Positions 1 through 51,907 of a DNA stretch of 51,907 bases are shown here, piece by piece. This DNA comes from a virus. The notes below the pieces were generated by a model that saw only the letters and a list, made by a program, of their open reading frames with translations, made no database searches and had not been told where the DNA came from. The DNA is taken from the IMG/VR virus record IMGVR_UViG_3300045988_151376, one strand, 5' to 3'. Each line of letters opens with the position of its first letter. Position 1 is the stretch's first letter. A program made the translations under genes and the position numbers.

Positions 1-99
1 CGGTTTCAAGACTCCTTCATTATCGGTGTGAAGGTGCTCGGCGTCAAGCTCATAGCTCGCTCGTGGATGGTAATTCTTATGACCACCACGAAAAAAAAG
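1..99. repeat. Terminal direct repeat, identical to 51809..51907 (circular closure or assembly overlap)
   Basis: Hand comparison: bases 1..99 (cggtttcaagactcc...ccacgaaaaaaaag) match the last 99 bases of the window exactly. Confidence 0.95.
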
Positions 100-246
100 G
101 CTCGAAAGAGCGTTTCTTCCCACTTGGGAAGATGGAAGCTCATCTTCTGTACCGAATATCGTCATTGGCGAACTGGTAAGTTGATGCGTGCTTCCGACTA
201 TGGTTACAAGGCTTGGCCGTTCAAGGTTTGGGTTCCTGTGACTTAA
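28..246 (+). CDS. Hypothetical 72-aa W/K/R-rich ORF of doubtful coding status
   Basis: Only long ORF in this region. GTG start, no recognisable domain. Followed by the hairpin at 251..286. Joining the circle does not extend it (in-frame TGA at 51803..51805). Confidence 0.2.
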   Translation: MKVLGVKLIARSWMVILMTTTKKKARKSVSSHLGRWKLIFCTEYRHWRTGKLMRASDYGYKAWPFKVWVPVT

Positions 247-250
247 TGTG

Positions 251-286
251 AAAAACGCCCTGAGGATACGTCCTCGGGGCGTTTTC
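251..286. terminator. Bidirectional hairpin between convergent ORFs
   Basis: aaaaacgccctgagga-tacg-tcctcggggcgttttc: long imperfect stem flanked by an A-run and a T-run. Confidence 0.55.
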
Positions 287-541
287 TTACGCAACATTTT
301 CATCCTCTGTCTGAGCAAGGAGGACTGTCCCGCCTTTTATTCGATCCTTCCAGGCTGTCACCTCATCGACCTTGAATCGGGACAGACGGCCGAACTTGAT
401 GGGCTTCGGAAAGTCGGGCTCGTATTTCACCAATTTCCACACTGAGCTTTCGCCGATTTGCAGAGAGGCCGCGACGCCCTTAGCGTCGATCATGAACACC
501 CCGATGGGGGCGGCGTCTGCCGATTCTTCTCTCTTATGCAT
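287..541 (-). CDS. AlpA-family HTH protein, likely excisionase or prophage regulator
   Basis: The sequence IDAKGVAASLQIGESSVWKLVKYEPDFPKPIKFGRLSRFKVDEVTAWKD fits the AlpA/Xis pattern (HTH, then FP.PikiG...rW...ev..W). An internal Met at 493 is an alternative start. Confidence 0.65.
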   Translation of the reverse strand: MHKREESADAAPIGVFMIDAKGVAASLQIGESSVWKLVKYEPDFPKPIKFGRLSRFKVDEVTAWKDRIKGGTVLLAQTEDENVA

Positions 542-661
542 GATCTCAACTCCTTAGCTGTTCGTTTTGCGCCATGCCCACGGCTCCTCGTCAAAGTGCC
601 ATGCGATGGCGTCAAGGTCTTCTTTTTGGTTATTTGTGAACTCGATCATCGTTATTCCGAT

Positions 662-686
662 AAAAAGCCCGGCATCAAGTCGGGCG
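662..686 (-). terminator. Intrinsic terminator after the Rha gene at 730..1476
   Basis: gcccg-N9-cgggc stem. The plus-strand A-run gives a U-run on the minus-strand transcript. Confidence 0.5.
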
Positions 687-729
687 CATCAATGAAAGTT
701 AGTGCCTACTCTCATTCGTGTTGCGCGAT

Positions 730-1476
730 TCATTCAAGAGAAGACTGAAGAACCTGAACAACCGAATCGCGCCATTGAATTTGGAACCCTGAGTGGTTGT
801 TGCGCTCGTAAGGTCGGTTCTCGCCGTGAGCGGAGCCTGCTTCTGTCAGTTGCCACTGCTTGCCAACTTTTTTCTGGAATCCGAGCTTTTCTAGGAGCTT
901 GTTAACCTTGGCTGCGGCGGTTGTTGGGATGAGGCGTTTGCCGATCTCGGTCGGGTTGAGTAAGGCTGTCTCCGTTACTGGCACTGATGGAATGAGAGCG
1001 CGAAATGGGTCCGTTGGCATACCAATGTCCTTTTGGACCACCGAAAGCGCGTGCGCTGCCGCTCTTTCCTGCGGAACGTTGAACGTCTTGGCGAGCGTGT
1101 TCGCGATGAAAAAGGCAGCCTGAGCGCGCTCTATTGAGTAGGCGAGAGACTGCTGCGTTTTCTCATGCTGTGAACGAAGCTCGGTTTCCATTGCGTTAAA
1201 GGCGTTGATGTACTTGAGCTTCCATTCCATCGCTTTGCCTCCAGTAAAGCCCATAACGAGCAGACTGAAGCCGTCGCGGTTCATCAAAAACTCGGGGAAC
1301 GTTTTTCCACGGGAAGAGTAGGAACTTTCGATGAAAAATTTGGCGGCGGAATTTTCCGCCGTGAGAATTTCTCGGATGGCATAAAGCACATCTTTGTGTT
1401 CTTTCCCAAAGTTGTCAGCGATCTGCCGACTGCTCACAACTACTTGGTCGTTTACGACTTCAACAATTCCATTCAT
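730..1476 (-). CDS. Rha-family phage regulatory protein or antirepressor (paralogue 1)
   Basis: N-terminus VVSSRQIADNFGKEHKDVLYAIREI...FLMNRDGFSLLVMGFTGGKAMEWKLKYINAFNAME matches the Rha-domain pattern. Confidence 0.85.
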   Translation of the reverse strand: MNGIVEVVNDQVVVSSRQIADNFGKEHKDVLYAIREILTAENSAAKFFIESSYSSRGKTFPEFLMNRDGFSLLVMGFTGGKAMEWKLKYINAFNAMETELRSQHEKTQQSLAYSIERAQAAFFIANTLAKTFNVPQERAAAHALSVVQKDIGMPTDPFRALIPSVPVTETALLNPTEIGKRLIPTTAAAKVNKLLEKLGFQKKVGKQWQLTEAGSAHGENRPYERNNHSGFQIQWRDSVVQVLQSSLE

Positions 1477-1493
1477 GGTTTGAGTTCCATAGG

Positions 1494-1530
1494 TAAAAGA
1501 AAAGCCCCGGCGCTTTTCGGCGTCGAGGCT
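1494..1530 (-). terminator. Intrinsic terminator. Member of a two-copy repeat with 10612..10647
   Basis: aaaagccccggcgcttttcggcgtcgaggct: 10-bp imperfect stem with an A-run on the plus strand. Near-identical sequence occurs downstream of the paralogue at 10671. Confidence 0.55.
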
Positions 1531-1552
1531 GTTGGTTAGAAATAGGTATCAG

Positions 1553-2449
1553 TTACGCGGGCTGATGAGCCAGCCAGTGACGGTAGCAGGGCAGGTCTTC
1601 CATCCTGTAGCCGTGCTTGCTCAGGTCGTTCTCAATGAAGTAGAGATGCATGCACGTGAAGAACTCATAGAACTGCGCGGCAAGCGGCGATTTCATCTGA
1701 TTAAGCGTGTTGTAGAACGCCTGAATCTGCGGGCGGAAGAGGTACCGCAGGCAGTAGATTCCGGCGAGAAGGTTCTTTGCCTCTGCGTCCGTGAGGTAGA
1801 AGGCAGGAATCCTTTCCGGGATTCGCTCATCGCGGTAGGTCGTTGCCTCGATGCGCTTGCGTTCGGACTCTTCTTTCTGAAGCCACTGTTCGCGGCTCAT
1901 GATCGGAGCCTTCTGGATGAAGTCGAGAGCCGCTTCGAAGTCGCGCTTCTGCAGGCAGGTGTACCGCGGGATGCGGAAATGGTCCTTGAGGGCGGAGTAG
2001 ATCACGCGGAAGTTCTTCCCGATGCCGGCGGCGCGACGTCCGACTGCGCGCTGAATCTCGCGCTGTTGGGCCTCGTCGATGTAGTCGGGGCCGCCCTCGC
2101 CTGAGAGCGCCTTTTCCATCCGGTCGAACTCATCGATATAAGCCCACTTGAACTTGTCAGCTTTCTCGCCGGTAAAGCCCATGGCGAGGAACGTGAAGCC
2201 TGCTTTCGTGAGGGCATACGCCTTGTACTTCACGATGCCCTTTCCGAGGTTGGAAGGGCGCTCAAGCTCTACGGGGATGAAGTTCCCGCGACGATCTTCC
2301 GGCGTGCGCTGGATAATGTCTTCGACGTCGCGAAGGACGTGACGATGATTCTTTTCAAAGACGGCTGAGATGTTCGTCGTAAGGACGGTAGCAAGACCGT
2401 TGCAGACAGTGATAGCGGGCGCAGTGGTGCGCGTTTTGACAGCGTTCAT
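1553..2449 (-). CDS. Rha-domain antirepressor with shared ORF6C/KilA-C-like C-terminal domain (paralogue 2)
   Basis: Start moved to the ATG at 2449, which has the SD aaggaga 6 nt upstream. Rha motif FEKNHRHVLRDVEDII...LTKAGFTFLAMGFTGEKADKFKWAYIDEFDRME. The C-terminal half is shared with 4577..5398 and 10671..11555. Confidence 0.85.
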   Translation of the reverse strand: MNAVKTRTTAPAITVCNGLATVLTTNISAVFEKNHRHVLRDVEDIIQRTPEDRRGNFIPVELERPSNLGKGIVKYKAYALTKAGFTFLAMGFTGEKADKFKWAYIDEFDRMEKALSGEGGPDYIDEAQQREIQRAVGRRAAGIGKNFRVIYSALKDHFRIPRYTCLQKRDFEAALDFIQKAPIMSREQWLQKEESERKRIEATTYRDERIPERIPAFYLTDAEAKNLLAGIYCLRYLFRPQIQAFYNTLNQMKSPLAAQFYEFFTCMHLYFIENDLSKHGYRMEDLPCYRHWLAHQPA

Positions 2450-2634
2450 GCTTGTCTCCTTGAGAGGTTTAAGAACCTCGCTCCCACTTTCGACGGTGGT
2501 GGGCGAGGCATCGCGGGGTCGAAAACCGATCTCAAGGTATCGGCCACCCGAAGGTGCCCGCGAGCCTCTCCCATAAAGGAGACTTTCACGCAAGTCTGTG
2601 ATTTTCTCTAGAAGCCCAAAATTGGGCACCTAAG

Positions 2635-2722
2635 AAAAAAAGCCGCTTCCAACGGTCGGCGGCTTTCTTGCGCCTTGAGATCAGTCGGGTTTCGACGCCC
2701 GTCCCCGTCGCTTTCACGGGGC
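2635..2722 (-). ncRNA. Candidate ~90-nt terminated leader RNA or small RNA (copy A)
   Basis: Runs from the predicted transcription start just downstream of the promoter to the hairpin agccgc-N12-gcggct plus U-run. Contains the hairpin ccccg-tgaaagcga-cgggg. Duplicated at about 5576..5660. Confidence 0.4.
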
Positions 2723-2728
2723 AGGGAT

Positions 2729-2757
2729 ATTCTGCCCGATCTTAGGCGCTGTGTCAA
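2729..2757 (-). promoter_or_regulatory. Sigma70-type promoter (TTGACA-17-CAGAAT), leader copy A
   Basis: Minus strand: TTGACA (2752..2757), 17-nt spacer, CAGAAT (2729..2734). Confidence 0.6.
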
Positions 2758-2790
2758 AATACTATATGCGTTCGTACATCGGAGAAACAG

Positions 2791-3615
2791 ATGCCTGAAG
2801 TCGTTGCCTCAAATGCTGATATTGAAGTCTTGGATAACTGCAGTCACAAGAATGGGCATCGTTACTGGCTAGCGAAGGAGTTCATGCTACGTTTGGGATA
2901 TAGCTCTTGGGACCAGTTTAGGAGGGTCATTAACAGGGCTATTGCTTCATGTGCAAAGTTAGAACTGGACGTCTCTGAGGCATTTGAACAGATCCGTAGC
3001 GACGATGGCCGACTGGTTGACTACAAGCTGAACCGGTTCGCTTGCTTTCTGATTGCGACTTACGCTAACGACAAAAAGCCTGAAGTGCAACGCATCAAGA
3101 TAGCCCTGTCTGCCTTTGCTGAGACAGTTATCCAAGCCGCAATCGACTCGAACAGCGTCCTCCGTATAGAGACGCGAGAAGATCTAAAGTCTGCGGAAAA
3201 GCTCTTGAGCTCAGCCGCAAAGGAAGCCGGAGTTAACTCAGGCGAGTTTGGGCTATTTAAAGACGCAGGATTCCGAGGCATGTACAACATGTCTCTCGCG
3301 GATCTCCGGGCCCATAAGGGCGTGATTGGTAACGGACGTAAGTCTCCAGTTTTATACGACTTCATGGGCATAACGGAACTGGCGGGCAACTTGTTCCGAG
3401 ATACGCAAACCGCGGAGCGCATTCGCAGTAAAAATGTTCGTGGGCTTAGAGAAGCCGCAGATTCTGCACGAACGGTTGGTAAAGAAGTGCGCGACATGAT
3501 GATCCGAAATAGCGGTGTCAAGCCGGAAGACTTACCCGTTGAGGAAGACGTCAAGAAAGTGAAGACTCGTCTCAAGAAGGCCAGTCGAACCATGATCAAA
3601 CATGACAAAAATTGA
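2791..3615 (+). CDS. dinD: DNA-damage-inducible protein D (DinD)-like protein
   Basis: Collinear similarity, from memory, to E. coli DinD (HMGSTELAANLFRATQTEEKL versus FMGITELAGNLFRDTQTAERI here). RBS ggagaaacag before the ATG. Opposite strand to its neighbours. Confidence 0.75.
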   Translation: MPEVVASNADIEVLDNCSHKNGHRYWLAKEFMLRLGYSSWDQFRRVINRAIASCAKLELDVSEAFEQIRSDDGRLVDYKLNRFACFLIATYANDKKPEVQRIKIALSAFAETVIQAAIDSNSVLRIETREDLKSAEKLLSSAAKEAGVNSGEFGLFKDAGFRGMYNMSLADLRAHKGVIGNGRKSPVLYDFMGITELAGNLFRDTQTAERIRSKNVRGLREAADSARTVGKEVRDMMIRNSGVKPEDLPVEEDVKKVKTRLKKASRTMIKHDKN

Positions 3616-3801
3616 ACGCATTTTGGCCAATCACGTCATTTTGATGCCGTCTGCCTAAGCGCGCATCCACGTGGGAGGCGGTTTTCACTGCTTATCCTAG
3701 AAGGCAAGCGGCATCAAGATGAAGCCCCTGGGCGGGGCTGAAATCCAAATTAAGTTTGGGGTTTATGATGATTTTTTACTCTTCATTCTGGCGGCCCCTT
3801 T

Positions 3802-3945
3802 TTAGCTGATGACGACGGACTGACGGTCTTCGAGAGCCGCGCCGGGAATGACCTCACCGGATTTTAGGGCCTTTTTGAGGGCCACTTTATCCGGGTCGAT
3901 GGTCGTTTTGACGTGCTTGAATGCGTCGGCGGCTGCGCAGCTTTT
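3802..3945 (-). pseudogene. Start-less remnant duplicating the C-terminal ~41 aa of the Gp157-like gene at 7213..7704
   Basis: The frame translates to DAFKHVKTTIDPDKVALKKALKSGEVIPGAALEDRQSVVIS*, versus EAFRRIKTTIDPDKVALKKALKDGETIPGAALEERQSVVIS* at 7213. It is bounded upstream by an in-frame TAG and has no start codon. Confidence 0.75.
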
Positions 3946-4049
3946 CTAGCTTTCTTTGCACGTGCTGACCGCGTTTTGATTGCTCTACGTGCATCACGAC
4001 TCAATTCGTGCTTAGGGCGCCGATGTGGGTGGGAGGGAATACTCATCAT
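3864..4049 (-). CDS. Doubtful 61-aa basic ORF that runs out of frame into the Gp157 remnant
   Basis: Good RBS (gaggag 6 nt upstream of ATGATG), but the C-terminal half is an out-of-frame reading of the remnant. Possibly a decayed fusion. Confidence 0.25.
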   Translation of the reverse strand: MMSIPSHPHRRPKHELSRDARRAIKTRSARAKKARKAAQPPTHSSTSKRPSTRIKWPSKRP

Positions 4050-4061
4050 GCAGGCTCCTCA

Positions 4062-4337
4062 TTACGCCCCGCGGGACTTGTAGAAATTGTGCCAATCCTG
4101 AACGAGTTGGCTGAATTCCTTGGTCTTGCTGATTTTTTTACTTAGCCACGATTCAAAATCCTCAAGTGAAGGATCTTTGACGCAGCGGCTGTACCATTGG
4201 TAAACGATAATTGCCTCACGTCCGCGGGCTGCGATTGCTTCTTGGGTCGCTAATTCGAGTCTTGCGCCCAGAGCAACATTCAAAGCGGCGCCGCCAACTA
4301 AGTGTTGCAGCGCGGTGGTGATGACTTTGACGTTCAT
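4062..4337 (-). CDS. Hypothetical protein (91 aa)
   Basis: ORF with RBS aggag. No recognisable domain. Confidence 0.55.
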   Translation of the reverse strand: MNVKVITTALQHLVGGAALNVALGARLELATQEAIAARGREAIIVYQWYSRCVKDPSLEDFESWLSKKISKTKEFSQLVQDWHNFYKSRGA

Positions 4338-4348
4338 TGGCTGAACTC

Positions 4349-4510
4349 CTAAAAAAGTACGTAACCATTAAGAACTGCCCACTGCATGAGCAGGCAGAGT
4401 GAGATACCGAGAGCGCTGATACCGGCGCCAGTCAGAAAGGCGCAGAAGATGATTGCGGTATCGCTGAACCCAGTACGTTCGTTGTGGCCGAGAAGTTTTT
4501 TCAACGTCAT
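4349..4510 (-). CDS. Possible small membrane protein (53 aa; below the ORF-track cutoff)
   Basis: Hand translation MTLKKLLGHNERTGFSDTAIIFCAFLTGAGISALGISLCLLMQWAVLNGYVLF*. The stop overlaps the RBS of the next gene. Its own RBS is weak. Confidence 0.3.
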   Translation of the reverse strand: MTLKKLLGHNERTGFSDTAIIFCAFLTGAGISALGISLCLLMQWAVLNGYVLF

Positions 4511-4521
4511 GTCGTTCTCGG

Positions 4522-4558
4522 AAAAAAGAAAGGCCCCGGCAGGTGAGTGCCGAGGCCT
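4522..4558 (-). terminator. Intrinsic terminator after the BRO-N antirepressor gene
   Basis: Minus strand: ggcctcggca-ctcacc-tgccggggcc followed by tttctttttt. Confidence 0.6.
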
Positions 4559-4576
4559 ATTAAGAAAATTAGGTGA

Positions 4577-5398
4577 TTACGCGGTTAAGCGCTTGGGCTG
4601 TTGCGAAGCCCAGTGTTGGTAGCACGAGAGATCTTTCACCGAGTATCCCTGCTTGGCTAGAGCATCTTCCATAAAGCCAAGTCCCAGATCATTAACGGCT
4701 TCCCAAAAATGAGCTGCGAGAGGGGATTTCACGCGGCGCAAGAGCGCTAAAAAGAGATTCAGATCGTCTCGAAAGAGATATCGCCAGTAATAGATAAAGA
4801 CAACGATTTTCTCGGCCATAGCCTCGTCGATCACGATTGACCCTTCGGGAATTGCCGGAGCCGAAAGCTGCGGCTTAAGTGTGCATGTCTCGATGAGTGC
4901 GAGTGCTGCTTTCATCTGATCGTGTCTTAGGTCTTTGTAGCTCGCGATCTTGAAGTAATCGTAAAGAGCGTTGTAGACCGTCTGGTAGTGAACCGATGAG
5001 TTCTTTGCGCGTGACTTGATAGCTTTGCGGATCTCGTACTGCTCTGTAGTCGTGATCAGCGCGGACTGGTCTGTTTCGTAGCGTCCCGTGCGGCGAATCG
5101 CCGGCAGAACTTCCGACGTTACCCAGCGCTTGAAGCGTTTTGCGCTCTCCAGCTTGGAGCCGAAGATCAGTGCGTAGAGGCCGGACTCGGTGACGCAGTT
5201 GACGGTTTGCGTGCGGCCCATGCTGTCGGTGATCTCGGCCTTGACGATGTCTTCAGGGTCGACAAGATCGGCAATCGCCTTACGCGGATTGCTGTGTGAG
5301 AGCGCCTTGCAGATGTCGGTTGCGACAAAAAGAGGCGCTTCAGGCGTGCCAAGGGTGCGGACGGAAGAATTCTCAAAAGAGAAAGTGAGTGCAGACAT
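4577..5398 (-). CDS. BRO-N-domain antirepressor with the same shared C-terminal domain (paralogue 3)
   Basis: N-terminus FENSSVRTLGTPEAPLFVATDICKALSHSNPRKAI...SGLYALIFGSKLESAKRFKRWVTSEVLPAIRRTG fits BRO-N. The C-terminus aligns with paralogues 2 and 4 (VKSPLAAHFWEAV...GYSVKDLSCYQHW). SD aaggaga. Confidence 0.85.
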   Translation of the reverse strand: MSALTFSFENSSVRTLGTPEAPLFVATDICKALSHSNPRKAIADLVDPEDIVKAEITDSMGRTQTVNCVTESGLYALIFGSKLESAKRFKRWVTSEVLPAIRRTGRYETDQSALITTTEQYEIRKAIKSRAKNSSVHYQTVYNALYDYFKIASYKDLRHDQMKAALALIETCTLKPQLSAPAIPEGSIVIDEAMAEKIVVFIYYWRYLFRDDLNLFLALLRRVKSPLAAHFWEAVNDLGLGFMEDALAKQGYSVKDLSCYQHWASQQPKRLTA

Positions 5399-5695
5399 TT
5401 AGGTCTCCTTAGATGCGTTGAATGCCGCTCGCACGGTTCCAATCGTGGCGGGCGGGCTTGTAGGTTTGGAACGCCGCTCTAAGGAAACGGCCCCTCGAAG
5501 AGGGTCCTACAAGCCCACCCATAAAGGAGGCTTGTCGATGACGTAACTGCCGGTTACGCCATCCTGCACATCAAATAAAAAGCCGCTTCCAACGGTCGGC
5601 GGCTTTATTGTGCGCCTTAGAGTCGGGGTTCCAATCCCGTCCCCGTCGCTTTCACGGGGCACGAACATTGTGCCCGATCTTAGGCGCTGTGTCAA
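5399..5695 (-). promoter_or_regulatory. Structured 5' leader of antirepressor paralogue 3 (copy B), same architecture as 2450..2757
   Basis: e1 CUCUAAGG (plus 5615..5622), terminator (5576..5606), e2 CCUUAGAG (plus 5477..5484), e3 UCUAAGGAG containing the SD (plus 5405..5413). Confidence 0.6.
5667..5695 (-). promoter_or_regulatory. Sigma70-type promoter (TTGACA-17-CACAAT), leader copy B
   Basis: Minus strand: TTGACA (5690..5695), 17-nt spacer, CACAAT (5667..5672). Confidence 0.6.
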
Positions 5696-5740
5696 AATGG
5701 AAAAGGAGCTTGCGACAAACGTCGCGAGGGGAGTCTTGCC

Positions 5741-6307
5741 ATGAATAATCTTTATCGATCTCTTATTTCGTTGGCTACCGTGTTCCCGTTGAGCATCACG
5801 TTCAGCTATTTGTACTCGGATTGGCTGCTGAGCCTGTTGCCTGATGTGGTCTCTCATTTCTTAGAAGCTCACCTGAACGCGCAGCTGGTATTCGTTTTGT
5901 GCGCAGTGGTGTTCAACTATGCTCTTGGGCAAATAATCCTGATCTACCTCGGGTGGGTCGCGACGAAGTTGGATCGACTCCCCGTGAAGCTAACAAGCGT
6001 CAAAGAGCTGGGCACAGATAGCCTGTTGGCCTATCTGCCATATGTTCTTCCTTTGTTCATGATCCAGGGAGATCGCCAAGAGCCGACGGGGTGGTTGCTT
6101 GGCGGGATCTTGTTGTTGATCCTCTCGTGGGCGTCAATGACGATTGCTTTTTCCCCATTGCTGCGAATTTGTGGAATGCGCTTTTTTGAGGCCACGCGAC
6201 CAGACGGCACTACTGTGACGGTGTTGATCAAAAATCCCAGCCTTAGGCCGTTGCGATTGACGGAAGCTTCAAGTATTTCGGATAACTGCTTGTATGGATT
6301 GAAATGA
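5741..6307 (+). CDS. Four-TM membrane protein, first gene of an AT-rich two-gene island (KwaA-like architecture)
   Basis: Four hydrophobic segments (SLISLATVFPLSITF, LVFVLCAVVFNYALGQIILIYLGWV, LLAYLPYVLPLFMI, WLLGGILLLILSWASMTIAF) and a soluble tail. The stop overlaps the next start (ATGATG). Opposite strand to its neighbours. Confidence 0.7.
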   Translation: MNNLYRSLISLATVFPLSITFSYLYSDWLLSLLPDVVSHFLEAHLNAQLVFVLCAVVFNYALGQIILIYLGWVATKLDRLPVKLTSVKELGTDSLLAYLPYVLPLFMIQGDRQEPTGWLLGGILLLILSWASMTIAFSPLLRICGMRFFEATRPDGTTVTVLIKNPSLRPLRLTEASSISDNCLYGLK

Positions 6308-7197
6308 TGGATAACGCGGAATCTCTGTTTGTCTCTGGAGCCTCTTTTCGTGGGGTGTCGACCTGCGTTCGGCGTCTCAAACTCATGTCTGATGCGGCCA
6401 ATGATATAAGCGCCGTTGTCAGAAGCCAATACGAAGAGTTTTCAGAGCTAAGCGAAGTTGAATTCGACGGTCGTTACAAGGTGGAATCAGACGAATGCTT
6501 TTCCATCAGCGACTATGTTGATGCCGATGGAACATTCGCGTCGTTTCAGGAAATCATTAATGGTAACTGTAGCGATGTACTGAAAAACACGGATTCCTTA
6601 AGCGAATGCCGTGCTCTATTGTTCCGAGCGCCACAATTACCTAATCTGGTGCTAATTCAGCGCTTCACCAATTCTTATCTCGCTAAGCGCGATCGTTGGT
6701 TTGGTTTCGGTTGCAGCGACTCAGTCAGAAAAATCGAAGAGTCCGCATTCACTATTGCATCGTCGCTTTCAGGGGTCTATGACCTCGAGTCAAAAAGATT
6801 GCGTTTTAAAAGTGTTCAGAACATCCGCGCGGTCCTTCCGGGGTTTTCTGATCAGTATGCGCCCGGAGCGGACAAGACGACCATTACAACCTTCTTCCGA
6901 CAGCCAATCTTCGATCAAGATAGTGCAGACAAAGTCCAAGCGCTTGATTCGATGAAGGTGGCTCGCTTGGTATGGCTACTAAAAGAGCAGGACGCCCCTC
7001 TCGAAAGAAGGCTGGCTACTTTTCAGAAATACGATGAAATTCTCAACCTGAACTCAGTCAGAAATGGAAAAATCATTGTGAGCACAGAAGTGCGCAAAAT
7101 GGAGGTGATTCTTCGCATTTTGTTGGGGGATGTGTTTGAAGACAATGGACGAATCTATTTAAGCAACTCGAAGAGGCCAATCGAACGATTTGCGTGA
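6304..7197 (+). CDS. 297-aa soluble partner of the membrane protein (KwaB/DUF4868-sized; family unverified)
   Basis: Translationally coupled to 5741..6307. AT-richer than the backbone. No motif I can name with certainty. Confidence 0.7.
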   Translation: MMDNAESLFVSGASFRGVSTCVRRLKLMSDAANDISAVVRSQYEEFSELSEVEFDGRYKVESDECFSISDYVDADGTFASFQEIINGNCSDVLKNTDSLSECRALLFRAPQLPNLVLIQRFTNSYLAKRDRWFGFGCSDSVRKIEESAFTIASSLSGVYDLESKRLRFKSVQNIRAVLPGFSDQYAPGADKTTITTFFRQPIFDQDSADKVQALDSMKVARLVWLLKEQDAPLERRLATFQKYDEILNLNSVRNGKIIVSTEVRKMEVILRILLGDVFEDNGRIYLSNSKRPIERFA

Positions 7198-7212
7198 TGA
7201 GCTTGTCTTTAC

Positions 7213-7704
7213 TTACGAGATCACCACGGACTGGCGTTCTTCGAGCGCCGCTCCGGGGATGGTCTCGCCGTCCTTGAGCGCCTTCTTCAGCGCTACTTTG
7301 TCCGGATCGATCGTCGTCTTGATGCGCCTGAAGGCTTCGGGAAGGGCCTCAAGGTCGAGCACCTTGACGGCTTGCGTCGTGCCGATGCGAAGAGACACCA
7401 TGACGCCTTTGACCTTTCCGCCCATAGCTTCGAGCGCGGGCATCATGTAGGCCTTCAGGCGCTCGGACTTGTTCTCCAGTGCCTTACGGCGCTTTGCAAG
7501 ACGCTCTTCTTCAGCCTTGATAGCTTCGGCTTCGGCCTTGAGTTCGCGGCAGTAGCAAGCCGTCCCTTCGAGCTTTTCAGCTGCTGCGGTGGTGTACTCC
7601 GCGTAGGCGGCAAGGGCTTCGCCATCGACCTCACCCGTATCGGGATCGGCGTCGAGGCGGTCGAGAAGTTCGCGCAGCGCGCCGGGGATTTCGTAAATTT
7701 TCAT
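7213..7704 (-). CDS. Siphovirus Gp157-like protein
   Basis: Start moved to the ATG at 7704 (MKIYEIPGAL...). Coiled-coil centre and C-terminus IDPDKVALKKALKDGETIPGAALEERQSVVIS fit the Gp157 family. Classic neighbour of Sak4-type ATPases. Confidence 0.7.
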   Translation of the reverse strand: MKIYEIPGALRELLDRLDADPDTGEVDGEALAAYAEYTTAAAEKLEGTACYCRELKAEAEAIKAEEERLAKRRKALENKSERLKAYMMPALEAMGGKVKGVMVSLRIGTTQAVKVLDLEALPEAFRRIKTTIDPDKVALKKALKDGETIPGAALEERQSVVIS

Positions 7705-7717
7705 TTTGAGTGCTCGC

Positions 7718-7745
7718 AAAAAAGCCCCGGTGGTTGACCGGGGCT
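7718..7745 (-). terminator. Intrinsic terminator
   Basis: agccccggt-ggttg-accggggct: perfect 9-bp stem. The plus-strand A-run gives a U-run on the minus transcript. Confidence 0.65.
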
Positions 7746-7754
7746 GAATGGTTG

Positions 7755-8393
7755 TTAGAAGGGCATGTCGTCATCGACTGGCGGATCAGGCGGCATAGAA
7801 GCTGCGCGGGAGGTCTGTGCCTGCGTTCCTCCGTCAAGCTTGCGCACCGCCTTAGGATGCTCCTTCAGGTTCTTAAGAAGCGCGGGGATAGCCGTGGCTT
7901 CAGTCGCGCCCGAATCGATCTCCTTAGCGGTTCGACCGGTGGCCGGATCGAATGCGCGTCGGATCGTCATGTCGTTGGCGATCTTTACCTCCCCTAGATA
8001 GAGGTATTCGCGGGGCTCTGCTTCAAGGACGAGGCCGATTGGCTTTCCTTCGATCGCCTTTCCGCGATAGCCCTTCACGATCTCGCCTTTCATGGTGCGT
8101 ACCTTGCCTTCGACCCATTCGACCGACTCGGTTTTGGAGCAAAAAAGCATGGACTGGAAGATACCCATACCAAAAGCATCTTCGCCGTCGCTTTTGACGA
8201 TGCAAAGCGAGAGCCACGCCGTGGCTCCATCATTCGATTCGAAGTAAAACCGGAGCATCGCGGCTCCGTTCTTCGTTTCGTACTGCTCTGCCTGCAGGAT
8301 CTTTCCTTTGTAAGCCCCAGTTTCAAAGATGCGGGCCGGGGTTTCGCTCCTGATGGCAGATACCTTGTCGGCCTTGATAGTTCCGATGATCAT
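7755..8393 (-). CDS. ssDNA-binding-type protein (DUF669-like position) with a canonical SSB acidic tip
   Basis: The C-terminus ends PPVDDDMPF, compared with E. coli SSB DDDIPF. It lies in the Gp157 / ATPase / ssDNA-binding triad. Confidence 0.65.
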   Translation of the reverse strand: MIIGTIKADKVSAIRSETPARIFETGAYKGKILQAEQYETKNGAAMLRFYFESNDGATAWLSLCIVKSDGEDAFGMGIFQSMLFCSKTESVEWVEGKVRTMKGEIVKGYRGKAIEGKPIGLVLEAEPREYLYLGEVKIANDMTIRRAFDPATGRTAKEIDSGATEATAIPALLKNLKEHPKAVRKLDGGTQAQTSRAASMPPDPPVDDDMPF

Positions 8394-9109
8394 TTAGATT
8401 CCTTTGCCGATTCTTCGGCGGGTGTTGAAATTCCGTAGTACTCGCAGATGGCCTTGTCGACCTCTGCAAGGTCGTTGTCGATCTCGTCTTCTTCGAACAT
8501 CCCAAGAGGAGATTTCACGGTGTCGAAGCCTGAGTTGTGAGTGCGAAAGAGGTACCTGCCCTGATCGACCGCTGTTCGAAGGACGGTTGTGAACATCCCT
8601 TCAATGACGATCTTTTCGTCCAGCATCTGCCCGATCGTTTTGATGCGCGTCACGCCATCCTTGACCACCGTGTGCGCAAGGAGATAGACGCGTTTTGCAT
8701 CGTCGAGCTCTGAAGCGGTCTTGGCGAGATCGAACCCGCAGCCGCCGATCTGATTCCACTTGTCATAGCCTCCGACGTTCCGCAACTCCATCATTCTGAA
8801 GGATAGGAAGTACTGCCAATCGTCGATGACGATGATCTCCTTTGAGGTCTCCTTCATGGACTGAAGGATGAAGGGGACGTTGGACGTGCAGAGGATGTTG
8901 CCGCCACTCAGGCGTGTGAGCTCTTCTCGCTCTCGCTTGTTCTCGACAACTTTTTTAGTTCCGAGCTGAACAAACTTCCAGCCAGTTGACCTGAAAGGAA
9001 GCGGTTTTTTGACCGGTTGGATGATTAGCGTTTTGGTTGGATCGATATTGCGAAGGGAGCAAGTCTTGCCTGACCCACTTTCGCCCAAAACAAGCGTTCC
9101 GTAGCTCAT
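8390..9109 (-). CDS. P-loop ATPase, Sak4/AAA_24-like recombination protein
   Basis: Walker A VLGESGSGKT and Walker B-like IIVIDDWQY. Overlaps the downstream gene by 4 nt. Confidence 0.75.
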   Translation of the reverse strand: MSYGTLVLGESGSGKTCSLRNIDPTKTLIIQPVKKPLPFRSTGWKFVQLGTKKVVENKREREELTRLSGGNILCTSNVPFILQSMKETSKEIIVIDDWQYFLSFRMMELRNVGGYDKWNQIGGCGFDLAKTASELDDAKRVYLLAHTVVKDGVTRIKTIGQMLDEKIVIEGMFTTVLRTAVDQGRYLFRTHNSGFDTVKSPLGMFEEDEIDNDLAEVDKAICEYYGISTPAEESAKESK

Positions 9110-9127
9110 GTATGATTCTCCGTGTGG

Positions 9128-9436
9128 TTAAAACGCGAAGACTTCATCGAACTCTTTTCGCATGCGCTCGATGTCGTCTTCGTCTTGCCCGGACATAGGG
9201 AGGTTTGCGGAGGCCTGTTCGGCTTCCCAAACCTCTTTTTCTTTCTGGTCATTCGGTGTCATTTGAACCACCTTTCCAAGATGTAGCGAATGAGGTCGAA
9301 AAAGCCCGCCTGTTTGGGGGCGGGCTGTGCGGTTGTTCGCAGCTGTTCGGCCGCTCTTGGTCGTCTGGCGGCCCCGGCGCGCTTCTGCTTCCGGCTGCTT
9401 GAGCCATTCGGCCCGGTCTGCTGAGTCGGTTGTCAT
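9128..9436 (-). CDS. Hypothetical protein; boundaries uncertain
   Basis: The ATG at 9436 has RBS agggaga. Alternatively only the acidic 44-aa ORF 9128..9262 (RBS aaggtgg) is real, because a terminator-like hairpin (about 9298..9330) lies inside the longer ORF. Confidence 0.3.
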   Translation of the reverse strand: MTTDSADRAEWLKQPEAEARRGRQTTKSGRTAANNRTARPQTGGLFRPHSLHLGKVVQMTPNDQKEKEVWEAEQASANLPMSGQDEDDIERMRKEFDEVFAF

Positions 9437-9454
9437 CGGAAAAATCTCCCTAGT

Positions 9455-9484
9455 AAAAAGGCGAGCCCCTGGAGGAAGCTCGCC
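9455..9484 (-). terminator. Intrinsic terminator
   Basis: ggcgagc-N11-gctcgcc with a plus-strand A-run. Confidence 0.55.
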
Positions 9485-9602
9485 TTGGTGTGTTTCGTTG
9501 CTTTGGTCTTGCGCTCTCTCGCTCGGGCGTTGCGCGCTGCGCATGCCCTGCGCTGGCGCTTGCTGAGCTGAGAGCGATGCCGGTGCGGGTGCTGGGGGAT
9601 GG

Positions 9603-9839
9603 TCATTGCGGTTCCTTCTCTGAGCGGGTGAGGTCACTCCAAAGCGCGAAGAGTGCGAGACGCTTTGCGCCTAGCTTGGCGTCCAGTTCACCTATCAGGC
9701 GATGAACTTCATCTTCCTTGCCCTCCTCGTAGCGCTCTCGGATGATCGAGAGCTCTCCGGTCTCGTCCTTAGACCAAGCGTGAGACTCGCGGAGCTTCTT
9801 GAAGATCTGAATGAGCTCCTTTTTGGTGCGCCTGATCAT
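9603..9839 (-). CDS. Hypothetical protein (78 aa)
   Basis: Protein-like composition. 4-nt overlap with the upstream gene. Confidence 0.55.
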   Translation of the reverse strand: MIRRTKKELIQIFKKLRESHAWSKDETGELSIIRERYEEGKEDEVHRLIGELDAKLGAKRLALFALWSDLTRSEKEPQ

Positions 9840-10159
9840 GCGGCGTCCTCAGCACGGTCGCGCTTGTTCTCCTCGTACTCGTACTGAGACCATTCCTTGC
9901 AGGCCCGGTCGGCCTTGTGCAGGATGCGGTCGATTACGTCGAAGAACTCCCCGCCCTTGGCGGCCTCGCGGTCGAACGCTTCGCGGAACCCCTCGACGTT
10001 GTACAGGGAGCGCTCGAGGACGCGGCGTGCGCGGGTCTCGCGGTCATAGCTGGAGAGGAGCGCCCACCACACCCCAAGTTCGTAGAGATCGCGGTAGAAG
10101 TCGATCTCGAGCTCAGCCGCTCCGGAAAGGCAGCGCGGAGTGAATTCGGTTTCGTTCAT
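9836..10159 (-). CDS. Hypothetical protein (107 aa)
   Basis: ORF in an operon context. No domain recognised. Confidence 0.55.
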   Translation of the reverse strand: MNETEFTPRCLSGAAELEIDFYRDLYELGVWWALLSSYDRETRARRVLERSLYNVEGFREAFDREAAKGGEFFDVIDRILHKADRACKEWSQYEYEENKRDRAEDAA

Positions 10160-10168
10160 GATGAAGCC

Positions 10169-10360
10169 TCAGTTGGTAGCGAGGTATTTGAGGAGGTATG
10201 AGCCGCCGTAGATGACGAGGCACATCGTCGCGAAGAAGATGACCCCGCCGATGACGCCGATCATCTGAGCTTGATGCTCTCTGGCGAGCTCAGCCGGGGT
10301 AAAGCCCTTGGCCGGGCTGCCCGTCAGCGCGTCGAGCAGGAATTCCGTGAACTTGGTCAT
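10169..10360 (-). CDS. Small membrane protein (63 aa)
   Basis: C-terminal hydrophobic segment MIGVIGGVIFFATMCLVIYGG. Overlaps the upstream gene. Confidence 0.5.
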   Translation of the reverse strand: MTKFTEFLLDALTGSPAKGFTPAELAREHQAQMIGVIGGVIFFATMCLVIYGGSYLLKYLATN

Positions 10361-10599
10361 TTGCGGCTCCTCATCTGGTGAGCAAGTGCAGCACCCGCCG
10401 CGAAAGCGAAGCCCTCGCGGTCTTCAATGTCCTCGTCAATGTCGAGGAGCTGCTGGAGGTATTCGCGCATAAATGTGTTGAGTGCCTCGTCCGACATGGA
10501 GTCAAAAGCACGGATCACGCTCCGGAATCCGTATCGTGCGTCCCACATCTGGGCGCTGGTGAACTTCCGGAAATCGACCGTAACTTGATATGAGCTCAT
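10357..10599 (-). CDS. Hypothetical protein (80 aa)
   Basis: ORF following the terminator at 10612..10647. Confidence 0.55.
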   Translation of the reverse strand: MSSYQVTVDFRKFTSAQMWDARYGFRSVIRAFDSMSDEALNTFMREYLQQLLDIDEDIEDREGFAFAAGAALAHQMRSRK

Positions 10600-10611
10600 T
10601 TCGCTTCTCGC

Positions 10612-10647
10612 AAAAGAAAAGCCCCGGCGCTTTTCGGCGACGAGGCT
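10612..10647 (-). terminator. Intrinsic terminator; second copy of the 1494..1530 repeat
   Basis: aaaagccccggcgcttttcggcgacgaggct. The homology continues into the 3' ends of the two Rha genes (cagttacgcgggctgatg...). Confidence 0.55.
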
Positions 10648-10670
10648 TTGTAGTTAGAGATGATTGTCAG

Positions 10671-11555
10671 TTACGCGGGCTGATGGCTCAGCCAGTGTTT
10701 GTAGCAAGGAAGCTCCTTGACGCTGTATCCGATCTTGTCGAGAGAGGCTTCAAGGTTCAGCCAGTTGAAGTCGTGAACGGCTTCCCACATGGATGCAGCG
10801 TAGGGCGAATCGACGCTTCGGAGGAAGTCCACATAGCGCTCGAGGTTTGCGCGATGCAGGTAGCGCCACGTGTAGACGAGAGACCGTAGTTCCTCCATGA
10901 AGTGCGCCTTGACGGTGTAGACCTTCGGCGGGATCGGCTCGTCGTGATAAGTGGCAGCCTCGATGCGCTTCATCTGAGCCTTTTCATGCTCGATGCATTC
11001 TTCACGCGTCATGATTTTGACTGACTGGATGAAGGAGATTGCGGCCTCGAAGTCTTTTTCGAGAATCCGCTTGTAGCTGGGGACGTTGAAATGATTTTTC
11101 AGCGCCGAGTAAATCGTTTGATAGTTGATCCCGTAGCCTTCGGAGCGGCGGCCTACTGCTCTTTGGATTTCGCGTTGCTGTGCGTCGGTGATATATGCCG
11201 GAGCGGGAGGATTCTTCAGCGCCTGTTCCATCCGCTCGAACTCATCGTAGAAAGCACACTTGAATTCGAGCGCCTTAGCACCGGTGAAGCCCATAGCCAA
11301 TAGACAGAAGCCCTTGCGATCCATCCAGTACGCAGGAACCTTTCGAGTAGCACCCTTGTCGTTCAGACTGACTGTTTCTGAGTATCGCGCAAAATTGCGT
11401 AATACTTGAAGTTCTTGATTTTTTGCAATTAGGTCATCTACCGCGCGAACTACGTCGCTGTGCTTTTTGCCAAAGTATTCTGCAACTTTGAAGCTGGACG
11501 TAACCGCACGGCCTTCAACCACACGGAAGGCATTTTGAACAATGTTCTGAGCCAT
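10671..11555 (-). CDS. Rha-domain antirepressor with shared C-terminal domain (paralogue 4)
   Basis: Start moved to the ATG at 11555 (SD aaggag). Rha motif FKVAEYFGKKHSDVVRAVDDLI...WMDRKGFCLLAMGFTGAKALEFKCAFYDEFERME. C-terminus GYSVKELPCYKHWLSHQPA. Confidence 0.85.
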   Translation of the reverse strand: MAQNIVQNAFRVVEGRAVTSSFKVAEYFGKKHSDVVRAVDDLIAKNQELQVLRNFARYSETVSLNDKGATRKVPAYWMDRKGFCLLAMGFTGAKALEFKCAFYDEFERMEQALKNPPAPAYITDAQQREIQRAVGRRSEGYGINYQTIYSALKNHFNVPSYKRILEKDFEAAISFIQSVKIMTREECIEHEKAQMKRIEAATYHDEPIPPKVYTVKAHFMEELRSLVYTWRYLHRANLERYVDFLRSVDSPYAASMWEAVHDFNWLNLEASLDKIGYSVKELPCYKHWLSHQPA

Positions 11556-11760
11556 TGTGAACTCCTTTACATATTTGATTAATCGCCCCTTTTGAGAGGG
11601 CGGCCAAGCGCTCAAAACCGTGTAAAGGCGGCGGGCATATTTCCCTTTCGGGTTTTTTATTAGCCTCACGCTCAGCCATGAGCTGAGCTATCCGCGCCCA
11701 TAGGGCTACAGATACAAAAAAATCCGCATGACTGACAGGGCGGAATCCGCTTTACAGGTG
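11556..11760 (-). promoter_or_regulatory. 5' leader of paralogue 4 with its own anti-SD/SD pair
   Basis: Minus RNA: e2 CCUUUACA (plus 11621..11628) is complementary to UGUAAAGG at the SD (plus 11564..11571). An upstream UGUAAAG (plus 11750..11756) precedes a weak hairpin with U7. Confidence 0.45.
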
Positions 11761-11966
11761 TTTTGAGCACCTGAGCGCAGTATGCCCGAATCTGCAAGCG
11801 ATGTCAAAATTCAGGTTCAAGCCGCCTCCCGGAGCGTGCCTTGCATGGGGGCGCGGCATTCTTGGAATAAATGCCGGGGAAGCGGCCTGAAGCTGGGCTC
11901 TCATAGGAGAGCATGAAAAAGCCCCCGCACCTTTCGATGCGAGGGCCTGATTGTTCGTGTCAGCGA

Positions 11967-12068
11967 TTAGTGCCGATGGTTCGGGGGAAGACCGCGAAGT
12001 AGGTACAGGGCGAATGCCGCACCGATTACGCCGAAGATGGCTACTAGCGTCCATAAGTCCATGTTCAT
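11967..12068 (-). CDS. Possible 33-aa single-TM peptide
   Basis: Hand translation MNMDLWTLVAIFGVIGAAFALYLLRGLPPNHRH*. ATGA overlap with the ORF upstream. Confidence 0.3.
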   Translation of the reverse strand: MNMDLWTLVAIFGVIGAAFALYLLRGLPPNHRH

Positions 12069-12241
12069 CGCTCCAAAAGGTATGTGAGTAAGAGGCTGAC
12101 CGTCAAGAACCCCAGTCCAATCAACGTCCCTTGGAAGTTGTACTGGAAAAGCCCTAAGGCCAGACCTGCAACACCTACTTTCTCATAGATGTCGGCGATC
12201 CTTTTCACTAGAGCCCGTTTTTGATTGTCAGTAAGTGTCAC
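12065..12241 (-). CDS. Possible 58-aa membrane protein (GTG start)
   Basis: Hand translation (V)TLTDNQKRALVKRIADIYEKVGVAGLALGLFQYNFQGTLIGLGFLTVSLLLTYLLER*. Two hydrophobic segments. Confidence 0.35.
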   Translation of the reverse strand: MTLTDNQKRALVKRIADIYEKVGVAGLALGLFQYNFQGTLIGLGFLTVSLLLTYLLER

Positions 12242-12397
12242 GTCGTGTCCCCGTGTGTCTCTTCAATCAATTATACGAAAAGTCAACCTCAGACCACTCT
12301 TGCGAACAGGCTGAAGTTGGAATCTCCCTCTGGGGTAAGCTGAACTTGTCGCGGCTCTCACAGTGCGACTTTGTTCAACTACCTCAGAGGAGAAAAC

Positions 12398-12697
12398 ATG
12401 AGTGTTTATGACGTGCTTGCTCAAGCGATTGAGGAGCGCCGGGTGGTGACATTCACATACGATGGATTCCTGCGCGTCGTTGAGCCTTTCTTGCTCGGCA
12501 CCACCACCGCAGGGCGTTCCGCGCTGCGCGCTTACCAAACAGCAGGCGGTAGCAGGTCAGGCACAGTGCCCGGGTGGCATCTGTTCTCGCTTGGCAAAAT
12601 CGTTGGCCTAACCACATGCCAAAAGCAATTCTCCGGTGAGCGACCGCTCTACAACCCCGCTGACGAAGGTATGCAATCCATCGGCGTTCATATTTAG
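12398..12697 (+). CDS. Stand-alone WYL-like small protein (99 aa)
   Basis: Start moved to the ATG at 12398 (RBS agaggag). VVTFTYDGFLRVVEPFLLG...ALRAYQTAGGSRSGTVPGWHLFSLGKIVGL fits the WYL beta-barrel pattern (R.v.P..lg...l.ay....g....W+.F.l.kI). Confidence 0.55.
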   Translation: MSVYDVLAQAIEERRVVTFTYDGFLRVVEPFLLGTTTAGRSALRAYQTAGGSRSGTVPGWHLFSLGKIVGLTTCQKQFSGERPLYNPADEGMQSIGVHI

Positions 12698-12933
12698 CCT
12701 GAGCGCCGCAGTTACACGGCCCCGGCGGAAGCGCGGGGCCGTTGTGAACTGCACAATCGCTGTCGTGTTGAATCATGGTGTTCTCCATTCAGATTCAAGT
12801 CTCCTCCCGGAGAAGCCTTAAATCACTCTCTCGCTCCGAGAAGAGGCTTGAATATGAGGTCTCCTTCGGTGCGAAGATATGAACGTCGGACTCCCATTCG
12901 ACATTCCGTATCAACTCACCGAAGGAGAAATCC

Positions 12934-13200
12934 ATGTTCGATGATCTGAACCCTCAAGGTTTTTATCCGGGGGAGAACCTTCCAAAACTCTCAAAGGCTG
13001 AAGTTTTGTTCTTTGGCCTGCTCATGTCCGGTGCGATCAAGTTGGATCGCATCCCCACAACCAAAGCAGGTGAGGAGCTCGACTACTTTGATGAGGGCGA
13101 CTATGAAGTCATGAACCCGCTGAATCACGATCTCGAGTTGCTGGCTGATCTCTATGAGAAATGCCGCCGGTTTGCGGCTCGCCGTGATGAACAGAAGTAA
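12934..13200 (+). CDS. Hypothetical protein (88 aa)
   Basis: Strong RBS gaaggagaaatcc before the ATG. Converges on, and overlaps, the ORF at 13109..13459. Confidence 0.5.
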   Translation: MFDDLNPQGFYPGENLPKLSKAEVLFFGLLMSGAIKLDRIPTTKAGEELDYFDEGDYEVMNPLNHDLELLADLYEKCRRFAARRDEQK

Positions 13201-13459
13201 GTTGCCGTAAGGCTTCAACCTCATCGAAGAAGGCGCTCAGGGCTTCCTCGAACGCCTTCTTTTGGTTTTCAACCTCTTCCCGCGTGATTGGAGCGATGTA
13301 ACTGCCGCCTGTTCCCAAAACATTTTTGCCTTCGCGAAACGAGGCAGCGTTAATCGCCTGCGCATACGCACTCGCGGCAATCAGAAGCCAGCGCAATTCG
13401 TTTTCGGCCGTCTTGCTTCCTTCCAGGAAGCGAAAGCTTGAAGTATCGCTTGGCGTCAA
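13109..13459 (-). CDS. Hypothetical protein; C-terminal boundary doubtful
   Basis: Translationally coupled to 13456..13647. The last ~30 codons overlap 12934..13200 antisense and look non-protein-like. Confidence 0.45.
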   Translation of the reverse strand: MTPSDTSSFRFLEGSKTAENELRWLLIAASAYAQAINAASFREGKNVLGTGGSYIAPITREEVENQKKAFEEALSAFFDEVEALRQLTSVHHGEPQTGGISHRDQPATRDRDSAGS

Positions 13460-13647
13460 TTTCCATCTCTTTCTCCTATGAAAAAGTCTGTGAAAGCGTC
13501 ATCGGTGCAACGAACTGCTTCGCCCATGATCGGATAGCAAACAGCATCGAATGCGGCATAGGCGGCCGCCAATGCATAGATGATCCGAGAATCTTCTTCC
13601 GTGATCGGCGTAACGATCAGACGGCCGTCTTCAATTTCTACCTTCAT
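13456..13647 (-). CDS. Hypothetical protein (63 aa), first gene of the leftward operon
   Basis: Strong RBS aggagg. Confidence 0.6.
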   Translation of the reverse strand: MKVEIEDGRLIVTPITEEDSRIIYALAAAYAAFDAVCYPIMGEAVRCTDDAFTDFFIGERDGN

Positions 13648-13660
13648 AAATCCTCCTAAG

Positions 13661-13699
13661 AAAGACCCACAGAAGCGCTCTCAAAAGAAAGCGCTTCAA
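13661..13699 (-). terminator. Terminator-like hairpin inside the PL leader, just upstream of the first leftward gene
   Basis: gaagcgct-N10-agcgcttc (8-bp stem), followed on the minus strand by a T-rich tgtgggtctttctt. Confidence 0.4.
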
Positions 13700-13904
13700 T
13701 TGGCCCTCTCCCTCGCCGATGGTCTGAACCAACTCCCGGCGGGGGAGATTCACTGCTCCGGTCTGCCCGTGTGCGTTTTTGTCCGCTCGGCGGGAGGTAC
13801 TAGCTCCGCGCCTTGAGGCTTTCCTTCGCCCGTCTGACTAATCATCATCCGGTGCCCCACCCGGCTTCCGGCCGGAGGGGGGATGTTTCGGCATATAGGG
13901 ATGC

Positions 13905-13944
13905 CGATAGATGTAACTATAGACATTGCTATCATCGATGTCAA
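13905..13944 (-). promoter_or_regulatory. Leftward early promoter (PL-like) with overlapping operator
   Basis: Minus strand: TTGACA (13939..13944), 17-nt spacer, TATAGT (13916..13921). The 17-mer TATAGTTACATCTATCG (13905..13921) recurs at PR. Multiple CTATNG/GATAG half-sites. Confidence 0.7.
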
Positions 13945-13969
13945 TAGGTATAGCTATATGTGTAGGCAT

Positions 13970-13996
13970 AAAAAAAGCCCATCTAGGAGACGGGCT
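13970..13996 (-). terminator. Intrinsic terminator after the repressor gene
   Basis: Minus strand: agccc-N11-gggct followed by ttttttt. Confidence 0.6.
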
Positions 13997-14014
13997 GAAG
14001 GTAGGTGATTCAAA

Positions 14015-14725
14015 CTATCGTCTTCGGCGATAGGAGCGACGGTGTTCAACCATAACGCCAATGACGGAAAGTCTTTCCGTGCGCGAGTTGTATATCGGAT
14101 AGTCCTCATTAAGTGGGATCAATTCGAAGATTTCATTTCCATACTCGTCATATCCGCGGGGACGATATTTTTTGAATGTTGTTTCCATGTCGTCCGAGAA
14201 CTTACTGACCCTTGTTGCAATTACAAAATCACCAGGCATTGGATGAATAGTGGGATCAACAACGATGATGTCTCCCTCTTGGAAATCTGGTTCCATCGAA
14301 CTCCCAATAACCTTGAGGGCGTAACAATCATCGGGCAGGTCCATGTCAACCCAAATGAAATCCCCGCTTTCGATTGCTGCCTGCCTGGCAGCAATTTGCC
14401 CTGTTGATGTGGGATCTCCTGCCTGTGCATAGGAAAGGATGGGAATCCTTTTCATCCTCCCACGAATAGGCTCAACATTGCTCTGGTTAGCGGGAGGCTG
14501 GTCGTTTGATACAAGAGGCTCTCCTACGCCGTTAACGATCCAGTTTTGATTGAGAGGCAATTTGGAGCAAATAGCGAGAGCCGGAGCGGACTTCATATTT
14601 TTCGTCTTGCCCGACACCCAACTTGCCACAGAGGGCTGCTTGATGCCCGCCAACGCGGCTAGCTCCGATTGCGAGATATTGAAGTGCTGAAGCACCCAAG
14701 AGATTCTTTCTGAAAGCGTTGTCAT
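14015..14725 (-). CDS. CI-type repressor: XRE HTH plus S24 (LexA-like) self-cleaving peptidase domain
   Basis: N-terminal HTH SQSELAALAGIKQPSVASWVSGK. C-terminal ALKVIGSSMEPDFQEGDIIVVDP...TFKKY carries the Ser/Lys dyad context. ATG at 14725 with almost no leader. Confidence 0.9.
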   Translation of the reverse strand: MTTLSERISWVLQHFNISQSELAALAGIKQPSVASWVSGKTKNMKSAPALAICSKLPLNQNWIVNGVGEPLVSNDQPPANQSNVEPIRGRMKRIPILSYAQAGDPTSTGQIAARQAAIESGDFIWVDMDLPDDCYALKVIGSSMEPDFQEGDIIVVDPTIHPMPGDFVIATRVSKFSDDMETTFKKYRPRGYDEYGNEIFELIPLNEDYPIYNSRTERLSVIGVMVEHRRSYRRRR

Positions 14726-14751
14726 GATAGACAAGCCTATCGGTTCGTGTG

Positions 14752-14791
14752 AATGGAATGTCTATTACTTGTGATATAGTTGCTTCTATCG
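14752..14791 (+). promoter_or_regulatory. Rightward early promoter (PR-like, extended -10) with operator
   Basis: TGaTATAGT at 14772..14780. The 17-mer TATAGTTGCTTCTATCG (14775..14791) matches the PL operator at 15 of 17 positions. Further CTATCG/CTATTA/CTATCT half-sites lie in 14737..14800. Confidence 0.5.
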
Positions 14792-14817
14792 CTATCTATA
14801 AAGGTAAAGAGACACCT

Positions 14818-15045
14818 ATGACAAAACAGAGCAATCTGCGTGCAACTGCGATCGCTCGCGATCTCGTTCGCGAGGTCGGTAGTCAAAGGAAGACCGCCGA
14901 GCTTGTGGGTGTGAAACAGCCGTCAGTATTCGCATGGACAAAAAACGGTCTCACAGCGACTCGTGAAAACGATCTTCGATTTCGCTTTCCAGAACTTCGG
15001 GTCTGGAAACGTTATCCGCCGCTTACCTCTGCTGAGGCCAACTGA
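14818..15045 (+). CDS. Cro-like HTH protein
   Basis: Start moved to the ATG at 14818. KTAELVGVKQPSVFAWTKNG is an HTH. Divergent from the CI gene. Confidence 0.7.
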   Translation: MTKQSNLRATAIARDLVREVGSQRKTAELVGVKQPSVFAWTKNGLTATRENDLRFRFPELRVWKRYPPLTSAEAN

Positions 15046-15284
15046 TGTTCATTCGTCCAGAACTCCGCAAGGGCGATATCGATGTTCGCGTGAAGGCTCC
15101 CAAGGATCTTGTCGATAAAGTCGACCTGATCTCTCTTGCGCTTGGCCTGACGCGGCAGGACATTGTGCTTGTCGCTCTGGATGCGTACCTTAATGAAACG
15201 CTGGCAATAGCAAGAGTACTGAATCAAGTCGAGGCATCGCAACGGAATTCAAACGGCGTCGTAACGGCAGGAGATGCGCGATGA
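15045..15284 (+). CDS. Ribbon-helix-helix (Arc/CopG-like) protein; possible CII or Mnt analogue
   Basis: IDVRVKAPKDLVDKVDLISLALGLTRQDIVLVALDAYL fits a beta-strand plus two helices. Coupled start (TGATG). Confidence 0.45.
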   Translation: MFIRPELRKGDIDVRVKAPKDLVDKVDLISLALGLTRQDIVLVALDAYLNETLAIARVLNQVEASQRNSNGVVTAGDAR

Positions 15285-16216
15285 GCTACGCCGCAGAGAG
15301 ATGGGCCCGGGCACAGGCGCTGCGGCTTTCCGGAGAGCCTGAAGCCCTCGCCTTGCTGAAAGAAATTGCTTGTTGGTACTTAGAAAAAACGGGCGCTTGC
15401 GAGAAGACGCAAGGCGAACTCGCGAAACTGATGGGCTACAAAAAAGCAGATACCGTAGGGCGGTACGTGAAGAAGCTCGTTCAGATGGGCTACGTCACCT
15501 TTGAGCGCACACATGGGCCTACTGGGAACATCACCGGGAGCGTTTTCCGCCTTGTTGGATTCGTAGCAAGTGAATGGCCGGAAAAACGACAGGGAATGAA
15601 ATCGCTTTTGCCCGCAGATACCACTCCTTATTGTGGGGGTGCTCCGTATCAAGGGGTACCCCGTATCGCGGGGGACCCCCATGATAAGGAGAAGGGGTAT
15701 CCCGTAACGGGGGGGAGGGTACCCCGTATCGCGGGGGAGGGTACCCCGCAACACGGGATTCATATACAGGGTAATACAGGGAATACAGGTAATAACAGTA
15801 ATTCTATAGGCGCGTCCGCTTCGCAGACGCTTGAAAACACCTTCGAGGATGTTCCTTTCGACGAGTCCTTGTACGAGGAAGCCCGCTCGATGGGGTCAGA
15901 ACCCAACACCGTGAAGGCCGAAGCTCCGAAGCGCAGGACTACCACGCCGCGCAAAAAGCCCGCTACCCGATGCCCGTTTGGGCCTGATGCCTCAATCCCG
16001 CCCGAATACCTCGAAATTGCGCAAAAGGCCGGTATCGGGGACCCTCAGCAGGTCTTCTCCGCATTCGTCAATCACGCAATCGCACACGATCGAAGCCTAG
16101 TGGTCTGGCCTGCAGGTTTCCGAACGTGGTGCTCCAACGAGCTCCGATACCACCCCAACCAAACACCCAAGCCGAAGCCTCTCCACCAACGAACCGCTGC
16201 CGATTACGACTGGTAA
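15281..16216 (+). CDS. Replication initiator (lambda O-like, winged-helix N-terminus) containing the origin iterons
   Basis: wHTH-like TQGELAKLMGYKKADTVGRYVKKLVQMGYV. Iteron array inside the ORF. Followed by a DnaC-like loader gene. Confidence 0.6.
   Translation: MSYAAERWARAQALRLSGEPEALALLKEIACWYLEKTGACEKTQGELAKLMGYKKADTVGRYVKKLVQMGYVTFERTHGPTGNITGSVFRLVGFVASEWPEKRQGMKSLLPADTTPYCGGAPYQGVPRIAGDPHDKEKGYPVTGGRVPRIAGEGTPQHGIHIQGNTGNTGNNSNSIGASASQTLENTFEDVPFDESLYEEARSMGSEPNTVKAEAPKRRTTTPRKKPATRCPFGPDASIPPEYLEIAQKAGIGDPQQVFSAFVNHAIAHDRSLVVWPAGFRTWCSNELRYHPNQTPKPKPLHQRTAADYDW
15637..15757. repeat. Iteron array (about 5 copies; consensus GGGTACCCCGTATCGCGGGGGA); candidate origin of replication
   Basis: Copies at about 15637, 15655, 15694, 15718 and 15739. 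15718..15738 and 15655..15675 are nearly identical. Confidence 0.75.
15765..15812. repeat. AT-richer short tandem repeats (TACAGG[G]NAA units) flanking the iterons
   Basis: tacagggtaatacagggaatacaggtaataacagtaattc. Equivalent position to the AT-rich segment of lambda ori. Confidence 0.5.
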
Positions 16217-16222
16217 AACCCT

Positions 16223-17008
16223 ATGCCCGAACTTCAAAAAGCATTTTCAAAGCAAGCACTGCAGCCGATCTTCACGAAGATCGAGGCCGTGCGAGTCGCA
16301 AACCCGCCTCCGCGAGCACTTCCCAAAAAGTCCGAGTGCGATCTAAAGGCAGATGAACTCCGTGTACGCTTCAGCGACATTCACGCCTCTCTGGCCCGCT
16401 GTCTCTCATGGCTTCGTCAACCGTCTGCAGAGACCTTCTCGAACTTTCAGCTCGACGCGGCAGAGAAGGATCAGGCTAAGGCCCTCGCCATCTCGAAGCG
16501 CTTCTCTGAACGCCTCATGACGCGCCTCCTCGATGAGACTCACCCCGAGGCAGGAATCCTCTTCCTTGGGTTCACGGGAACGGGTAAGACTCATCTCGCC
16601 AAGGCCATCCTCACCGACCTCGCGGCGCGCAAGGCTCCCGGATTCTTCATCCCGGCAAGCGAGTACTTCGACCTTTACACGCCCGCCTACGCGGCGAAGC
16701 TCGATCAGCCGCTCTGGAAGATTCGCCAGTGGCTCGCTTCAACTTCCTGCCTCGTCATCGACGAAGTGGGAACGAGCGCATGGACCGACGCCCGCAAAGA
16801 TCGCCTTCAGCAGATCATCGATCTGCGCACTGCAAACCGCCTGCCGACCATCGTCACAACCAACCTAGCACAGGCCGACTTCGATGCCGCTGGTGCTGAG
16901 CGCATCGCCTCGCGCTTCAATCAGGTCCTTTACCCCATCAAATGCACCTGGTCGGACTTCCGCAAGCGCTCTGCCCTCAAAAACCTGAAGCCCGAGGAGG
17001 TGTTCTGA
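16223..17008 (+). CDS. DnaC/IstB-like AAA+ helicase loader
   Basis: Walker A LGFTGTGKTHL and Walker B CLVIDEVG. Confidence 0.85.
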   Translation: MPELQKAFSKQALQPIFTKIEAVRVANPPPRALPKKSECDLKADELRVRFSDIHASLARCLSWLRQPSAETFSNFQLDAAEKDQAKALAISKRFSERLMTRLLDETHPEAGILFLGFTGTGKTHLAKAILTDLAARKAPGFFIPASEYFDLYTPAYAAKLDQPLWKIRQWLASTSCLVIDEVGTSAWTDARKDRLQQIIDLRTANRLPTIVTTNLAQADFDAAGAERIASRFNQVLYPIKCTWSDFRKRSALKNLKPEEVF

Positions 17009-17103
17009 TGGAACCCACTACCGGAATCCACAAACGCTTCATCCACGCCTTCTCACGGTGGATCAGCCGGACGACCTTCATCATGAGGGAGCGACATGAG
17101 TGA
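17008..17103 (+). CDS. Possible coupled 31-aa ORF
   Basis: Hand translation MEPTTGIHKRFIHAFSRWISRTTFIMRERHE*. Start overlaps the upstream stop (TGATG). Stop overlaps the next start. Confidence 0.25.
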   Translation: MEPTTGIHKRFIHAFSRWISRTTFIMRERHE

Positions 17104-17410
17104 GTGTCTTCGCTGCCGCAACTGCGCACCGCTCGATCCGCTGCCGAAAGGCGATCCGCTTCGCCTCCACAGAGGCCAGTGGGGGATGCTCGCCAGAGGC
17201 CTCGTCTACTGCTCTCTCCCCGGGGAGATCGGCGGATACAAGCGATTTCGCTCCGTCGAGTCCGTGGACTACTGCGAGCACTTCGAGCCCGAGCCCGAAG
17301 CCGACCGCATAGCACGCCGGATTAAGACCGTCAAGATTCTTCGCGCCGCCTTCGACAAATGGCGCATCGATAAGCAACTCAAAGCCAAACAAGCAAAGGA
17401 CAAAAAATGA
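17096..17410 (+). CDS. Hypothetical Cys-rich protein (104 aa)
   Basis: CLRCRNC...YCSLP...YCEH suggests a zinc-binding protein. Chosen over the overlapping frames because it is coupled to the next ORF. Confidence 0.45.
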   Translation: MSECLRCRNCAPLDPLPKGDPLRLHRGQWGMLARGLVYCSLPGEIGGYKRFRSVESVDYCEHFEPEPEADRIARRIKTVKILRAAFDKWRIDKQLKAKQAKDKK

Positions 17411-17721
17411 CGCTCAAGAAAGTCTCCCGTCTCATGCCCATCGATCCACCTTCCAAGGAACACGCGCCGAAGCGCTTGCCCTTCACTTTCACTGAGGTGG
17501 ACATCGACGACATCTCCACCTATCCGCCTGAAGGTGCCGCGCTCTTCTTCGTCCTAAAAGAAGGAGCCTGGGATCGCTTCTACGGCGAACGACGCGGTTT
17601 TACGATCTTCGCTGACCTCTATGGGCTGACGTTCAAACTCGATCAGATCAAAGCATGGAGCCCAGCCGGCTTTACGAAGTATGAAGAACGCATTCGAGAG
17701 GAGAAGAAAGTCCGTGGTTAA
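17407..17721 (+). CDS. Hypothetical protein (104 aa)
   Basis: ATGA-coupled ORF. Confidence 0.5.
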   Translation: MTLKKVSRLMPIDPPSKEHAPKRLPFTFTEVDIDDISTYPPEGAALFFVLKEGAWDRFYGERRGFTIFADLYGLTFKLDQIKAWSPAGFTKYEERIREEKKVRG

Positions 17722-18121
17722 GCTCAACATTCCCGGTACGCCTCAGGGCAAGGCACGTCCGCGCTTCTCTCGCACCGGCCACGCCTATACGCCCGATGAA
17801 ACCCGTCGCTACGAGGCCCGTGTAGCCGTTCTTGGCAAGTACGCGATGTGCAACCGAGACATCATGCGCAGGGCAGTCAAGATTTCTATCCTCGCTGCTT
17901 TCCCTGTGCCTGCTTCGTACTCGCAGAAACGCCGCGCAGCATGCCTGCAGGGCTGCGAACGACCTGCCAAGAAGCCGGATATGGACAACATCATCAAAAT
18001 CATCTGCGATGGACTCAACGGCATCGCGTGGAAGGATGACGCTCAAGTCGTTGAGGTCTCTGCTGCCAAAACGTACGCAGAGTTCCCATCCGTCACCGTC
18101 TACATCGAGGAGCTTTCATGA
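17681..18121 (+). CDS. rusA: RusA-family Holliday-junction resolvase
   Basis: GTPQGKARPRF...YTPDETRRYE...KKPDMDNIIKIICDGLNGIAWKDDAQV matches RusA motifs. The start may be downstream, near the GTG at about 17715. Confidence 0.85.
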   Translation: MKNAFERRRKSVVKLNIPGTPQGKARPRFSRTGHAYTPDETRRYEARVAVLGKYAMCNRDIMRRAVKISILAAFPVPASYSQKRRAACLQGCERPAKKPDMDNIIKIICDGLNGIAWKDDAQVVEVSAAKTYAEFPSVTVYIEELS

Positions 18122-18504
18122 TCGATCCGATATTCTCCAAACGCTTGCAAAACTGGAGTCGGTGCATTCGAGCTCGCAGGAAATCATTACCTTCGCCGAC
18201 AGCTCAGGTATTAAACGAACTCCGCCTGAAGTATGGCCCTCCAGCTATTGAGGAGTACCGGAACGAACCTCCAATCTCGAGTGCTGATATGGCTGATGCG
18301 GAAAAGCTATCTGCTGCCTATGGGGGACCCTGGCTAACTCCACAGGAAAAGCGCGTGCTTCAAATGGTCTATGGAGAAGGGAGGCACGTCGGTTTGTGCG
18401 CTAGGGAACTCCGCGTGACGTATCGCGGTTTCTTGCGTGCATTTGATGGCGTGTGTCAGAAGTTCCAGAGAATCATCAAAACGTACTTTGACAACGATGG
18501 TTGA
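18118..18504 (+). CDS. Putative late-gene regulator (Q-like antiterminator, called by position)
   Basis: Lies after RusA and immediately upstream of a consensus promoter and short terminated transcript. Sequence family not verified. Confidence 0.45.
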   Translation: MIDPIFSKRLQNWSRCIRARRKSLPSPTAQVLNELRLKYGPPAIEEYRNEPPISSADMADAEKLSAAYGGPWLTPQEKRVLQMVYGEGRHVGLCARELRVTYRGFLRAFDGVCQKFQRIIKTYFDNDG

Positions 18505-18527
18505 GGTATATATACTGAACATACAAT
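18488..18527 (+). promoter_or_regulatory. Late promoter (PR'-like): TTGACA-17-TATACT plus a -10-like TACAAT in the initially transcribed region
   Basis: TTGACA 18488..18493, 17-nt spacer, TATACT 18511..18516, TACAAT 18522..18527. Confidence 0.6.
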
Positions 18528-18599
18528 TTTTAGCCGACTTCCATTGCGATTTCGAGAGTTTTGCCACGGGGCAGCCTTTTTGCACCCGAAAGAAACGTA

Positions 18600-18628
18600 A
18601 GCCCAGTCAGAGATGACCGGGCTTTTTT
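18600..18628 (+). terminator. Intrinsic terminator about 100 nt downstream of the late promoter (tR'-like)
   Basis: agcccagtc-agagat-gaccgggct followed by tttttt. Confidence 0.7.
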
Positions 18629-18663
18629 GATGCCGGAATAAGTAGCGTCGAAATACATAACAT

Positions 18664-18692
18664 TTGCAAAAATGCTAACCTCATGGTAGAAT
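18664..18692 (+). promoter_or_regulatory. Promoter of hicAB (TTGCAA-17-TGgTAGAAT)
   Basis: -35 at 18664..18669. Extended -10 TAGAAT at 18687..18692. Confidence 0.55.
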
Positions 18693-18721
18693 ATTCACGT
18701 GTTCAACCAATAGAGGAGATC

Positions 18722-18919
18722 ATGAAGCAAAGTGAATTTCTTCGGTGGCTTAAGTCGAGAGGCGTTGAGGTCACCCACGGAACCAGACACCTTCGCCTGA
18801 GAGTCCCGGGGAACCCAAAAACGCAAACCATGCCTCGACACCCCGGCGCAGAGATGAATGAAAGTATCCGCAAGGACATCATTCGCGATCTTGGCCTGAA
18901 GGAAGTCTCTAAGAAATAA
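18722..18919 (+). CDS. hicA: HicA mRNA-interferase toxin
   Basis: MKQSEFLRWLKSRGVEVTHGTRHLRLRVPGNPKTQTMPRHPGAEMNESIRKDIIRDLGL fits the HicA/YcfA pattern. RBS gaggag. Confidence 0.85.
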   Translation: MKQSEFLRWLKSRGVEVTHGTRHLRLRVPGNPKTQTMPRHPGAEMNESIRKDIIRDLGLKEVSKK

Positions 18920-18973
18920 AACACACCCCCGCCTTAGCCGGCGGGGCTTGCTGCATGATCGTATGTCTGACAA

Positions 18974-19399
18974 ATGTCAAATTTCGATTTTCCATGCCGC
19001 TTTGAAAAGCTTAAGGACGGCACTGAGATTGTTCGTTGCCGGGATCTGCCCGAACTTCTGTCATATTCCGTGGATGGCGAGCCTCTTGAAAATTGGGCCC
19101 GTTATGCCGTCGAGGATTGTGTCGAGTTCCGTATTAAAGATGGAGAACTTATTCCGGAGGCGTCACCTGCGCTTCCCGGTGAATATGTTGTTCATCTGAG
19201 CGCAAATCAGGTTGCAAAAATTCTGCTTTCAAATGCGATGGCGCGCGATGGTGTTTCTCGCGTCGAACTCGCTAAGAAGGCCGAACTGAAGCTTCCTGAA
19301 GTGACGCGGATTCTCGACGTTCGCCATCCTACGAAGATCGACCGTATTGAGGCCACTCTTCGGTCACTCGGCCATAGGCTTCAGCTGTCGATTGCCTAA
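18974..19399 (+). CDS. hicB: HicB antitoxin (HicB fold plus C-terminal HTH)
   Basis: Adjacent to hicA. The C-terminal VSRVELAKKAELKLPEVTRILD is an HTH. Confidence 0.8.
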   Translation: MSNFDFPCRFEKLKDGTEIVRCRDLPELLSYSVDGEPLENWARYAVEDCVEFRIKDGELIPEASPALPGEYVVHLSANQVAKILLSNAMARDGVSRVELAKKAELKLPEVTRILDVRHPTKIDRIEATLRSLGHRLQLSIA

Positions 19400-19407
19400 A
19401 ATCAAAC

Positions 19408-19454
19408 CAGGACCGAACCAGCTTTTCACTTTGCTTCACTGGTTCCGGGTCCTG
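19408..19454 (+). terminator. Long hairpin after hicB
   Basis: caggaccgaaccag-N17-ctggttccgggtcctg. Confidence 0.45.
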
Positions 19455-19461
19455 AGCACAA

Positions 19462-19493
19462 GGGCTTCTCTCCGGAGAGGCCCTTTTCTTTTT
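19462..19493 (+). terminator. Strong intrinsic terminator after hicB
   Basis: gggcttctc-tccg-gagaggccc followed by ttttcttttt. Confidence 0.75.
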
Positions 19494-19538
19494 GGGGTAG
19501 GACGATGCCTGAAGTTCCACAAAAGAAAAGGAGGTGCT

Positions 19539-20039
19539 ATGGCATCAAAACCGAACGCCTCCAAGGGCGGAAGACCATCAACCTATACGCCGGAGCTTGC
19601 GGAGAGAATCTGTGATTTGATTCGTGAAGGCAAGTCAGAGCGTCAGATTTGCAAGATGCCTGGCATGCCGGATGCGGTAACTCTTCGCAGATGGAAAGAC
19701 ACCAATCCAGAGTTTTGCACTCAGTCCGCGCGCGCGCGCGAAGCAAGCGCCGAGAAGTTCAACGATGAATTGCTTGAGCTTCAAGCAAATTTGAACAATG
19801 AACTGCAGACGCGATTGCTGAACGGCGATGACTTTCCGAAGGGAACTGTTGAAGCCTTCAAGGTGCTGATGCAGGAGAAGGCTCGCCAGATTTCGTGGCG
19901 TGATGATTCGCGCTACGGCGATCGCAAGACCGTGAAGATTCAGAGCGACACGCCTGATCTTTCCACGATCGACATGGAAAAGCTCAAGGCCGCAAGAGAG
20001 TTGCTGTATGACGAGACTCCCGACACTGATCGAACTTGA
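19539..20039 (+). CDS. Terminase small subunit (HTH type)
   Basis: Start moved to the ATG at 19539 (RBS aaggagg). GGRPSTYTPELAERICDLIREGKSERQICKMPGMPDAVTLRRWKDTNPEF is a typical terS N-terminus. Confidence 0.75.
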   Translation: MASKPNASKGGRPSTYTPELAERICDLIREGKSERQICKMPGMPDAVTLRRWKDTNPEFCTQSARAREASAEKFNDELLELQANLNNELQTRLLNGDDFPKGTVEAFKVLMQEKARQISWRDDSRYGDRKTVKIQSDTPDLSTIDMEKLKAARELLYDETPDTDRT

Positions 20040-21447
20040 TCAGGAGATTGCGCGGCGCAGCCTGTCCGAGTTCTGCAAGATGGCATGGCACGTGCTCGAG
20101 CCTGCTACACCGATCAAGTGGGGGTGGGCGCTCGATGCAATGTGCGAGCATCTCGAGGCAGTGCATAACGGCCAGATCAAGCGCCTTCTGATGAACGTTC
20201 CGCCGGGCATGATGAAATCACTGCTCACTGGCGTCTTCTTTCCTGCTTGGGAATGGGGCGCAGGCGGAAATCCTTCTCTGCGATATCTGACAACTGCGCA
20301 TAAGGAAGACCTCGCAATCCGAGACAACCTGAAGTGTCGACGCTTGATCTCCTCCGATTGGTATCAGGAGCGATGGAGCGTCGAACTGTGCGGCGACCAG
20401 AACGCAAAGAAGAAGTTCGAAAACACGGCTACTGGCTTTCGTGAGTCTATGGCTTTCCGAAGCCTCACTGGCTCTCGAGGCGACCGCATCATCATCGACG
20501 ACCCGCTGAGCGTAGACGACGCCTTTTCAGAAGCCGCGCTCTCCGCTGCGGAGCAGACCTTCCTAGAGGCCGTTCCGTCCCGTGTGAACAACCAGGACTC
20601 GGCGATCATCGTCATCATGCAAAGGTTGCACGAGCGCGATACGGCCGGGATCATCCTGAGCCGCCAGCTGGGCTATGAGCACCTGATGCTCCCAATGCGC
20701 TTCGAGCCGGAGCGCCGGTGCGCGACATGCATCGGCTTCACGGACCCGCGCACTGAGGACGGAGAGCTACTCTTCCCGGAGCGCTTCTCCGAAGCGCAAG
20801 TCTCCGAGATGGAGCGAACGATGGGCTCTTTCGCGACGGCCGGCCAGCTTCAGCAGAGACCGATGCCGCGCGGCGGTGGGCTCTTCAAGTCCGACTGGAT
20901 TCAGCACTGGGACAAGCTCCCGGAGCGCTTCGACGCGGCCGTTATCTCGTGGGATATGACTTTTAAAGAGTCCGCGACATCCGACTTCGTGGTCGGGCAG
21001 GTGTGGGGACGAAAGGACGGCGCTTTCTACCTCGTCGACCAGTTCCGGGGACGCTGGGACTTTGTGAAGTCGCTCGAGCAGTTCGTAGCGGCCGCGAGGA
21101 AGTACCCGCGGATCACCCGAAAGCTCATCGAGGACAAGGCGAACGGCCCGGCGATCATCAGCGCGCTCAAAAGGAAAGTGACCGGCATCATCCCGATCAC
21201 TCCGAAAGAGAGCAAGGAAGCCCGAGCGAACGCGGTAACGACGCTCTGGGAGGCCCGGAACGTCTACCTGCCGCCTCCGGACCGCTATCCGTGGGTGGCG
21301 CAGGACTTCATTCCTGAGCTCCTCGCATTTCCGTCAGGTGCTCACGATGACACCATCGACGCGATGAGCCAGGCATTGAATGACCTGAATCGCCACTCTG
21401 GACTGCACATCGACCCGACAAATCTCGCCTACCTTGCCCAGCGCTAG
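20008..21447 (+). CDS. Terminase large subunit
   Basis: ATPase and nuclease layout (GDRIIIDDPLS; C-terminal HDDTIDAMSQAL). Directly follows terS. Confidence 0.9.
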   Translation: MTRLPTLIELDQEIARRSLSEFCKMAWHVLEPATPIKWGWALDAMCEHLEAVHNGQIKRLLMNVPPGMMKSLLTGVFFPAWEWGAGGNPSLRYLTTAHKEDLAIRDNLKCRRLISSDWYQERWSVELCGDQNAKKKFENTATGFRESMAFRSLTGSRGDRIIIDDPLSVDDAFSEAALSAAEQTFLEAVPSRVNNQDSAIIVIMQRLHERDTAGIILSRQLGYEHLMLPMRFEPERRCATCIGFTDPRTEDGELLFPERFSEAQVSEMERTMGSFATAGQLQQRPMPRGGGLFKSDWIQHWDKLPERFDAAVISWDMTFKESATSDFVVGQVWGRKDGAFYLVDQFRGRWDFVKSLEQFVAAARKYPRITRKLIEDKANGPAIISALKRKVTGIIPITPKESKEARANAVTTLWEARNVYLPPPDRYPWVAQDFIPELLAFPSGAHDDTIDAMSQALNDLNRHSGLHIDPTNLAYLAQR

Positions 21448-21519
21448 GCGGCTCAAAATGAAGCCCCGCGGCGCGACCAGTACCCGGGGCTTTGACGACT
21501 GAATAAGCAGGCACTTGCA

Positions 21520-23142
21520 ATGACCAAGACCAAGACCAAGAAAAAGGCAAAGACTGAGGCCCGGGCCGATAAGCGCTCCGGCATCCTCGATCAGGCCCGC
21601 CGCGCCGCCCTAATGGAAGAGCTCGGCGCTCAGCTCTACGCCCCTCCGCTAGCTGCCAAGGTCTTCGAGACCGAAGAAAAGGTCCGCGAGCGCTTCGCCC
21701 TCCCGGTTACGCTCGGCACGACCGAAGAGGTCCGGCTGGCGCAGGACGCTGAGCTTGCCGATACCGGGCTGTACTCGACGATTTACAAGTCCCTGCAGCA
21801 GCACGGCTATGAGCTCGGACAGTATCCGACGACGTCGTTCATCGGCTACGGCGCCCTACAGCAGATCGCTCAAAATGGCATGATCCGCGCCTGCGTGCAG
21901 ACCATCTCCGACGACATCACGCGCGAGTGGATCCAGATCACCGGCTCCGACGATGGCGAGAAGGTGGACGAGCTTCAGAAGCTTCAGGAGAAAAAGTATC
22001 ACCTCCGGGGGCTCTTTCACGAGGCCGCAACAATCACCGGGTACATGGGCGGCGCCTTCATCTTTATCGATACCGGCGAAGAGAAGACTGAACTTCCTCT
22101 CCGCATCAATGACGCCTCGGCCGAGCTGGTGAAGGGCGGAACGCTCCGCTTCGTCGTGGTCGATCCGGTCAGCGTGTCGCCCGGCGACTACAACTCCTCC
22201 AATCCGCTTAAGGCCGATTACATGAGGCCGAAGTGGTATTGGGTGCTCGGCCAGCGCGTCCATGCTTCGCGCATGATCCCGCTCTACGACAACCCCCCGC
22301 CGACGCTTCTCCGGCCCGCATACAACTTCCTTGGAATCCCGCAGGCGCAAATTCTCTGGGACTACGTGATGCACTGGAACCAATGCAGGGTGTACACGGC
22401 GGACCTCGTCAGGAAGGTCTCGCTTCTGGTCTTTCAGACGAGCACGGACGACATCTTCAACTCGCCGAACGGCCTGCAGCTCTTCGACATCCGCATGAAG
22501 GCCCTGCAAAGGTATCGCGACAACTCCTCCGTCTTCGTCTGCGACAAGGACGCGGAGGCCGTGATGAACGTCCAGACGTCCATCGCCGGATGCACGGACG
22601 TTGTCCGGCAGTCGCTCGAGATGATCGCGGCGCTCAATCGGACCCCGGCCGTCAAGCTCTTGGGCATCAGCCCGAGCGGCTTCAACGCGACCGGCGAGTC
22701 GGATATCCGCAACTACTACGACTACATCAAATCGAAGCAGGAACTCCGGCGCGACGCGATCATGACATGCCTGAAGGCGATCGAGCTCGTCGAGTTCGGC
22801 ACCATCGATGCGGACCTCTCCTTCGACTTCAACCCACTTAGCAAAGAAGACGAGAACGCCGCCGCGATGACGGCTCAGTCTCGGGCTGGCACGCTGGCGA
22901 CGCTCGCTCAGATGCAGGCCATCAGCGCTGAAGAGGTGCGAGAGGCCGTCAAGACCGAGCCTGTCATGCACTTGGGCTTTCTCTCTGATGAGCCCCCGGA
23001 CGGCGATCCAGAGGACTTCCAAGGCCTTCTCGACTCGCTCCAGAGCGCGACGGCGGCGATCAAAGCGCCAGAGGCGCCGCAGGCGAATCCGCCCGACGAG
23101 TCTCGACAGCTTCTGCAGTCGCTAGGGGGTGTAAGTGGCTAA
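21520..23142 (+). CDS. Portal protein (DUF1073-like)
   Basis: 540 aa, positioned after terL and before a MuF-like gene. Confidence 0.8.
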   Translation: MTKTKTKKKAKTEARADKRSGILDQARRAALMEELGAQLYAPPLAAKVFETEEKVRERFALPVTLGTTEEVRLAQDAELADTGLYSTIYKSLQQHGYELGQYPTTSFIGYGALQQIAQNGMIRACVQTISDDITREWIQITGSDDGEKVDELQKLQEKKYHLRGLFHEAATITGYMGGAFIFIDTGEEKTELPLRINDASAELVKGGTLRFVVVDPVSVSPGDYNSSNPLKADYMRPKWYWVLGQRVHASRMIPLYDNPPPTLLRPAYNFLGIPQAQILWDYVMHWNQCRVYTADLVRKVSLLVFQTSTDDIFNSPNGLQLFDIRMKALQRYRDNSSVFVCDKDAEAVMNVQTSIAGCTDVVRQSLEMIAALNRTPAVKLLGISPSGFNATGESDIRNYYDYIKSKQELRRDAIMTCLKAIELVEFGTIDADLSFDFNPLSKEDENAAAMTAQSRAGTLATLAQMQAISAEEVREAVKTEPVMHLGFLSDEPPDGDPEDFQGLLDSLQSATAAIKAPEAPQANPPDESRQLLQSLGGVSG

Positions 23143-24016
23143 GCCGAAGACGATCGCGGCCATCGAGCCGAATGCGGGGCTCCGGGCGGCGCTTCAGAAG
23201 AAGATCGCAAAGCTCGTCCGGGCCCGCACGCGGGCCGCGGCGGCGGAGCTCTTCGAGGACCTCATCGCCTCCGGCCTGGTGGGCGAAGAAAGCCGCCTCG
23301 CGCAGGATGCGAAACCCACGGTCAAGGACTTCAAGGCCGTCGATCTGGAGAAGGCCTCGAAGCATGCCGACACTGCGTATGCAGAGCGACTCGCTCGTTG
23401 GATGATCCACACGGGCGAGGACGCAAAGGCGGTTTCTAAATGGTTTGTCCGCACGACGGCGCAGCGCATTACCGCGAGCCAGCGCCGTGCGCTGATTCGT
23501 GCGGGCATCTCCCCTGAGCTCATCAAGAACCGCTGGACGGTTCCGGTCGTCAAGAACCGGTACATCTCTCCAGCGGCCGCGCAGGAGATGCCGAAGCTCA
23601 TCGACGACATGACGGCCCTCATCACGAAGATGCAAGCCGACGATCTGGAGCGCCTTCGCGGGGCCCTTGACGCGGGGCTGAGCGGCGGAAAGACGATCGG
23701 AGACATCGAAGAGATACTTCGGCAGTCGGACGGCTTCACGGAAGCCCGGGCCAAGCGTGTAGCACTCGACCAGTCCGTAAAGGTGAATCAGGGGCTCCAG
23801 CGGGCCAATGCGCAGGGCCTCGGCGCCAAAACCGGCATTTGGGTGCATGTGCCAGGCATGTACAGCTCGCGCCAGACGCACAAAGCGATGGACGGTAAGC
23901 GCTTCAATCTCGACGAGGGACTTTACGACCCCGCGGTTGGGAGGAAGGTCATGACCGGTGAGCTTCCGTTCTGCCGATGCGTGTTCAGACTCGATATTGA
24001 CGAATTGCTGAAATGA
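23135..24016 (+). CDS. Phage Mu F-like minor head / head morphogenesis protein
   Basis: The C-terminus WVHVPGMYSSRQTHKAMDGKRFNLDEGLYDP...LPFCRCVF fits the Mu F / SPP1 gp7 motif. Confidence 0.8.
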   Translation: MAKPKTIAAIEPNAGLRAALQKKIAKLVRARTRAAAAELFEDLIASGLVGEESRLAQDAKPTVKDFKAVDLEKASKHADTAYAERLARWMIHTGEDAKAVSKWFVRTTAQRITASQRRALIRAGISPELIKNRWTVPVVKNRYISPAAAQEMPKLIDDMTALITKMQADDLERLRGALDAGLSGGKTIGDIEEILRQSDGFTEARAKRVALDQSVKVNQGLQRANAQGLGAKTGIWVHVPGMYSSRQTHKAMDGKRFNLDEGLYDPAVGRKVMTGELPFCRCVFRLDIDELLK

Positions 24017-25440
24017 TTCATGAAAGACTTGCCCTAGACGCGCAAAGCGTGCGCCGGTACGACAATAACGGCAACCTTCACGTCGCGGTCTCGCACCTCA
24101 CGAAAGCGCAAGTTCGGCCCTACTACGGGTCCGAGATCATCGGGTGGCAGAGGCTCAAGCTCGAGCCGACCAAGGTTTACTACGGCTACGCGCCGCCCGA
24201 AGAGCTTTCGAAGCCAGAGACGGTCGAGAGCACGAATGGCATCCCGATCCAGCTCGATCATCACCCGGACTACGCGGACGACCCTCAGCTCAAGACGAGG
24301 GTCGGTAGCACCGGGACGGACGGCGCCTTCCGCGAGCCGTATCTGGACAACTCTCTGCATATCACCGTGGAGAACGCCATCCGGCGGATCCTAGACGGAT
24401 CAATGCGTGAGCTATCCCTCGCGTACTCCTACACCCCCGACTTCACCTCGGGGAAGACGCCTGATGGCGATCCGTACGATTTTATTATGCGCGACATTTC
24501 CGCCAACCACGTCGCGCTAGTGGAGCAGGGACGCGCTGGGCGCGATGTGTTGGTGCAAGATAGTCAACTTAAAGAGGTAGGTCCTATGGACGACAAGGAA
24601 AAGACGACCCCCGCCACTGATGGCGATCCGGCCGTCGAAAAGAAGGAAGTGGCCCTCGCGCGAGCCATCGGCGAAGCAGCGAAGGGGATCGAAGACCTGC
24701 ACACGCAGGATCAGGAGGGAAACGTGATCGACAAGCCCGCAGAAGACGAGCCCGTCGCTGAAGATGAGGACAAGGACGCCGCCATCAGGCGCATCCTTGA
24801 CGACATGGTCGAAAAGGGGCTCAAGCCCGAAGACGCGAGGTCGTTCCTCGGTGCTCTCAAGGACCTCGCCTACAACCCGGACGAGGCTCAGGACGGCGAT
24901 GAGGACATGGCAGAAGGCGCCGACGACGAGCTCGAACAGGCCGATGGTGCCGAGCCGGACGACTGTGAGCAGATCGTTCAGGACGGGCTCAAGGCTTGCG
25001 GCTACGACGCCGAGCCGGAAGAGCTTCAGCGCGCTTTTGCTGAGGGCGTCCGCTACGGCGAAAAGAAGGAGAAGGCCGAGCCTGAGAAGCTCGACCGCGA
25101 GCACGAGCGCGAAGGCGAAGAGCGCGACGCCGAGGGTTCGGCCAAGCGCATCGAGCGCCGCATCATGAATCGCTTCGCGGCGATGGACGAGTGCGCCAAA
25201 ACGCTTGGCAAGGTCCGCGCGAACGCGTACGACTCCGCCGAGAGCGTCTACCTGGCCGCCCTCCGGCAGGAAGGCGTGAACACGAAGGGCGTCTCCCCGC
25301 AGGCCGCCCGCGCCGCTTACCGCGCGTTCATGGCGGGCAAGAGTCGCGCTCGCAAGGGCTCTTTCGCTCAGGACTCCGCGTCCAGGCAGAAGAGCAACCT
25401 CCTCGTCACCAAGCTCTCTCAGATCAAGAAGGGGTACTAA
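24013..25440 (+). CDS. Scaffold or prohead-protease-like protein (DUF2213-like N-terminus, acidic central region)
   Basis: Position between MuF and capsid. Long D/E-rich low-complexity segment. Confidence 0.6.
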   Translation: MIHERLALDAQSVRRYDNNGNLHVAVSHLTKAQVRPYYGSEIIGWQRLKLEPTKVYYGYAPPEELSKPETVESTNGIPIQLDHHPDYADDPQLKTRVGSTGTDGAFREPYLDNSLHITVENAIRRILDGSMRELSLAYSYTPDFTSGKTPDGDPYDFIMRDISANHVALVEQGRAGRDVLVQDSQLKEVGPMDDKEKTTPATDGDPAVEKKEVALARAIGEAAKGIEDLHTQDQEGNVIDKPAEDEPVAEDEDKDAAIRRILDDMVEKGLKPEDARSFLGALKDLAYNPDEAQDGDEDMAEGADDELEQADGAEPDDCEQIVQDGLKACGYDAEPEELQRAFAEGVRYGEKKEKAEPEKLDREHEREGEERDAEGSAKRIERRIMNRFAAMDECAKTLGKVRANAYDSAESVYLAALRQEGVNTKGVSPQAARAAYRAFMAGKSRARKGSFAQDSASRQKSNLLVTKLSQIKKGY

Positions 25441-25442
25441 TC

Positions 25443-25958
25443 ATGGGCTTTCAGGCAGCTGTTAAGACTGATCCGGCCATCGGCATTCCGGGGCAGGAGG
25501 TCAATCCTCGTCAGGCCGTCTACACGGCCTTCAACTTCGTCTCGGACGGCACGGTCCCGGCGGGCGGATTCGCTTTCGCCGTCGCTCTGAACGGCACCTC
25601 CCAGACCGAGCAGAACGTCCTCTCGGCCAAGGCTGAGGCCAGTGCGAAGCCGGTCGGATTCGTGGAGCGCGACGTCATCGCGACGATCCCGGCGCCTACC
25701 GACGACGCAACGCAGGTCTACCCGAAGGGCACGTGCCCCCCGGTCGCCATTCGCGGCCAGTTCTACGCCATCGCGACGGGCGCGGCTACGGAGGGCCAGT
25801 CGGTCCTCTGCGACCCGACGACTGGCAAGGTCACCTATGGCACGGCTGGTGCGACGAATGACACCGGCTGGACGGTCGTCTTCCCCCGCGGCGTCAAGAC
25901 GATCGCCGAGGGCGACACGGTGATCTATCAGAACTTCGGCGTGGACAAGGCCGCCTAA
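25443..25958 (+). CDS. Head decoration or structural protein
   Basis: Start moved to the ATG at 25443. Lies immediately upstream of the major capsid gene. Confidence 0.55.
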   Translation: MGFQAAVKTDPAIGIPGQEVNPRQAVYTAFNFVSDGTVPAGGFAFAVALNGTSQTEQNVLSAKAEASAKPVGFVERDVIATIPAPTDDATQVYPKGTCPPVAIRGQFYAIATGAATEGQSVLCDPTTGKVTYGTAGATNDTGWTVVFPRGVKTIAEGDTVIYQNFGVDKAA

Positions 25959-25971
25959 CTTGGAGAGATAA

Positions 25972-27030
25972 ATGAGTTTTGATCTTGACTTTGCAAAGTC
26001 GCGCGGCATCTCTGCTCCGCATGCCGTCGGCTTTATGCCTTTCGAGGAAAAGGACGGGCACATCGTCCTTAAGGACATTGACCTCCGCCAGCTCGCGCAG
26101 GACGCGGCGCTCTCGACGCAGCCGAACGTGGGCGCCCCCGCGGCTCTTTATACGTACCTCGACCCGCGCATCATCGAGGTGCTCTTCGGCGTCACGAACG
26201 CGACGCGCTTCTTCACGAAGACCCTCGTTGGCTCGTGGACGCAGGACTATGCAGACTTCGCGGTTGAAGAGGTCGCCGGTCAGGTCTCGCCTTACAACGA
26301 CTTCGCCAACGGGACGACGACGGACGTGAATTACAACTTCCCCGTCCGCCAGAACTTCCGCTACCAGACGACGATTAAGTACGGCGAGCTCGAGACGGCC
26401 AAGCTTGCGGAGGCGAAGGTCAATCTGCCCGCTCGTAAGCAGAATGCCGCCGCCCAGATCCTCGCCCGTGCTGAGAACAAGTTCCAGCTCTACGGCGTGG
26501 CCGGGATGGAGATCTACGGCATGCTCAATGACCCGAATATCCCGTCCACGATCGCTCCGATCTCCGTGAATGGGAATTCCACCTGGGCGACGAAGGTTGC
26601 GGCCGATCCGAACAACGCGGCAACGCTCGTCTTCAACGACGTCAACAAGCTTTGGCAGCAGCTGACGGCGCAGAACGGCGGCCATCTCGACATTGACGCT
26701 CCGATCGTCCTCGGTATCTCTAATAAGATGATCGGCTACCTCACGCAGCCGAACTCTTTCGGCAAGACGGCCAAGGCGATGCTGCTCGAGAACTACCCGA
26801 ACATGGAGATCGTGCAGCTCCCCGAGCTGTCGACTGCTGCTGGCGAGATGCTCTATATGACGGTCCGCGAGCTGTACGGCGACGAGACCGGATGGGCGGC
26901 CTTCTCTATGGCTTATCAGCTCGGTCGCCTTGTGTCGCACGAGTCGTCCTTCACTCAGAAGGCCTCGGCTGGCACGTGGGGATGCGTCATCCGTAGGCCG
27001 AGCCTTGTGGCAACCCTTACGGGCATTTGA
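25972..27030 (+). CDS. Major capsid protein (DUF2184-like, HK97-fold class)
   Basis: 352 aa in the canonical position, followed by a strong terminator. Confidence 0.8.
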   Translation: MSFDLDFAKSRGISAPHAVGFMPFEEKDGHIVLKDIDLRQLAQDAALSTQPNVGAPAALYTYLDPRIIEVLFGVTNATRFFTKTLVGSWTQDYADFAVEEVAGQVSPYNDFANGTTTDVNYNFPVRQNFRYQTTIKYGELETAKLAEAKVNLPARKQNAAAQILARAENKFQLYGVAGMEIYGMLNDPNIPSTIAPISVNGNSTWATKVAADPNNAATLVFNDVNKLWQQLTAQNGGHLDIDAPIVLGISNKMIGYLTQPNSFGKTAKAMLLENYPNMEIVQLPELSTAAGEMLYMTVRELYGDETGWAAFSMAYQLGRLVSHESSFTQKASAGTWGCVIRRPSLVATLTGI

Positions 27031-27083
27031 CGATCTAGAGCAAAGAAAGGTAAGGGCTGCTAACCGCGGCTTTTTCTCTGCTC

Positions 27084-27116
27084 GGGAGGGGGGCTTCGGC
27101 CTCCCTCCTCTTTTTT
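27084..27116 (+). terminator. Strong intrinsic terminator after the capsid gene
   Basis: gggaggggggcttcggcctccctcc followed by tctttttt. Confidence 0.75.
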
Positions 27117-27129
27117 GGGAACGAATACT

Positions 27130-27597
27130 ATGGCTCGCAAAACCACTAAGACCGCTACGAATACGCTTGGCATCGTCGCCGATACCTCAGAACAGGAAGT
27201 CGCGAAGGCCTCCGGCGCCTCGGGGGACGACGTCATCTATATCGCGTGCGGCATGCCTCTCGGCATCATCTTCGACGATGTGGACAATGGGAACGGCGGC
27301 ACGAAGGTCGTTGAATTTCCGGGCGTGAACCACGCCCTCCGCGGAAAGACGAAGGGCATTCTCCTCGGCCGCGGCAATGCCGTCCTCGTCTCCGTCGCGC
27401 GCAAGGACTGGGAAGACATCAAGCGCAAGCACGGAAAGGAGCGCGCCTTCACTGCCATGCCGCCGCTCCTTTGGGAGATGAGGTCTGAGAAGGACTTCAA
27501 GGCGCGGCGCGACGAGATCGCAGAAATGAAGACTGGCGTTGAGCCGGTCGATCCGAAGAGCGTTGGCGTTGAAGAAGTGAAGCGAAGCGAGGTCTAG
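27130..27597 (+). CDS. Hypothetical structural protein
   Basis: ATG at 27130. Head-module position. Confidence 0.5.
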   Translation: MARKTTKTATNTLGIVADTSEQEVAKASGASGDDVIYIACGMPLGIIFDDVDNGNGGTKVVEFPGVNHALRGKTKGILLGRGNAVLVSVARKDWEDIKRKHGKERAFTAMPPLLWEMRSEKDFKARRDEIAEMKTGVEPVDPKSVGVEEVKRSEV

Positions 27598-27599
27598 AG

Positions 27600-28025
27600 A
27601 TGGACGTAGAGCTTGACATTGAAGAGTTTCGTAAGTGGTTCCCGGGGTTGACGGAAGAGGCCATTTCCGATGCCGTGCTTGACGTGCTTTGGCAGCAGGT
27701 GTGCGCGCTCCTCGGAAACACGGACGCGACGAGCTTCGCGCCGTACGCCCCGGACGCGACGCCGCCAGTGCTCGAGCGCAAGGTCTTGCTCTACTACGCG
27801 CTCTGCCACTTCGCCACGCTCGCGACCCGGGGCGATCAGCCGGGCCGCGTCGCAAGCGCATCCGAAGGCTCCGTCTCGACGAGCTTCGACCTAATCAAGA
27901 GCGACTCGCAGACGGCGCAGTGGTGGACGCAGACTCCCTGCGGTGCGACCTATTGGATGATGACGATGAAGTACCGCCGAGGCGGCCGTCTTTACTTCTC
28001 CTCGCACTACCACCCCTGGGGCTGA
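27600..28025 (+). CDS. Head-tail connector (DUF4054-like)
   Basis: IEEFRKWFPGL...LLYYALCHFATL resembles DUF4054 adaptors. Confidence 0.65.
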   Translation: MDVELDIEEFRKWFPGLTEEAISDAVLDVLWQQVCALLGNTDATSFAPYAPDATPPVLERKVLLYYALCHFATLATRGDQPGRVASASEGSVSTSFDLIKSDSQTAQWWTQTPCGATYWMMTMKYRRGGRLYFSSHYHPWG

Positions 28026-28026
28026 C

Positions 28027-28632
28027 ATGGGCATGAAGCTGAATGCCGCGGGGCTCACGGCGCGCTTGGGCAAGCGCTATGCGGGGCTCGTCAACCCTGG
28101 CGTGAGCCACGTCGAGGTGGGCGTCGCCGACGCCAGCATCGCACCATATGCAACGTACGTCGAGTACGGCTGGGTGCAGCGCGTGACGGGGAAGCAGTCG
28201 CTTTTTCTGAGCAATGCGATCGGCAAGCCCGTCCCCCGTCGAGAAGACGGGAAGCCCAACTTTCAGGCGGCCGCCATCAAGCCGGGCATGGCGCTCGTCA
28301 ATCCTCCCAGGCCTTTCCTGCGAGGCACGATGGCCGCCGAGGCGCCGAAGTGGCGCGAGACGGCGAAGAAGGCTCTGCACAAGACGCTGGACAAGGAAAA
28401 GGCGCTCGCCATTCTCGGCAGGCAGGCCGCAGATGACGTCCGCATGACGATCACGAGCGGCGGGACTAGCAAAGAAAAGTTCCCAGAGCGCTCGTCGCTC
28501 ACGCTGGAGCTCTACCGGCAGAGGGCGGAATCCAAGGGCCGTAAGAGCAAGGGCGGCGGGAACCTTTCGACAGCGAAACCGCTCGTCTTGACGGGCAAGC
28601 TCCTCAACTCTATCGGGTATGAAGTGAAATGA
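28027..28632 (+). CDS. Neck or head-closure protein
   Basis: Called by position only. Confidence 0.5.
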   Translation: MGMKLNAAGLTARLGKRYAGLVNPGVSHVEVGVADASIAPYATYVEYGWVQRVTGKQSLFLSNAIGKPVPRREDGKPNFQAAAIKPGMALVNPPRPFLRGTMAAEAPKWRETAKKALHKTLDKEKALAILGRQAADDVRMTITSGGTSKEKFPERSSLTLELYRQRAESKGRKSKGGGNLSTAKPLVLTGKLLNSIGYEVK

Positions 28633-29189
28633 GTTCAGACGCAGGATCTCTAGGAATGGCCTTCCGGTGCGGCGTCGCGTTTGTCGCCGGGGCCCGATTT
28701 TCAGTGGGGCTCCGCTTCGTTAGTGAAGACGAGGACCTGAAATACCGAACGGCAGACAACGGAAACGTCATCGCGATCAAGGATGGCGAGGTTGTCGGAG
28801 GCGCGGGGGCTAGCGTCGGGCCGGACAAGATCCCGTCCTTCGAGTTCTTCTCCGCATCGGAAGAGCAAAAAGGCGAAGGGTTCACCAAGAGGGTCCGACA
28901 GTATGTCGAGACCTACGTCAGGGACAAGGTGGAGGCACAGCGGCATCCGAAAGGAATGCCGGACGACTGCGAGCGCATAGTCATGGGGCCGAAGCAAATC
29001 CGAGAGCTGACGTCGTTGAAGACGCGAGCCCCTTCTATGAGCTTCTTGAAGTTCGGGTCTCGTAGATACAAAGAAGCCCCGCAGCGACGTCCCTGCTCCC
29101 GAAGCAGGGGCCTTGCGGGGCCATCAACGGAGGCTCAACACCATCCGGCTATCTTTGTTGAGAACAACTTACATCAAAAGATCACTTGA
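28629..29189 (+). CDS. Hypothetical protein; the 3' third overlaps a strong compound hairpin, so the true end is uncertain
   Basis: ORF is open to 29189, but 29076..29121 forms a nested hairpin typical of intergenic DNA. Confidence 0.35.
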   Translation: MSSDAGSLGMAFRCGVAFVAGARFSVGLRFVSEDEDLKYRTADNGNVIAIKDGEVVGGAGASVGPDKIPSFEFFSASEEQKGEGFTKRVRQYVETYVRDKVEAQRHPKGMPDDCERIVMGPKQIRELTSLKTRAPSMSFLKFGSRRYKEAPQRRPCSRSRGLAGPSTEAQHHPAIFVENNLHQKIT

Positions 29190-29206
29190 GTAAAGAGGTT
29201 TCCGGC

Positions 29207-29632
29207 ATGGGACTGAATCTTCATCGCATCGTACGGGGCGCGATCAACGCCGCGCACCCGGATGAGGAGGTGCAGATCATGCACTCCGAAGGGTCCGTCC
29301 CGGACGAGCAAGGCTTTGCCAGGCCGCTGTTCTCCCGCATCACGGGGGTTATGGCTCAGGTGCAGAGCGAGGGAGACGCCGCGCTCTTCCACGCGGACAA
29401 GGCGGGCGCGAACTCGATTGTTAGGAGGTTCTACCTCTTCACTCCGAAGGCCTTCGCCGATCAGCCGGCCGGCATCTTCCGGCCGCTATCTCGCGCGGGT
29501 GACTACATCATCCGCAAGGACGGGACGGTCTGGGCTGTCGACGCGGTCATTGACAACTTCGCGGGTGTGAACTGGTTGTGCGTCCGCGCGACGCTACAGG
29601 TCCAGCCGCCAAAGGGGATTGAATGGGCATGA
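29207..29632 (+). CDS. Tail-completion or neck protein (hypothetical)
   Basis: ATG at 29207 with RBS aaagagg. Confidence 0.5.
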   Translation: MGLNLHRIVRGAINAAHPDEEVQIMHSEGSVPDEQGFARPLFSRITGVMAQVQSEGDAALFHADKAGANSIVRRFYLFTPKAFADQPAGIFRPLSRAGDYIIRKDGTVWAVDAVIDNFAGVNWLCVRATLQVQPPKGIEWA

Positions 29633-30204
29633 TGATGCAAAGCCCGCCGACGACTGCGGAGCTTCTCTCGTATGCGTCCGTCTACAAAGCGGTCCGCGAC
29701 TTTGAGATCCTCGTCATGCAGCCGCCGATCGAAGCTAGCCATGTGCTAGCGGGTAATCAGAATAACATTACTCTGCCGCCCGACCGAGAGTACGTAATCA
29801 ACTCAGTCGTGAGTCATCGAGAGATCGGCACGCCCGTCGAGTCATACGAGTGGGATGAGGAGGCGCAGGCGATGCGCGTCGTGATCTCCCGCCTGGTCGA
29901 GATGGTGATGCAGGTCGACGCCTACAGCGATGCAGTGGAGACGGCCCGCATGAGGGCGGAGTGTGTGGCGACGGTGGCGAGGTCCACGCCAGCGTGCGAC
30001 TTCTTCCGGAAGTACGGCATTTCGTCGCTCTATGCGGACGACGTGAGGAATACAACGACTGTTGTCGACGAGGATCAGTTTGTCCAGCGCTGGACGACGT
30101 CACTGCACTTGACCTACACGCACAAGGTCCGGCTCGACGTGGATAGCATCAGCGCGGTCACCGTCGGCGTGCAGAACGTCGACGTCCGTTTCCCGCAAAA
30201 CTAA
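29623..30204 (+). CDS. Hypothetical tail or neck protein
   Basis: Lies upstream of the sheath gene. Confidence 0.5.
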   Translation: MGMMMQSPPTTAELLSYASVYKAVRDFEILVMQPPIEASHVLAGNQNNITLPPDREYVINSVVSHREIGTPVESYEWDEEAQAMRVVISRLVEMVMQVDAYSDAVETARMRAECVATVARSTPACDFFRKYGISSLYADDVRNTTTVVDEDQFVQRWTTSLHLTYTHKVRLDVDSISAVTVGVQNVDVRFPQN

Positions 30205-30246
30205 CTTTTTTACGGACCGCCATGCGCGGCCATCATTGGAGGAATC

Positions 30247-31749
30247 ATGTCACTTCCTGCTTCGCGGATCGTCCAGGTGAGTCCGCGCGTCATCAGCGGC
30301 GGCGCCAAAGATCTGGAAACGAACGGCTTGCTCTTCACGAAGAGCGCGCTCCTTCCGGCCGACCAGCTCGCCATGGCCTTCTCTTCGGCTTCTGCGGTCT
30401 CCGCGCTCTTCGGCCCCGAAGCTGAGGAGACGAAGTTCGCTCAGCAGTATTTCACCGGCGTGCAGAATCAGCAGTCGACGCCGAAGAGCCTCGTCATCGC
30501 CCGCCGCGTCGACGAAGCGGTTGCGGCGTGGATCCGCGGTGGCAAGCTGGGCGTCACGCTCGCAAAGCTCAAGGCCGTCACTGACGGCGCGCTCAAGATC
30601 ACGGTTGACGGCGTCGAGAAGACGGCGGCGGCCGTTGACCTCTCCGGAGCTACCTCGCTTTCCGCTGTCGCGCAGACGGTCGCGACGGCCATTACGGGCG
30701 TGACCGGATCCTACGATAGCAACACGAACTCCTTTACCTTCACGTCTTCGACGACGGGTGCGGACTCGACGATCGGCTACGCCTCCGCGGGCGACAGCGG
30801 CACGGATCTCAGCGCGATGCTTGGCCTCACGCAGGATGGCGGAGCGGTGCTCTCTCAGGGCGCCGCCGCCATGAACGAAAAGGCGAATCTCGACGCGGTC
30901 TGCGAAGTCACGCGGAACTGGGTCGGCTTCACGACGCTCTGGCAGGGGGATCTCGAAGAGATCGAGGCCCTCGCCGCGTGGGCGGACGTCTATGACGACT
31001 TCGTCTACTTCCCCTGGTCGAGCGACGAAAAGCTCACGAACGCCCTAACGGCGTCCTCGAGCCCGCTCGCGCAGATCGTGGACAAGTATGACGTGGTCGC
31101 TCCGCTCTACTCCCCCGACTGGCGCCTCGCCGCTATGGCGATGGCCTGCGGCGCCTCCATCGCATGGACCAGAACTCAGGGCATGAAGACGTGGTTCGCC
31201 AAGTACGCCTCCGGAATCGCGCCGAACGTCTTGGACGAAGCCTCCGCCGACGCCCTCGAAGCGAACCGCATCAACTTCGTCGGCAAGTACGCGACGCGGA
31301 ACGATAATTTCCAGTTCTTCAACCGCGGCACGCTCTCGAGCGACTATTACGGCTTTGTTGACGTGCTATACGGAAGCATTTTTCTGCGCTCTGCAATCCA
31401 GACGAGCTGCATGAGCGGCTTCAAGAGCATCAATCGCGTCCCGTACAACGCCCGCGGCGAGGCGCTGATCCGTGCGTGGTGCCAGGATCCGATCAATCGG
31501 TGCCTTGACAGCGGCGTCATCGATGCGGGGCTCGAGCTCAATGAGTCTCAGCAGGCGCAGATCATGCAGGAGCTCGGTGACGACGGGCAGGACGCTATTC
31601 AGGCCATCGTTTCGAAGGGCTACTGGATCGGCGTGGACCTCCCGGACGCGGCCGGTCGCGCGAATCGCGAAGCGCCGAATGTGACGATCCTGTATGCGTA
31701 CGCAGGCGCTGTCCAGAGTCTGCAGTGCGCCGCGACCACCGTGATCTAA
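30247..31749 (+). CDS. Tail sheath protein (DUF3383-like)
   Basis: 500 aa. N-terminus LPASRIVQVSPRVISGG. Followed by a tube gene. Confidence 0.75.
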   Translation: MSLPASRIVQVSPRVISGGAKDLETNGLLFTKSALLPADQLAMAFSSASAVSALFGPEAEETKFAQQYFTGVQNQQSTPKSLVIARRVDEAVAAWIRGGKLGVTLAKLKAVTDGALKITVDGVEKTAAAVDLSGATSLSAVAQTVATAITGVTGSYDSNTNSFTFTSSTTGADSTIGYASAGDSGTDLSAMLGLTQDGGAVLSQGAAAMNEKANLDAVCEVTRNWVGFTTLWQGDLEEIEALAAWADVYDDFVYFPWSSDEKLTNALTASSSPLAQIVDKYDVVAPLYSPDWRLAAMAMACGASIAWTRTQGMKTWFAKYASGIAPNVLDEASADALEANRINFVGKYATRNDNFQFFNRGTLSSDYYGFVDVLYGSIFLRSAIQTSCMSGFKSINRVPYNARGEALIRAWCQDPINRCLDSGVIDAGLELNESQQAQIMQELGDDGQDAIQAIVSKGYWIGVDLPDAAGRANREAPNVTILYAYAGAVQSLQCAATTVI

Positions 31750-31816
31750 TGTCGCGAAATCGGTGAAAATTCATAGGCCCCGGCTTCGGTCGGGGTCTAT
31801 CTTTTGAGAGTGAAAA

Positions 31817-32248
31817 ATGGCAACTTCAAACTTCGACGTGACCTCTGCGAATGCGCAGCTCGTCTTGACGGTCGATCAGCTCTTCCCGAGCGGCATCGAG
31901 CTTCAGCACTTCAGCGCAGACGGCATCCTCTCGAGCGACGCGATCGAGATGACGGAAACCCGCCGCTCGGTGGACGGCCGCATGGTCGCGGGCGTCATCA
32001 AGAACATCTCGAGCGTCTCGATCGTGCTCGAGGCGGCTTCGCCTTCGGTCGCTAGTCTCGAGTACCTGCGCGACTGCATGGAAGCGAACAACACGCCGTA
32101 CGAATGCACGCTGACGTGCTTCATCCCGTCGCTCGGCGTCACGCGAACCTTCGTCAAGGGCGTGCTCAAGAGCGCGCCTCCGATCAGCGCCGCCCAGCGC
32201 ACCATGCAGCCCACGCAGTGGGGCTTCGACTTCGAGCGCGTGCAGTAA
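31817..32248 (+). CDS. Tail tube protein (DUF3277-like)
   Basis: 143 aa, immediately after the sheath gene. Confidence 0.75.
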   Translation: MATSNFDVTSANAQLVLTVDQLFPSGIELQHFSADGILSSDAIEMTETRRSVDGRMVAGVIKNISSVSIVLEAASPSVASLEYLRDCMEANNTPYECTLTCFIPSLGVTRTFVKGVLKSAPPISAAQRTMQPTQWGFDFERVQ

Positions 32249-32257
32249 GGAGCTGAG

Positions 32258-32668
32258 ATGGACGAGATCAAGATCCAAGACGGCGCGACCGAAAAGCGCT
32301 TCACCATCACGAAGATGAGCGCGTATCAGGCGGAGCAGTGGCTCTACCGCGCGGCTTTCGCACTTGGGCGCGGTGTGGACGACATCCAGCAGGTTTTCAG
32401 CGGCGATCCGCAGACGCTTCTGCGCTCGATCCTGAGCGTGCCCTATGAGAGTGCAAAGCCGCTCCTCGACGACCTGCTCTCCTGCTGCACCCTTGTGCAG
32501 GGCAACGCCCTTCGTCGGCTGACGTCGGCTGAGGCGTGCTCGGCGATCGAGAGCCCGCTCACGCTCACGAAACTCCGTGTTGAATCCCTGAAGGCCAACT
32601 TCGGTTTTTTCTTCGATGGAGACGCCTTGAGCTCCCTTATGCCGCAAAGTACCGAAACGCCTGCCTAA
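32258..32668 (+). CDS. Tail assembly chaperone (G-like, zero-frame product)
   Basis: Lies between the tube and tape-measure genes. Contains a slippery site near its 3' end. Confidence 0.75.
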   Translation: MDEIKIQDGATEKRFTITKMSAYQAEQWLYRAAFALGRGVDDIQQVFSGDPQTLLRSILSVPYESAKPLLDDLLSCCTLVQGNALRRLTSAEACSAIESPLTLTKLRVESLKANFGFFFDGDALSSLMPQSTETPA

Positions 32669-32862
32669 AAGTAACTGGCGTTGCGGGCTTTGCCAATGTC
32701 CCGCGGGTCTGCGGCGCGCTCATCGCCGCGGACCTCGCGAGCATGGTGGATCTTAAGGAGCGGCTGACGCTCGAGGAGGCCTATGAGCTTCTGGAGGTCT
32801 TGGAAGTCCGCAATTACCACTCGTGGCTCGCCGCCCAGAGGCTAGAGAAAGAAAATGGCTAA
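32258..32862 (+). CDS. Tail assembly chaperone, -1 frameshift product (GT-like)
   Basis: The -1 frame is open from the slippery site to the TAA at 32860..32862. It encodes ...VTGVAGFANVPRVCGALIAADLASMVDLKERLTLEEAYELLEVLEVRNYHSWLAAQRLEKENG*. Confidence 0.6.
32605..32611 (+). promoter_or_regulatory. Slippery heptamer T TTT TTC for -1 programmed frameshifting
   Basis: Zero frame GGT TTT TTC. X XXY YYZ pattern. Confidence 0.6.
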
Positions 32863-34936
32863 CGCTATCGACAAACTTGTTATCTCGCTAGGCTTTGACA
32901 GCGTCGAGCTCAACGAAGGACTGCGCAAGGCCTCCGGCGCGATCGCCGACTTCGGCAAGCGCGTGGAGCTCGACGGCCGCGCGCTGGACCGCCTCGCGGC
33001 GACGGCTTCGAAGACGGGCCTGATGATGGGCGGCGTCTCGGACGAGGTGGCTGAGCGCGTCATGTCGATCGGCACGGCCGGACAAAAGACCTCGCTTGTC
33101 ATGGGCCGGGCGATGGACGGCATCTCCGCTCGTGTCGGCAAGGTTGGGGCGCTTCTGAAGACCGCCCTGGGGCCCGTGCTCGCAGTCTTCGCGGGCGGGA
33201 AGATCTTCAGCGGCCTCTCGCAGATGGGCGAGAGCCTCGACGTGCTGAGCGAGCGCACGGGCGTCGCCGTGGACAAAATCGACGCATGGGCCAAGGCGAA
33301 CCGGGACGCAGGTGGCTCTGAGGAGGCTTTCAAGTCCGCGCTCGAGAACTGGACGGTCGAGAAGGGCCGCTCTGCAGACGACTTCTTCCGCATGGGTGAG
33401 GCCGTCAAGGGCATGAGCCAGCAGCAGGCCGCCTACTTTATGCGGGCGATGGGCCTGAGCCAAGACGCCGCGGCGGTCTTCACGAAGTTCACGGACAAGG
33501 CGTCGTCCGCCGCCAAGGCCTACGAAGGCATGGCGATGACCAGCGAGCAGGCCAAGGCCGCGCGCGAGATGAACATCCGCTGGCGCCAGTTCACCGATCA
33601 GGCGCAGGCCCTCGGGAATGTGCTTGGGGTGACGGTACTCCCGGTCGTGAACCGCGTTCTCAAGGTGCTCGGCGACGGCGTGGCCTTCCTGAGGGAGCAC
33701 AGCAAGGGCGTGAAGCTGATCCTCGCCGGGCTGGGGGCGGTGCTCGCCGTCACTTACGGCCGGTCGATCATCCAGGCGATCGCGACAACCTCGACTTTCT
33801 TCAAGACGCTGAAGGCCGGTCAAGGCGTCATGGCGGCGCTCAATGCGACGATGCTCGCGAATCCCGTCGCGGCGCTCGTGGCAGGCGTCCTCGCGCTCTG
33901 CCTTGCCCTCGACGACCTGCTCGCCTTCCTTGACGGCGGGAACTCCCTTCTCGGGAAGTTCCTGAGCTTCATCGGCTTTTCTGATAAGCAGATCGACGCC
34001 TTCCGAAAGAGCCTGCTGAACTTCTTGCAAGTGCTCGGCGGCATCCCGGAGAAGATCGTCGGGGCGATCCAGTCCGCTTGGGACGGCGTCAAGGATTTCG
34101 GCAAGTGGGTCGGCGGCCTCTTTGACGGCGTCGACTTTTCGGGGGTCGGCAAGGCCCTTTCGGTGGGGATCCTGCTGCCGCTGAAGGTGATCGGGAAAGG
34201 CATCGTCGCGGTATTCGACGGCCTGGAGGTCTTCTTTACCGATCTGCCAACGAAGATAGCTAAGGGCATCCCCAAGGCGCTATCTTCGCTTTCCGGGCTT
34301 TCTGATGAAGTCGGCGCCGCCTTTATCAGGGCCTTCCACTCGGCCATCGATTGGGCGAAGAAGGCGTTTAAGGCGCTTGTTGGTTTGATCGGCAAGTGGG
34401 TCGCGAATGCACTCAATATCGGCGGCAAAGTGAAAGGGGTCGTAAGCGGAGCTGTTGATAGCGTTACGGACGGCGTGAAAAACGCCATGGGCGGTATCGC
34501 GGACATTTTAGGCTTCGACGCAAAAGGAAAGCCGAAAGAGGCATCAGCTCCGGCGCAGGACCCCAGCGGGAAGCCTGCGCCGGATGGTGGAGCCGCGGAC
34601 GGCATCAAGGACCGTGTGAAGGGCGTCTTTGGCGGCATCGCGAGCTTCTTCAGGGGTGGCGACGAAGCCAAGGCGCCCGCGGCGGATGCGTGGGACTGGG
34701 GCCGATACGCCTCTGCGCCGACTCAGGCGGCGGCGGGGGCTATCGCGGCATCGCAGGCGAAGACCTCGCAGGCTCCGGCCGTGGCGAATCAAATGGAAAT
34801 GAACGTCGTGAACAACATCCAGACGAACGGCAGTCCGGAAGACGTGGGCAAGGCCGTCGGCGGGGCGATGGACAACGCCCTTAGCCGCCGCAACAGGATG
34901 CTGGTCGCGGCGCAGTCCGGCGTGATTTCAAAGTGA
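32855..34936 (+). CDS. Tape measure protein
   Basis: 693 aa, Ala/Gly-rich with hydrophobic central segments, after the chaperone pair. Confidence 0.9.
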   Translation: MANAIDKLVISLGFDSVELNEGLRKASGAIADFGKRVELDGRALDRLAATASKTGLMMGGVSDEVAERVMSIGTAGQKTSLVMGRAMDGISARVGKVGALLKTALGPVLAVFAGGKIFSGLSQMGESLDVLSERTGVAVDKIDAWAKANRDAGGSEEAFKSALENWTVEKGRSADDFFRMGEAVKGMSQQQAAYFMRAMGLSQDAAAVFTKFTDKASSAAKAYEGMAMTSEQAKAAREMNIRWRQFTDQAQALGNVLGVTVLPVVNRVLKVLGDGVAFLREHSKGVKLILAGLGAVLAVTYGRSIIQAIATTSTFFKTLKAGQGVMAALNATMLANPVAALVAGVLALCLALDDLLAFLDGGNSLLGKFLSFIGFSDKQIDAFRKSLLNFLQVLGGIPEKIVGAIQSAWDGVKDFGKWVGGLFDGVDFSGVGKALSVGILLPLKVIGKGIVAVFDGLEVFFTDLPTKIAKGIPKALSSLSGLSDEVGAAFIRAFHSAIDWAKKAFKALVGLIGKWVANALNIGGKVKGVVSGAVDSVTDGVKNAMGGIADILGFDAKGKPKEASAPAQDPSGKPAPDGGAADGIKDRVKGVFGGIASFFRGGDEAKAPAADAWDWGRYASAPTQAAAGAIAASQAKTSQAPAVANQMEMNVVNNIQTNGSPEDVGKAVGGAMDNALSRRNRMLVAAQSGVISK

Positions 34937-34943
34937 GGTGAGG

Positions 34944-35447
34944 ATGGCTGAAGTGTGGGCTGTCATCGATGACAGCGGAAACCCATTCTGCGGATATACG
35001 GCGCTCGACGGGTTCGAGGACAACTCGGCCGCCACGGTGCCGACGGAACCGCAGGAAAACGGGGCGCTCTACGCCTACGACAAGGTGCCGAACCCTTCCG
35101 AGTGCTCGGTGAGCCTTCTCTTCTCGGGGGACTTCCTCGCGCAGCAGGAGGCCGTGACGAAGCTTGAGGCGTACCGTCTCGGCACGCAGCTCTTCCGCAT
35201 CCTAACGCCGAGCAAGGTCTACTCCCGCATGGCGCTTGTCTCCTACGGCTACTCTCGATCCGCGGTGAATGGCGCGAACGCGCTCGAAATTCACTGCGAC
35301 TTCCGCGAGATCGTGTCGGCGCAGGTTGGCGGCGCGACGGTCGTCTGGTCTCCGAAGAGCGCGAATGACGCGGGGAAGACTCAGACCGGGAAAGTGCAAG
35401 GGGAAAAAAGACAAGGCATTGTCGCCGACTTGGTGAGTCCGAAATGA
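34944..35447 (+). CDS. Tail or baseplate protein
   Basis: ATG at 34944 (RBS aggtgagg). Called by position. Confidence 0.55.
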   Translation: MAEVWAVIDDSGNPFCGYTALDGFEDNSAATVPTEPQENGALYAYDKVPNPSECSVSLLFSGDFLAQQEAVTKLEAYRLGTQLFRILTPSKVYSRMALVSYGYSRSAVNGANALEIHCDFREIVSAQVGGATVVWSPKSANDAGKTQTGKVQGEKRQGIVADLVSPK

Positions 35448-35761
35448 TTGAAATTCCTCTTCAGAAACTGCCCCATCAGGAGTTCTCGATCGTGCTCGAT
35501 GGGCAGAACTGCGTGCTCGAGCTCCGGCAGATGGGCTCCTTTCTGTACCTCACGCTGACGGCGGATGAGGTGAAGATCTGCGACTCGCACGCATGCCAGT
35601 CCGGGGAGCCGATCCCGGTGTGGAATACCCCGCTCTTCTCCGGGCGGCTCTTCTTTCAGGACGGCAACGGCAAGCTCAAGGCGCCGCAGTACGACGGACT
35701 CAGCGATCGATACACTCTCTACTACGTGACGGCAGAAGAATGGCAGGAACTTACAGCCTAA
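35444..35761 (+). CDS. Hypothetical tail protein
   Basis: Coupled ORF. Confidence 0.5.
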   Translation: MIEIPLQKLPHQEFSIVLDGQNCVLELRQMGSFLYLTLTADEVKICDSHACQSGEPIPVWNTPLFSGRLFFQDGNGKLKAPQYDGLSDRYTLYYVTAEEWQELTA

Positions 35762-36597
35762 AGGACATCAGGGTTTCGATCACGCTAGACAAGGGTGGCG
35801 CTAATAATCAATTCGTCTTTCAGGGCTTCGCGACGAACGTCAGCCTCTCGAAGACGGGCGGCGTGGACTTTGCGACGGCCCAGGTCGAGATCTATGGCCT
35901 CACGCTTCCGGTCATGGGCCAGCTCACAACGCTTGCCTTCAAGCCCCTGGATCGCCTCTGGAATGCAATCGAGATCGCGGCTGGGGAGCGGGGCAGTGAC
36001 CTCCCGGTGATCTTCCGCGGGTGCGTGACGGTGGCCTATGCGGACCTCAACGGATCGTCCCCGGTGCTCAAGATCGAGGCGCAGGTTGGCGCCTATCCGC
36101 TACTCGAGCCGGCATCTACGGTGAGCATCAAGGGCACTCAGGACGCGGCGACCTTCATCCAGTCGCAAAGCGCGCAAGCGGGCTTTGACTTTCAAAATGA
36201 CGGCGTGAAGGGGACGCTCTCGGACACGACGATCTACGGCGACCCGATCACGAAGATCAGGACGGCTACCAACGCCATCGGGGCGGATGTCATCTTTGAT
36301 GACGATAAGACGGTTCTGATCCCGAAGGACGGCGTGCGGCGCGCAGAGGGCGGCATCCCGCTCGTCTCAGCGGCGACTGGCATGATCGGGTATCCGGTCT
36401 TCACGAGCCAGGGCATCCAGTGCAAGACCTTCTTCCGGCCGGAGCTCCGCGTAGCCGCGGTCGTGAAGGTCGAGTCGATCGTCCCGCACGCGAGCGGAAC
36501 GTGGAAGATCACGCAGCTCACGCACACCTTGAGCGCGCACAACCCGGGCTCGAGCACGTGGGAAACTTCTTTTGATGGCATGTGGCAGGGGGACTGA
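35740..36597 (+). CDS. Baseplate hub-like protein
   Basis: ATG at 35740. Lies upstream of the V-like spike gene. Confidence 0.55.
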   Translation: MAGTYSLKDIRVSITLDKGGANNQFVFQGFATNVSLSKTGGVDFATAQVEIYGLTLPVMGQLTTLAFKPLDRLWNAIEIAAGERGSDLPVIFRGCVTVAYADLNGSSPVLKIEAQVGAYPLLEPASTVSIKGTQDAATFIQSQSAQAGFDFQNDGVKGTLSDTTIYGDPITKIRTATNAIGADVIFDDDKTVLIPKDGVRRAEGGIPLVSAATGMIGYPVFTSQGIQCKTFFRPELRVAAVVKVESIVPHASGTWKITQLTHTLSAHNPGSSTWETSFDGMWQGD

Positions 36598-37379
36598 TGA
36601 CAGAAAGAACTCAGCCGCAAGGCGCCTTCGTATCTGGATCTCAGCTGAACGTCCTCGACTTTTTGATTCGGTCGATCGTCAAGGGCATGATAAATACGGC
36701 GATTCCGGTGCGAGTTGACGCAATCGAAAGGCCGGGCGATGGATCGGGCGCGGGGTATCTCTCCGCGACGCCTCTCGTGAAAATGCGGAGCGCGTCGGGC
36801 GAGGCCCTGGAGCCCGTCTCCATCCCGAAGCTGAGGTGGTTCCGGCTCCAGCATGGGACGGCGGCTCTCATCTGCGACCCGAAGCCGGGCGATGTCGGAC
36901 TGGCGGTCTTCGCTCAGCAGGACGTCTCGACGCTCACGGGAGGGGCCTCGCCGCAACAGCCGGGGAGCTTCCGATGCTACGACATGAGCGATGGCTTCTA
37001 CCTCGGGGGCTTCTGGGGGCAGACGCCGACGACTTTCGTGCGCATCGAGGACTCGGGAGATATCACGATCACGGCGCCGGAGACGGTCGTCGTGAACACG
37101 AACGCGAAGACGATCAACGCGACGTCGTCCTGCGACATAAACACTCAGCAGGCGACGATCAACACTCCCCAGACACACATCACGGGGAACGTGCAGATCG
37201 ACGGGAACCTCTCCGTGAAGGGGCACATCTCCGGCTTGTCCGGGCTCTCGGTGAGCGGGGGCGGCGGCGCAAGCGTGACGGGTAGCCTCACGACGACCGG
37301 GGACGTTACGGCCGGAGGCATCAGCCTGCAAGGGCACGTGCATACCTGCCCAGACGGCGAGACGGGCACGCCTCACTAG
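36597..37379 (+). CDS. Baseplate assembly protein V / Mu gp45-like spike
   Basis: ATGA-coupled start. IPVRVDAI...PKPGDVGLAVF... and a C-terminal beta-helix-like repeat (NTNAKTINATSSCDINTQQATINTPQTHITGNVQIDGNLSV). Confidence 0.75.
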   Translation: MTERTQPQGAFVSGSQLNVLDFLIRSIVKGMINTAIPVRVDAIERPGDGSGAGYLSATPLVKMRSASGEALEPVSIPKLRWFRLQHGTAALICDPKPGDVGLAVFAQQDVSTLTGGASPQQPGSFRCYDMSDGFYLGGFWGQTPTTFVRIEDSGDITITAPETVVVNTNAKTINATSSCDINTQQATINTPQTHITGNVQIDGNLSVKGHISGLSGLSVSGGGGASVTGSLTTTGDVTAGGISLQGHVHTCPDGETGTPH

Positions 37380-37387
37380 GAGAAAGC

Positions 37388-37756
37388 ATGACGCATACGG
37401 CCTACACGGCGGAGCTATCAGACGACTGGGATCTCACGGTGGACGGCAACGGGGATCTTTCGATGATCCGGGGCGCGCAGGCGATCTGTCAGAATGTCTG
37501 CAACGAAGGACGCCTCTTCTATCATGACGCGGTCTTCCGATGGGATCAGGGTATAAAGTGGTTTGAGGACCAGATCGCCCAGCCGATTCAGGAGGCCGTC
37601 ACGACCGAGGATCTGCGCACGGCGGCGTCAAGCGTCCCGGGTGTGCTCACTGTGAACTCGGTGACGCTTAAGAAGCTGGATCCGGCGACAAGAACATTGA
37701 GCGCAGAGATCGAAATCACTACAGAAGAGGGCATGAATGGCCGAGCTGAAATTTGA
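37388..37756 (+). CDS. Baseplate wedge protein (gp25/W-like)
   Basis: 122 aa, positioned between the V-like and J-like genes. Confidence 0.7.
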   Translation: MTHTAYTAELSDDWDLTVDGNGDLSMIRGAQAICQNVCNEGRLFYHDAVFRWDQGIKWFEDQIAQPIQEAVTTEDLRTAASSVPGVLTVNSVTLKKLDPATRTLSAEIEITTEEGMNGRAEI

Positions 37757-38954
37757 TCCACGGTCCGGCGTAGTCGTGCCGACGACCCAAGAGGTCCGCG
37801 ACGATATCGCGTCTGGCCTGCAGGAGGCTTTCAAGACCAAAGACGGCGATCCCCCGCTGAACGTCGATCCGTCCTCCCCGATGGGGCAGGTCGCGGACAT
37901 CATCACGACCGAGGCGGCGGCGAAGAACTCCGAAGTGGCCTTTCTGGCGAACCAATTGAACCCGCGCACGGCAACGGGCATCTGGCTCGACGCGCTCGCG
38001 GCGCTCTACGGCCTCACGCGGCACGTCTCCGAGCCGACCGTCGTCGTCTGCACCTGCACGGGCCTCCGGGGGACGGTGATCCCATACGGGGCGATCGTGC
38101 AGGATACTCAGGGCCATCAGCTCCGGCACAGCGTTGGCGGTGGCGTGACGATCCCGGACTCCGGCTCCGTCGAGACGACCTTTTCGGCCGTCGAGCACGG
38201 AGCTATCGAGATCGGACCGGGCACGGTGACGCAGATCGTAACCGTGATAGCGGGCTGGGATAGCGTGACGAACGCCGCCGCGGGCGTCACGGGCCGCGTC
38301 GCAGAGCCGGACGGCGAGCTGCTGAATCGCATGATCGAGAGCTATGCAGTCAACGCCAACGGGACCGTAGCGAACGTCCAGGCGAACCTCTCTGAGCTCG
38401 ACGGCGTCCTCGACTGCGTGGTCCTCGAAAACTACACGAACCAGCCGCAACAGCAGTACGGCATCACCTTGACGGCGCACAGCATCGCGGTATGCATCGT
38501 GGGCGGCGACGACGAGGCCATCGCCGAGACGATCTTCCAGCGCAAGAGCGCCGGATGCGGGACGGTCGGAACGACGCAGGTGAACTACGTGGACACGGAG
38601 CACTTCAACGCCTCATACACGTACAACATCGTGAGGCCGACGGCGGTTGCTCTCAAGATCCAGGTGACTTTCTTCGCCGATAGTATGGACGCTGAGACTC
38701 AGTCGAAGGTCAAGAAAGCGCTCATCTCGGACTTCCTCGGCGAGCTCTCGAATCCGCGCGTGAAGCTGGCGACTACGGTCTACGCGAGCCGCTTCTATCG
38801 ATGCATCCAGAGCGTCACGGACAGCCCGATCAATCAAATACTCCTCGGACTCAATAACAGGGGGCTGGCGACGTCCATCGATGTGCCCGCGGACGAAAGT
38901 CCTACGCTCAGCGAGGAGACCATTTCGCTAGTCTTCGGAGGCCGACATGGCTGA
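37737..38954 (+). CDS. Baseplate J-like protein
   Basis: 405 aa in the canonical V-W-J order. Confidence 0.8.
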   Translation: MAELKFDPRSGVVVPTTQEVRDDIASGLQEAFKTKDGDPPLNVDPSSPMGQVADIITTEAAAKNSEVAFLANQLNPRTATGIWLDALAALYGLTRHVSEPTVVVCTCTGLRGTVIPYGAIVQDTQGHQLRHSVGGGVTIPDSGSVETTFSAVEHGAIEIGPGTVTQIVTVIAGWDSVTNAAAGVTGRVAEPDGELLNRMIESYAVNANGTVANVQANLSELDGVLDCVVLENYTNQPQQQYGITLTAHSIAVCIVGGDDEAIAETIFQRKSAGCGTVGTTQVNYVDTEHFNASYTYNIVRPTAVALKIQVTFFADSMDAETQSKVKKALISDFLGELSNPRVKLATTVYASRFYRCIQSVTDSPINQILLGLNNRGLATSIDVPADESPTLSEETISLVFGGRHG

Positions 38955-39579
38955 TACTCAGACTTGGCAAGACATCCTCGACGTCGATGACGTGCGCGAC
39001 GAGGCCGACTTCGCGGACATGACGACGGACGCCATTCAGTCTCAGTACGCGCACGCGAAGCGCATCCGTGGCGTCGCGGAGAAGGTTCGGCAGGAGATCG
39101 ACGCAACACAAGATATGGTGGATTTGCACGGCATGGTCGCGGACATGCAGACCGCGCAGGGCGTCTATCTTGATTGGTGGGGTCAGCGCGTCGGCGTGGC
39201 CCGGCTTCTGAAAGTCAAGGGCGAGTGGTGCCGCTTCGATGATGATTACTACCGCTTTCTGCTCCTCTATCGAGCGCGATGCAACCTCGCCAACGCAACG
39301 GTCTCGACGATGAACAACATGCTGTCGCAACTGACAGATACTCGGGTATTCGTAGTCGACTATCAGAACATGTCGATTCAAAGCATCGTCGTTATCGGCA
39401 CCATCAGCGATCTCCAAGCGCAGATCCTTCAAACCTACGGACTGCTGAACCGGCCCGCTGGCGTGCTGACGAACTTTCTTATCATTTACCCGGACGAGAA
39501 GATCTTCGGCTTCGCCGGGCAGGATCTGCAACCCTTTGACTTTGGGGTATTTAACCCCGGGCGAACGATTGAAACGTGA
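38947..39579 (+). CDS. Baseplate wedge / tail-fibre attachment protein (DUF2612-like)
   Basis: Lies after the J-like gene. YLDWWGQRVGV... motif. Confidence 0.65.
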   Translation: MADTQTWQDILDVDDVRDEADFADMTTDAIQSQYAHAKRIRGVAEKVRQEIDATQDMVDLHGMVADMQTAQGVYLDWWGQRVGVARLLKVKGEWCRFDDDYYRFLLLYRARCNLANATVSTMNNMLSQLTDTRVFVVDYQNMSIQSIVVIGTISDLQAQILQTYGLLNRPAGVLTNFLIIYPDEKIFGFAGQDLQPFDFGVFNPGRTIET

Positions 39580-39607
39580 TTCACTCAGCGCGAAGCCACG
39601 TAGCGAG

Positions 39608-39652
39608 AAAAAAGCAAACCCCGCAAGGTTCGCGGCCTTAGCGGGGTTTTTC
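39608..39652 (+). terminator. Hairpin family copy H1 (caaaccccgc-loop-gcggggttttt)
   Basis: aaaaaagcaaaccccgcaaggttcgcggccttagcggggttttt. About 44 bp nearly identical to H5 at 42889..42933. Confidence 0.65.
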
Positions 39653-39678
39653 TTGACCACCTTCTGGACAGGTGCTCA

Positions 39679-39819
39679 ATGGAACCAATTTTAGAGCTAG
39701 TGAGGGCCCCCTATATGGCTCAAGAACTACCTTTCTCGATATACGTTATCGCTTATGCGGTGGCGATCTTGGTAACCGCAAAGGCGGTTAGGGCTATCAA
39801 AGAGCTTTGGAAAAAGTAA
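39679..39819 (+). CDS. Small single-pass membrane protein (46 aa), paralogue a
   Basis: Hand translation MEPILELVRAPYMAQELPFSIYVIAYAVAILVTAKAVRAIKELWKK*. Below the ORF-track cutoff. Confidence 0.5.
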   Translation: MEPILELVRAPYMAQELPFSIYVIAYAVAILVTAKAVRAIKELWKK

Positions 39820-39853
39820 ACCCCACAGGTGTAGCGGCCTGCGGGGTTGTTTG
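39818..39853 (+). terminator. Hairpin family copy H2
   Basis: aaccccac-aggtgtagcggcct-gcggggtt followed by gtttgt. Confidence 0.55.
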
Positions 39854-39876
39854 TACCTCAACTCACCTGAGGACAT

Positions 39877-40041
39877 ATGGATATTTTACCTTCATTTGAC
39901 TTGGTGAGACTTATGACGACGCCTGATCTTCCGCTCTACGGTCAGCTTTTCGCCTATGGCATCGGGCTTGCCGGAATCGGTATCGGCCTCAAACAAATAG
40001 TCGGAGCTATCTCGCAGATTCTTGAGTGGTTTCGGAAATAG
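39877..40041 (+). CDS. Small single-pass membrane protein (54 aa), paralogue b
   Basis: Hand translation MDILPSFDLVRLMTTPDLPLYGQLFAYGIGLAGIGIGLKQIVGAISQILEWFRK*. Confidence 0.5.
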   Translation: MDILPSFDLVRLMTTPDLPLYGQLFAYGIGLAGIGIGLKQIVGAISQILEWFRK

Positions 40042-40078
40042 CAAACCCCGCAGGGAGTGACGGTCTTGCGGGGTTTTT
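40042..40078 (+). terminator. Hairpin family copy H3
   Basis: caaaccccgc-agggagtgacggtctt-gcggggttttt. The stop codon sits in the conserved AAATAGCAAA box. Confidence 0.65.
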
Positions 40079-40102
40079 CGTATCTGATGAAGAGGATCAG
40101 AC

Positions 40103-40258
40103 ATGAAGATTTTACTGGAGATCAATCGGGAGGTGCGGATGTTGCTGAGCGAAAAGAATCTGCCGGCTCATGGCAAGGCGGCCGCTTGGGTGCTTGTCGC
40201 TTTGGTCGCGGCTGTAGCCTTTGCCATTGTGTGCTTTGGAATTAGCTTGCTGAAATAG
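40103..40258 (+). CDS. Small single-pass membrane protein (51 aa), paralogue c
   Basis: Hand translation MKILLEINREVRMLLSEKNLPAHGKAAAWVLVALVAAVAFAIVCFGISLLK*. Confidence 0.5.
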   Translation: MKILLEINREVRMLLSEKNLPAHGKAAAWVLVALVAAVAFAIVCFGISLLK

Positions 40259-40294
40259 CAAACCCCGCTGACGTGCAGGCCAAGCGGGGCTTTT
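40259..40294 (+). terminator. Hairpin family copy H4
   Basis: caaaccccgc-tgacgtgcaggccaa-gcggggctttt. Confidence 0.6.
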
Positions 40295-40351
40295 ATTGAT
40301 CACCTTCACTGCGGGCGATCCATAGAAACAATTTTACTTCAGGTAATTGGC

Positions 40352-40438
40352 GTGCTGATTTTGTGCGGCATTGCCGGTTTTACGGCTTTGACTGCTGGTC
40401 TTGCCGTTCTCGTTTGGAAGAGAGTGTTCAAAGAATGA
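40352..40438 (+). CDS. Possible 28-aa TM mini-ORF coupled to the first tail-fibre gene
   Basis: GTG start; VLILCGIAGFTALTAGLAVLVWKRVFKE*. The TGA overlaps the tail-fibre ATG (ATGA). No ATG start. Confidence 0.2.
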   Translation: MLILCGIAGFTALTAGLAVLVWKRVFKE

Positions 40439-41499
40439 GCAAATATCCACCTCATCTTTTGTCGTGCCCAATTGCCCAAAACGGCGACAAGGCCGCAGTC
40501 CCTGTGACGGCTCAGGAAGCCGGTGCGGGGCGACTCAGTCAAGAAGAAGGCTGGGGGGCATGGAACTCCCGCCCTATCGGTGAGGGCGGCATCCCGCCGA
40601 AACGCGAAGACTTTAACTCCGTACTGAATTTGCTTTCGTCCTTTTTGGTTTACTACCAGCAAGGCGGGGTCATGAAGTACTCCGCCTCACTTGACTATGA
40701 GCCGGGCAATGAAATCTTCTCCGCCACGGGTACGAAGTGCCGGTGCCTCGTAGCGAACGGCCCCAACACCGCAAAGGGTGTAGTCGCTCCCGGATCGGAT
40801 AAGACTGTATGGAAGAACCTTGATGCGCCATCCGTTATCGCCGGTCAGATCACGCCTTTCTACAACTGTCGGCTCGGCGGCTCTGACGGTCGCCGCCTGA
40901 TCCCGTGGGGCGAGAGCGTCGCCGACGAGCGGTACGTACTTTGCGACGGCGGCACAGACGGCTTGGGCGGGAACGTCCCGAACCTGATGGATAAGTTCCT
41001 CCTGCCGAGCACGGTCGCGCAGGCGGGACAGACGGGAGGTAGCCTCAACCTCTCGATCCCGGGCGTGACCGTCAACGGCACGGTCGGGGAGACGGTGCTT
41101 ACGGTCGAGCAGATGCCCGCGCACACGCACACAGGCAGTTCATCGACTGCGGGCGCGCATACGCACACTCGCGGCACGATGGAGATTACAGGCGCGATCC
41201 CCGTGGACGATCACAAGATCCGCTATGTCGAGGGGGCCTTTTATCAAAACGGGAACTATTCCAACTGCGACAACCGCGACTCAGAAAACGACTCTCCTCG
41301 CGCGTCCTTTGCGGCTTCGAGAACGTGGTCCGGGGAAACGTCGTCTGGCGGCTCGCACTCGCACACGATGAATCTAAACTCGACCGGTGGCGGGCAGGGG
41401 CATACGCACACAATCACGAGCTCATCCGAAGCGCAGACGCTCACGCTAGACCGTCCGCCTTTCTATCGTCTCGCTTATTTTGTCAAACTGCCGGAGTAG
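40435..41499 (+). CDS. Tail fibre protein 1 with phage tail-collar domain and His-rich HTHT repeats
   Basis: Start moved to the ATG at 40435. YVLCDGGTDGLGGNVPNLMDKFLL is the collar motif. Also PAHTHTG, GAHTHTRG, GSHSHTM, GHTHTI and a C-terminal PPFYRLAYFVKL. Confidence 0.85.
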   Translation: MSKYPPHLLSCPIAQNGDKAAVPVTAQEAGAGRLSQEEGWGAWNSRPIGEGGIPPKREDFNSVLNLLSSFLVYYQQGGVMKYSASLDYEPGNEIFSATGTKCRCLVANGPNTAKGVVAPGSDKTVWKNLDAPSVIAGQITPFYNCRLGGSDGRRLIPWGESVADERYVLCDGGTDGLGGNVPNLMDKFLLPSTVAQAGQTGGSLNLSIPGVTVNGTVGETVLTVEQMPAHTHTGSSSTAGAHTHTRGTMEITGAIPVDDHKIRYVEGAFYQNGNYSNCDNRDSENDSPRASFAASRTWSGETSSGGSHSHTMNLNSTGGGQGHTHTITSSSEAQTLTLDRPPFYRLAYFVKLPE

Positions 41500-41505
41500 T
41501 AAGGC

Positions 41506-42789
41506 ATGGCATCAAAAGAATTTCATTTCCATTACGTCAAAACGCCGACCGGAGCAATAAGTGGGCAGTCTGTCCTTACGCAGACAGAGGACGCGATCAA
41601 TGACCTCGGCGACTATATGTTCGAGGCTACGGGCGACGCGACCGAGGCGTTGAATAAGGCTACTGAAGCGCTCAACACGGCGAATACGGCTCAGCAAAAT
41701 GCGGCCGAGGCGCTCTCTACTGCGAATTCTGCGATTGGTAAGGTCAACACCTTAACCGCGACCGTCAATTCGTTTGATGGTCGCATCAAAAAGGCTGAGA
41801 GCAACGCGGCTAATGCCGTCACTGCGGCGACTGAGGCATCTAATAATGCCTCTCAGGCAGTCACAACGGCCAATTCTGCGCTTAATACGGCTCAGCAGGC
41901 CGTCACGACGGCCAATGCCGCGAAGACGATGGCTCAGAATGCAAGCACTGCGGCTACTCAGGCCGTGGGCACGGCCGGCGCGGCGAATGCGACGGCGGAA
42001 GAGGCGAAGAAGATTGCTCGGCAGGCCGTGACCGACACGGACGGCATCCGCGAAGAAATCAATCAGAACATGGCCGTGATGACCCAAAAGGTAACCGAGG
42101 CCACGACGCAAGCGCAGAACTCCGCGTCCTCCGCCGCCCAATCACAGGCCAATAGTGACCTTTCTAAGCGGTGGGCGACATGGACGACGGGCGTAGAGAC
42201 CGAAGGCGGCACGGACTACACCGTCGCCGATGACGGCTATTCGTCCAAGTGGAATGCTCAGCTCGCTCAGGCATGGGCGGTGAAGACTGACGGCAAGGTG
42301 ACGGAAAACAACCTGCCCGATGGAGCTGAGATCGACTACTCGGCAAAGTACTACGCTCAGCAGTCGCAGGCTAGCGCAACAGCGGCGGACGCCTCTGAAG
42401 CCTCTGCGCTCTCTTCGAAGACCGCGGCGGCATCGAGTGCGGCGGCGGCCAAGACGTCTGAGACAAATGCCGCCAATTCTGCATCTGCGGCTAATACTTC
42501 AAAGACAGCGGCGGCAGGCAGTGCTACTACTGCAAGCACGAAGGCAACGGAGTCGTCTGCTTCTGCGCAAAAAGCGAAGGACTGGGCTTCAAAAGAGGGC
42601 GGCCCGGTTGAAGGCGAAGGCGCTACAGCAGAGTATTCTGCGAAGTATTACGCGCAACAAGCGAATCAGAGCAATAGCGTGAAGTACGTTGCTCAGACGC
42701 TTACGACTGAAGAGCAGTTGCAGGCTCGAACGAACATCGGAATGACGACACTAAGTAATTCCGAAATCGATGCCTTGTTTAGCGCCTAA
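41506..42789 (+). CDS. Tail fibre protein 2 (Ala/Ser/Thr-rich coiled fibre)
   Basis: Repetitive A..SA..A heptad-like shaft. The SAKYYAQQ motif occurs twice, as in P2 H / Mu S-type fibres. Confidence 0.8.
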   Translation: MASKEFHFHYVKTPTGAISGQSVLTQTEDAINDLGDYMFEATGDATEALNKATEALNTANTAQQNAAEALSTANSAIGKVNTLTATVNSFDGRIKKAESNAANAVTAATEASNNASQAVTTANSALNTAQQAVTTANAAKTMAQNASTAATQAVGTAGAANATAEEAKKIARQAVTDTDGIREEINQNMAVMTQKVTEATTQAQNSASSAAQSQANSDLSKRWATWTTGVETEGGTDYTVADDGYSSKWNAQLAQAWAVKTDGKVTENNLPDGAEIDYSAKYYAQQSQASATAADASEASALSSKTAAASSAAAAKTSETNAANSASAANTSKTAAAGSATTASTKATESSASAQKAKDWASKEGGPVEGEGATAEYSAKYYAQQANQSNSVKYVAQTLTTEEQLQARTNIGMTTLSNSEIDALFSA

Positions 42790-42888
42790 GTTGAAGCTCC
42801 CCCGTTTAAAAACGGAGGATTCACCATGACACTCTCAAGGTTGTTTTCAGGGGGCAAAGCCGCCTGAGCGTCACCCAATCAATTGCAC

Positions 42889-42933
42889 AAAAAAGCAAAC
42901 CCCGCAAGGTTCACGGCCTTAGCGGGTTTTTTT
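42889..42933 (+). terminator. Hairpin family copy H5 (near-identical to H1)
   Basis: aaaaaagcaaaccccgcaaggttcacggccttagcgggttttttt. Confidence 0.65.
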
Positions 42934-42947
42934 CAAGAGGAAAAGAC

Positions 42948-43556
42948 ATGGCTGGATATTTGGATGCGTCGGGTCTCAAACATTTCAAGAGGAAAAACGA
43001 CGCTACATATCTTGGCAAGCAGGAGAAGGCGGCTTCGGCGAAGGTCGCAGACTCAGTCGTTTGGGAGAACGTTTCCGGGAGGCCGGATCTATCTGCATTA
43101 ATTCCGCCCGGCACGATCATCCACTACGCCGGGCGCACGGTCCCGAGCGGCTGGCTCATCTGCAACGGCGCGAATGTGAGCCGAACCGACTACGCGGCCC
43201 TTTTCGCGGCTATCGGTACGATCTACGGTGCCGGCAACGGGTCGACAACCTTTGGCCTGCCGAATTTGAACGGTCGCTTCCTCGAAGGCACTACCTCGAC
43301 GTCAGAAGTCGGTACCTATAAGTCAGCGGGGTTACCGAACATAAAGGGCTACTTCAGCAACAACGGGGATGGGCGGTTCGAGACTAGCAGTGGCTCTTTT
43401 ACTAACAACACCTCAGTGACGCATAGCCACAGCGGAAATAACGCTAATGAAGGTCGGGGATTTAACTTTAGTGCTTCGAAATCCTCGTCTTTTTATGGCC
43501 AATCTTCAACGGTTAAACCCCCGGCGATGGTGGCTTTAGTCCTGATCAAGTCTTAA
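42948..43556 (+). CDS. Tail fibre protein 3 (tail-collar domain); expressed tip variant
   Basis: PSGWLICNGANVSRTDYAALFAAIGTIYGAGNGSTTFGLPNLNGRFL is a textbook collar motif. C-terminus ...STVKPPAMVALVLIKS*. Confidence 0.85.
   Translation: MAGYLDASGLKHFKRKNDATYLGKQEKAASAKVADSVVWENVSGRPDLSALIPPGTIIHYAGRTVPSGWLICNGANVSRTDYAALFAAIGTIYGAGNGSTTFGLPNLNGRFLEGTTSTSEVGTYKSAGLPNIKGYFSNNGDGRFETSSGSFTNNTSVTHSHSGNNANEGRGFNFSASKSSSFYGQSSTVKPPAMVALVLIKS
43335..43342. repeat. Left copy of the 8-bp inverted repeat CCGAACAT (candidate crossover site), in frame at Pro130-Asn-Ile
   Basis: Exact reverse complement of 43760..43767. Same codon phase (CCG AAC AT) in both cassettes. Confidence 0.4.
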
Positions 43557-43759
43557 TGAGGGCTAGTGTCGCCAGTGCCGCTGGTTGAACTACACTGGTC
43601 GCTCCGTATACGCTAGACGACAGGTTTGCGTAAAACTCTCGCCGAAGAGAATTGAACGAACCACCCCCGTACCGAGACGTACCCTGCATCGCCGAATTGG
43701 TCGAGAAACACCCGTCGGTCCCGTCACCCTGGTTAAGACCAGCAATGAGTCCGCCTGTG
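43343..43759. other. Predicted invertible segment carrying two convergent tail-fibre tip cassettes
   Basis: Bounded by the inverted 8-mers. Contains the expressed tip (plus strand) and the silent tip (minus strand), with overlapping stop codons. Confidence 0.4.
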
Positions 43760-43806
43760 ATGTTCGGCCATTCAATTTGGCGTTTTCGGGGCTTGAACGC
43801 GTTGCC
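43546..43806 (-). other. Silent (start-less) alternative tail-fibre C-terminal cassette, 86 codons
   Basis: Hand translation GNAFKPRKRQIEWPNITGGLIAGLNQGDGTDGCFSTNSAMQGTSRYGGGSFNSLRREFYANLSSSVYGATSVVQPAALATLALIKT*. Homologous to the last ~75 aa of 42948..43556 (LPNIKG / WPNITG; SFYGQSSTVKPPAMVALVLIKS / SVYGATSVVQPAALATLALIKT). Bounded upstream by an in-frame TGA, with no start codon before the homology begins. Confidence 0.75.
43760..43767. repeat. Right copy of the 8-bp inverted repeat (ATGTTCGG on the plus strand)
   Basis: Reverse complement of 43335..43342. Confidence 0.4.
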
Positions 43807-43846
43807 TCAGCACTGTGCCAAGCCCCACAGATCGGAAGCGCTATGG

Positions 43847-45016
43847 CTAAGGGTTGTCGCTGCGGCCATTGGGAAGCAGAGGCATCAGCCCGGCACTTCG
43901 GGCACAGTGCTCAAGGTAGTCGCTCCACGCCCGCATGACCGCTCGTCTCGCGTCGAGGTAATCGCTCCTTTGATAGGCGCGGGATACCTGAGAACCTGAG
44001 ACGTGAGAGAGGCAGGCTTCGGCGACTTCGAAGGGTGTGCCCATGTCCGCCATCCAACAGCGGGCCATTGATCGCAGGCCGTGGGCCACAAGCCTTCCGG
44101 CGAGCGTGGTTCCGTGCAGGTACTTGGCGAGTGCTTGGGAAGAGATGTGGGAGCCGGGATCGCGCCCGGCGAAGACGTAGGAGCTTCTGGGGTGCGGGGA
44201 GAGGGATGCTTCCTTGGCGAGGAGAAGGCGCATGAAAGTGGTCAAGGGGACGCGGTGCAGGCATCCATTTTTCATCTCAGCGGCAGGGATGGAGAGGGTG
44301 TCGCCGTCGATCCACGCCTTCCGGAGCTTGGCGGTTTCTCCGGGCCGGAGCATGGAAGCGAGGGACCAAAGAAAGAGGGTTTGCGTGCGCATTGGAGCGC
44401 ACTTGACTACTGCCAGCGCGTCCGGAAGAGATTGCCATGAGATCGACGGCATGGGTCTGACGATGGGGGCAGCGAAGACTCTGCTGACTCTGGCAACGGG
44501 GTTGTGAAGGATGTAACCGGCGCAGACGGCCAAATCCATGATCTCGCGCGTTCGCATCAGCACGCGTTTGAGTGTGGCTTGATGGCCTGCGGCTTCGATG
44601 TGCCGGACGGTCGCGATGATGAGGGGAGCGGTGATTTCGTCGAGCTGACGGCGACCGAGAGGGGCGATGACATAACGCTCAAGGCGGCGCTTTTCATCCA
44701 TGTAGGAGGTGATTCTGCCGCGCTTGAGATTGCACCACAGGCGGAAGGCGTCTGAAAGGACGTATCCACGGGGCGGCTCCTGCCCTAACTCCTTCCGCTT
44801 TCTGCGGGCCAGTTGCCGGGCCTGCATCAGAGAAACCTCGGGCCATCGTCCGAGGCTCAGATCAGTAACCCTGCCTCCGTAGGAAATGCGGAGACACCAA
44901 CTTTTGACCCCCGAGGGGTGAACCCGAAGGGTGAGGCCGTGGCTATCTGTCACGGTGTAACGCTTTTCACGCGGTCGCAAGGCCGCAATTTTTCTTGTAG
45001 AGAGGTTTTTCGACAT
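43847..45016 (-). CDS. Tyrosine recombinase, P4/CP4-57-type (DUF4102-like N-terminus); candidate tail-fibre invertase or second integrase
   Basis: ATG at 45016. N-terminus LSTRKIAALRPREKRYTVTDSHGLTLRVHPSGVKSWCLRISYGG...LGRWPEVSLMQAR. Catalytic context MLRPGE, HGLRSMA, LSHV...RAYQRSDY. Confidence 0.9.
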   Translation of the reverse strand: MSKNLSTRKIAALRPREKRYTVTDSHGLTLRVHPSGVKSWCLRISYGGRVTDLSLGRWPEVSLMQARQLARRKRKELGQEPPRGYVLSDAFRLWCNLKRGRITSYMDEKRRLERYVIAPLGRRQLDEITAPLIIATVRHIEAAGHQATLKRVLMRTREIMDLAVCAGYILHNPVARVSRVFAAPIVRPMPSISWQSLPDALAVVKCAPMRTQTLFLWSLASMLRPGETAKLRKAWIDGDTLSIPAAEMKNGCLHRVPLTTFMRLLLAKEASLSPHPRSSYVFAGRDPGSHISSQALAKYLHGTTLAGRLVAHGLRSMARCWMADMGTPFEVAEACLSHVSGSQVSRAYQRSDYLDARRAVMRAWSDYLEHCARSAGLMPLLPNGRSDNP

Positions 45017-45785
45017 GAAGCCCAATGAGATCAAAGAAATCCCGCACGTCGATGAGGATGGCTACTTTGATGGCATGGTGGCCTGCATAGCCGACGCGAA
45101 GGGCTCGCTGATGCTCGGCGCGGACTGCTATGACATCGCCGCCCCCGAAGACGATGGGAAGCACTTTTTCAAGCTGTCTGCCGACAAAAATGGCTGGGTG
45201 GCGGAAGCTATTCCGCAAACAGTCGAGGAATGCGTCGGCATCGTGCTCGATCATCACAAACAGACGAAAAGAATTCACAAACTCCGCACGGCTTTCGATG
45301 AGCTCACGAAGAACTCGACGACCTATCGCCTGGTCCAAGACCCGGAAACGAATGCCCGCTCGATCGAAAAGATTCCGGAACAGACTGTTGAGGAAGCGCG
45401 CTCCGAGAAGATGCGGGCCCTCGACTCTGACTTTACGTCTTGGTATGAGGACGGCGCGACACTAAAGTCTTCTCTGGGCTTCGAAGCCGACTCGGACTCC
45501 CGCGCCATGCAGGACGTGAACGGCCTAGTCACGGCGGCGGAATCTTCGGCCGCCTTCGTGGACACGGAGAGCGGGGGCGGTCTGATCTTCATGGACGCCA
45601 ACAACGTTGGGCATCAAGTCAGTCTTGACCAACTCAAGGCTCTGCAGCTCGAAATTATTCAGGCCGGACAGGCAGCCTATCAGGAAAAATGGAAGCTGCG
45701 CGACGCGATTGAAAAGGCGAAGACGAAAGAGGAGCTGGGAAAGATCGTCATCGCCTTCCATCCGGTTGACTTCTCTACGAAGTGA
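45015..45785 (+). CDS. Tail-fibre assembly or chaperone-like protein (DUF4376-like C-terminus)
   Basis: GFEADSDSRAMQDVNGLV...FMDANNVGHQVSLDQLKALQLEIIQAGQAAYQEKWKLRDAIEKAKTKEEL resembles DUF4376. Its ATG overlaps the recombinase ATG on the other strand (CATG). Confidence 0.55.
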   Translation: MKPNEIKEIPHVDEDGYFDGMVACIADAKGSLMLGADCYDIAAPEDDGKHFFKLSADKNGWVAEAIPQTVEECVGIVLDHHKQTKRIHKLRTAFDELTKNSTTYRLVQDPETNARSIEKIPEQTVEEARSEKMRALDSDFTSWYEDGATLKSSLGFEADSDSRAMQDVNGLVTAAESSAAFVDTESGGGLIFMDANNVGHQVSLDQLKALQLEIIQAGQAAYQEKWKLRDAIEKAKTKEELGKIVIAFHPVDFSTK

Positions 45786-46021
45786 TGCGGCGCTATCTGA
45801 AGCAGGTGCTCATCGCCTTTGATCAGCTCATCAACGCTCTCCTGGGCGGGTGGGCTGATGAGAGCCTCTCTGCGCACGCATGGCGACAGCACCTAGAAGG
45901 GAAACGAAATTGGCCGTATTTGCTCATCGATGCGATCTTGTTCTTCGATGGCAATCATTGCCGGACGAGCTATGAGAGTGAGCTAGAGCGGACCCAACTG
46001 CCGCCCAGCATGCGGGGCTAG
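45785..46021 (+). CDS. Hypothetical protein (78 aa)
   Basis: ATG overlaps the upstream TGA. LINALLGGWADESLSAHAW...HC motif of a recurrent phage family I cannot name. Confidence 0.5.
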   Translation: MRRYLKQVLIAFDQLINALLGGWADESLSAHAWRQHLEGKRNWPYLLIDAILFFDGNHCRTSYESELERTQLPPSMRG

Positions 46022-46189
46022 GTATAATCGCCGCCAGCATGAAGCAAGGACGCGGCGCATAGCCTGTTCCTGCCTATCCACACCTACCGACGGCCGAGGC
46101 AAGGAATTCCCGGCGTATCGCCGGAGGATAGGCCCCCGCTAGGGGTGTAGAAGCGACAAAGCCCAGTGCGCTAACACCGGGCTGAGTCA

Positions 46190-46339
46190 ATGATGCAAGG
46201 GGTGGTTATGCATGCCTTCACTCTTGCTTCGTGTCAGATTATGCCACACGACATCGTTGTGGTGACGGGCGACATCAATATTGATGGGCTCGTCATTGCC
46301 GTCATTATTGCGGCGTGGCTGATCGGCAAGAGGCGTTAA
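46190..46339 (+). CDS. Possible 49-aa C-tail-anchored peptide
   Basis: Hand translation MMQGVVMHAFTLASCQIMPHDIVVVTGDINIDGLVIAVIIAAWLIGKRR*. Confidence 0.3.
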   Translation: MMQGVVMHAFTLASCQIMPHDIVVVTGDINIDGLVIAVIIAAWLIGKRR

Positions 46340-46396
46340 GCCGCAGGGGTCGTTCTTCTTCGGGAGTTCGGCCCCTCTTGCTATCTGTCTGCTCAG

Positions 46397-46421
46397 GCCC
46401 GCCAATGCGCGGGCTTTTTTT
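46397..46421 (+). terminator. Intrinsic terminator
   Basis: gcccgc-caatgc-gcgggc followed by ttttttt. Confidence 0.75.
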
Positions 46422-46979
46422 ATGGGTGAATTGATGCTCTATGTGAAATGGATATGTCTGTTGCCGCTGAGCTTCGTCATGGCGGTCGTCGGGAGGGTGC
46501 TCGCGCCGATCCTGCCGTTCTTCGCGAAGTCAGACGGCTATCTGCCCTCATGGCTTTCGTGGTTTCAGACGCCTGACAACCCTCTTGATGGCGACAAAGG
46601 CCATTGGGAGCGCTGGCCGGGCGTCTCGGCGTGGGCCACCTACAGACGACGGGTTGCGTGGCTTCTCCGGAACGTCTGCTACGGCTTCGATATCTCGGTG
46701 CTCGGACAGAAGACCTATCCGGGAGACCGGCTGGAAATGCTCGGCGAGGAGGGCGTCTCGGATCAGCCTTACGGAAGGTCCGGCTACTGGGTTAAACGCG
46801 TCTATCACGGCGAAAAGCTGGTCTGCTGGCACCTCTATGTCATCCGGCAGTGGAGCTTACTGCCGTCGAAGTGCCTGCGCATTTCAATGGGATGGAAGCT
46901 CTTCAGATTTGATGGCTTGAAAGAAGAGATGCATCAGCTCACCTGCTACTGCAACCCCTTAAAAACCTTCAAACAATAA
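46422..46979 (+). CDS. Membrane-anchored hypothetical protein (185 aa)
   Basis: N-terminal TM segment LLPLSFVMAVVGRVLAPILPFF, then LPSWLSWFQTPDNPLDGD. Family not identified. Confidence 0.55.
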   Translation: MGELMLYVKWICLLPLSFVMAVVGRVLAPILPFFAKSDGYLPSWLSWFQTPDNPLDGDKGHWERWPGVSAWATYRRRVAWLLRNVCYGFDISVLGQKTYPGDRLEMLGEEGVSDQPYGRSGYWVKRVYHGEKLVCWHLYVIRQWSLLPSKCLRISMGWKLFRFDGLKEEMHQLTCYCNPLKTFKQ

Positions 46980-46989
46980 TGAGGTCATT

Positions 46990-47214
46990 ATGACTAAGGA
47001 AGAAGTTCTCGCCAAGCTCAAGGAGCTCGGTATCGACGTGAACGGCGCAACGGATGAAGTGATCCAGAAGGCGCAGGCGTGGCTTGAAGACCAGAAGGCA
47101 CAGCTCGATACCGAGACGCGCCGCAAGGTCAGAGCCGCGTGGATCGCGATCTCGGTCGTTGCTCTCGTCGTCGGACTTGCGGTCGGCTGGTACGGCCGCA
47201 TCCTGCTCGGGTGA
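46990..47214 (+). CDS. Hypothetical C-tail-anchored protein (74 aa)
   Basis: Coiled N-terminus and TM segment AAWIAISVVALVVGLAVGWYG. Immediately upstream of the holin gene. Confidence 0.5.
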   Translation: MTKEEVLAKLKELGIDVNGATDEVIQKAQAWLEDQKAQLDTETRRKVRAAWIAISVVALVVGLAVGWYGRILLG

Positions 47215-47218
47215 CGCA

Positions 47219-47716
47219 ATGCACTCGCTTCTACCGGTAGGGACTGAGGCGGCGTGGATAAAGATAGGTGCGGTATTGGGGGTGATCTGGGGGGCGACGT
47301 TAGAGAGCGTTGCCCCCTTGGTCTATTGGTATCTGGCCTTCATGGCGGCCGACCTTCTCACCGGGATATGGGCCGCCTGCCGGACCGGGACTTTCAGCTC
47401 AAAGCGCCTTAGCTTTGGGATGGCGAAGAAGGGACTTGCCTTTTTCATCATCACTCTTGCGCACGGGATCGACGTGAGCTTCTGGTTCGTGCTCCACGAC
47501 ATGCCACTTTTTCAAAGCGTGACGCTCTGCGCCTATGCCTGCGGCGAATTCGGCTCGATCGTCGAAAACATCGAGCGGGCGGGTTTCGGAGATGCACTGC
47601 CTCCAGTCCTCAAGAAACTTTTCTTGTCGCTTGAGAAGCGCCTTGAGAATGCCGTGGACTCCAAGCTCGATCAGATCGGGCTTGATGATGAGGAGAAAGA
47701 CAAGAAGACCAAATAG
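47219..47716 (+). CDS. Holin (phage_holin_4 / phi-LC3-like family)
   Basis: ATG at 47219. LAFMAADLLTGIWAA...SSKRLSFGMAKKGLAFFIITLAH...CGEFGSIVENIERAG fits this holin family. Confidence 0.7.
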   Translation: MHSLLPVGTEAAWIKIGAVLGVIWGATLESVAPLVYWYLAFMAADLLTGIWAACRTGTFSSKRLSFGMAKKGLAFFIITLAHGIDVSFWFVLHDMPLFQSVTLCAYACGEFGSIVENIERAGFGDALPPVLKKLFLSLEKRLENAVDSKLDQIGLDDEEKDKKTK

Positions 47717-47717
47717 C

Positions 47718-47752
47718 AAAAGCCGCTCGGGAGCGAACCGGGCGGCTTTTTT
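47718..47752 (+). terminator. Intrinsic terminator (two-copy family with 48021..48055)
   Basis: aaaagccgctcgggagcgaaccgggcggctttttt. The stop codon lies in an AAATAGCAAA box. Confidence 0.7.
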
Positions 47753-47790
47753 GTTCTTTACGAACATGAATTAGCAAGAGGATTGTACCA

Positions 47791-48006
47791 ATGAACACTG
47801 AAGAGCGCATAGCTCGCCTGGAAGGTTTTATGAACAAGTTTGAGGAAGAGCGTATTCGAAGTGAAGAGCGAACTCGCATAGAAATCGAACTTGCGGAGGC
47901 GCGACTAAAGAAGATGCGTCGCATGTGGGAGTTCTTCAAGGTAGTACTGAGCCCGATCATTGCCGCCGTTGTGACGGCAATAGTCATGCAGTACATACAA
48001 AAATGA
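47791..48006 (+). CDS. XhlA-like coiled-coil protein with C-terminal TM segment
   Basis: EERIARLEGFMNKFEEERIRSEERTRIEIELAEARLKK followed by the TM segment VVLSPIIAAVVTAIVMQYI. Confidence 0.5.
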   Translation: MNTEERIARLEGFMNKFEEERIRSEERTRIEIELAEARLKKMRRMWEFFKVVLSPIIAAVVTAIVMQYIQK

Positions 48007-48020
48007 AAATCAGAATACGC

Positions 48021-48055
48021 AAAAGCCGCTCGGAGGCGAACCGGGCGGCTTTTTT
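48021..48055 (+). terminator. Intrinsic terminator (copy 2)
   Basis: aaaagccgctcggaggcgaaccgggcggcttttttt. Confidence 0.7.
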
Positions 48056-48078
48056 ATAGGCAATTGTTTCGAGGGCCT

Positions 48079-48243
48079 ATGGGAGACATTTTAAATGCTT
48101 TGAAGATCGGAGAGCTCATGACTGCAGATGATTTGACATGGCAGGCGACGGCCATCCTGGTCGTCCTCATCGCTTTCGGTGTTGCCGTCGTCGCGTGCGT
48201 CGCCGGGAAGGCCGTGAAGATTTGGCGTGATGCTCTGAAGTGA
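48079..48243 (+). CDS. Small single-pass membrane protein (54 aa); probable paralogue of 39679/39877/40103
   Basis: Hand translation MGDILNALKIGELMTADDLTWQATAILVVLIAFGVAVVACVAGKAVKIWRDALK*. Shares the M.(D/E)IL start and the GKAV(K/R).I...(W)K tail with paralogue a. Confidence 0.45.
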   Translation: MGDILNALKIGELMTADDLTWQATAILVVLIAFGVAVVACVAGKAVKIWRDALK

Positions 48244-48249
48244 GGGACT

Positions 48250-48663
48250 ATGACCGCTCGAGGAATTCGGAACAACAACCCGGGGAATCTCCGGCACGGG
48301 GAAGACTGGCTCGGACTTGCTCCGGTGCAGGATGATCAGAATTTCTGCACATTTACAGAAATGCACTTTGGTGTGAGGGCGCTCCTGAAAACCCTTCGCA
48401 CCTACGTAGAGAAGCGAGGATGCGACACCGTGAGCAAAATCATCACCCGATGGGCTCCGGAAAATGAAAACGATACGGCCTCATATGTGCTTCATGTCGC
48501 GACGGCCTGCCGCCGTGATCCGGATGAAGGTCTGAACTTCGAGGCCGACCCGCTCCTCTATCTGGACATCGCGAAGGCGATCGCCCGACATGAGTGCGGC
48601 GTCGATGTTGAAGCGATCACGGATGATGCGTGGGAAGTGGGCCTCAAGGAGGCCGGGCTGTGA
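48250..48663 (+). CDS. Endolysin-like protein (RNNNPGNLR family)
   Basis: The GIRNNNPGNLRHGEDWLG motif recurs in phage cell-wall-associated proteins. Lies between holin and spanin genes. Activity type not established. Confidence 0.55.
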   Translation: MTARGIRNNNPGNLRHGEDWLGLAPVQDDQNFCTFTEMHFGVRALLKTLRTYVEKRGCDTVSKIITRWAPENENDTASYVLHVATACRRDPDEGLNFEADPLLYLDIAKAIARHECGVDVEAITDDAWEVGLKEAGL

Positions 48664-49070
48664 CCTATCTGAAGATCGCGGGCGCACTGCTTGCGGTGCT
48701 TCTGGCTTTCGGAGGCGGCTATCGCTATGCCGCTGCGCTTTACGAAAAGGACGCGGCGGAGCTTCGGGAAGCCGAGGCCGTTGCCCGTGCCGATATGGGG
48801 AGGAAGCAATATGCGAAGATGGTTGAAGCGCTGGACGCTCTTGCCGGCCTGCGCGGTGAGCTTGCCGATGCTCGCGCTGATGCTGAACGGGTGCGCCGCG
48901 CCGCCGAGGTACGTGAGCGAAGAGCCAGCGCCTCTGCCTGCGGTGCTGAGCGCGCCGCAGTCTCAGCGTGCGAAGGCCTACTCAGAGAAAGTGTCGAGCT
49001 TCTCGCAGAGGGTCGAGAGCTACTTCAAGAGTCAGCCGGAGTTCACGACGCCGCAATAGGGGTGAAGTAG
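48660..49070 (+). CDS. i-spanin (Rz-like)
   Basis: The GTG at 48660 overlaps the endolysin stop. N-terminal TM segment YLKIAGALLAVLLAFGGGY, then a charged coiled coil. Confidence 0.6.
   Translation: MTYLKIAGALLAVLLAFGGGYRYAAALYEKDAAELREAEAVARADMGRKQYAKMVEALDALAGLRGELADARADAERVRRAAEVRERRASASACGAERAAVSACEGLLRESVELLAEGRELLQESAGVHDAAIGVK
48811..49059 (+). CDS. o-spanin (Rz1-like lipoprotein) fully embedded in the Rz frame
   Basis: +1 frame: MRRWLKRWTLLPACAVSLPMLALMLNGCAAPP. Signal peptide plus lipobox LNGC; Pro-rich mature part. Confidence 0.7.
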   Translation: MRRWLKRWTLLPACAVSLPMLALMLNGCAAPPRYVSEEPAPLPAVLSAPQSQRAKAYSEKVSSFSQRVESYFKSQPEFTTPQ

Positions 49071-49125
49071 CTCTATACTTTTTTGGGCGGATGTTTCCTG
49101 CCGAAACAGTCCTAGCAACTGTCCT

Positions 49126-49147
49126 AAGTACACCAAGAAGTACACCA
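49126..49147 (+). repeat. Tandem AAGTACACCA repeats (candidate integrase arm-type sites)
   Basis: AAGTACACCA at 49126..49135 and 49138..49147. GTACACCA recurs at 49371..49378, and GTGTACA at about 49339 and 49423. Confidence 0.45.
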
Positions 49148-49189
49148 CCGTGACAGGTGCATTTTGAAATCGGTGTGAGAGAAGCTATC

Positions 49190-49211
49190 TTGAATCCTCT
49201 CACCCCGACCA
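49190..49211 (+). other. tRNA 3'-end-like segment (candidate attP core)
   Basis: ttgaatcctctcaccccgacca resembles a T-loop 3' half, T-stem, acceptor 3' strand, discriminator base and CCA. Followed by a terminator. Confidence 0.35.
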
Positions 49212-49220
49212 GGATTCTTA

Positions 49221-49248
49221 AAAAGGTCGTCGCAAGACGGCCTTTTTT
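49221..49248 (+). terminator. Intrinsic terminator directly after the tRNA-like segment
   Basis: aggtcgtc-gcaa-gacggcct followed by tttttt. Confidence 0.65.
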
Positions 49249-49451
49249 GTTGTGTCTAACTCTACGGCCCTCCTGCGGCTCTAGGGAAGACAGTCGCCAT
49301 TACGGCGCGTAAAGGCTCGTCTGCCATTCCTAAACCCCGTGTACAGCTCTTGACGGATGTCCACCAAGATGTACACCATAGAAGCGCGATTACCGGTGAA
49401 AGCGATTTCCGCCCGGATTTTTTGTGTACATCAGGAAAGGAGCCTGCTGAG

Positions 49452-50816
49452 ATGCCAAGAGTTGCAGAGAGGATGACAGAAAAGCGCCTGCGGAGCCTGA
49501 CGAAAGGTTGCTCCTGCGGCGTCGTTCCGGGCCTTGAGGTGCGCGTGCGCACTCTGGGCGACGGGAGCACGGCAAAGTACTTTTTGCTTCGTGACCGTGC
49601 GACGGGTAAGGCGTACCAGATCGGACAATATCCGAAGGTCTCGCTCTCTGAAGCATTCAAGACTGCGGCCGAGTGGCGCGAAAAGATTAAGGCGGGGATT
49701 GATCCGGTTGCTGAGAGAAAGGCGCTGCGCATGTCTCTTCAGTCTGAGGAGCCCGCGCCGGCTGTTCTGACCGTCCGGGAGATGGTCTACGGGTGGATTC
49801 GGTTCAATGAGGAGCGGGGGAGATGGAAGAACGCTCGCAAGCCGAAGGAGCGAGTGTGGGATGGGTACTGCAGCAACCACTTCGCGCCGGACTTTCTTTC
49901 GATGCCGGCGAAGGACGTGACTGCTGAGCTTCTATACGACGAGTTGGGGGAGAAGTGGCGCACCATGATCGATACGCCGGAGAGGATTCTGAGCGATATG
50001 CGTAATGCCTACGACTGGGCAATGCGGCAGGAGATGATTCCCGTAATGATGAATCCGGCCCGTGTAGCCGGAGGGAAGCTCGGCGATATGCTGTCCCTCG
50101 CTCGTCCCGAGGGCGGCCATGAGCCCGCGCTGCCGCCTAAGCGCATGCCGGCTTTCTTTGCTGAGCTGATGAAGCTCGTGCCGCGCAGTCAGTCTGCGCG
50201 CTGTCTGGCCTTCGCCATTCTCACGTCGGCCCGCAATTCAACCGCCAGAGAGGCCACGTGGGATGAGATTCAGCAGGACGATGAGGGACAGTGGTTCCAC
50301 GTCATCCCGCGCGAGCGGATGAAAATGAAGTCAGACAAGATTCCTTTTGACCGGAAAACGCCGCTCTGCGCTCCGGCGAAAAGTCTTCTGGACACCGCGC
50401 CGCGCTTTCCGGGCGAAGGCCGCAACTTCATCTTCCCGAATATCAATCAGGGGAACATGTCGCCCTTCTCGCTCGATGCGGTTCGCTCGTTACTGAAGAG
50501 AATGCACGACAGGCAGCGCGCGAAGGATGGCATAGGGTGGGTCGATCCGGAGCAAAAGGCGAAGGACGGTAAGCCGAGGATTGTCACCCTTCACGGTCTA
50601 GCGCGGGCCACGTTCAACACGTGGGCGAAGGACGCGAAGGGCTACGGCCATAAGTCCTTCTCCCGTGACCTGCGGGAAAGCTGTCTCGATCACCGCAATG
50701 AATCGTACCAATGCGCCTATGACCGTGAACAGGCGTTGGGCGACATGAGAGAGGTTTATGACGCTTGGGGAAAATATTGTTGTGCAATGTTGACAATAAC
50801 TCCAAAAGTGATATGA
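49452..50816 (+). CDS. Tyrosine integrase (IntA/P4-like); probable phage integrase
   Basis: ATG at 49452 (RBS aaggag). MTEKRLRSL..GLEVRVRTLGDGSTAKYFLLR...IGQYPKVSLSEAFKTAAEWR. Catalytic context TSARNSTAREATW, LHGLARATF, LDHRNESYQCAYDR. Confidence 0.9.
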   Translation: MPRVAERMTEKRLRSLTKGCSCGVVPGLEVRVRTLGDGSTAKYFLLRDRATGKAYQIGQYPKVSLSEAFKTAAEWREKIKAGIDPVAERKALRMSLQSEEPAPAVLTVREMVYGWIRFNEERGRWKNARKPKERVWDGYCSNHFAPDFLSMPAKDVTAELLYDELGEKWRTMIDTPERILSDMRNAYDWAMRQEMIPVMMNPARVAGGKLGDMLSLARPEGGHEPALPPKRMPAFFAELMKLVPRSQSARCLAFAILTSARNSTAREATWDEIQQDDEGQWFHVIPRERMKMKSDKIPFDRKTPLCAPAKSLLDTAPRFPGEGRNFIFPNINQGNMSPFSLDAVRSLLKRMHDRQRAKDGIGWVDPEQKAKDGKPRIVTLHGLARATFNTWAKDAKGYGHKSFSRDLRESCLDHRNESYQCAYDREQALGDMREVYDAWGKYCCAMLTITPKVI

Positions 50817-50860
50817 TTTCACCTAATCAGTGAATTCGCTGATTCAAAGAGGAAAACAAG

Positions 50861-51217
50861 ATGAAGATTAGTGAGTATGGCAAGCTTGTCCGAAAAGGTC
50901 GGATAGATGCTGGTGTCACCATGCTCGATATGGCTCGAAGCATTGGTGTTGCTCCTTCGTATCTCAGTGCTACGGAAGTTGGTTCGAAGAAAATTTCCGA
51001 CGATTTCCTGAATCGAGTGATCGAATTTTTCGCCTCCAAAGGGATCCACATCAGCGGCATTAGAGAAGCCGCAGACGTGTCAAATAAGGCGGTTTCTTTG
51101 GAGGGACTTTCTACAACTCAGCAATTCCTTGTCGCAGGGTTTGCTCGTGCAAATATGTCAAAAGATCAACTCGATGCCTTTGTAAAGTTATTAGCTGACA
51201 CAAAAAAAGGAGGCTAA
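50861..51217 (+). CDS. XRE-family HTH regulator (ImmR-like)
   Basis: VTMLDMARSIGVAPSYLSATEVG is an HTH. AT-richer DNA. Immediately upstream of an ImmA-like peptidase gene. Confidence 0.8.
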   Translation: MKISEYGKLVRKGRIDAGVTMLDMARSIGVAPSYLSATEVGSKKISDDFLNRVIEFFASKGIHISGIREAADVSNKAVSLEGLSTTQQFLVAGFARANMSKDQLDAFVKLLADTKKGG

Positions 51218-51739
51218 ATGAGTGGACACGGATATAAAGTACCCCCTCGATCCATTAGGAATATTCGGGAAATCGCTGAGGGAGTCCGCAAAATCGTAGG
51301 TGATCCGAGAAAAAATATAGGAATGTTTCTGGAAATCCTACTATTCCAAGGGAAGTTGGATGTGGTCGAGGATAACGATCGCCGGTTAGCACGGGATGTT
51401 GAAGCGGTTTTCATCCCAAATGATCAATGTATTCGCCTTAGAAACCGGGACTATGAGGCGGTGATAACAGGTTCAAACCGAAGATCTTTATTTACGTTCT
51501 GGCATGAGTTCGGTCATATGATCCTGGGGCATGAAAGAACATTCAATCGCGAAGAGTCACAAGAACATAAAGCGTACGAAGACTCTGAGTGGCAAGCCAA
51601 CACTTTTGCTGGGGAAATTCTGATGCCGCTTCCAGTTATTGACGAAGAAAATTTGAAGACGCCAAACGTGATTGCGGAAAGGTTTGGCGTTTCTTACGCA
51701 GCTGCCACGTCTAGGCTAAGACAGCTGAAACGAATATGA
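51218..51739 (+). CDS. ImmA/IrrE-family zinc metallopeptidase
   Basis: HEXXH motif in FWHEFGHMILGHE, plus the downstream E..AN.FAGEILMP motif. Confidence 0.85.
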   Translation: MSGHGYKVPPRSIRNIREIAEGVRKIVGDPRKNIGMFLEILLFQGKLDVVEDNDRRLARDVEAVFIPNDQCIRLRNRDYEAVITGSNRRSLFTFWHEFGHMILGHERTFNREESQEHKAYEDSEWQANTFAGEILMPLPVIDEENLKTPNVIAERFGVSYAAATSRLRQLKRI

Positions 51740-51742
51740 GAA

Positions 51743-51775
51743 AGGCGCTGAAGAAGTACCAATTCTGCAGCGCCT
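51743..51775 (+). terminator. Hairpin after the ImmA-like gene (no clear U-run)
   Basis: aggcgctg-N17-cagcgcct. Confidence 0.35.
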
Positions 51776-51808
51776 ATAGGGTGTCGCGAGCGAGTCACCC
51801 TTTGATGT

Positions 51809-51907
51809 CGGTTTCAAGACTCCTTCATTATCGGTGTGAAGGTGCTCGGCGTCAAGCTCATAGCTCGCTCGTGGATGGTAATTCTTATGACCACCACGAA
51901 AAAAAAG
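51809..51907. repeat. Second copy of the 99-bp terminal direct repeat
   Basis: Identical to 1..99. Confidence 0.95.

Follow-up and report, generated by a model that had tools for sequence, protein, structure and literature searches.

The region at positions 42,948 to 45,016 of the DNA analysed here is very probably a shufflon, to judge from its sequence and that of its relatives, which exchanges the last ~70 residues of a small tail-fibre protein with a collar domain in a Sutterella phage. The window, i.e. the whole stretch analysed, is the IMG/VR record IMGVR_UViG_3300045988_151376 of 51,907 nucleotides; its source is a temperate, circular 51.8-kb Sutterella phage from the gut, and in the near-identical contig L061 the window end is joined directly to the window start. 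The support comes from contig-versus-contig comparison across different samples in a set of about 70 related public contigs, where precise inversions, deletions and cassette permutations are found among near-identical genomes. The present genome occurs in the samples JGI 3300007793, HMP SRS050925, SAMN00036141 and SAMN00070934, and its relatives with four cassettes in SRR8387656/60, SRR29703383/84, DRR874766 and SRR33441942. The relatives were found mainly via protein-anchored look-ups, which were far more productive than exact-pattern or metagenome scans: a 21-mer of the window left junction gave no hit in an exact-pattern scan of IMG/VR, and the recombinase-proximal junction matched one contig (L053) in a metagenome scan. 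Furthermore, a 5.8-kb blastn query returned short collar-domain matches only, and no related phage record, among isolated and GenBank phages. The initial annotation had placed a tyrosine recombinase beside an invertible fibre tip, which is now strongly supported at the level of the family. It had also likened the layout to the two-state switches of Mu G and P1 C; the invertible fibre tip stands, but the window turns out to be a shufflon cut down to two cassettes, of a type that can hold up to 10.

The tail-fibre gene (42948..43556, + strand) encodes 202 amino acids with a Phage Tail Collar domain (PF07484, E=4e-25). Its constant part (42948..43334, +; residues 1-129, with the Pfam Collar domain at residues 55-112) ends in ...AGL right before the left recombination site, where the expressed tip cassette E begins (43335..43556, +; 73 codons plus stop), recognised by an HMM of C-terminal tips with E=3e-26. 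On the opposite strand lies the silent tip cassette B (43546..43767, −; 73 codons plus stop), delimited by the HMM of tips and the fibre alignment. It has no start codon, and the minus-strand frame that contains it (43546..43806) has none ahead of an internal Met. The silent frame is 38% identical to fibre residues 130-202 (pairwise E=3e-9), in agreement with the start-less homologue of the fibre C-terminus that had been proposed on this strand, the homology being that of the last ~73 codons. The two cassettes indeed converge with overlapping stop codons, as had also been described: their frames share 11 nt (43546..43556), with TAA at 43554-56 and the minus-strand TGA at 43546-48. Translation reaches a cassette only if it is fused to the constant 5′ part (aa 1-129). 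AlphaFold2 prediction of the 202-aa fibre with 39 close homologues gave a mean pLDDT of 38 and no usable model.

Both window cassettes are seen in relatives as expressed, silent forward and silent reverse. Cassette E (97% nucleotide identity) is silent forward in L002, silent reverse in L007 and expressed in L067-L072, and cassette B matches, with 97% identity, the tip that L001-L007 express (protein P0001); the last ~15 nt of B come from another cassette, A, which gives it a chimeric 3′ end. When the constant part was joined in silico to the silent cassette, the resulting 202-aa protein matched P0001 and P0002 over its full length with 96% and 93% identity, respectively, and both of these proteins are encoded on syntenic phage contigs. 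P0001 (tip B) and P0127 (tip E) have an identical 129-aa constant part, which among public proteins is joined to at least 5 different C-terminal tips.

Each cassette starts with a short site. The left one (CCGAACAT followed by AAAGGG; 43335..43348, +) has its 8-bp core at 43335-43342 and encodes P-N-I-K-G; the right one (CCGAACAT followed by CACAGG; 43754..43767, −) has its core at 43760-43767, which reads ATGTTCGG on the + strand. The 8-bp inverted repeat in the same Pro-Asn-Ile phase in both cassettes, pointed out in the initial annotation, is therefore present as described. With the sites inverted, the 417 bp between the cores (43343..43759) form the predicted invertible segment; the native left junction is GGGGTTACCGAACATAAAGGGCTACTTC, and the flipped left and right junctions are predicted to be GGGGTTACCGAACATCACAGGCGGACTC and GAAGTAGCCCTTTATGTTCGGCCATTCAATTTGG. 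The bare 8-mer is unremarkable, with 3 occurrences in the window against 1.76 expected, and 2.4 kb contain 173 pairs of inverted repeats that are 8 nt or longer. The family consensus CCGAAYATMANNGG has exactly 2 copies in the window, at both cassette starts, where 0.03 would be expected, and none of 100 shuffles reached 2. Across the family the cassette-start site is CCGAAYAT-MAnnGG, which also encodes P-N-I-T/S/K-G; one written-out form of the full-length site is CCGAACATCACGGG. The 8-bp core is alike at all sites inside each of 44 loci, and the differences between lineages, whose core variants are CCGAACAT, CCGAATAT, CCTAACAT and CCAAACAT, are synonymous only. Such uniformity per locus fits a DNA-level need for identical crossover regions. 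It is not absolute, as L056-L058 carry six CCGAATAT and two CCGAACAT sites. In overall appearance these three loci resemble chimeric arrays. The 79-bp spacer from the last site to the recombinase stop codon (43768..43846) contains a hairpin (GGGGCTTG...CAAGCCCC); its position is conserved, its sequence is conserved only inside lineages, and alignment revealed no cross-lineage motif. Moreover, a search of six loci for 9-mers recurring in the array and its flanks found no arm-type repeats, and only the core sites and the conserved cassette 3′ ends recur.

In the relatives, 2, 4, 6, 8 or 10 cassettes separate the constant fibre part from the recombinase, both the same as in the window, and form convergent, tail-to-tail pairs with overlapping stop codons; at least 64 cassette families occur, in arrays of up to ten ~220-bp tip cassettes. 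The blocks B, D, E and A and a 362-bp spacer, which are 99.2-100% identical in nucleotide sequence and have constant flanks, occur in four arrangements that differ in order and orientation, their breakpoints lying at the 8-14-bp site, namely N B+ D- sp E+ A- (L002, L003), N B+ D- sp A+ E- (L007), N E+ A- sp' B+ D- (L067, L068, L071) and N E+ A- sp' D+ B- (L069, L070, L072, and partially L010 and L053). Between L002 and L007 one 430-bp segment is inverted, bounded exactly by CCGAACAT and ATGTTCGG, with an identity of 99.5% when inverted and 39% when compared directly, and its flanks are 98-100% identical. L016 and L017 differ by two inverted segments of 430 and 436 bp, each 100% identical when inverted. 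In addition, over a total of 145 sites the unchanging non-cassette flanks (among them the constant part and both spacer ends) meet differing cassettes exactly at the 8-mer, and the recombinase-proximal flank ...CCAAATTGAATGG is joined precisely at the 8-mer to 5 different cassette partners in other contigs. Since the breakpoints across relatives fall exactly at the 8-mer, we conclude that it is the recombination site. The difference between L001 and L002 requires a deletion between direct sites. Not all of the rearrangements can be inversions, and homologous recombination seems to be needed too, as the B/A chimera in the window suggests. Under the definition of a shufflon (Komano 1999), a constant 5′ part is combined with alternative 3′ segments, of which the window has one expressed and one silent, and border repeats hold the breakpoints, as the 8-mer does here for inversions, permutations and one deletion.

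The gene beyond the silent cassette, at a distance of 79 bp, encodes a P4/CP4-type tyrosine recombinase of 389 aa (43847..45016, −) with the domains Arm-DNA-bind_3, Phage_int_M and Phage_integrase. The arm domain is detected in Pfam with E=6e-16, and the N-terminus matches the arm domain of a CP4-like integrase (3jtz, E=2e-11), so the assignment of a P4-type enzyme beside the right repeat holds. The catalytic residues R224, K249, H312, R315, H338 and Y348 do not vary among 25 unique homologues, whose identity ranges over 55-99.7%, and the arm domain is conserved to the same degree as the catalytic domain. In 40 IMG/VR loci and other related contigs, recombinases of 63-100% identity are followed, where the flank suffices, by cassettes and then by the constant fibre part, which was located by tblastn. 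Back to back with the recombinase gene, as had been observed before, lies the gene of a DUF4376 protein (45015..45785, +; Pfam DUF4376, E=2e-9), the two ATGs overlapping in a CATG at 45014-45017. It is syntenic in nearly all related loci, its product is probably a fibre assembly factor for all tips, and the block of shufflon, recombinase, DUF4376 and lysis genes is common to phages of two baseplate and fibre types.

We propose that the adjacent tyrosine recombinase (43847..45016) would pair two inverted sites, and that strand exchange, with cleavage presumably inside the 8-bp core, would invert the intervening DNA and fuse another tip in frame. In the window, which may still be switching, one inversion of 43343..43759 would replace tip E by tip B, and such a replacement would be expected to alter the host range. 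The DUF4376 product, encoded outside the invertible DNA, may help to assemble all tips via their conserved C-terminal motif. The window itself is probably a two-cassette derivative of a four-cassette array, arising when the similarity of the A and B 3′ ends led to a homologous deletion.

Other explanations were weighed against this mechanism. The enzyme has the domain architecture of P4 integrases and its nearest annotated homologues are integrases, which would suit a conventional phage integrase with attP in 43557..43846, next to a cassette that is a decaying remnant; the initial annotation had named both as points that would speak against a switch. However, L060 and L064 (99.96% identical), which are integrated copies, follow the window up to 49223 and then pass into the host genes coaE-zapD-yacG...secA, and the recombinase gene lies ~4 kb inside the integrated prophages, with phage genes on either side and no adjacent attP. 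Because the prophage junction at 49223 is beside the second integrase (int2, 49350..50816), the fibre-adjacent enzyme is not the phage integrase; integration falls to the second integrase, with its attP at about 49223, and the earlier suggestion that a second integrase leaves the fibre-adjacent recombinase dispensable for integration agrees with this position. The remnant was rejected as well, for the cassette is conserved, intact and expressed in other contigs, and all 103 silent cassettes of the relatives have an open frame of 67-89 codons, while random frames of such length are stop-free in 22%. Taken together, we regard this explanation as scarcely credible. It would also be conceivable that the inversions are site-specific but are catalysed in trans by a recombinase of the host or another element, the adjacent gene having another role. 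Trans-acting invertases exist, such as Mpi in Bacteroides. In addition, an inversion locus that has no recombinase of its own is described for a bifidophage (PMC6109161). Against this stand the adjacency of recombinase and array, which is kept over 63-100% identity and in two different baseplate and fibre backgrounds, the core variant, which follows the recombinase clade, the joint truncation of the recombinase and the adjacent cassette (now a fragment) in L050-L052, and the result that tblastn with an approximate Gin query found no Gin-like serine invertase gene in the window (best E=4.8). A catalyst acting in trans is hence improbable, and the adjacent recombinase appears to be the catalyst. 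Even less probable is ordinary homologous recombination between co-infecting phages as the only source of the tip diversity, with the 8-mer as a mere P-N-I codon motif. The motif does encode conserved residues, and homologous recombination does occur, as seen in the 3′ end of the silent cassette of the window and in the chimeric-looking L056-L058, but the breakpoints lie at 8-14 bp of identity, far below the needs of RecA-type exchange, and are exact in many independent pairs. Furthermore, the inverted segments are otherwise 99.5-100% identical, and the synonymous core positions are uniform per locus and different between lineages.

With the family taken as a shufflon, the copy in the window could still be locked or nearly so, with tip E effectively fixed and tip B a stranded spare. 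At site position 10, 107 of the 109 distinct sites have C or G, and A is found in the window lineage only (AAA, Lys, instead of AC/AG), a change of the left site that could weaken or lock it; of the 15 E-tip proteins listed for its cluster, the window protein alone has PNIKG. L051 and L052, two relatives with a deleted recombinase, show drift at the same position as well (CATGGG). The near-identical contigs L008, L060, L061 and L064, from different samples, all have the E+ B- orientation, and the exact flipped product of the window genome is absent from a collection of 15 billion proteins in which the native product is present. On the other side, the recombinase is intact and does not differ (100% identity) from the enzyme of clearly rearranged loci, neither window site has a mismatch in the 8-bp core, and the silent cassette has kept its frame open and intact, at 97% identity to copies that are expressed; moreover, assemblies give the majority orientation only, so that a minority form would escape notice. 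A locked copy therefore seems to us doubtful, though by no means far-fetched, and a shufflon that can still invert is the reading we prefer for the window as well.

The initial annotation had been aware of no established arrangement of this kind for phage fibres, but the literature does hold a precedent: in 2018 the Rin shufflon was published for Bifidobacterium prophages, where a tyrosine invertase encoded by the phage acts on a receptor-binding protein (Mavrich et al., PMC6109161). Similar shufflons are reported for Eggerthella prophages (PMC8778435) and BV01-like phages (PMC13596623). As in the Sutterella phages, the gene for the phage-encoded, tyrosine-family Rin recombinase flanks alternative C-terminal segments of a tail protein with one constant N-terminus, and short asymmetric repeats (the 11-bp rix) lie at the cassette starts, the inversions there being inferred or observed. 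The differences are that Rin, as taken from its description (PMC6109161), is XerD-like and lacks the arm-type domain, while the Sutterella enzyme has a conserved P4-type arm; that the site is TTCCCTAACCC for Rin and CCGAAYATMAnnGG here; that the Rin hosts are Actinobacteria and the phages siphoviruses, in contrast to a betaproteobacterium, a contractile tail and a collar-domain fibre; and that the Rv cassettes are described as tandem genes, as opposed to tail-to-tail pairs with overlapping stops. The BV01-like Phocaeicola phage is, like the present one, a temperate gut phage, and the 2026 preprint (PMC13596623) describes a multi-cassette array over the distal end of a tail-fibre gene, flanked by a recombinase, with read-level heterogeneity and 10-bp directional motifs as sites. 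Compared by that description, it differs in host phylum, site (TGGGAGAACT) and its non-homologous cassettes of differing length.

The pilV shufflon of R64/IncI1 also has a tyrosine recombinase (Rci) beside a multiple-inversion array of at least 4 segments with many permutations, a constant 5′ part, alternative 3′ tips, and a short conserved site core with only one conserved arm. Its target is a conjugative pilus adhesin rather than a phage fibre, and deletions between direct sites, which seem to occur here (L001 versus L002), are a further difference. Rci, for which Pfam gives the catalytic Phage_integrase domain only, is 28% identical to the Sutterella enzyme over 152 aa (BLASTP, E=0.005), in the catalytic domain only and with no closer kinship. 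In Mu G/Gin, P1 C/Cin, p15B Min and the FRphi gin shufflon (PMC13418256) a fibre C-terminus is likewise swapped by inversion next to the recombinase gene, and the host range changes with it. However, Gin/Cin-type systems have serine invertases, a Fis-dependent enhancer and chaperone genes inside the segment, whereas the Sutterella locus has a tyrosine recombinase, ~220 bp cassettes and a single DUF4376 gene outside the invertible DNA; a serine invertase is what defines the Gin/Cin/Pin/Min group, and the adjacent enzyme is of the other family. With P4/CP4-57-type integrases the enzyme shares the three-domain architecture and the residues R-K-H-R-H-Y, but its gene lies away from the prophage ends and invariably accompanies inverted fibre cassettes. 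Its closest characterised relatives (~33% identity) are annotated as integrases of phages and plasmids. It is fairly likely, in our judgement, that an arm-bearing integrase of the P4/CP4 type was recruited as a shufflon invertase, with an origin independent of Rci and the armless Rin, in a widespread group of Sutterella phages from the human gut. Host-range fibre switching is known in other phages, but not with an arm-domain integrase-type enzyme nor in Sutterella phages, and in the searchable literature no description of the Sutterella phage shufflon family was found.

If this is true, the family would represent a second lineage of phage-encoded tyrosine invertases acting on receptor-binding proteins, derived from an arm-bearing integrase, and retention of the arm domain would imply that the inversion synapse is assembled or controlled in a new way, which raises the mechanistic question of the role of this domain in the inversion reaction. 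A presumed host-range determinant of a common phage of Sutterella wadsworthensis would also be identified. Dozens of permutations are available, together with four variants of the core, arrays of mixed cores and locked forms that have lost the recombinase, so that the data set suits tests of the rules that govern the sites. For the annotation of viromes, assemblies may break at the site: contigs L005, L037, L042 and L053 stop at the core 8-mer or no more than 3 nt away from it, a pattern that branching of assemblies at this point would produce. Together with the different arrangements in different samples, these ends hint that several arrangements may coexist in one clonal population. The arm domain is easily hidden too, as gene callers routinely shorten the recombinase to 324-326 aa.

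The tail-fibre gene at 42948..43556 (+) encodes 202 amino acid residues with a Phage Tail Collar domain (PF07484, E=4e-25) and is followed on the opposite strand by a silent frame (43546..43806, -), which has no start codon before an internal Met and which, from P-N-I-T-G at 43767 to the stop, is homologous to fibre residues 130-202 (38% identity, pairwise E=3e-9). The two frames are convergent and overlap by 11 nt (43546..43556), and the 8-mer CCGAACAT opens both cassettes in inverted orientation (43335-43342 (+) and 43760-43767 (-)) and in identical codon phase. Thus, the start-less homologous cassette, the overlapping stops and the exact inverted repeat described in the initial annotation are all present. 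The 8-mer by itself is within chance: it occurs three times in the window, where 1.76 occurrences are expected, and 2.4 kb contain 173 short inverted repeats. The family consensus CCGAAYATMANNGG is restricted in the window to the two cassette starts (0.03 expected). The gene beside the right repeat (43847..45016, -) was annotated as a P4-type tyrosine recombinase, which agrees with its Arm-DNA-bind_3, Phage_int_M and Phage_integrase domains and with the similarity of its N-terminus to the CP4-like integrase arm domain 3jtz (E=2e-11). The DUF4376 gene (45015..45785) lies head to head with it, and the two ATGs indeed overlap in a CATG at 45014-45017. Upstream of the tail-fibre gene, a 378-aa fibre protein (40363..41499) contains repeated H-x-H motifs (AHTHTG, AHTHTRG, SHSHTM, GHTHTI) resembling the metal-binding fibre tips of T4 gp12/gp37, and a portion of it matches the cassette HMM weakly and incompletely.

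The protein predicted after inversion of 43343..43759 was built in silico and searched against 5.8 billion protein clusters, yielding two 202-aa matches over the full length (P0001, 96%, and P0002, 93%), whose contigs are syntenic (baseplate J, wedge, two fibre genes, fibre, silent cassettes, recombinase, DUF4376, lysis module). Many more matches have the 129 constant residues in common and diverge only past G-L-P-N-I, and the exact constant part of the window occurs with other tips in four public proteins. Moreover, the public fibre proteins P0001 and P0127 have an identical constant part but carry tip B (the silent cassette of the window) and tip E (the expressed one), respectively. When the cassettes B, D, E and A and the 362-bp spacer (sp, sp') were compared among related contigs, blocks of 99.2-100% identity with constant flanks were found in four arrangements behind the constant fibre part N: N B+ D- sp E+ A- (L002, L003), N B+ D- sp A+ E- (L007), N E+ A- sp' B+ D- (L067, L068, L071) and N E+ A- sp' D+ B- (L069, L070, L072; partially L010 and L053). 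L002 and L007 differ by one 430-bp segment with the inverted 8-mers exactly at its borders (99.5% identity inverted, 39% direct), and L016 and L017 by two segments (430 and 436 bp), which are 100% identical when inverted and have flanks of 98.8-100% identity. Further permutations separate L028 from L029 and L027 from L034. In addition, L001 has the sequence of L002 except that the DNA lying between two sites in direct orientation is missing, so deletions or insertions at the sites occur too, and the recombinase-proximal flank joins five different cassettes at the 8-mer. Compared with L002 at 97% identity, E of the window corresponds to a silent forward copy, and B to the expressed copy in inverted orientation. 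Four public contigs (L005, L037, L042, L053) end at the core 8-mer or within 3 nt of it, which suggests that the assembly graphs branch there because these samples contain two or more arrangements side by side. The proposal of an invertible fibre tip beside a tyrosine recombinase is therefore supported at the level of the family.

A recombinase-anchored protein scan of IMG/VR gave 40 loci with 63-100% identity, and a GTDB scan with the recombinase led to an uncultured Sutterella MAG. A tip HMM was built, every locus was mapped, and clustering of the cassettes at 88% nucleotide identity gave 64 families. Where the flank suffices, alternating tail-to-tail pairs totalling 2, 4, 6, 8 (L056-58) or 10 (L038) cassettes lie beyond the recombinase gene, and the constant fibre part comes after them. 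Every complete cassette opens with CCGAAYAT and then MAnnGG, and the flank of the site outside the cassette is not conserved, which means that each site has one conserved arm, as do the sfx sites of R64. The silent cassettes with a site have an open frame of 67-89 codons in 103 of 103 cases (chance per frame 22%), and the reading of the silent cassette of the window as a decaying remnant is rejected. In each of 44 loci there is one 8-bp core, and the lineage cores CCGAACAT, CCGAATAT, CCTAACAT and CCAAACAT differ at synonymous positions only; such uniformity within a locus is required of the overlap region of tyrosine recombinases and goes beyond what coding constraint explains. The exception is L056-L058, where a recombinase of the CCGAACAT clade is combined with a mostly CCGAATAT array, six sites having CCGAATAT and two, those adjoining the recombinase, CCGAACAT. 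These three contigs have an identical arrangement, their constant part differs from that of the window by 1 nt, namely the core C/T, and their fibre gene directly follows the wedge gene, the two upstream fibre genes (window 40363..42789) being absent. In L059, L062, L065 and L066, the same recombinase-DUF4376-lysis block and array lie on a different Mu-like baseplate (Gp45, GP46, Baseplate_J, Gp48), with collar fibres of another length (247-344 aa), indicating that the shufflon module is exchanged between phage backbones. The spacer between the cassette pairs of four-cassette relatives (L002 6848-7209) contains a small hydrophobic ORF of 62 aa together with a terminator-like hairpin, paralogous to the 49-aa ORF 46190..46339 of the window and its surroundings (46040-46400); the spacer is inverted along with the shufflon, which moves this small gene to the other strand.

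In the most probable mechanism, the recombinase would pair two inverted sites, exchange strands within their shared core and invert the DNA between them, whereby a different tip of ~70 residues would be fused in frame to the constant collar-domain part. Moving cassettes mostly retain their own positions 8-13, from which we infer that the exchange takes place within or just beside the 8-mer. The tips have a conserved C-terminal motif in common (S-x-Y-G-x-S-S-x-V-Q-P...L-I-K), and the single DUF4376 gene lies outside the array, so that its product may be an assembly factor common to all tips. The examples of Mu, P1, Rin and FRphi (PMC6109161; PMC13418256) suggest by analogy that tip switching may alter receptor choice.

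The first 99 nt of the window equal the last 99 nt (1-99, 51809-51907), and in the 100% identical L061 the end of the window runs into its start, which gives a circular genome of 51,808 bp opened at an arbitrary point. Judged from its genes (Rha/Bro, S24 repressor, terminase, portal, capsid, DUF3383 sheath-like protein, baseplate, lysis), the phage is temperate and has a contractile tail. The host is Sutterella, since a S. wadsworthensis RefSeq protein belongs to the E-tip cluster and a Sutterella MAG carries the locus. L060 and L064, which are integrated copies (99.96% identical), follow the window only as far as 49223 and then continue into host coaE-zapD-yacG-NUDIX...secA, which places attP (region 49070-49350) just upstream of a second integrase gene, int2 (49350..50816), for which a plausible attP had been anticipated. 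The attP is ~4 kb from the shufflon recombinase, which is barely related to int2 and has phage genes on either side in the prophage copies.

That the recombinase is instead the conventional integrase of the phage is refuted by this junction beside int2 and has next to no probability, its P4-like sequence notwithstanding. An invertase acting in trans is improbable, considering that the recombinase and the array are conservedly linked and that the core variant tracks the recombinase clade. Homologous recombination alone is still less probable, and as the main process it is excluded by exact breakpoints at 8-14 bp of identity. A locked remnant in the genome of the window, which would be compatible with a shufflon in the family, is unlikely but carries the most weight among the alternatives: AAAGGG in its left site encodes Lys, a residue that none of the 14 other E-tip proteins listed has at this place, and of 109 distinct sites, 107 carry C or G at the position concerned; the near-identical L008, L060, L061 and L064 are all E+ B-; and the exact sequence of the flipped protein predicted for this genome is absent from the protein collection. 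Against it, the recombinase has remained intact and does not differ from the enzyme of relatives that rearrange. The silent cassette of the window equals B except for its last ~15 nt, which come from A as paired with E in four-cassette arrays. The array of the window is a reduced one, consistent with loss of 'A- spacer D+' by homologous deletion in an ancestor arranged as N E+ A- sp' D+ B-. In L050, L051 and L052 (IMG/VR), only residues 1-77 of the recombinase are left, adjoining an incomplete cassette (HMM positions 46-72); these are apparently locked deletion derivatives, and the remaining site has drifted to CATGGG in L051 and L052.

Contrary to the view that this arrangement is not established for phage fibres, tyrosine-recombinase shufflons on phage receptor-binding proteins have been described (PMC6109161); the initial reading is supported for the family, with its claim of novelty corrected. 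The Rin shufflon of Bifidobacterium prophages, reported in 2018, uses 11-bp rix sites and a recombinase without arm domain (PMC6109161), and is also found in Eggerthella prophages (PMC8778435). In BV01-like Phocaeicola phages, a shufflon of the tail fibre has been described and is supported at the level of reads (PMC13596623). A systematic survey of programmed inversions found tail fibres to be common targets and also reports a PilV-tail-collar fusion as one (PMC9881135). No paper in the searchable literature combines Sutterella, phage and shufflon. The similarity of R64 Rci (NC_005014) to the recombinase is limited to the generic catalytic domain, and Rci has no arm domain in Pfam, whereas the recombinase has one; it is thus outside the Rci and Rin enzyme families, although shufflon-like in its working. 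Its nearest annotated relatives are P4-type integrases (~33% identity), to which it belongs by sequence but not by function, namely action at an adjacent attP. It also matches phrog_1 integrases and, below the curated cut-off of that model, an NCBIfam integrase-domain model. R224, K249, H312, R315, H338 and Y348 are kept in 25 unique recombinases (55-99.7% identity), and the arm and catalytic domains are equally conserved (mean pairwise identity 70% and 71%). We consider it probable that an integrase-type invertase bearing an arm domain was independently recruited as a shufflon enzyme in a widespread gut-phage family.

Public gene calls give a 324-326-aa recombinase lacking the arm domain (for example L001 6927..7907, L060 4598..5578), although all 389 codons form an open and conserved frame; the gene caller likely kept clear of the DUF4376 start, with which the full gene overlaps head to head by 2 nt, and only in L004, where the contig ends at this point, was the full length called. 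Elsewhere in the window, the early-left region (730..5398 and 10671..11669) contains three Rha-family and two Bro-N genes, several with an ORF6C domain, an unusually high number of antirepressor-like paralogues. Furthermore, a hairpin element of the type AAACCCCGC...GCGGGTTTTTT recurs between late genes (~39600-39660, 42885-42930, 47720-47770, 48020-48060), seen as the near-identical peptides ANPARF[AT]ALAGFF and ANRAAFLFF in spurious ORFs, and these hairpins are probably repeated terminators.
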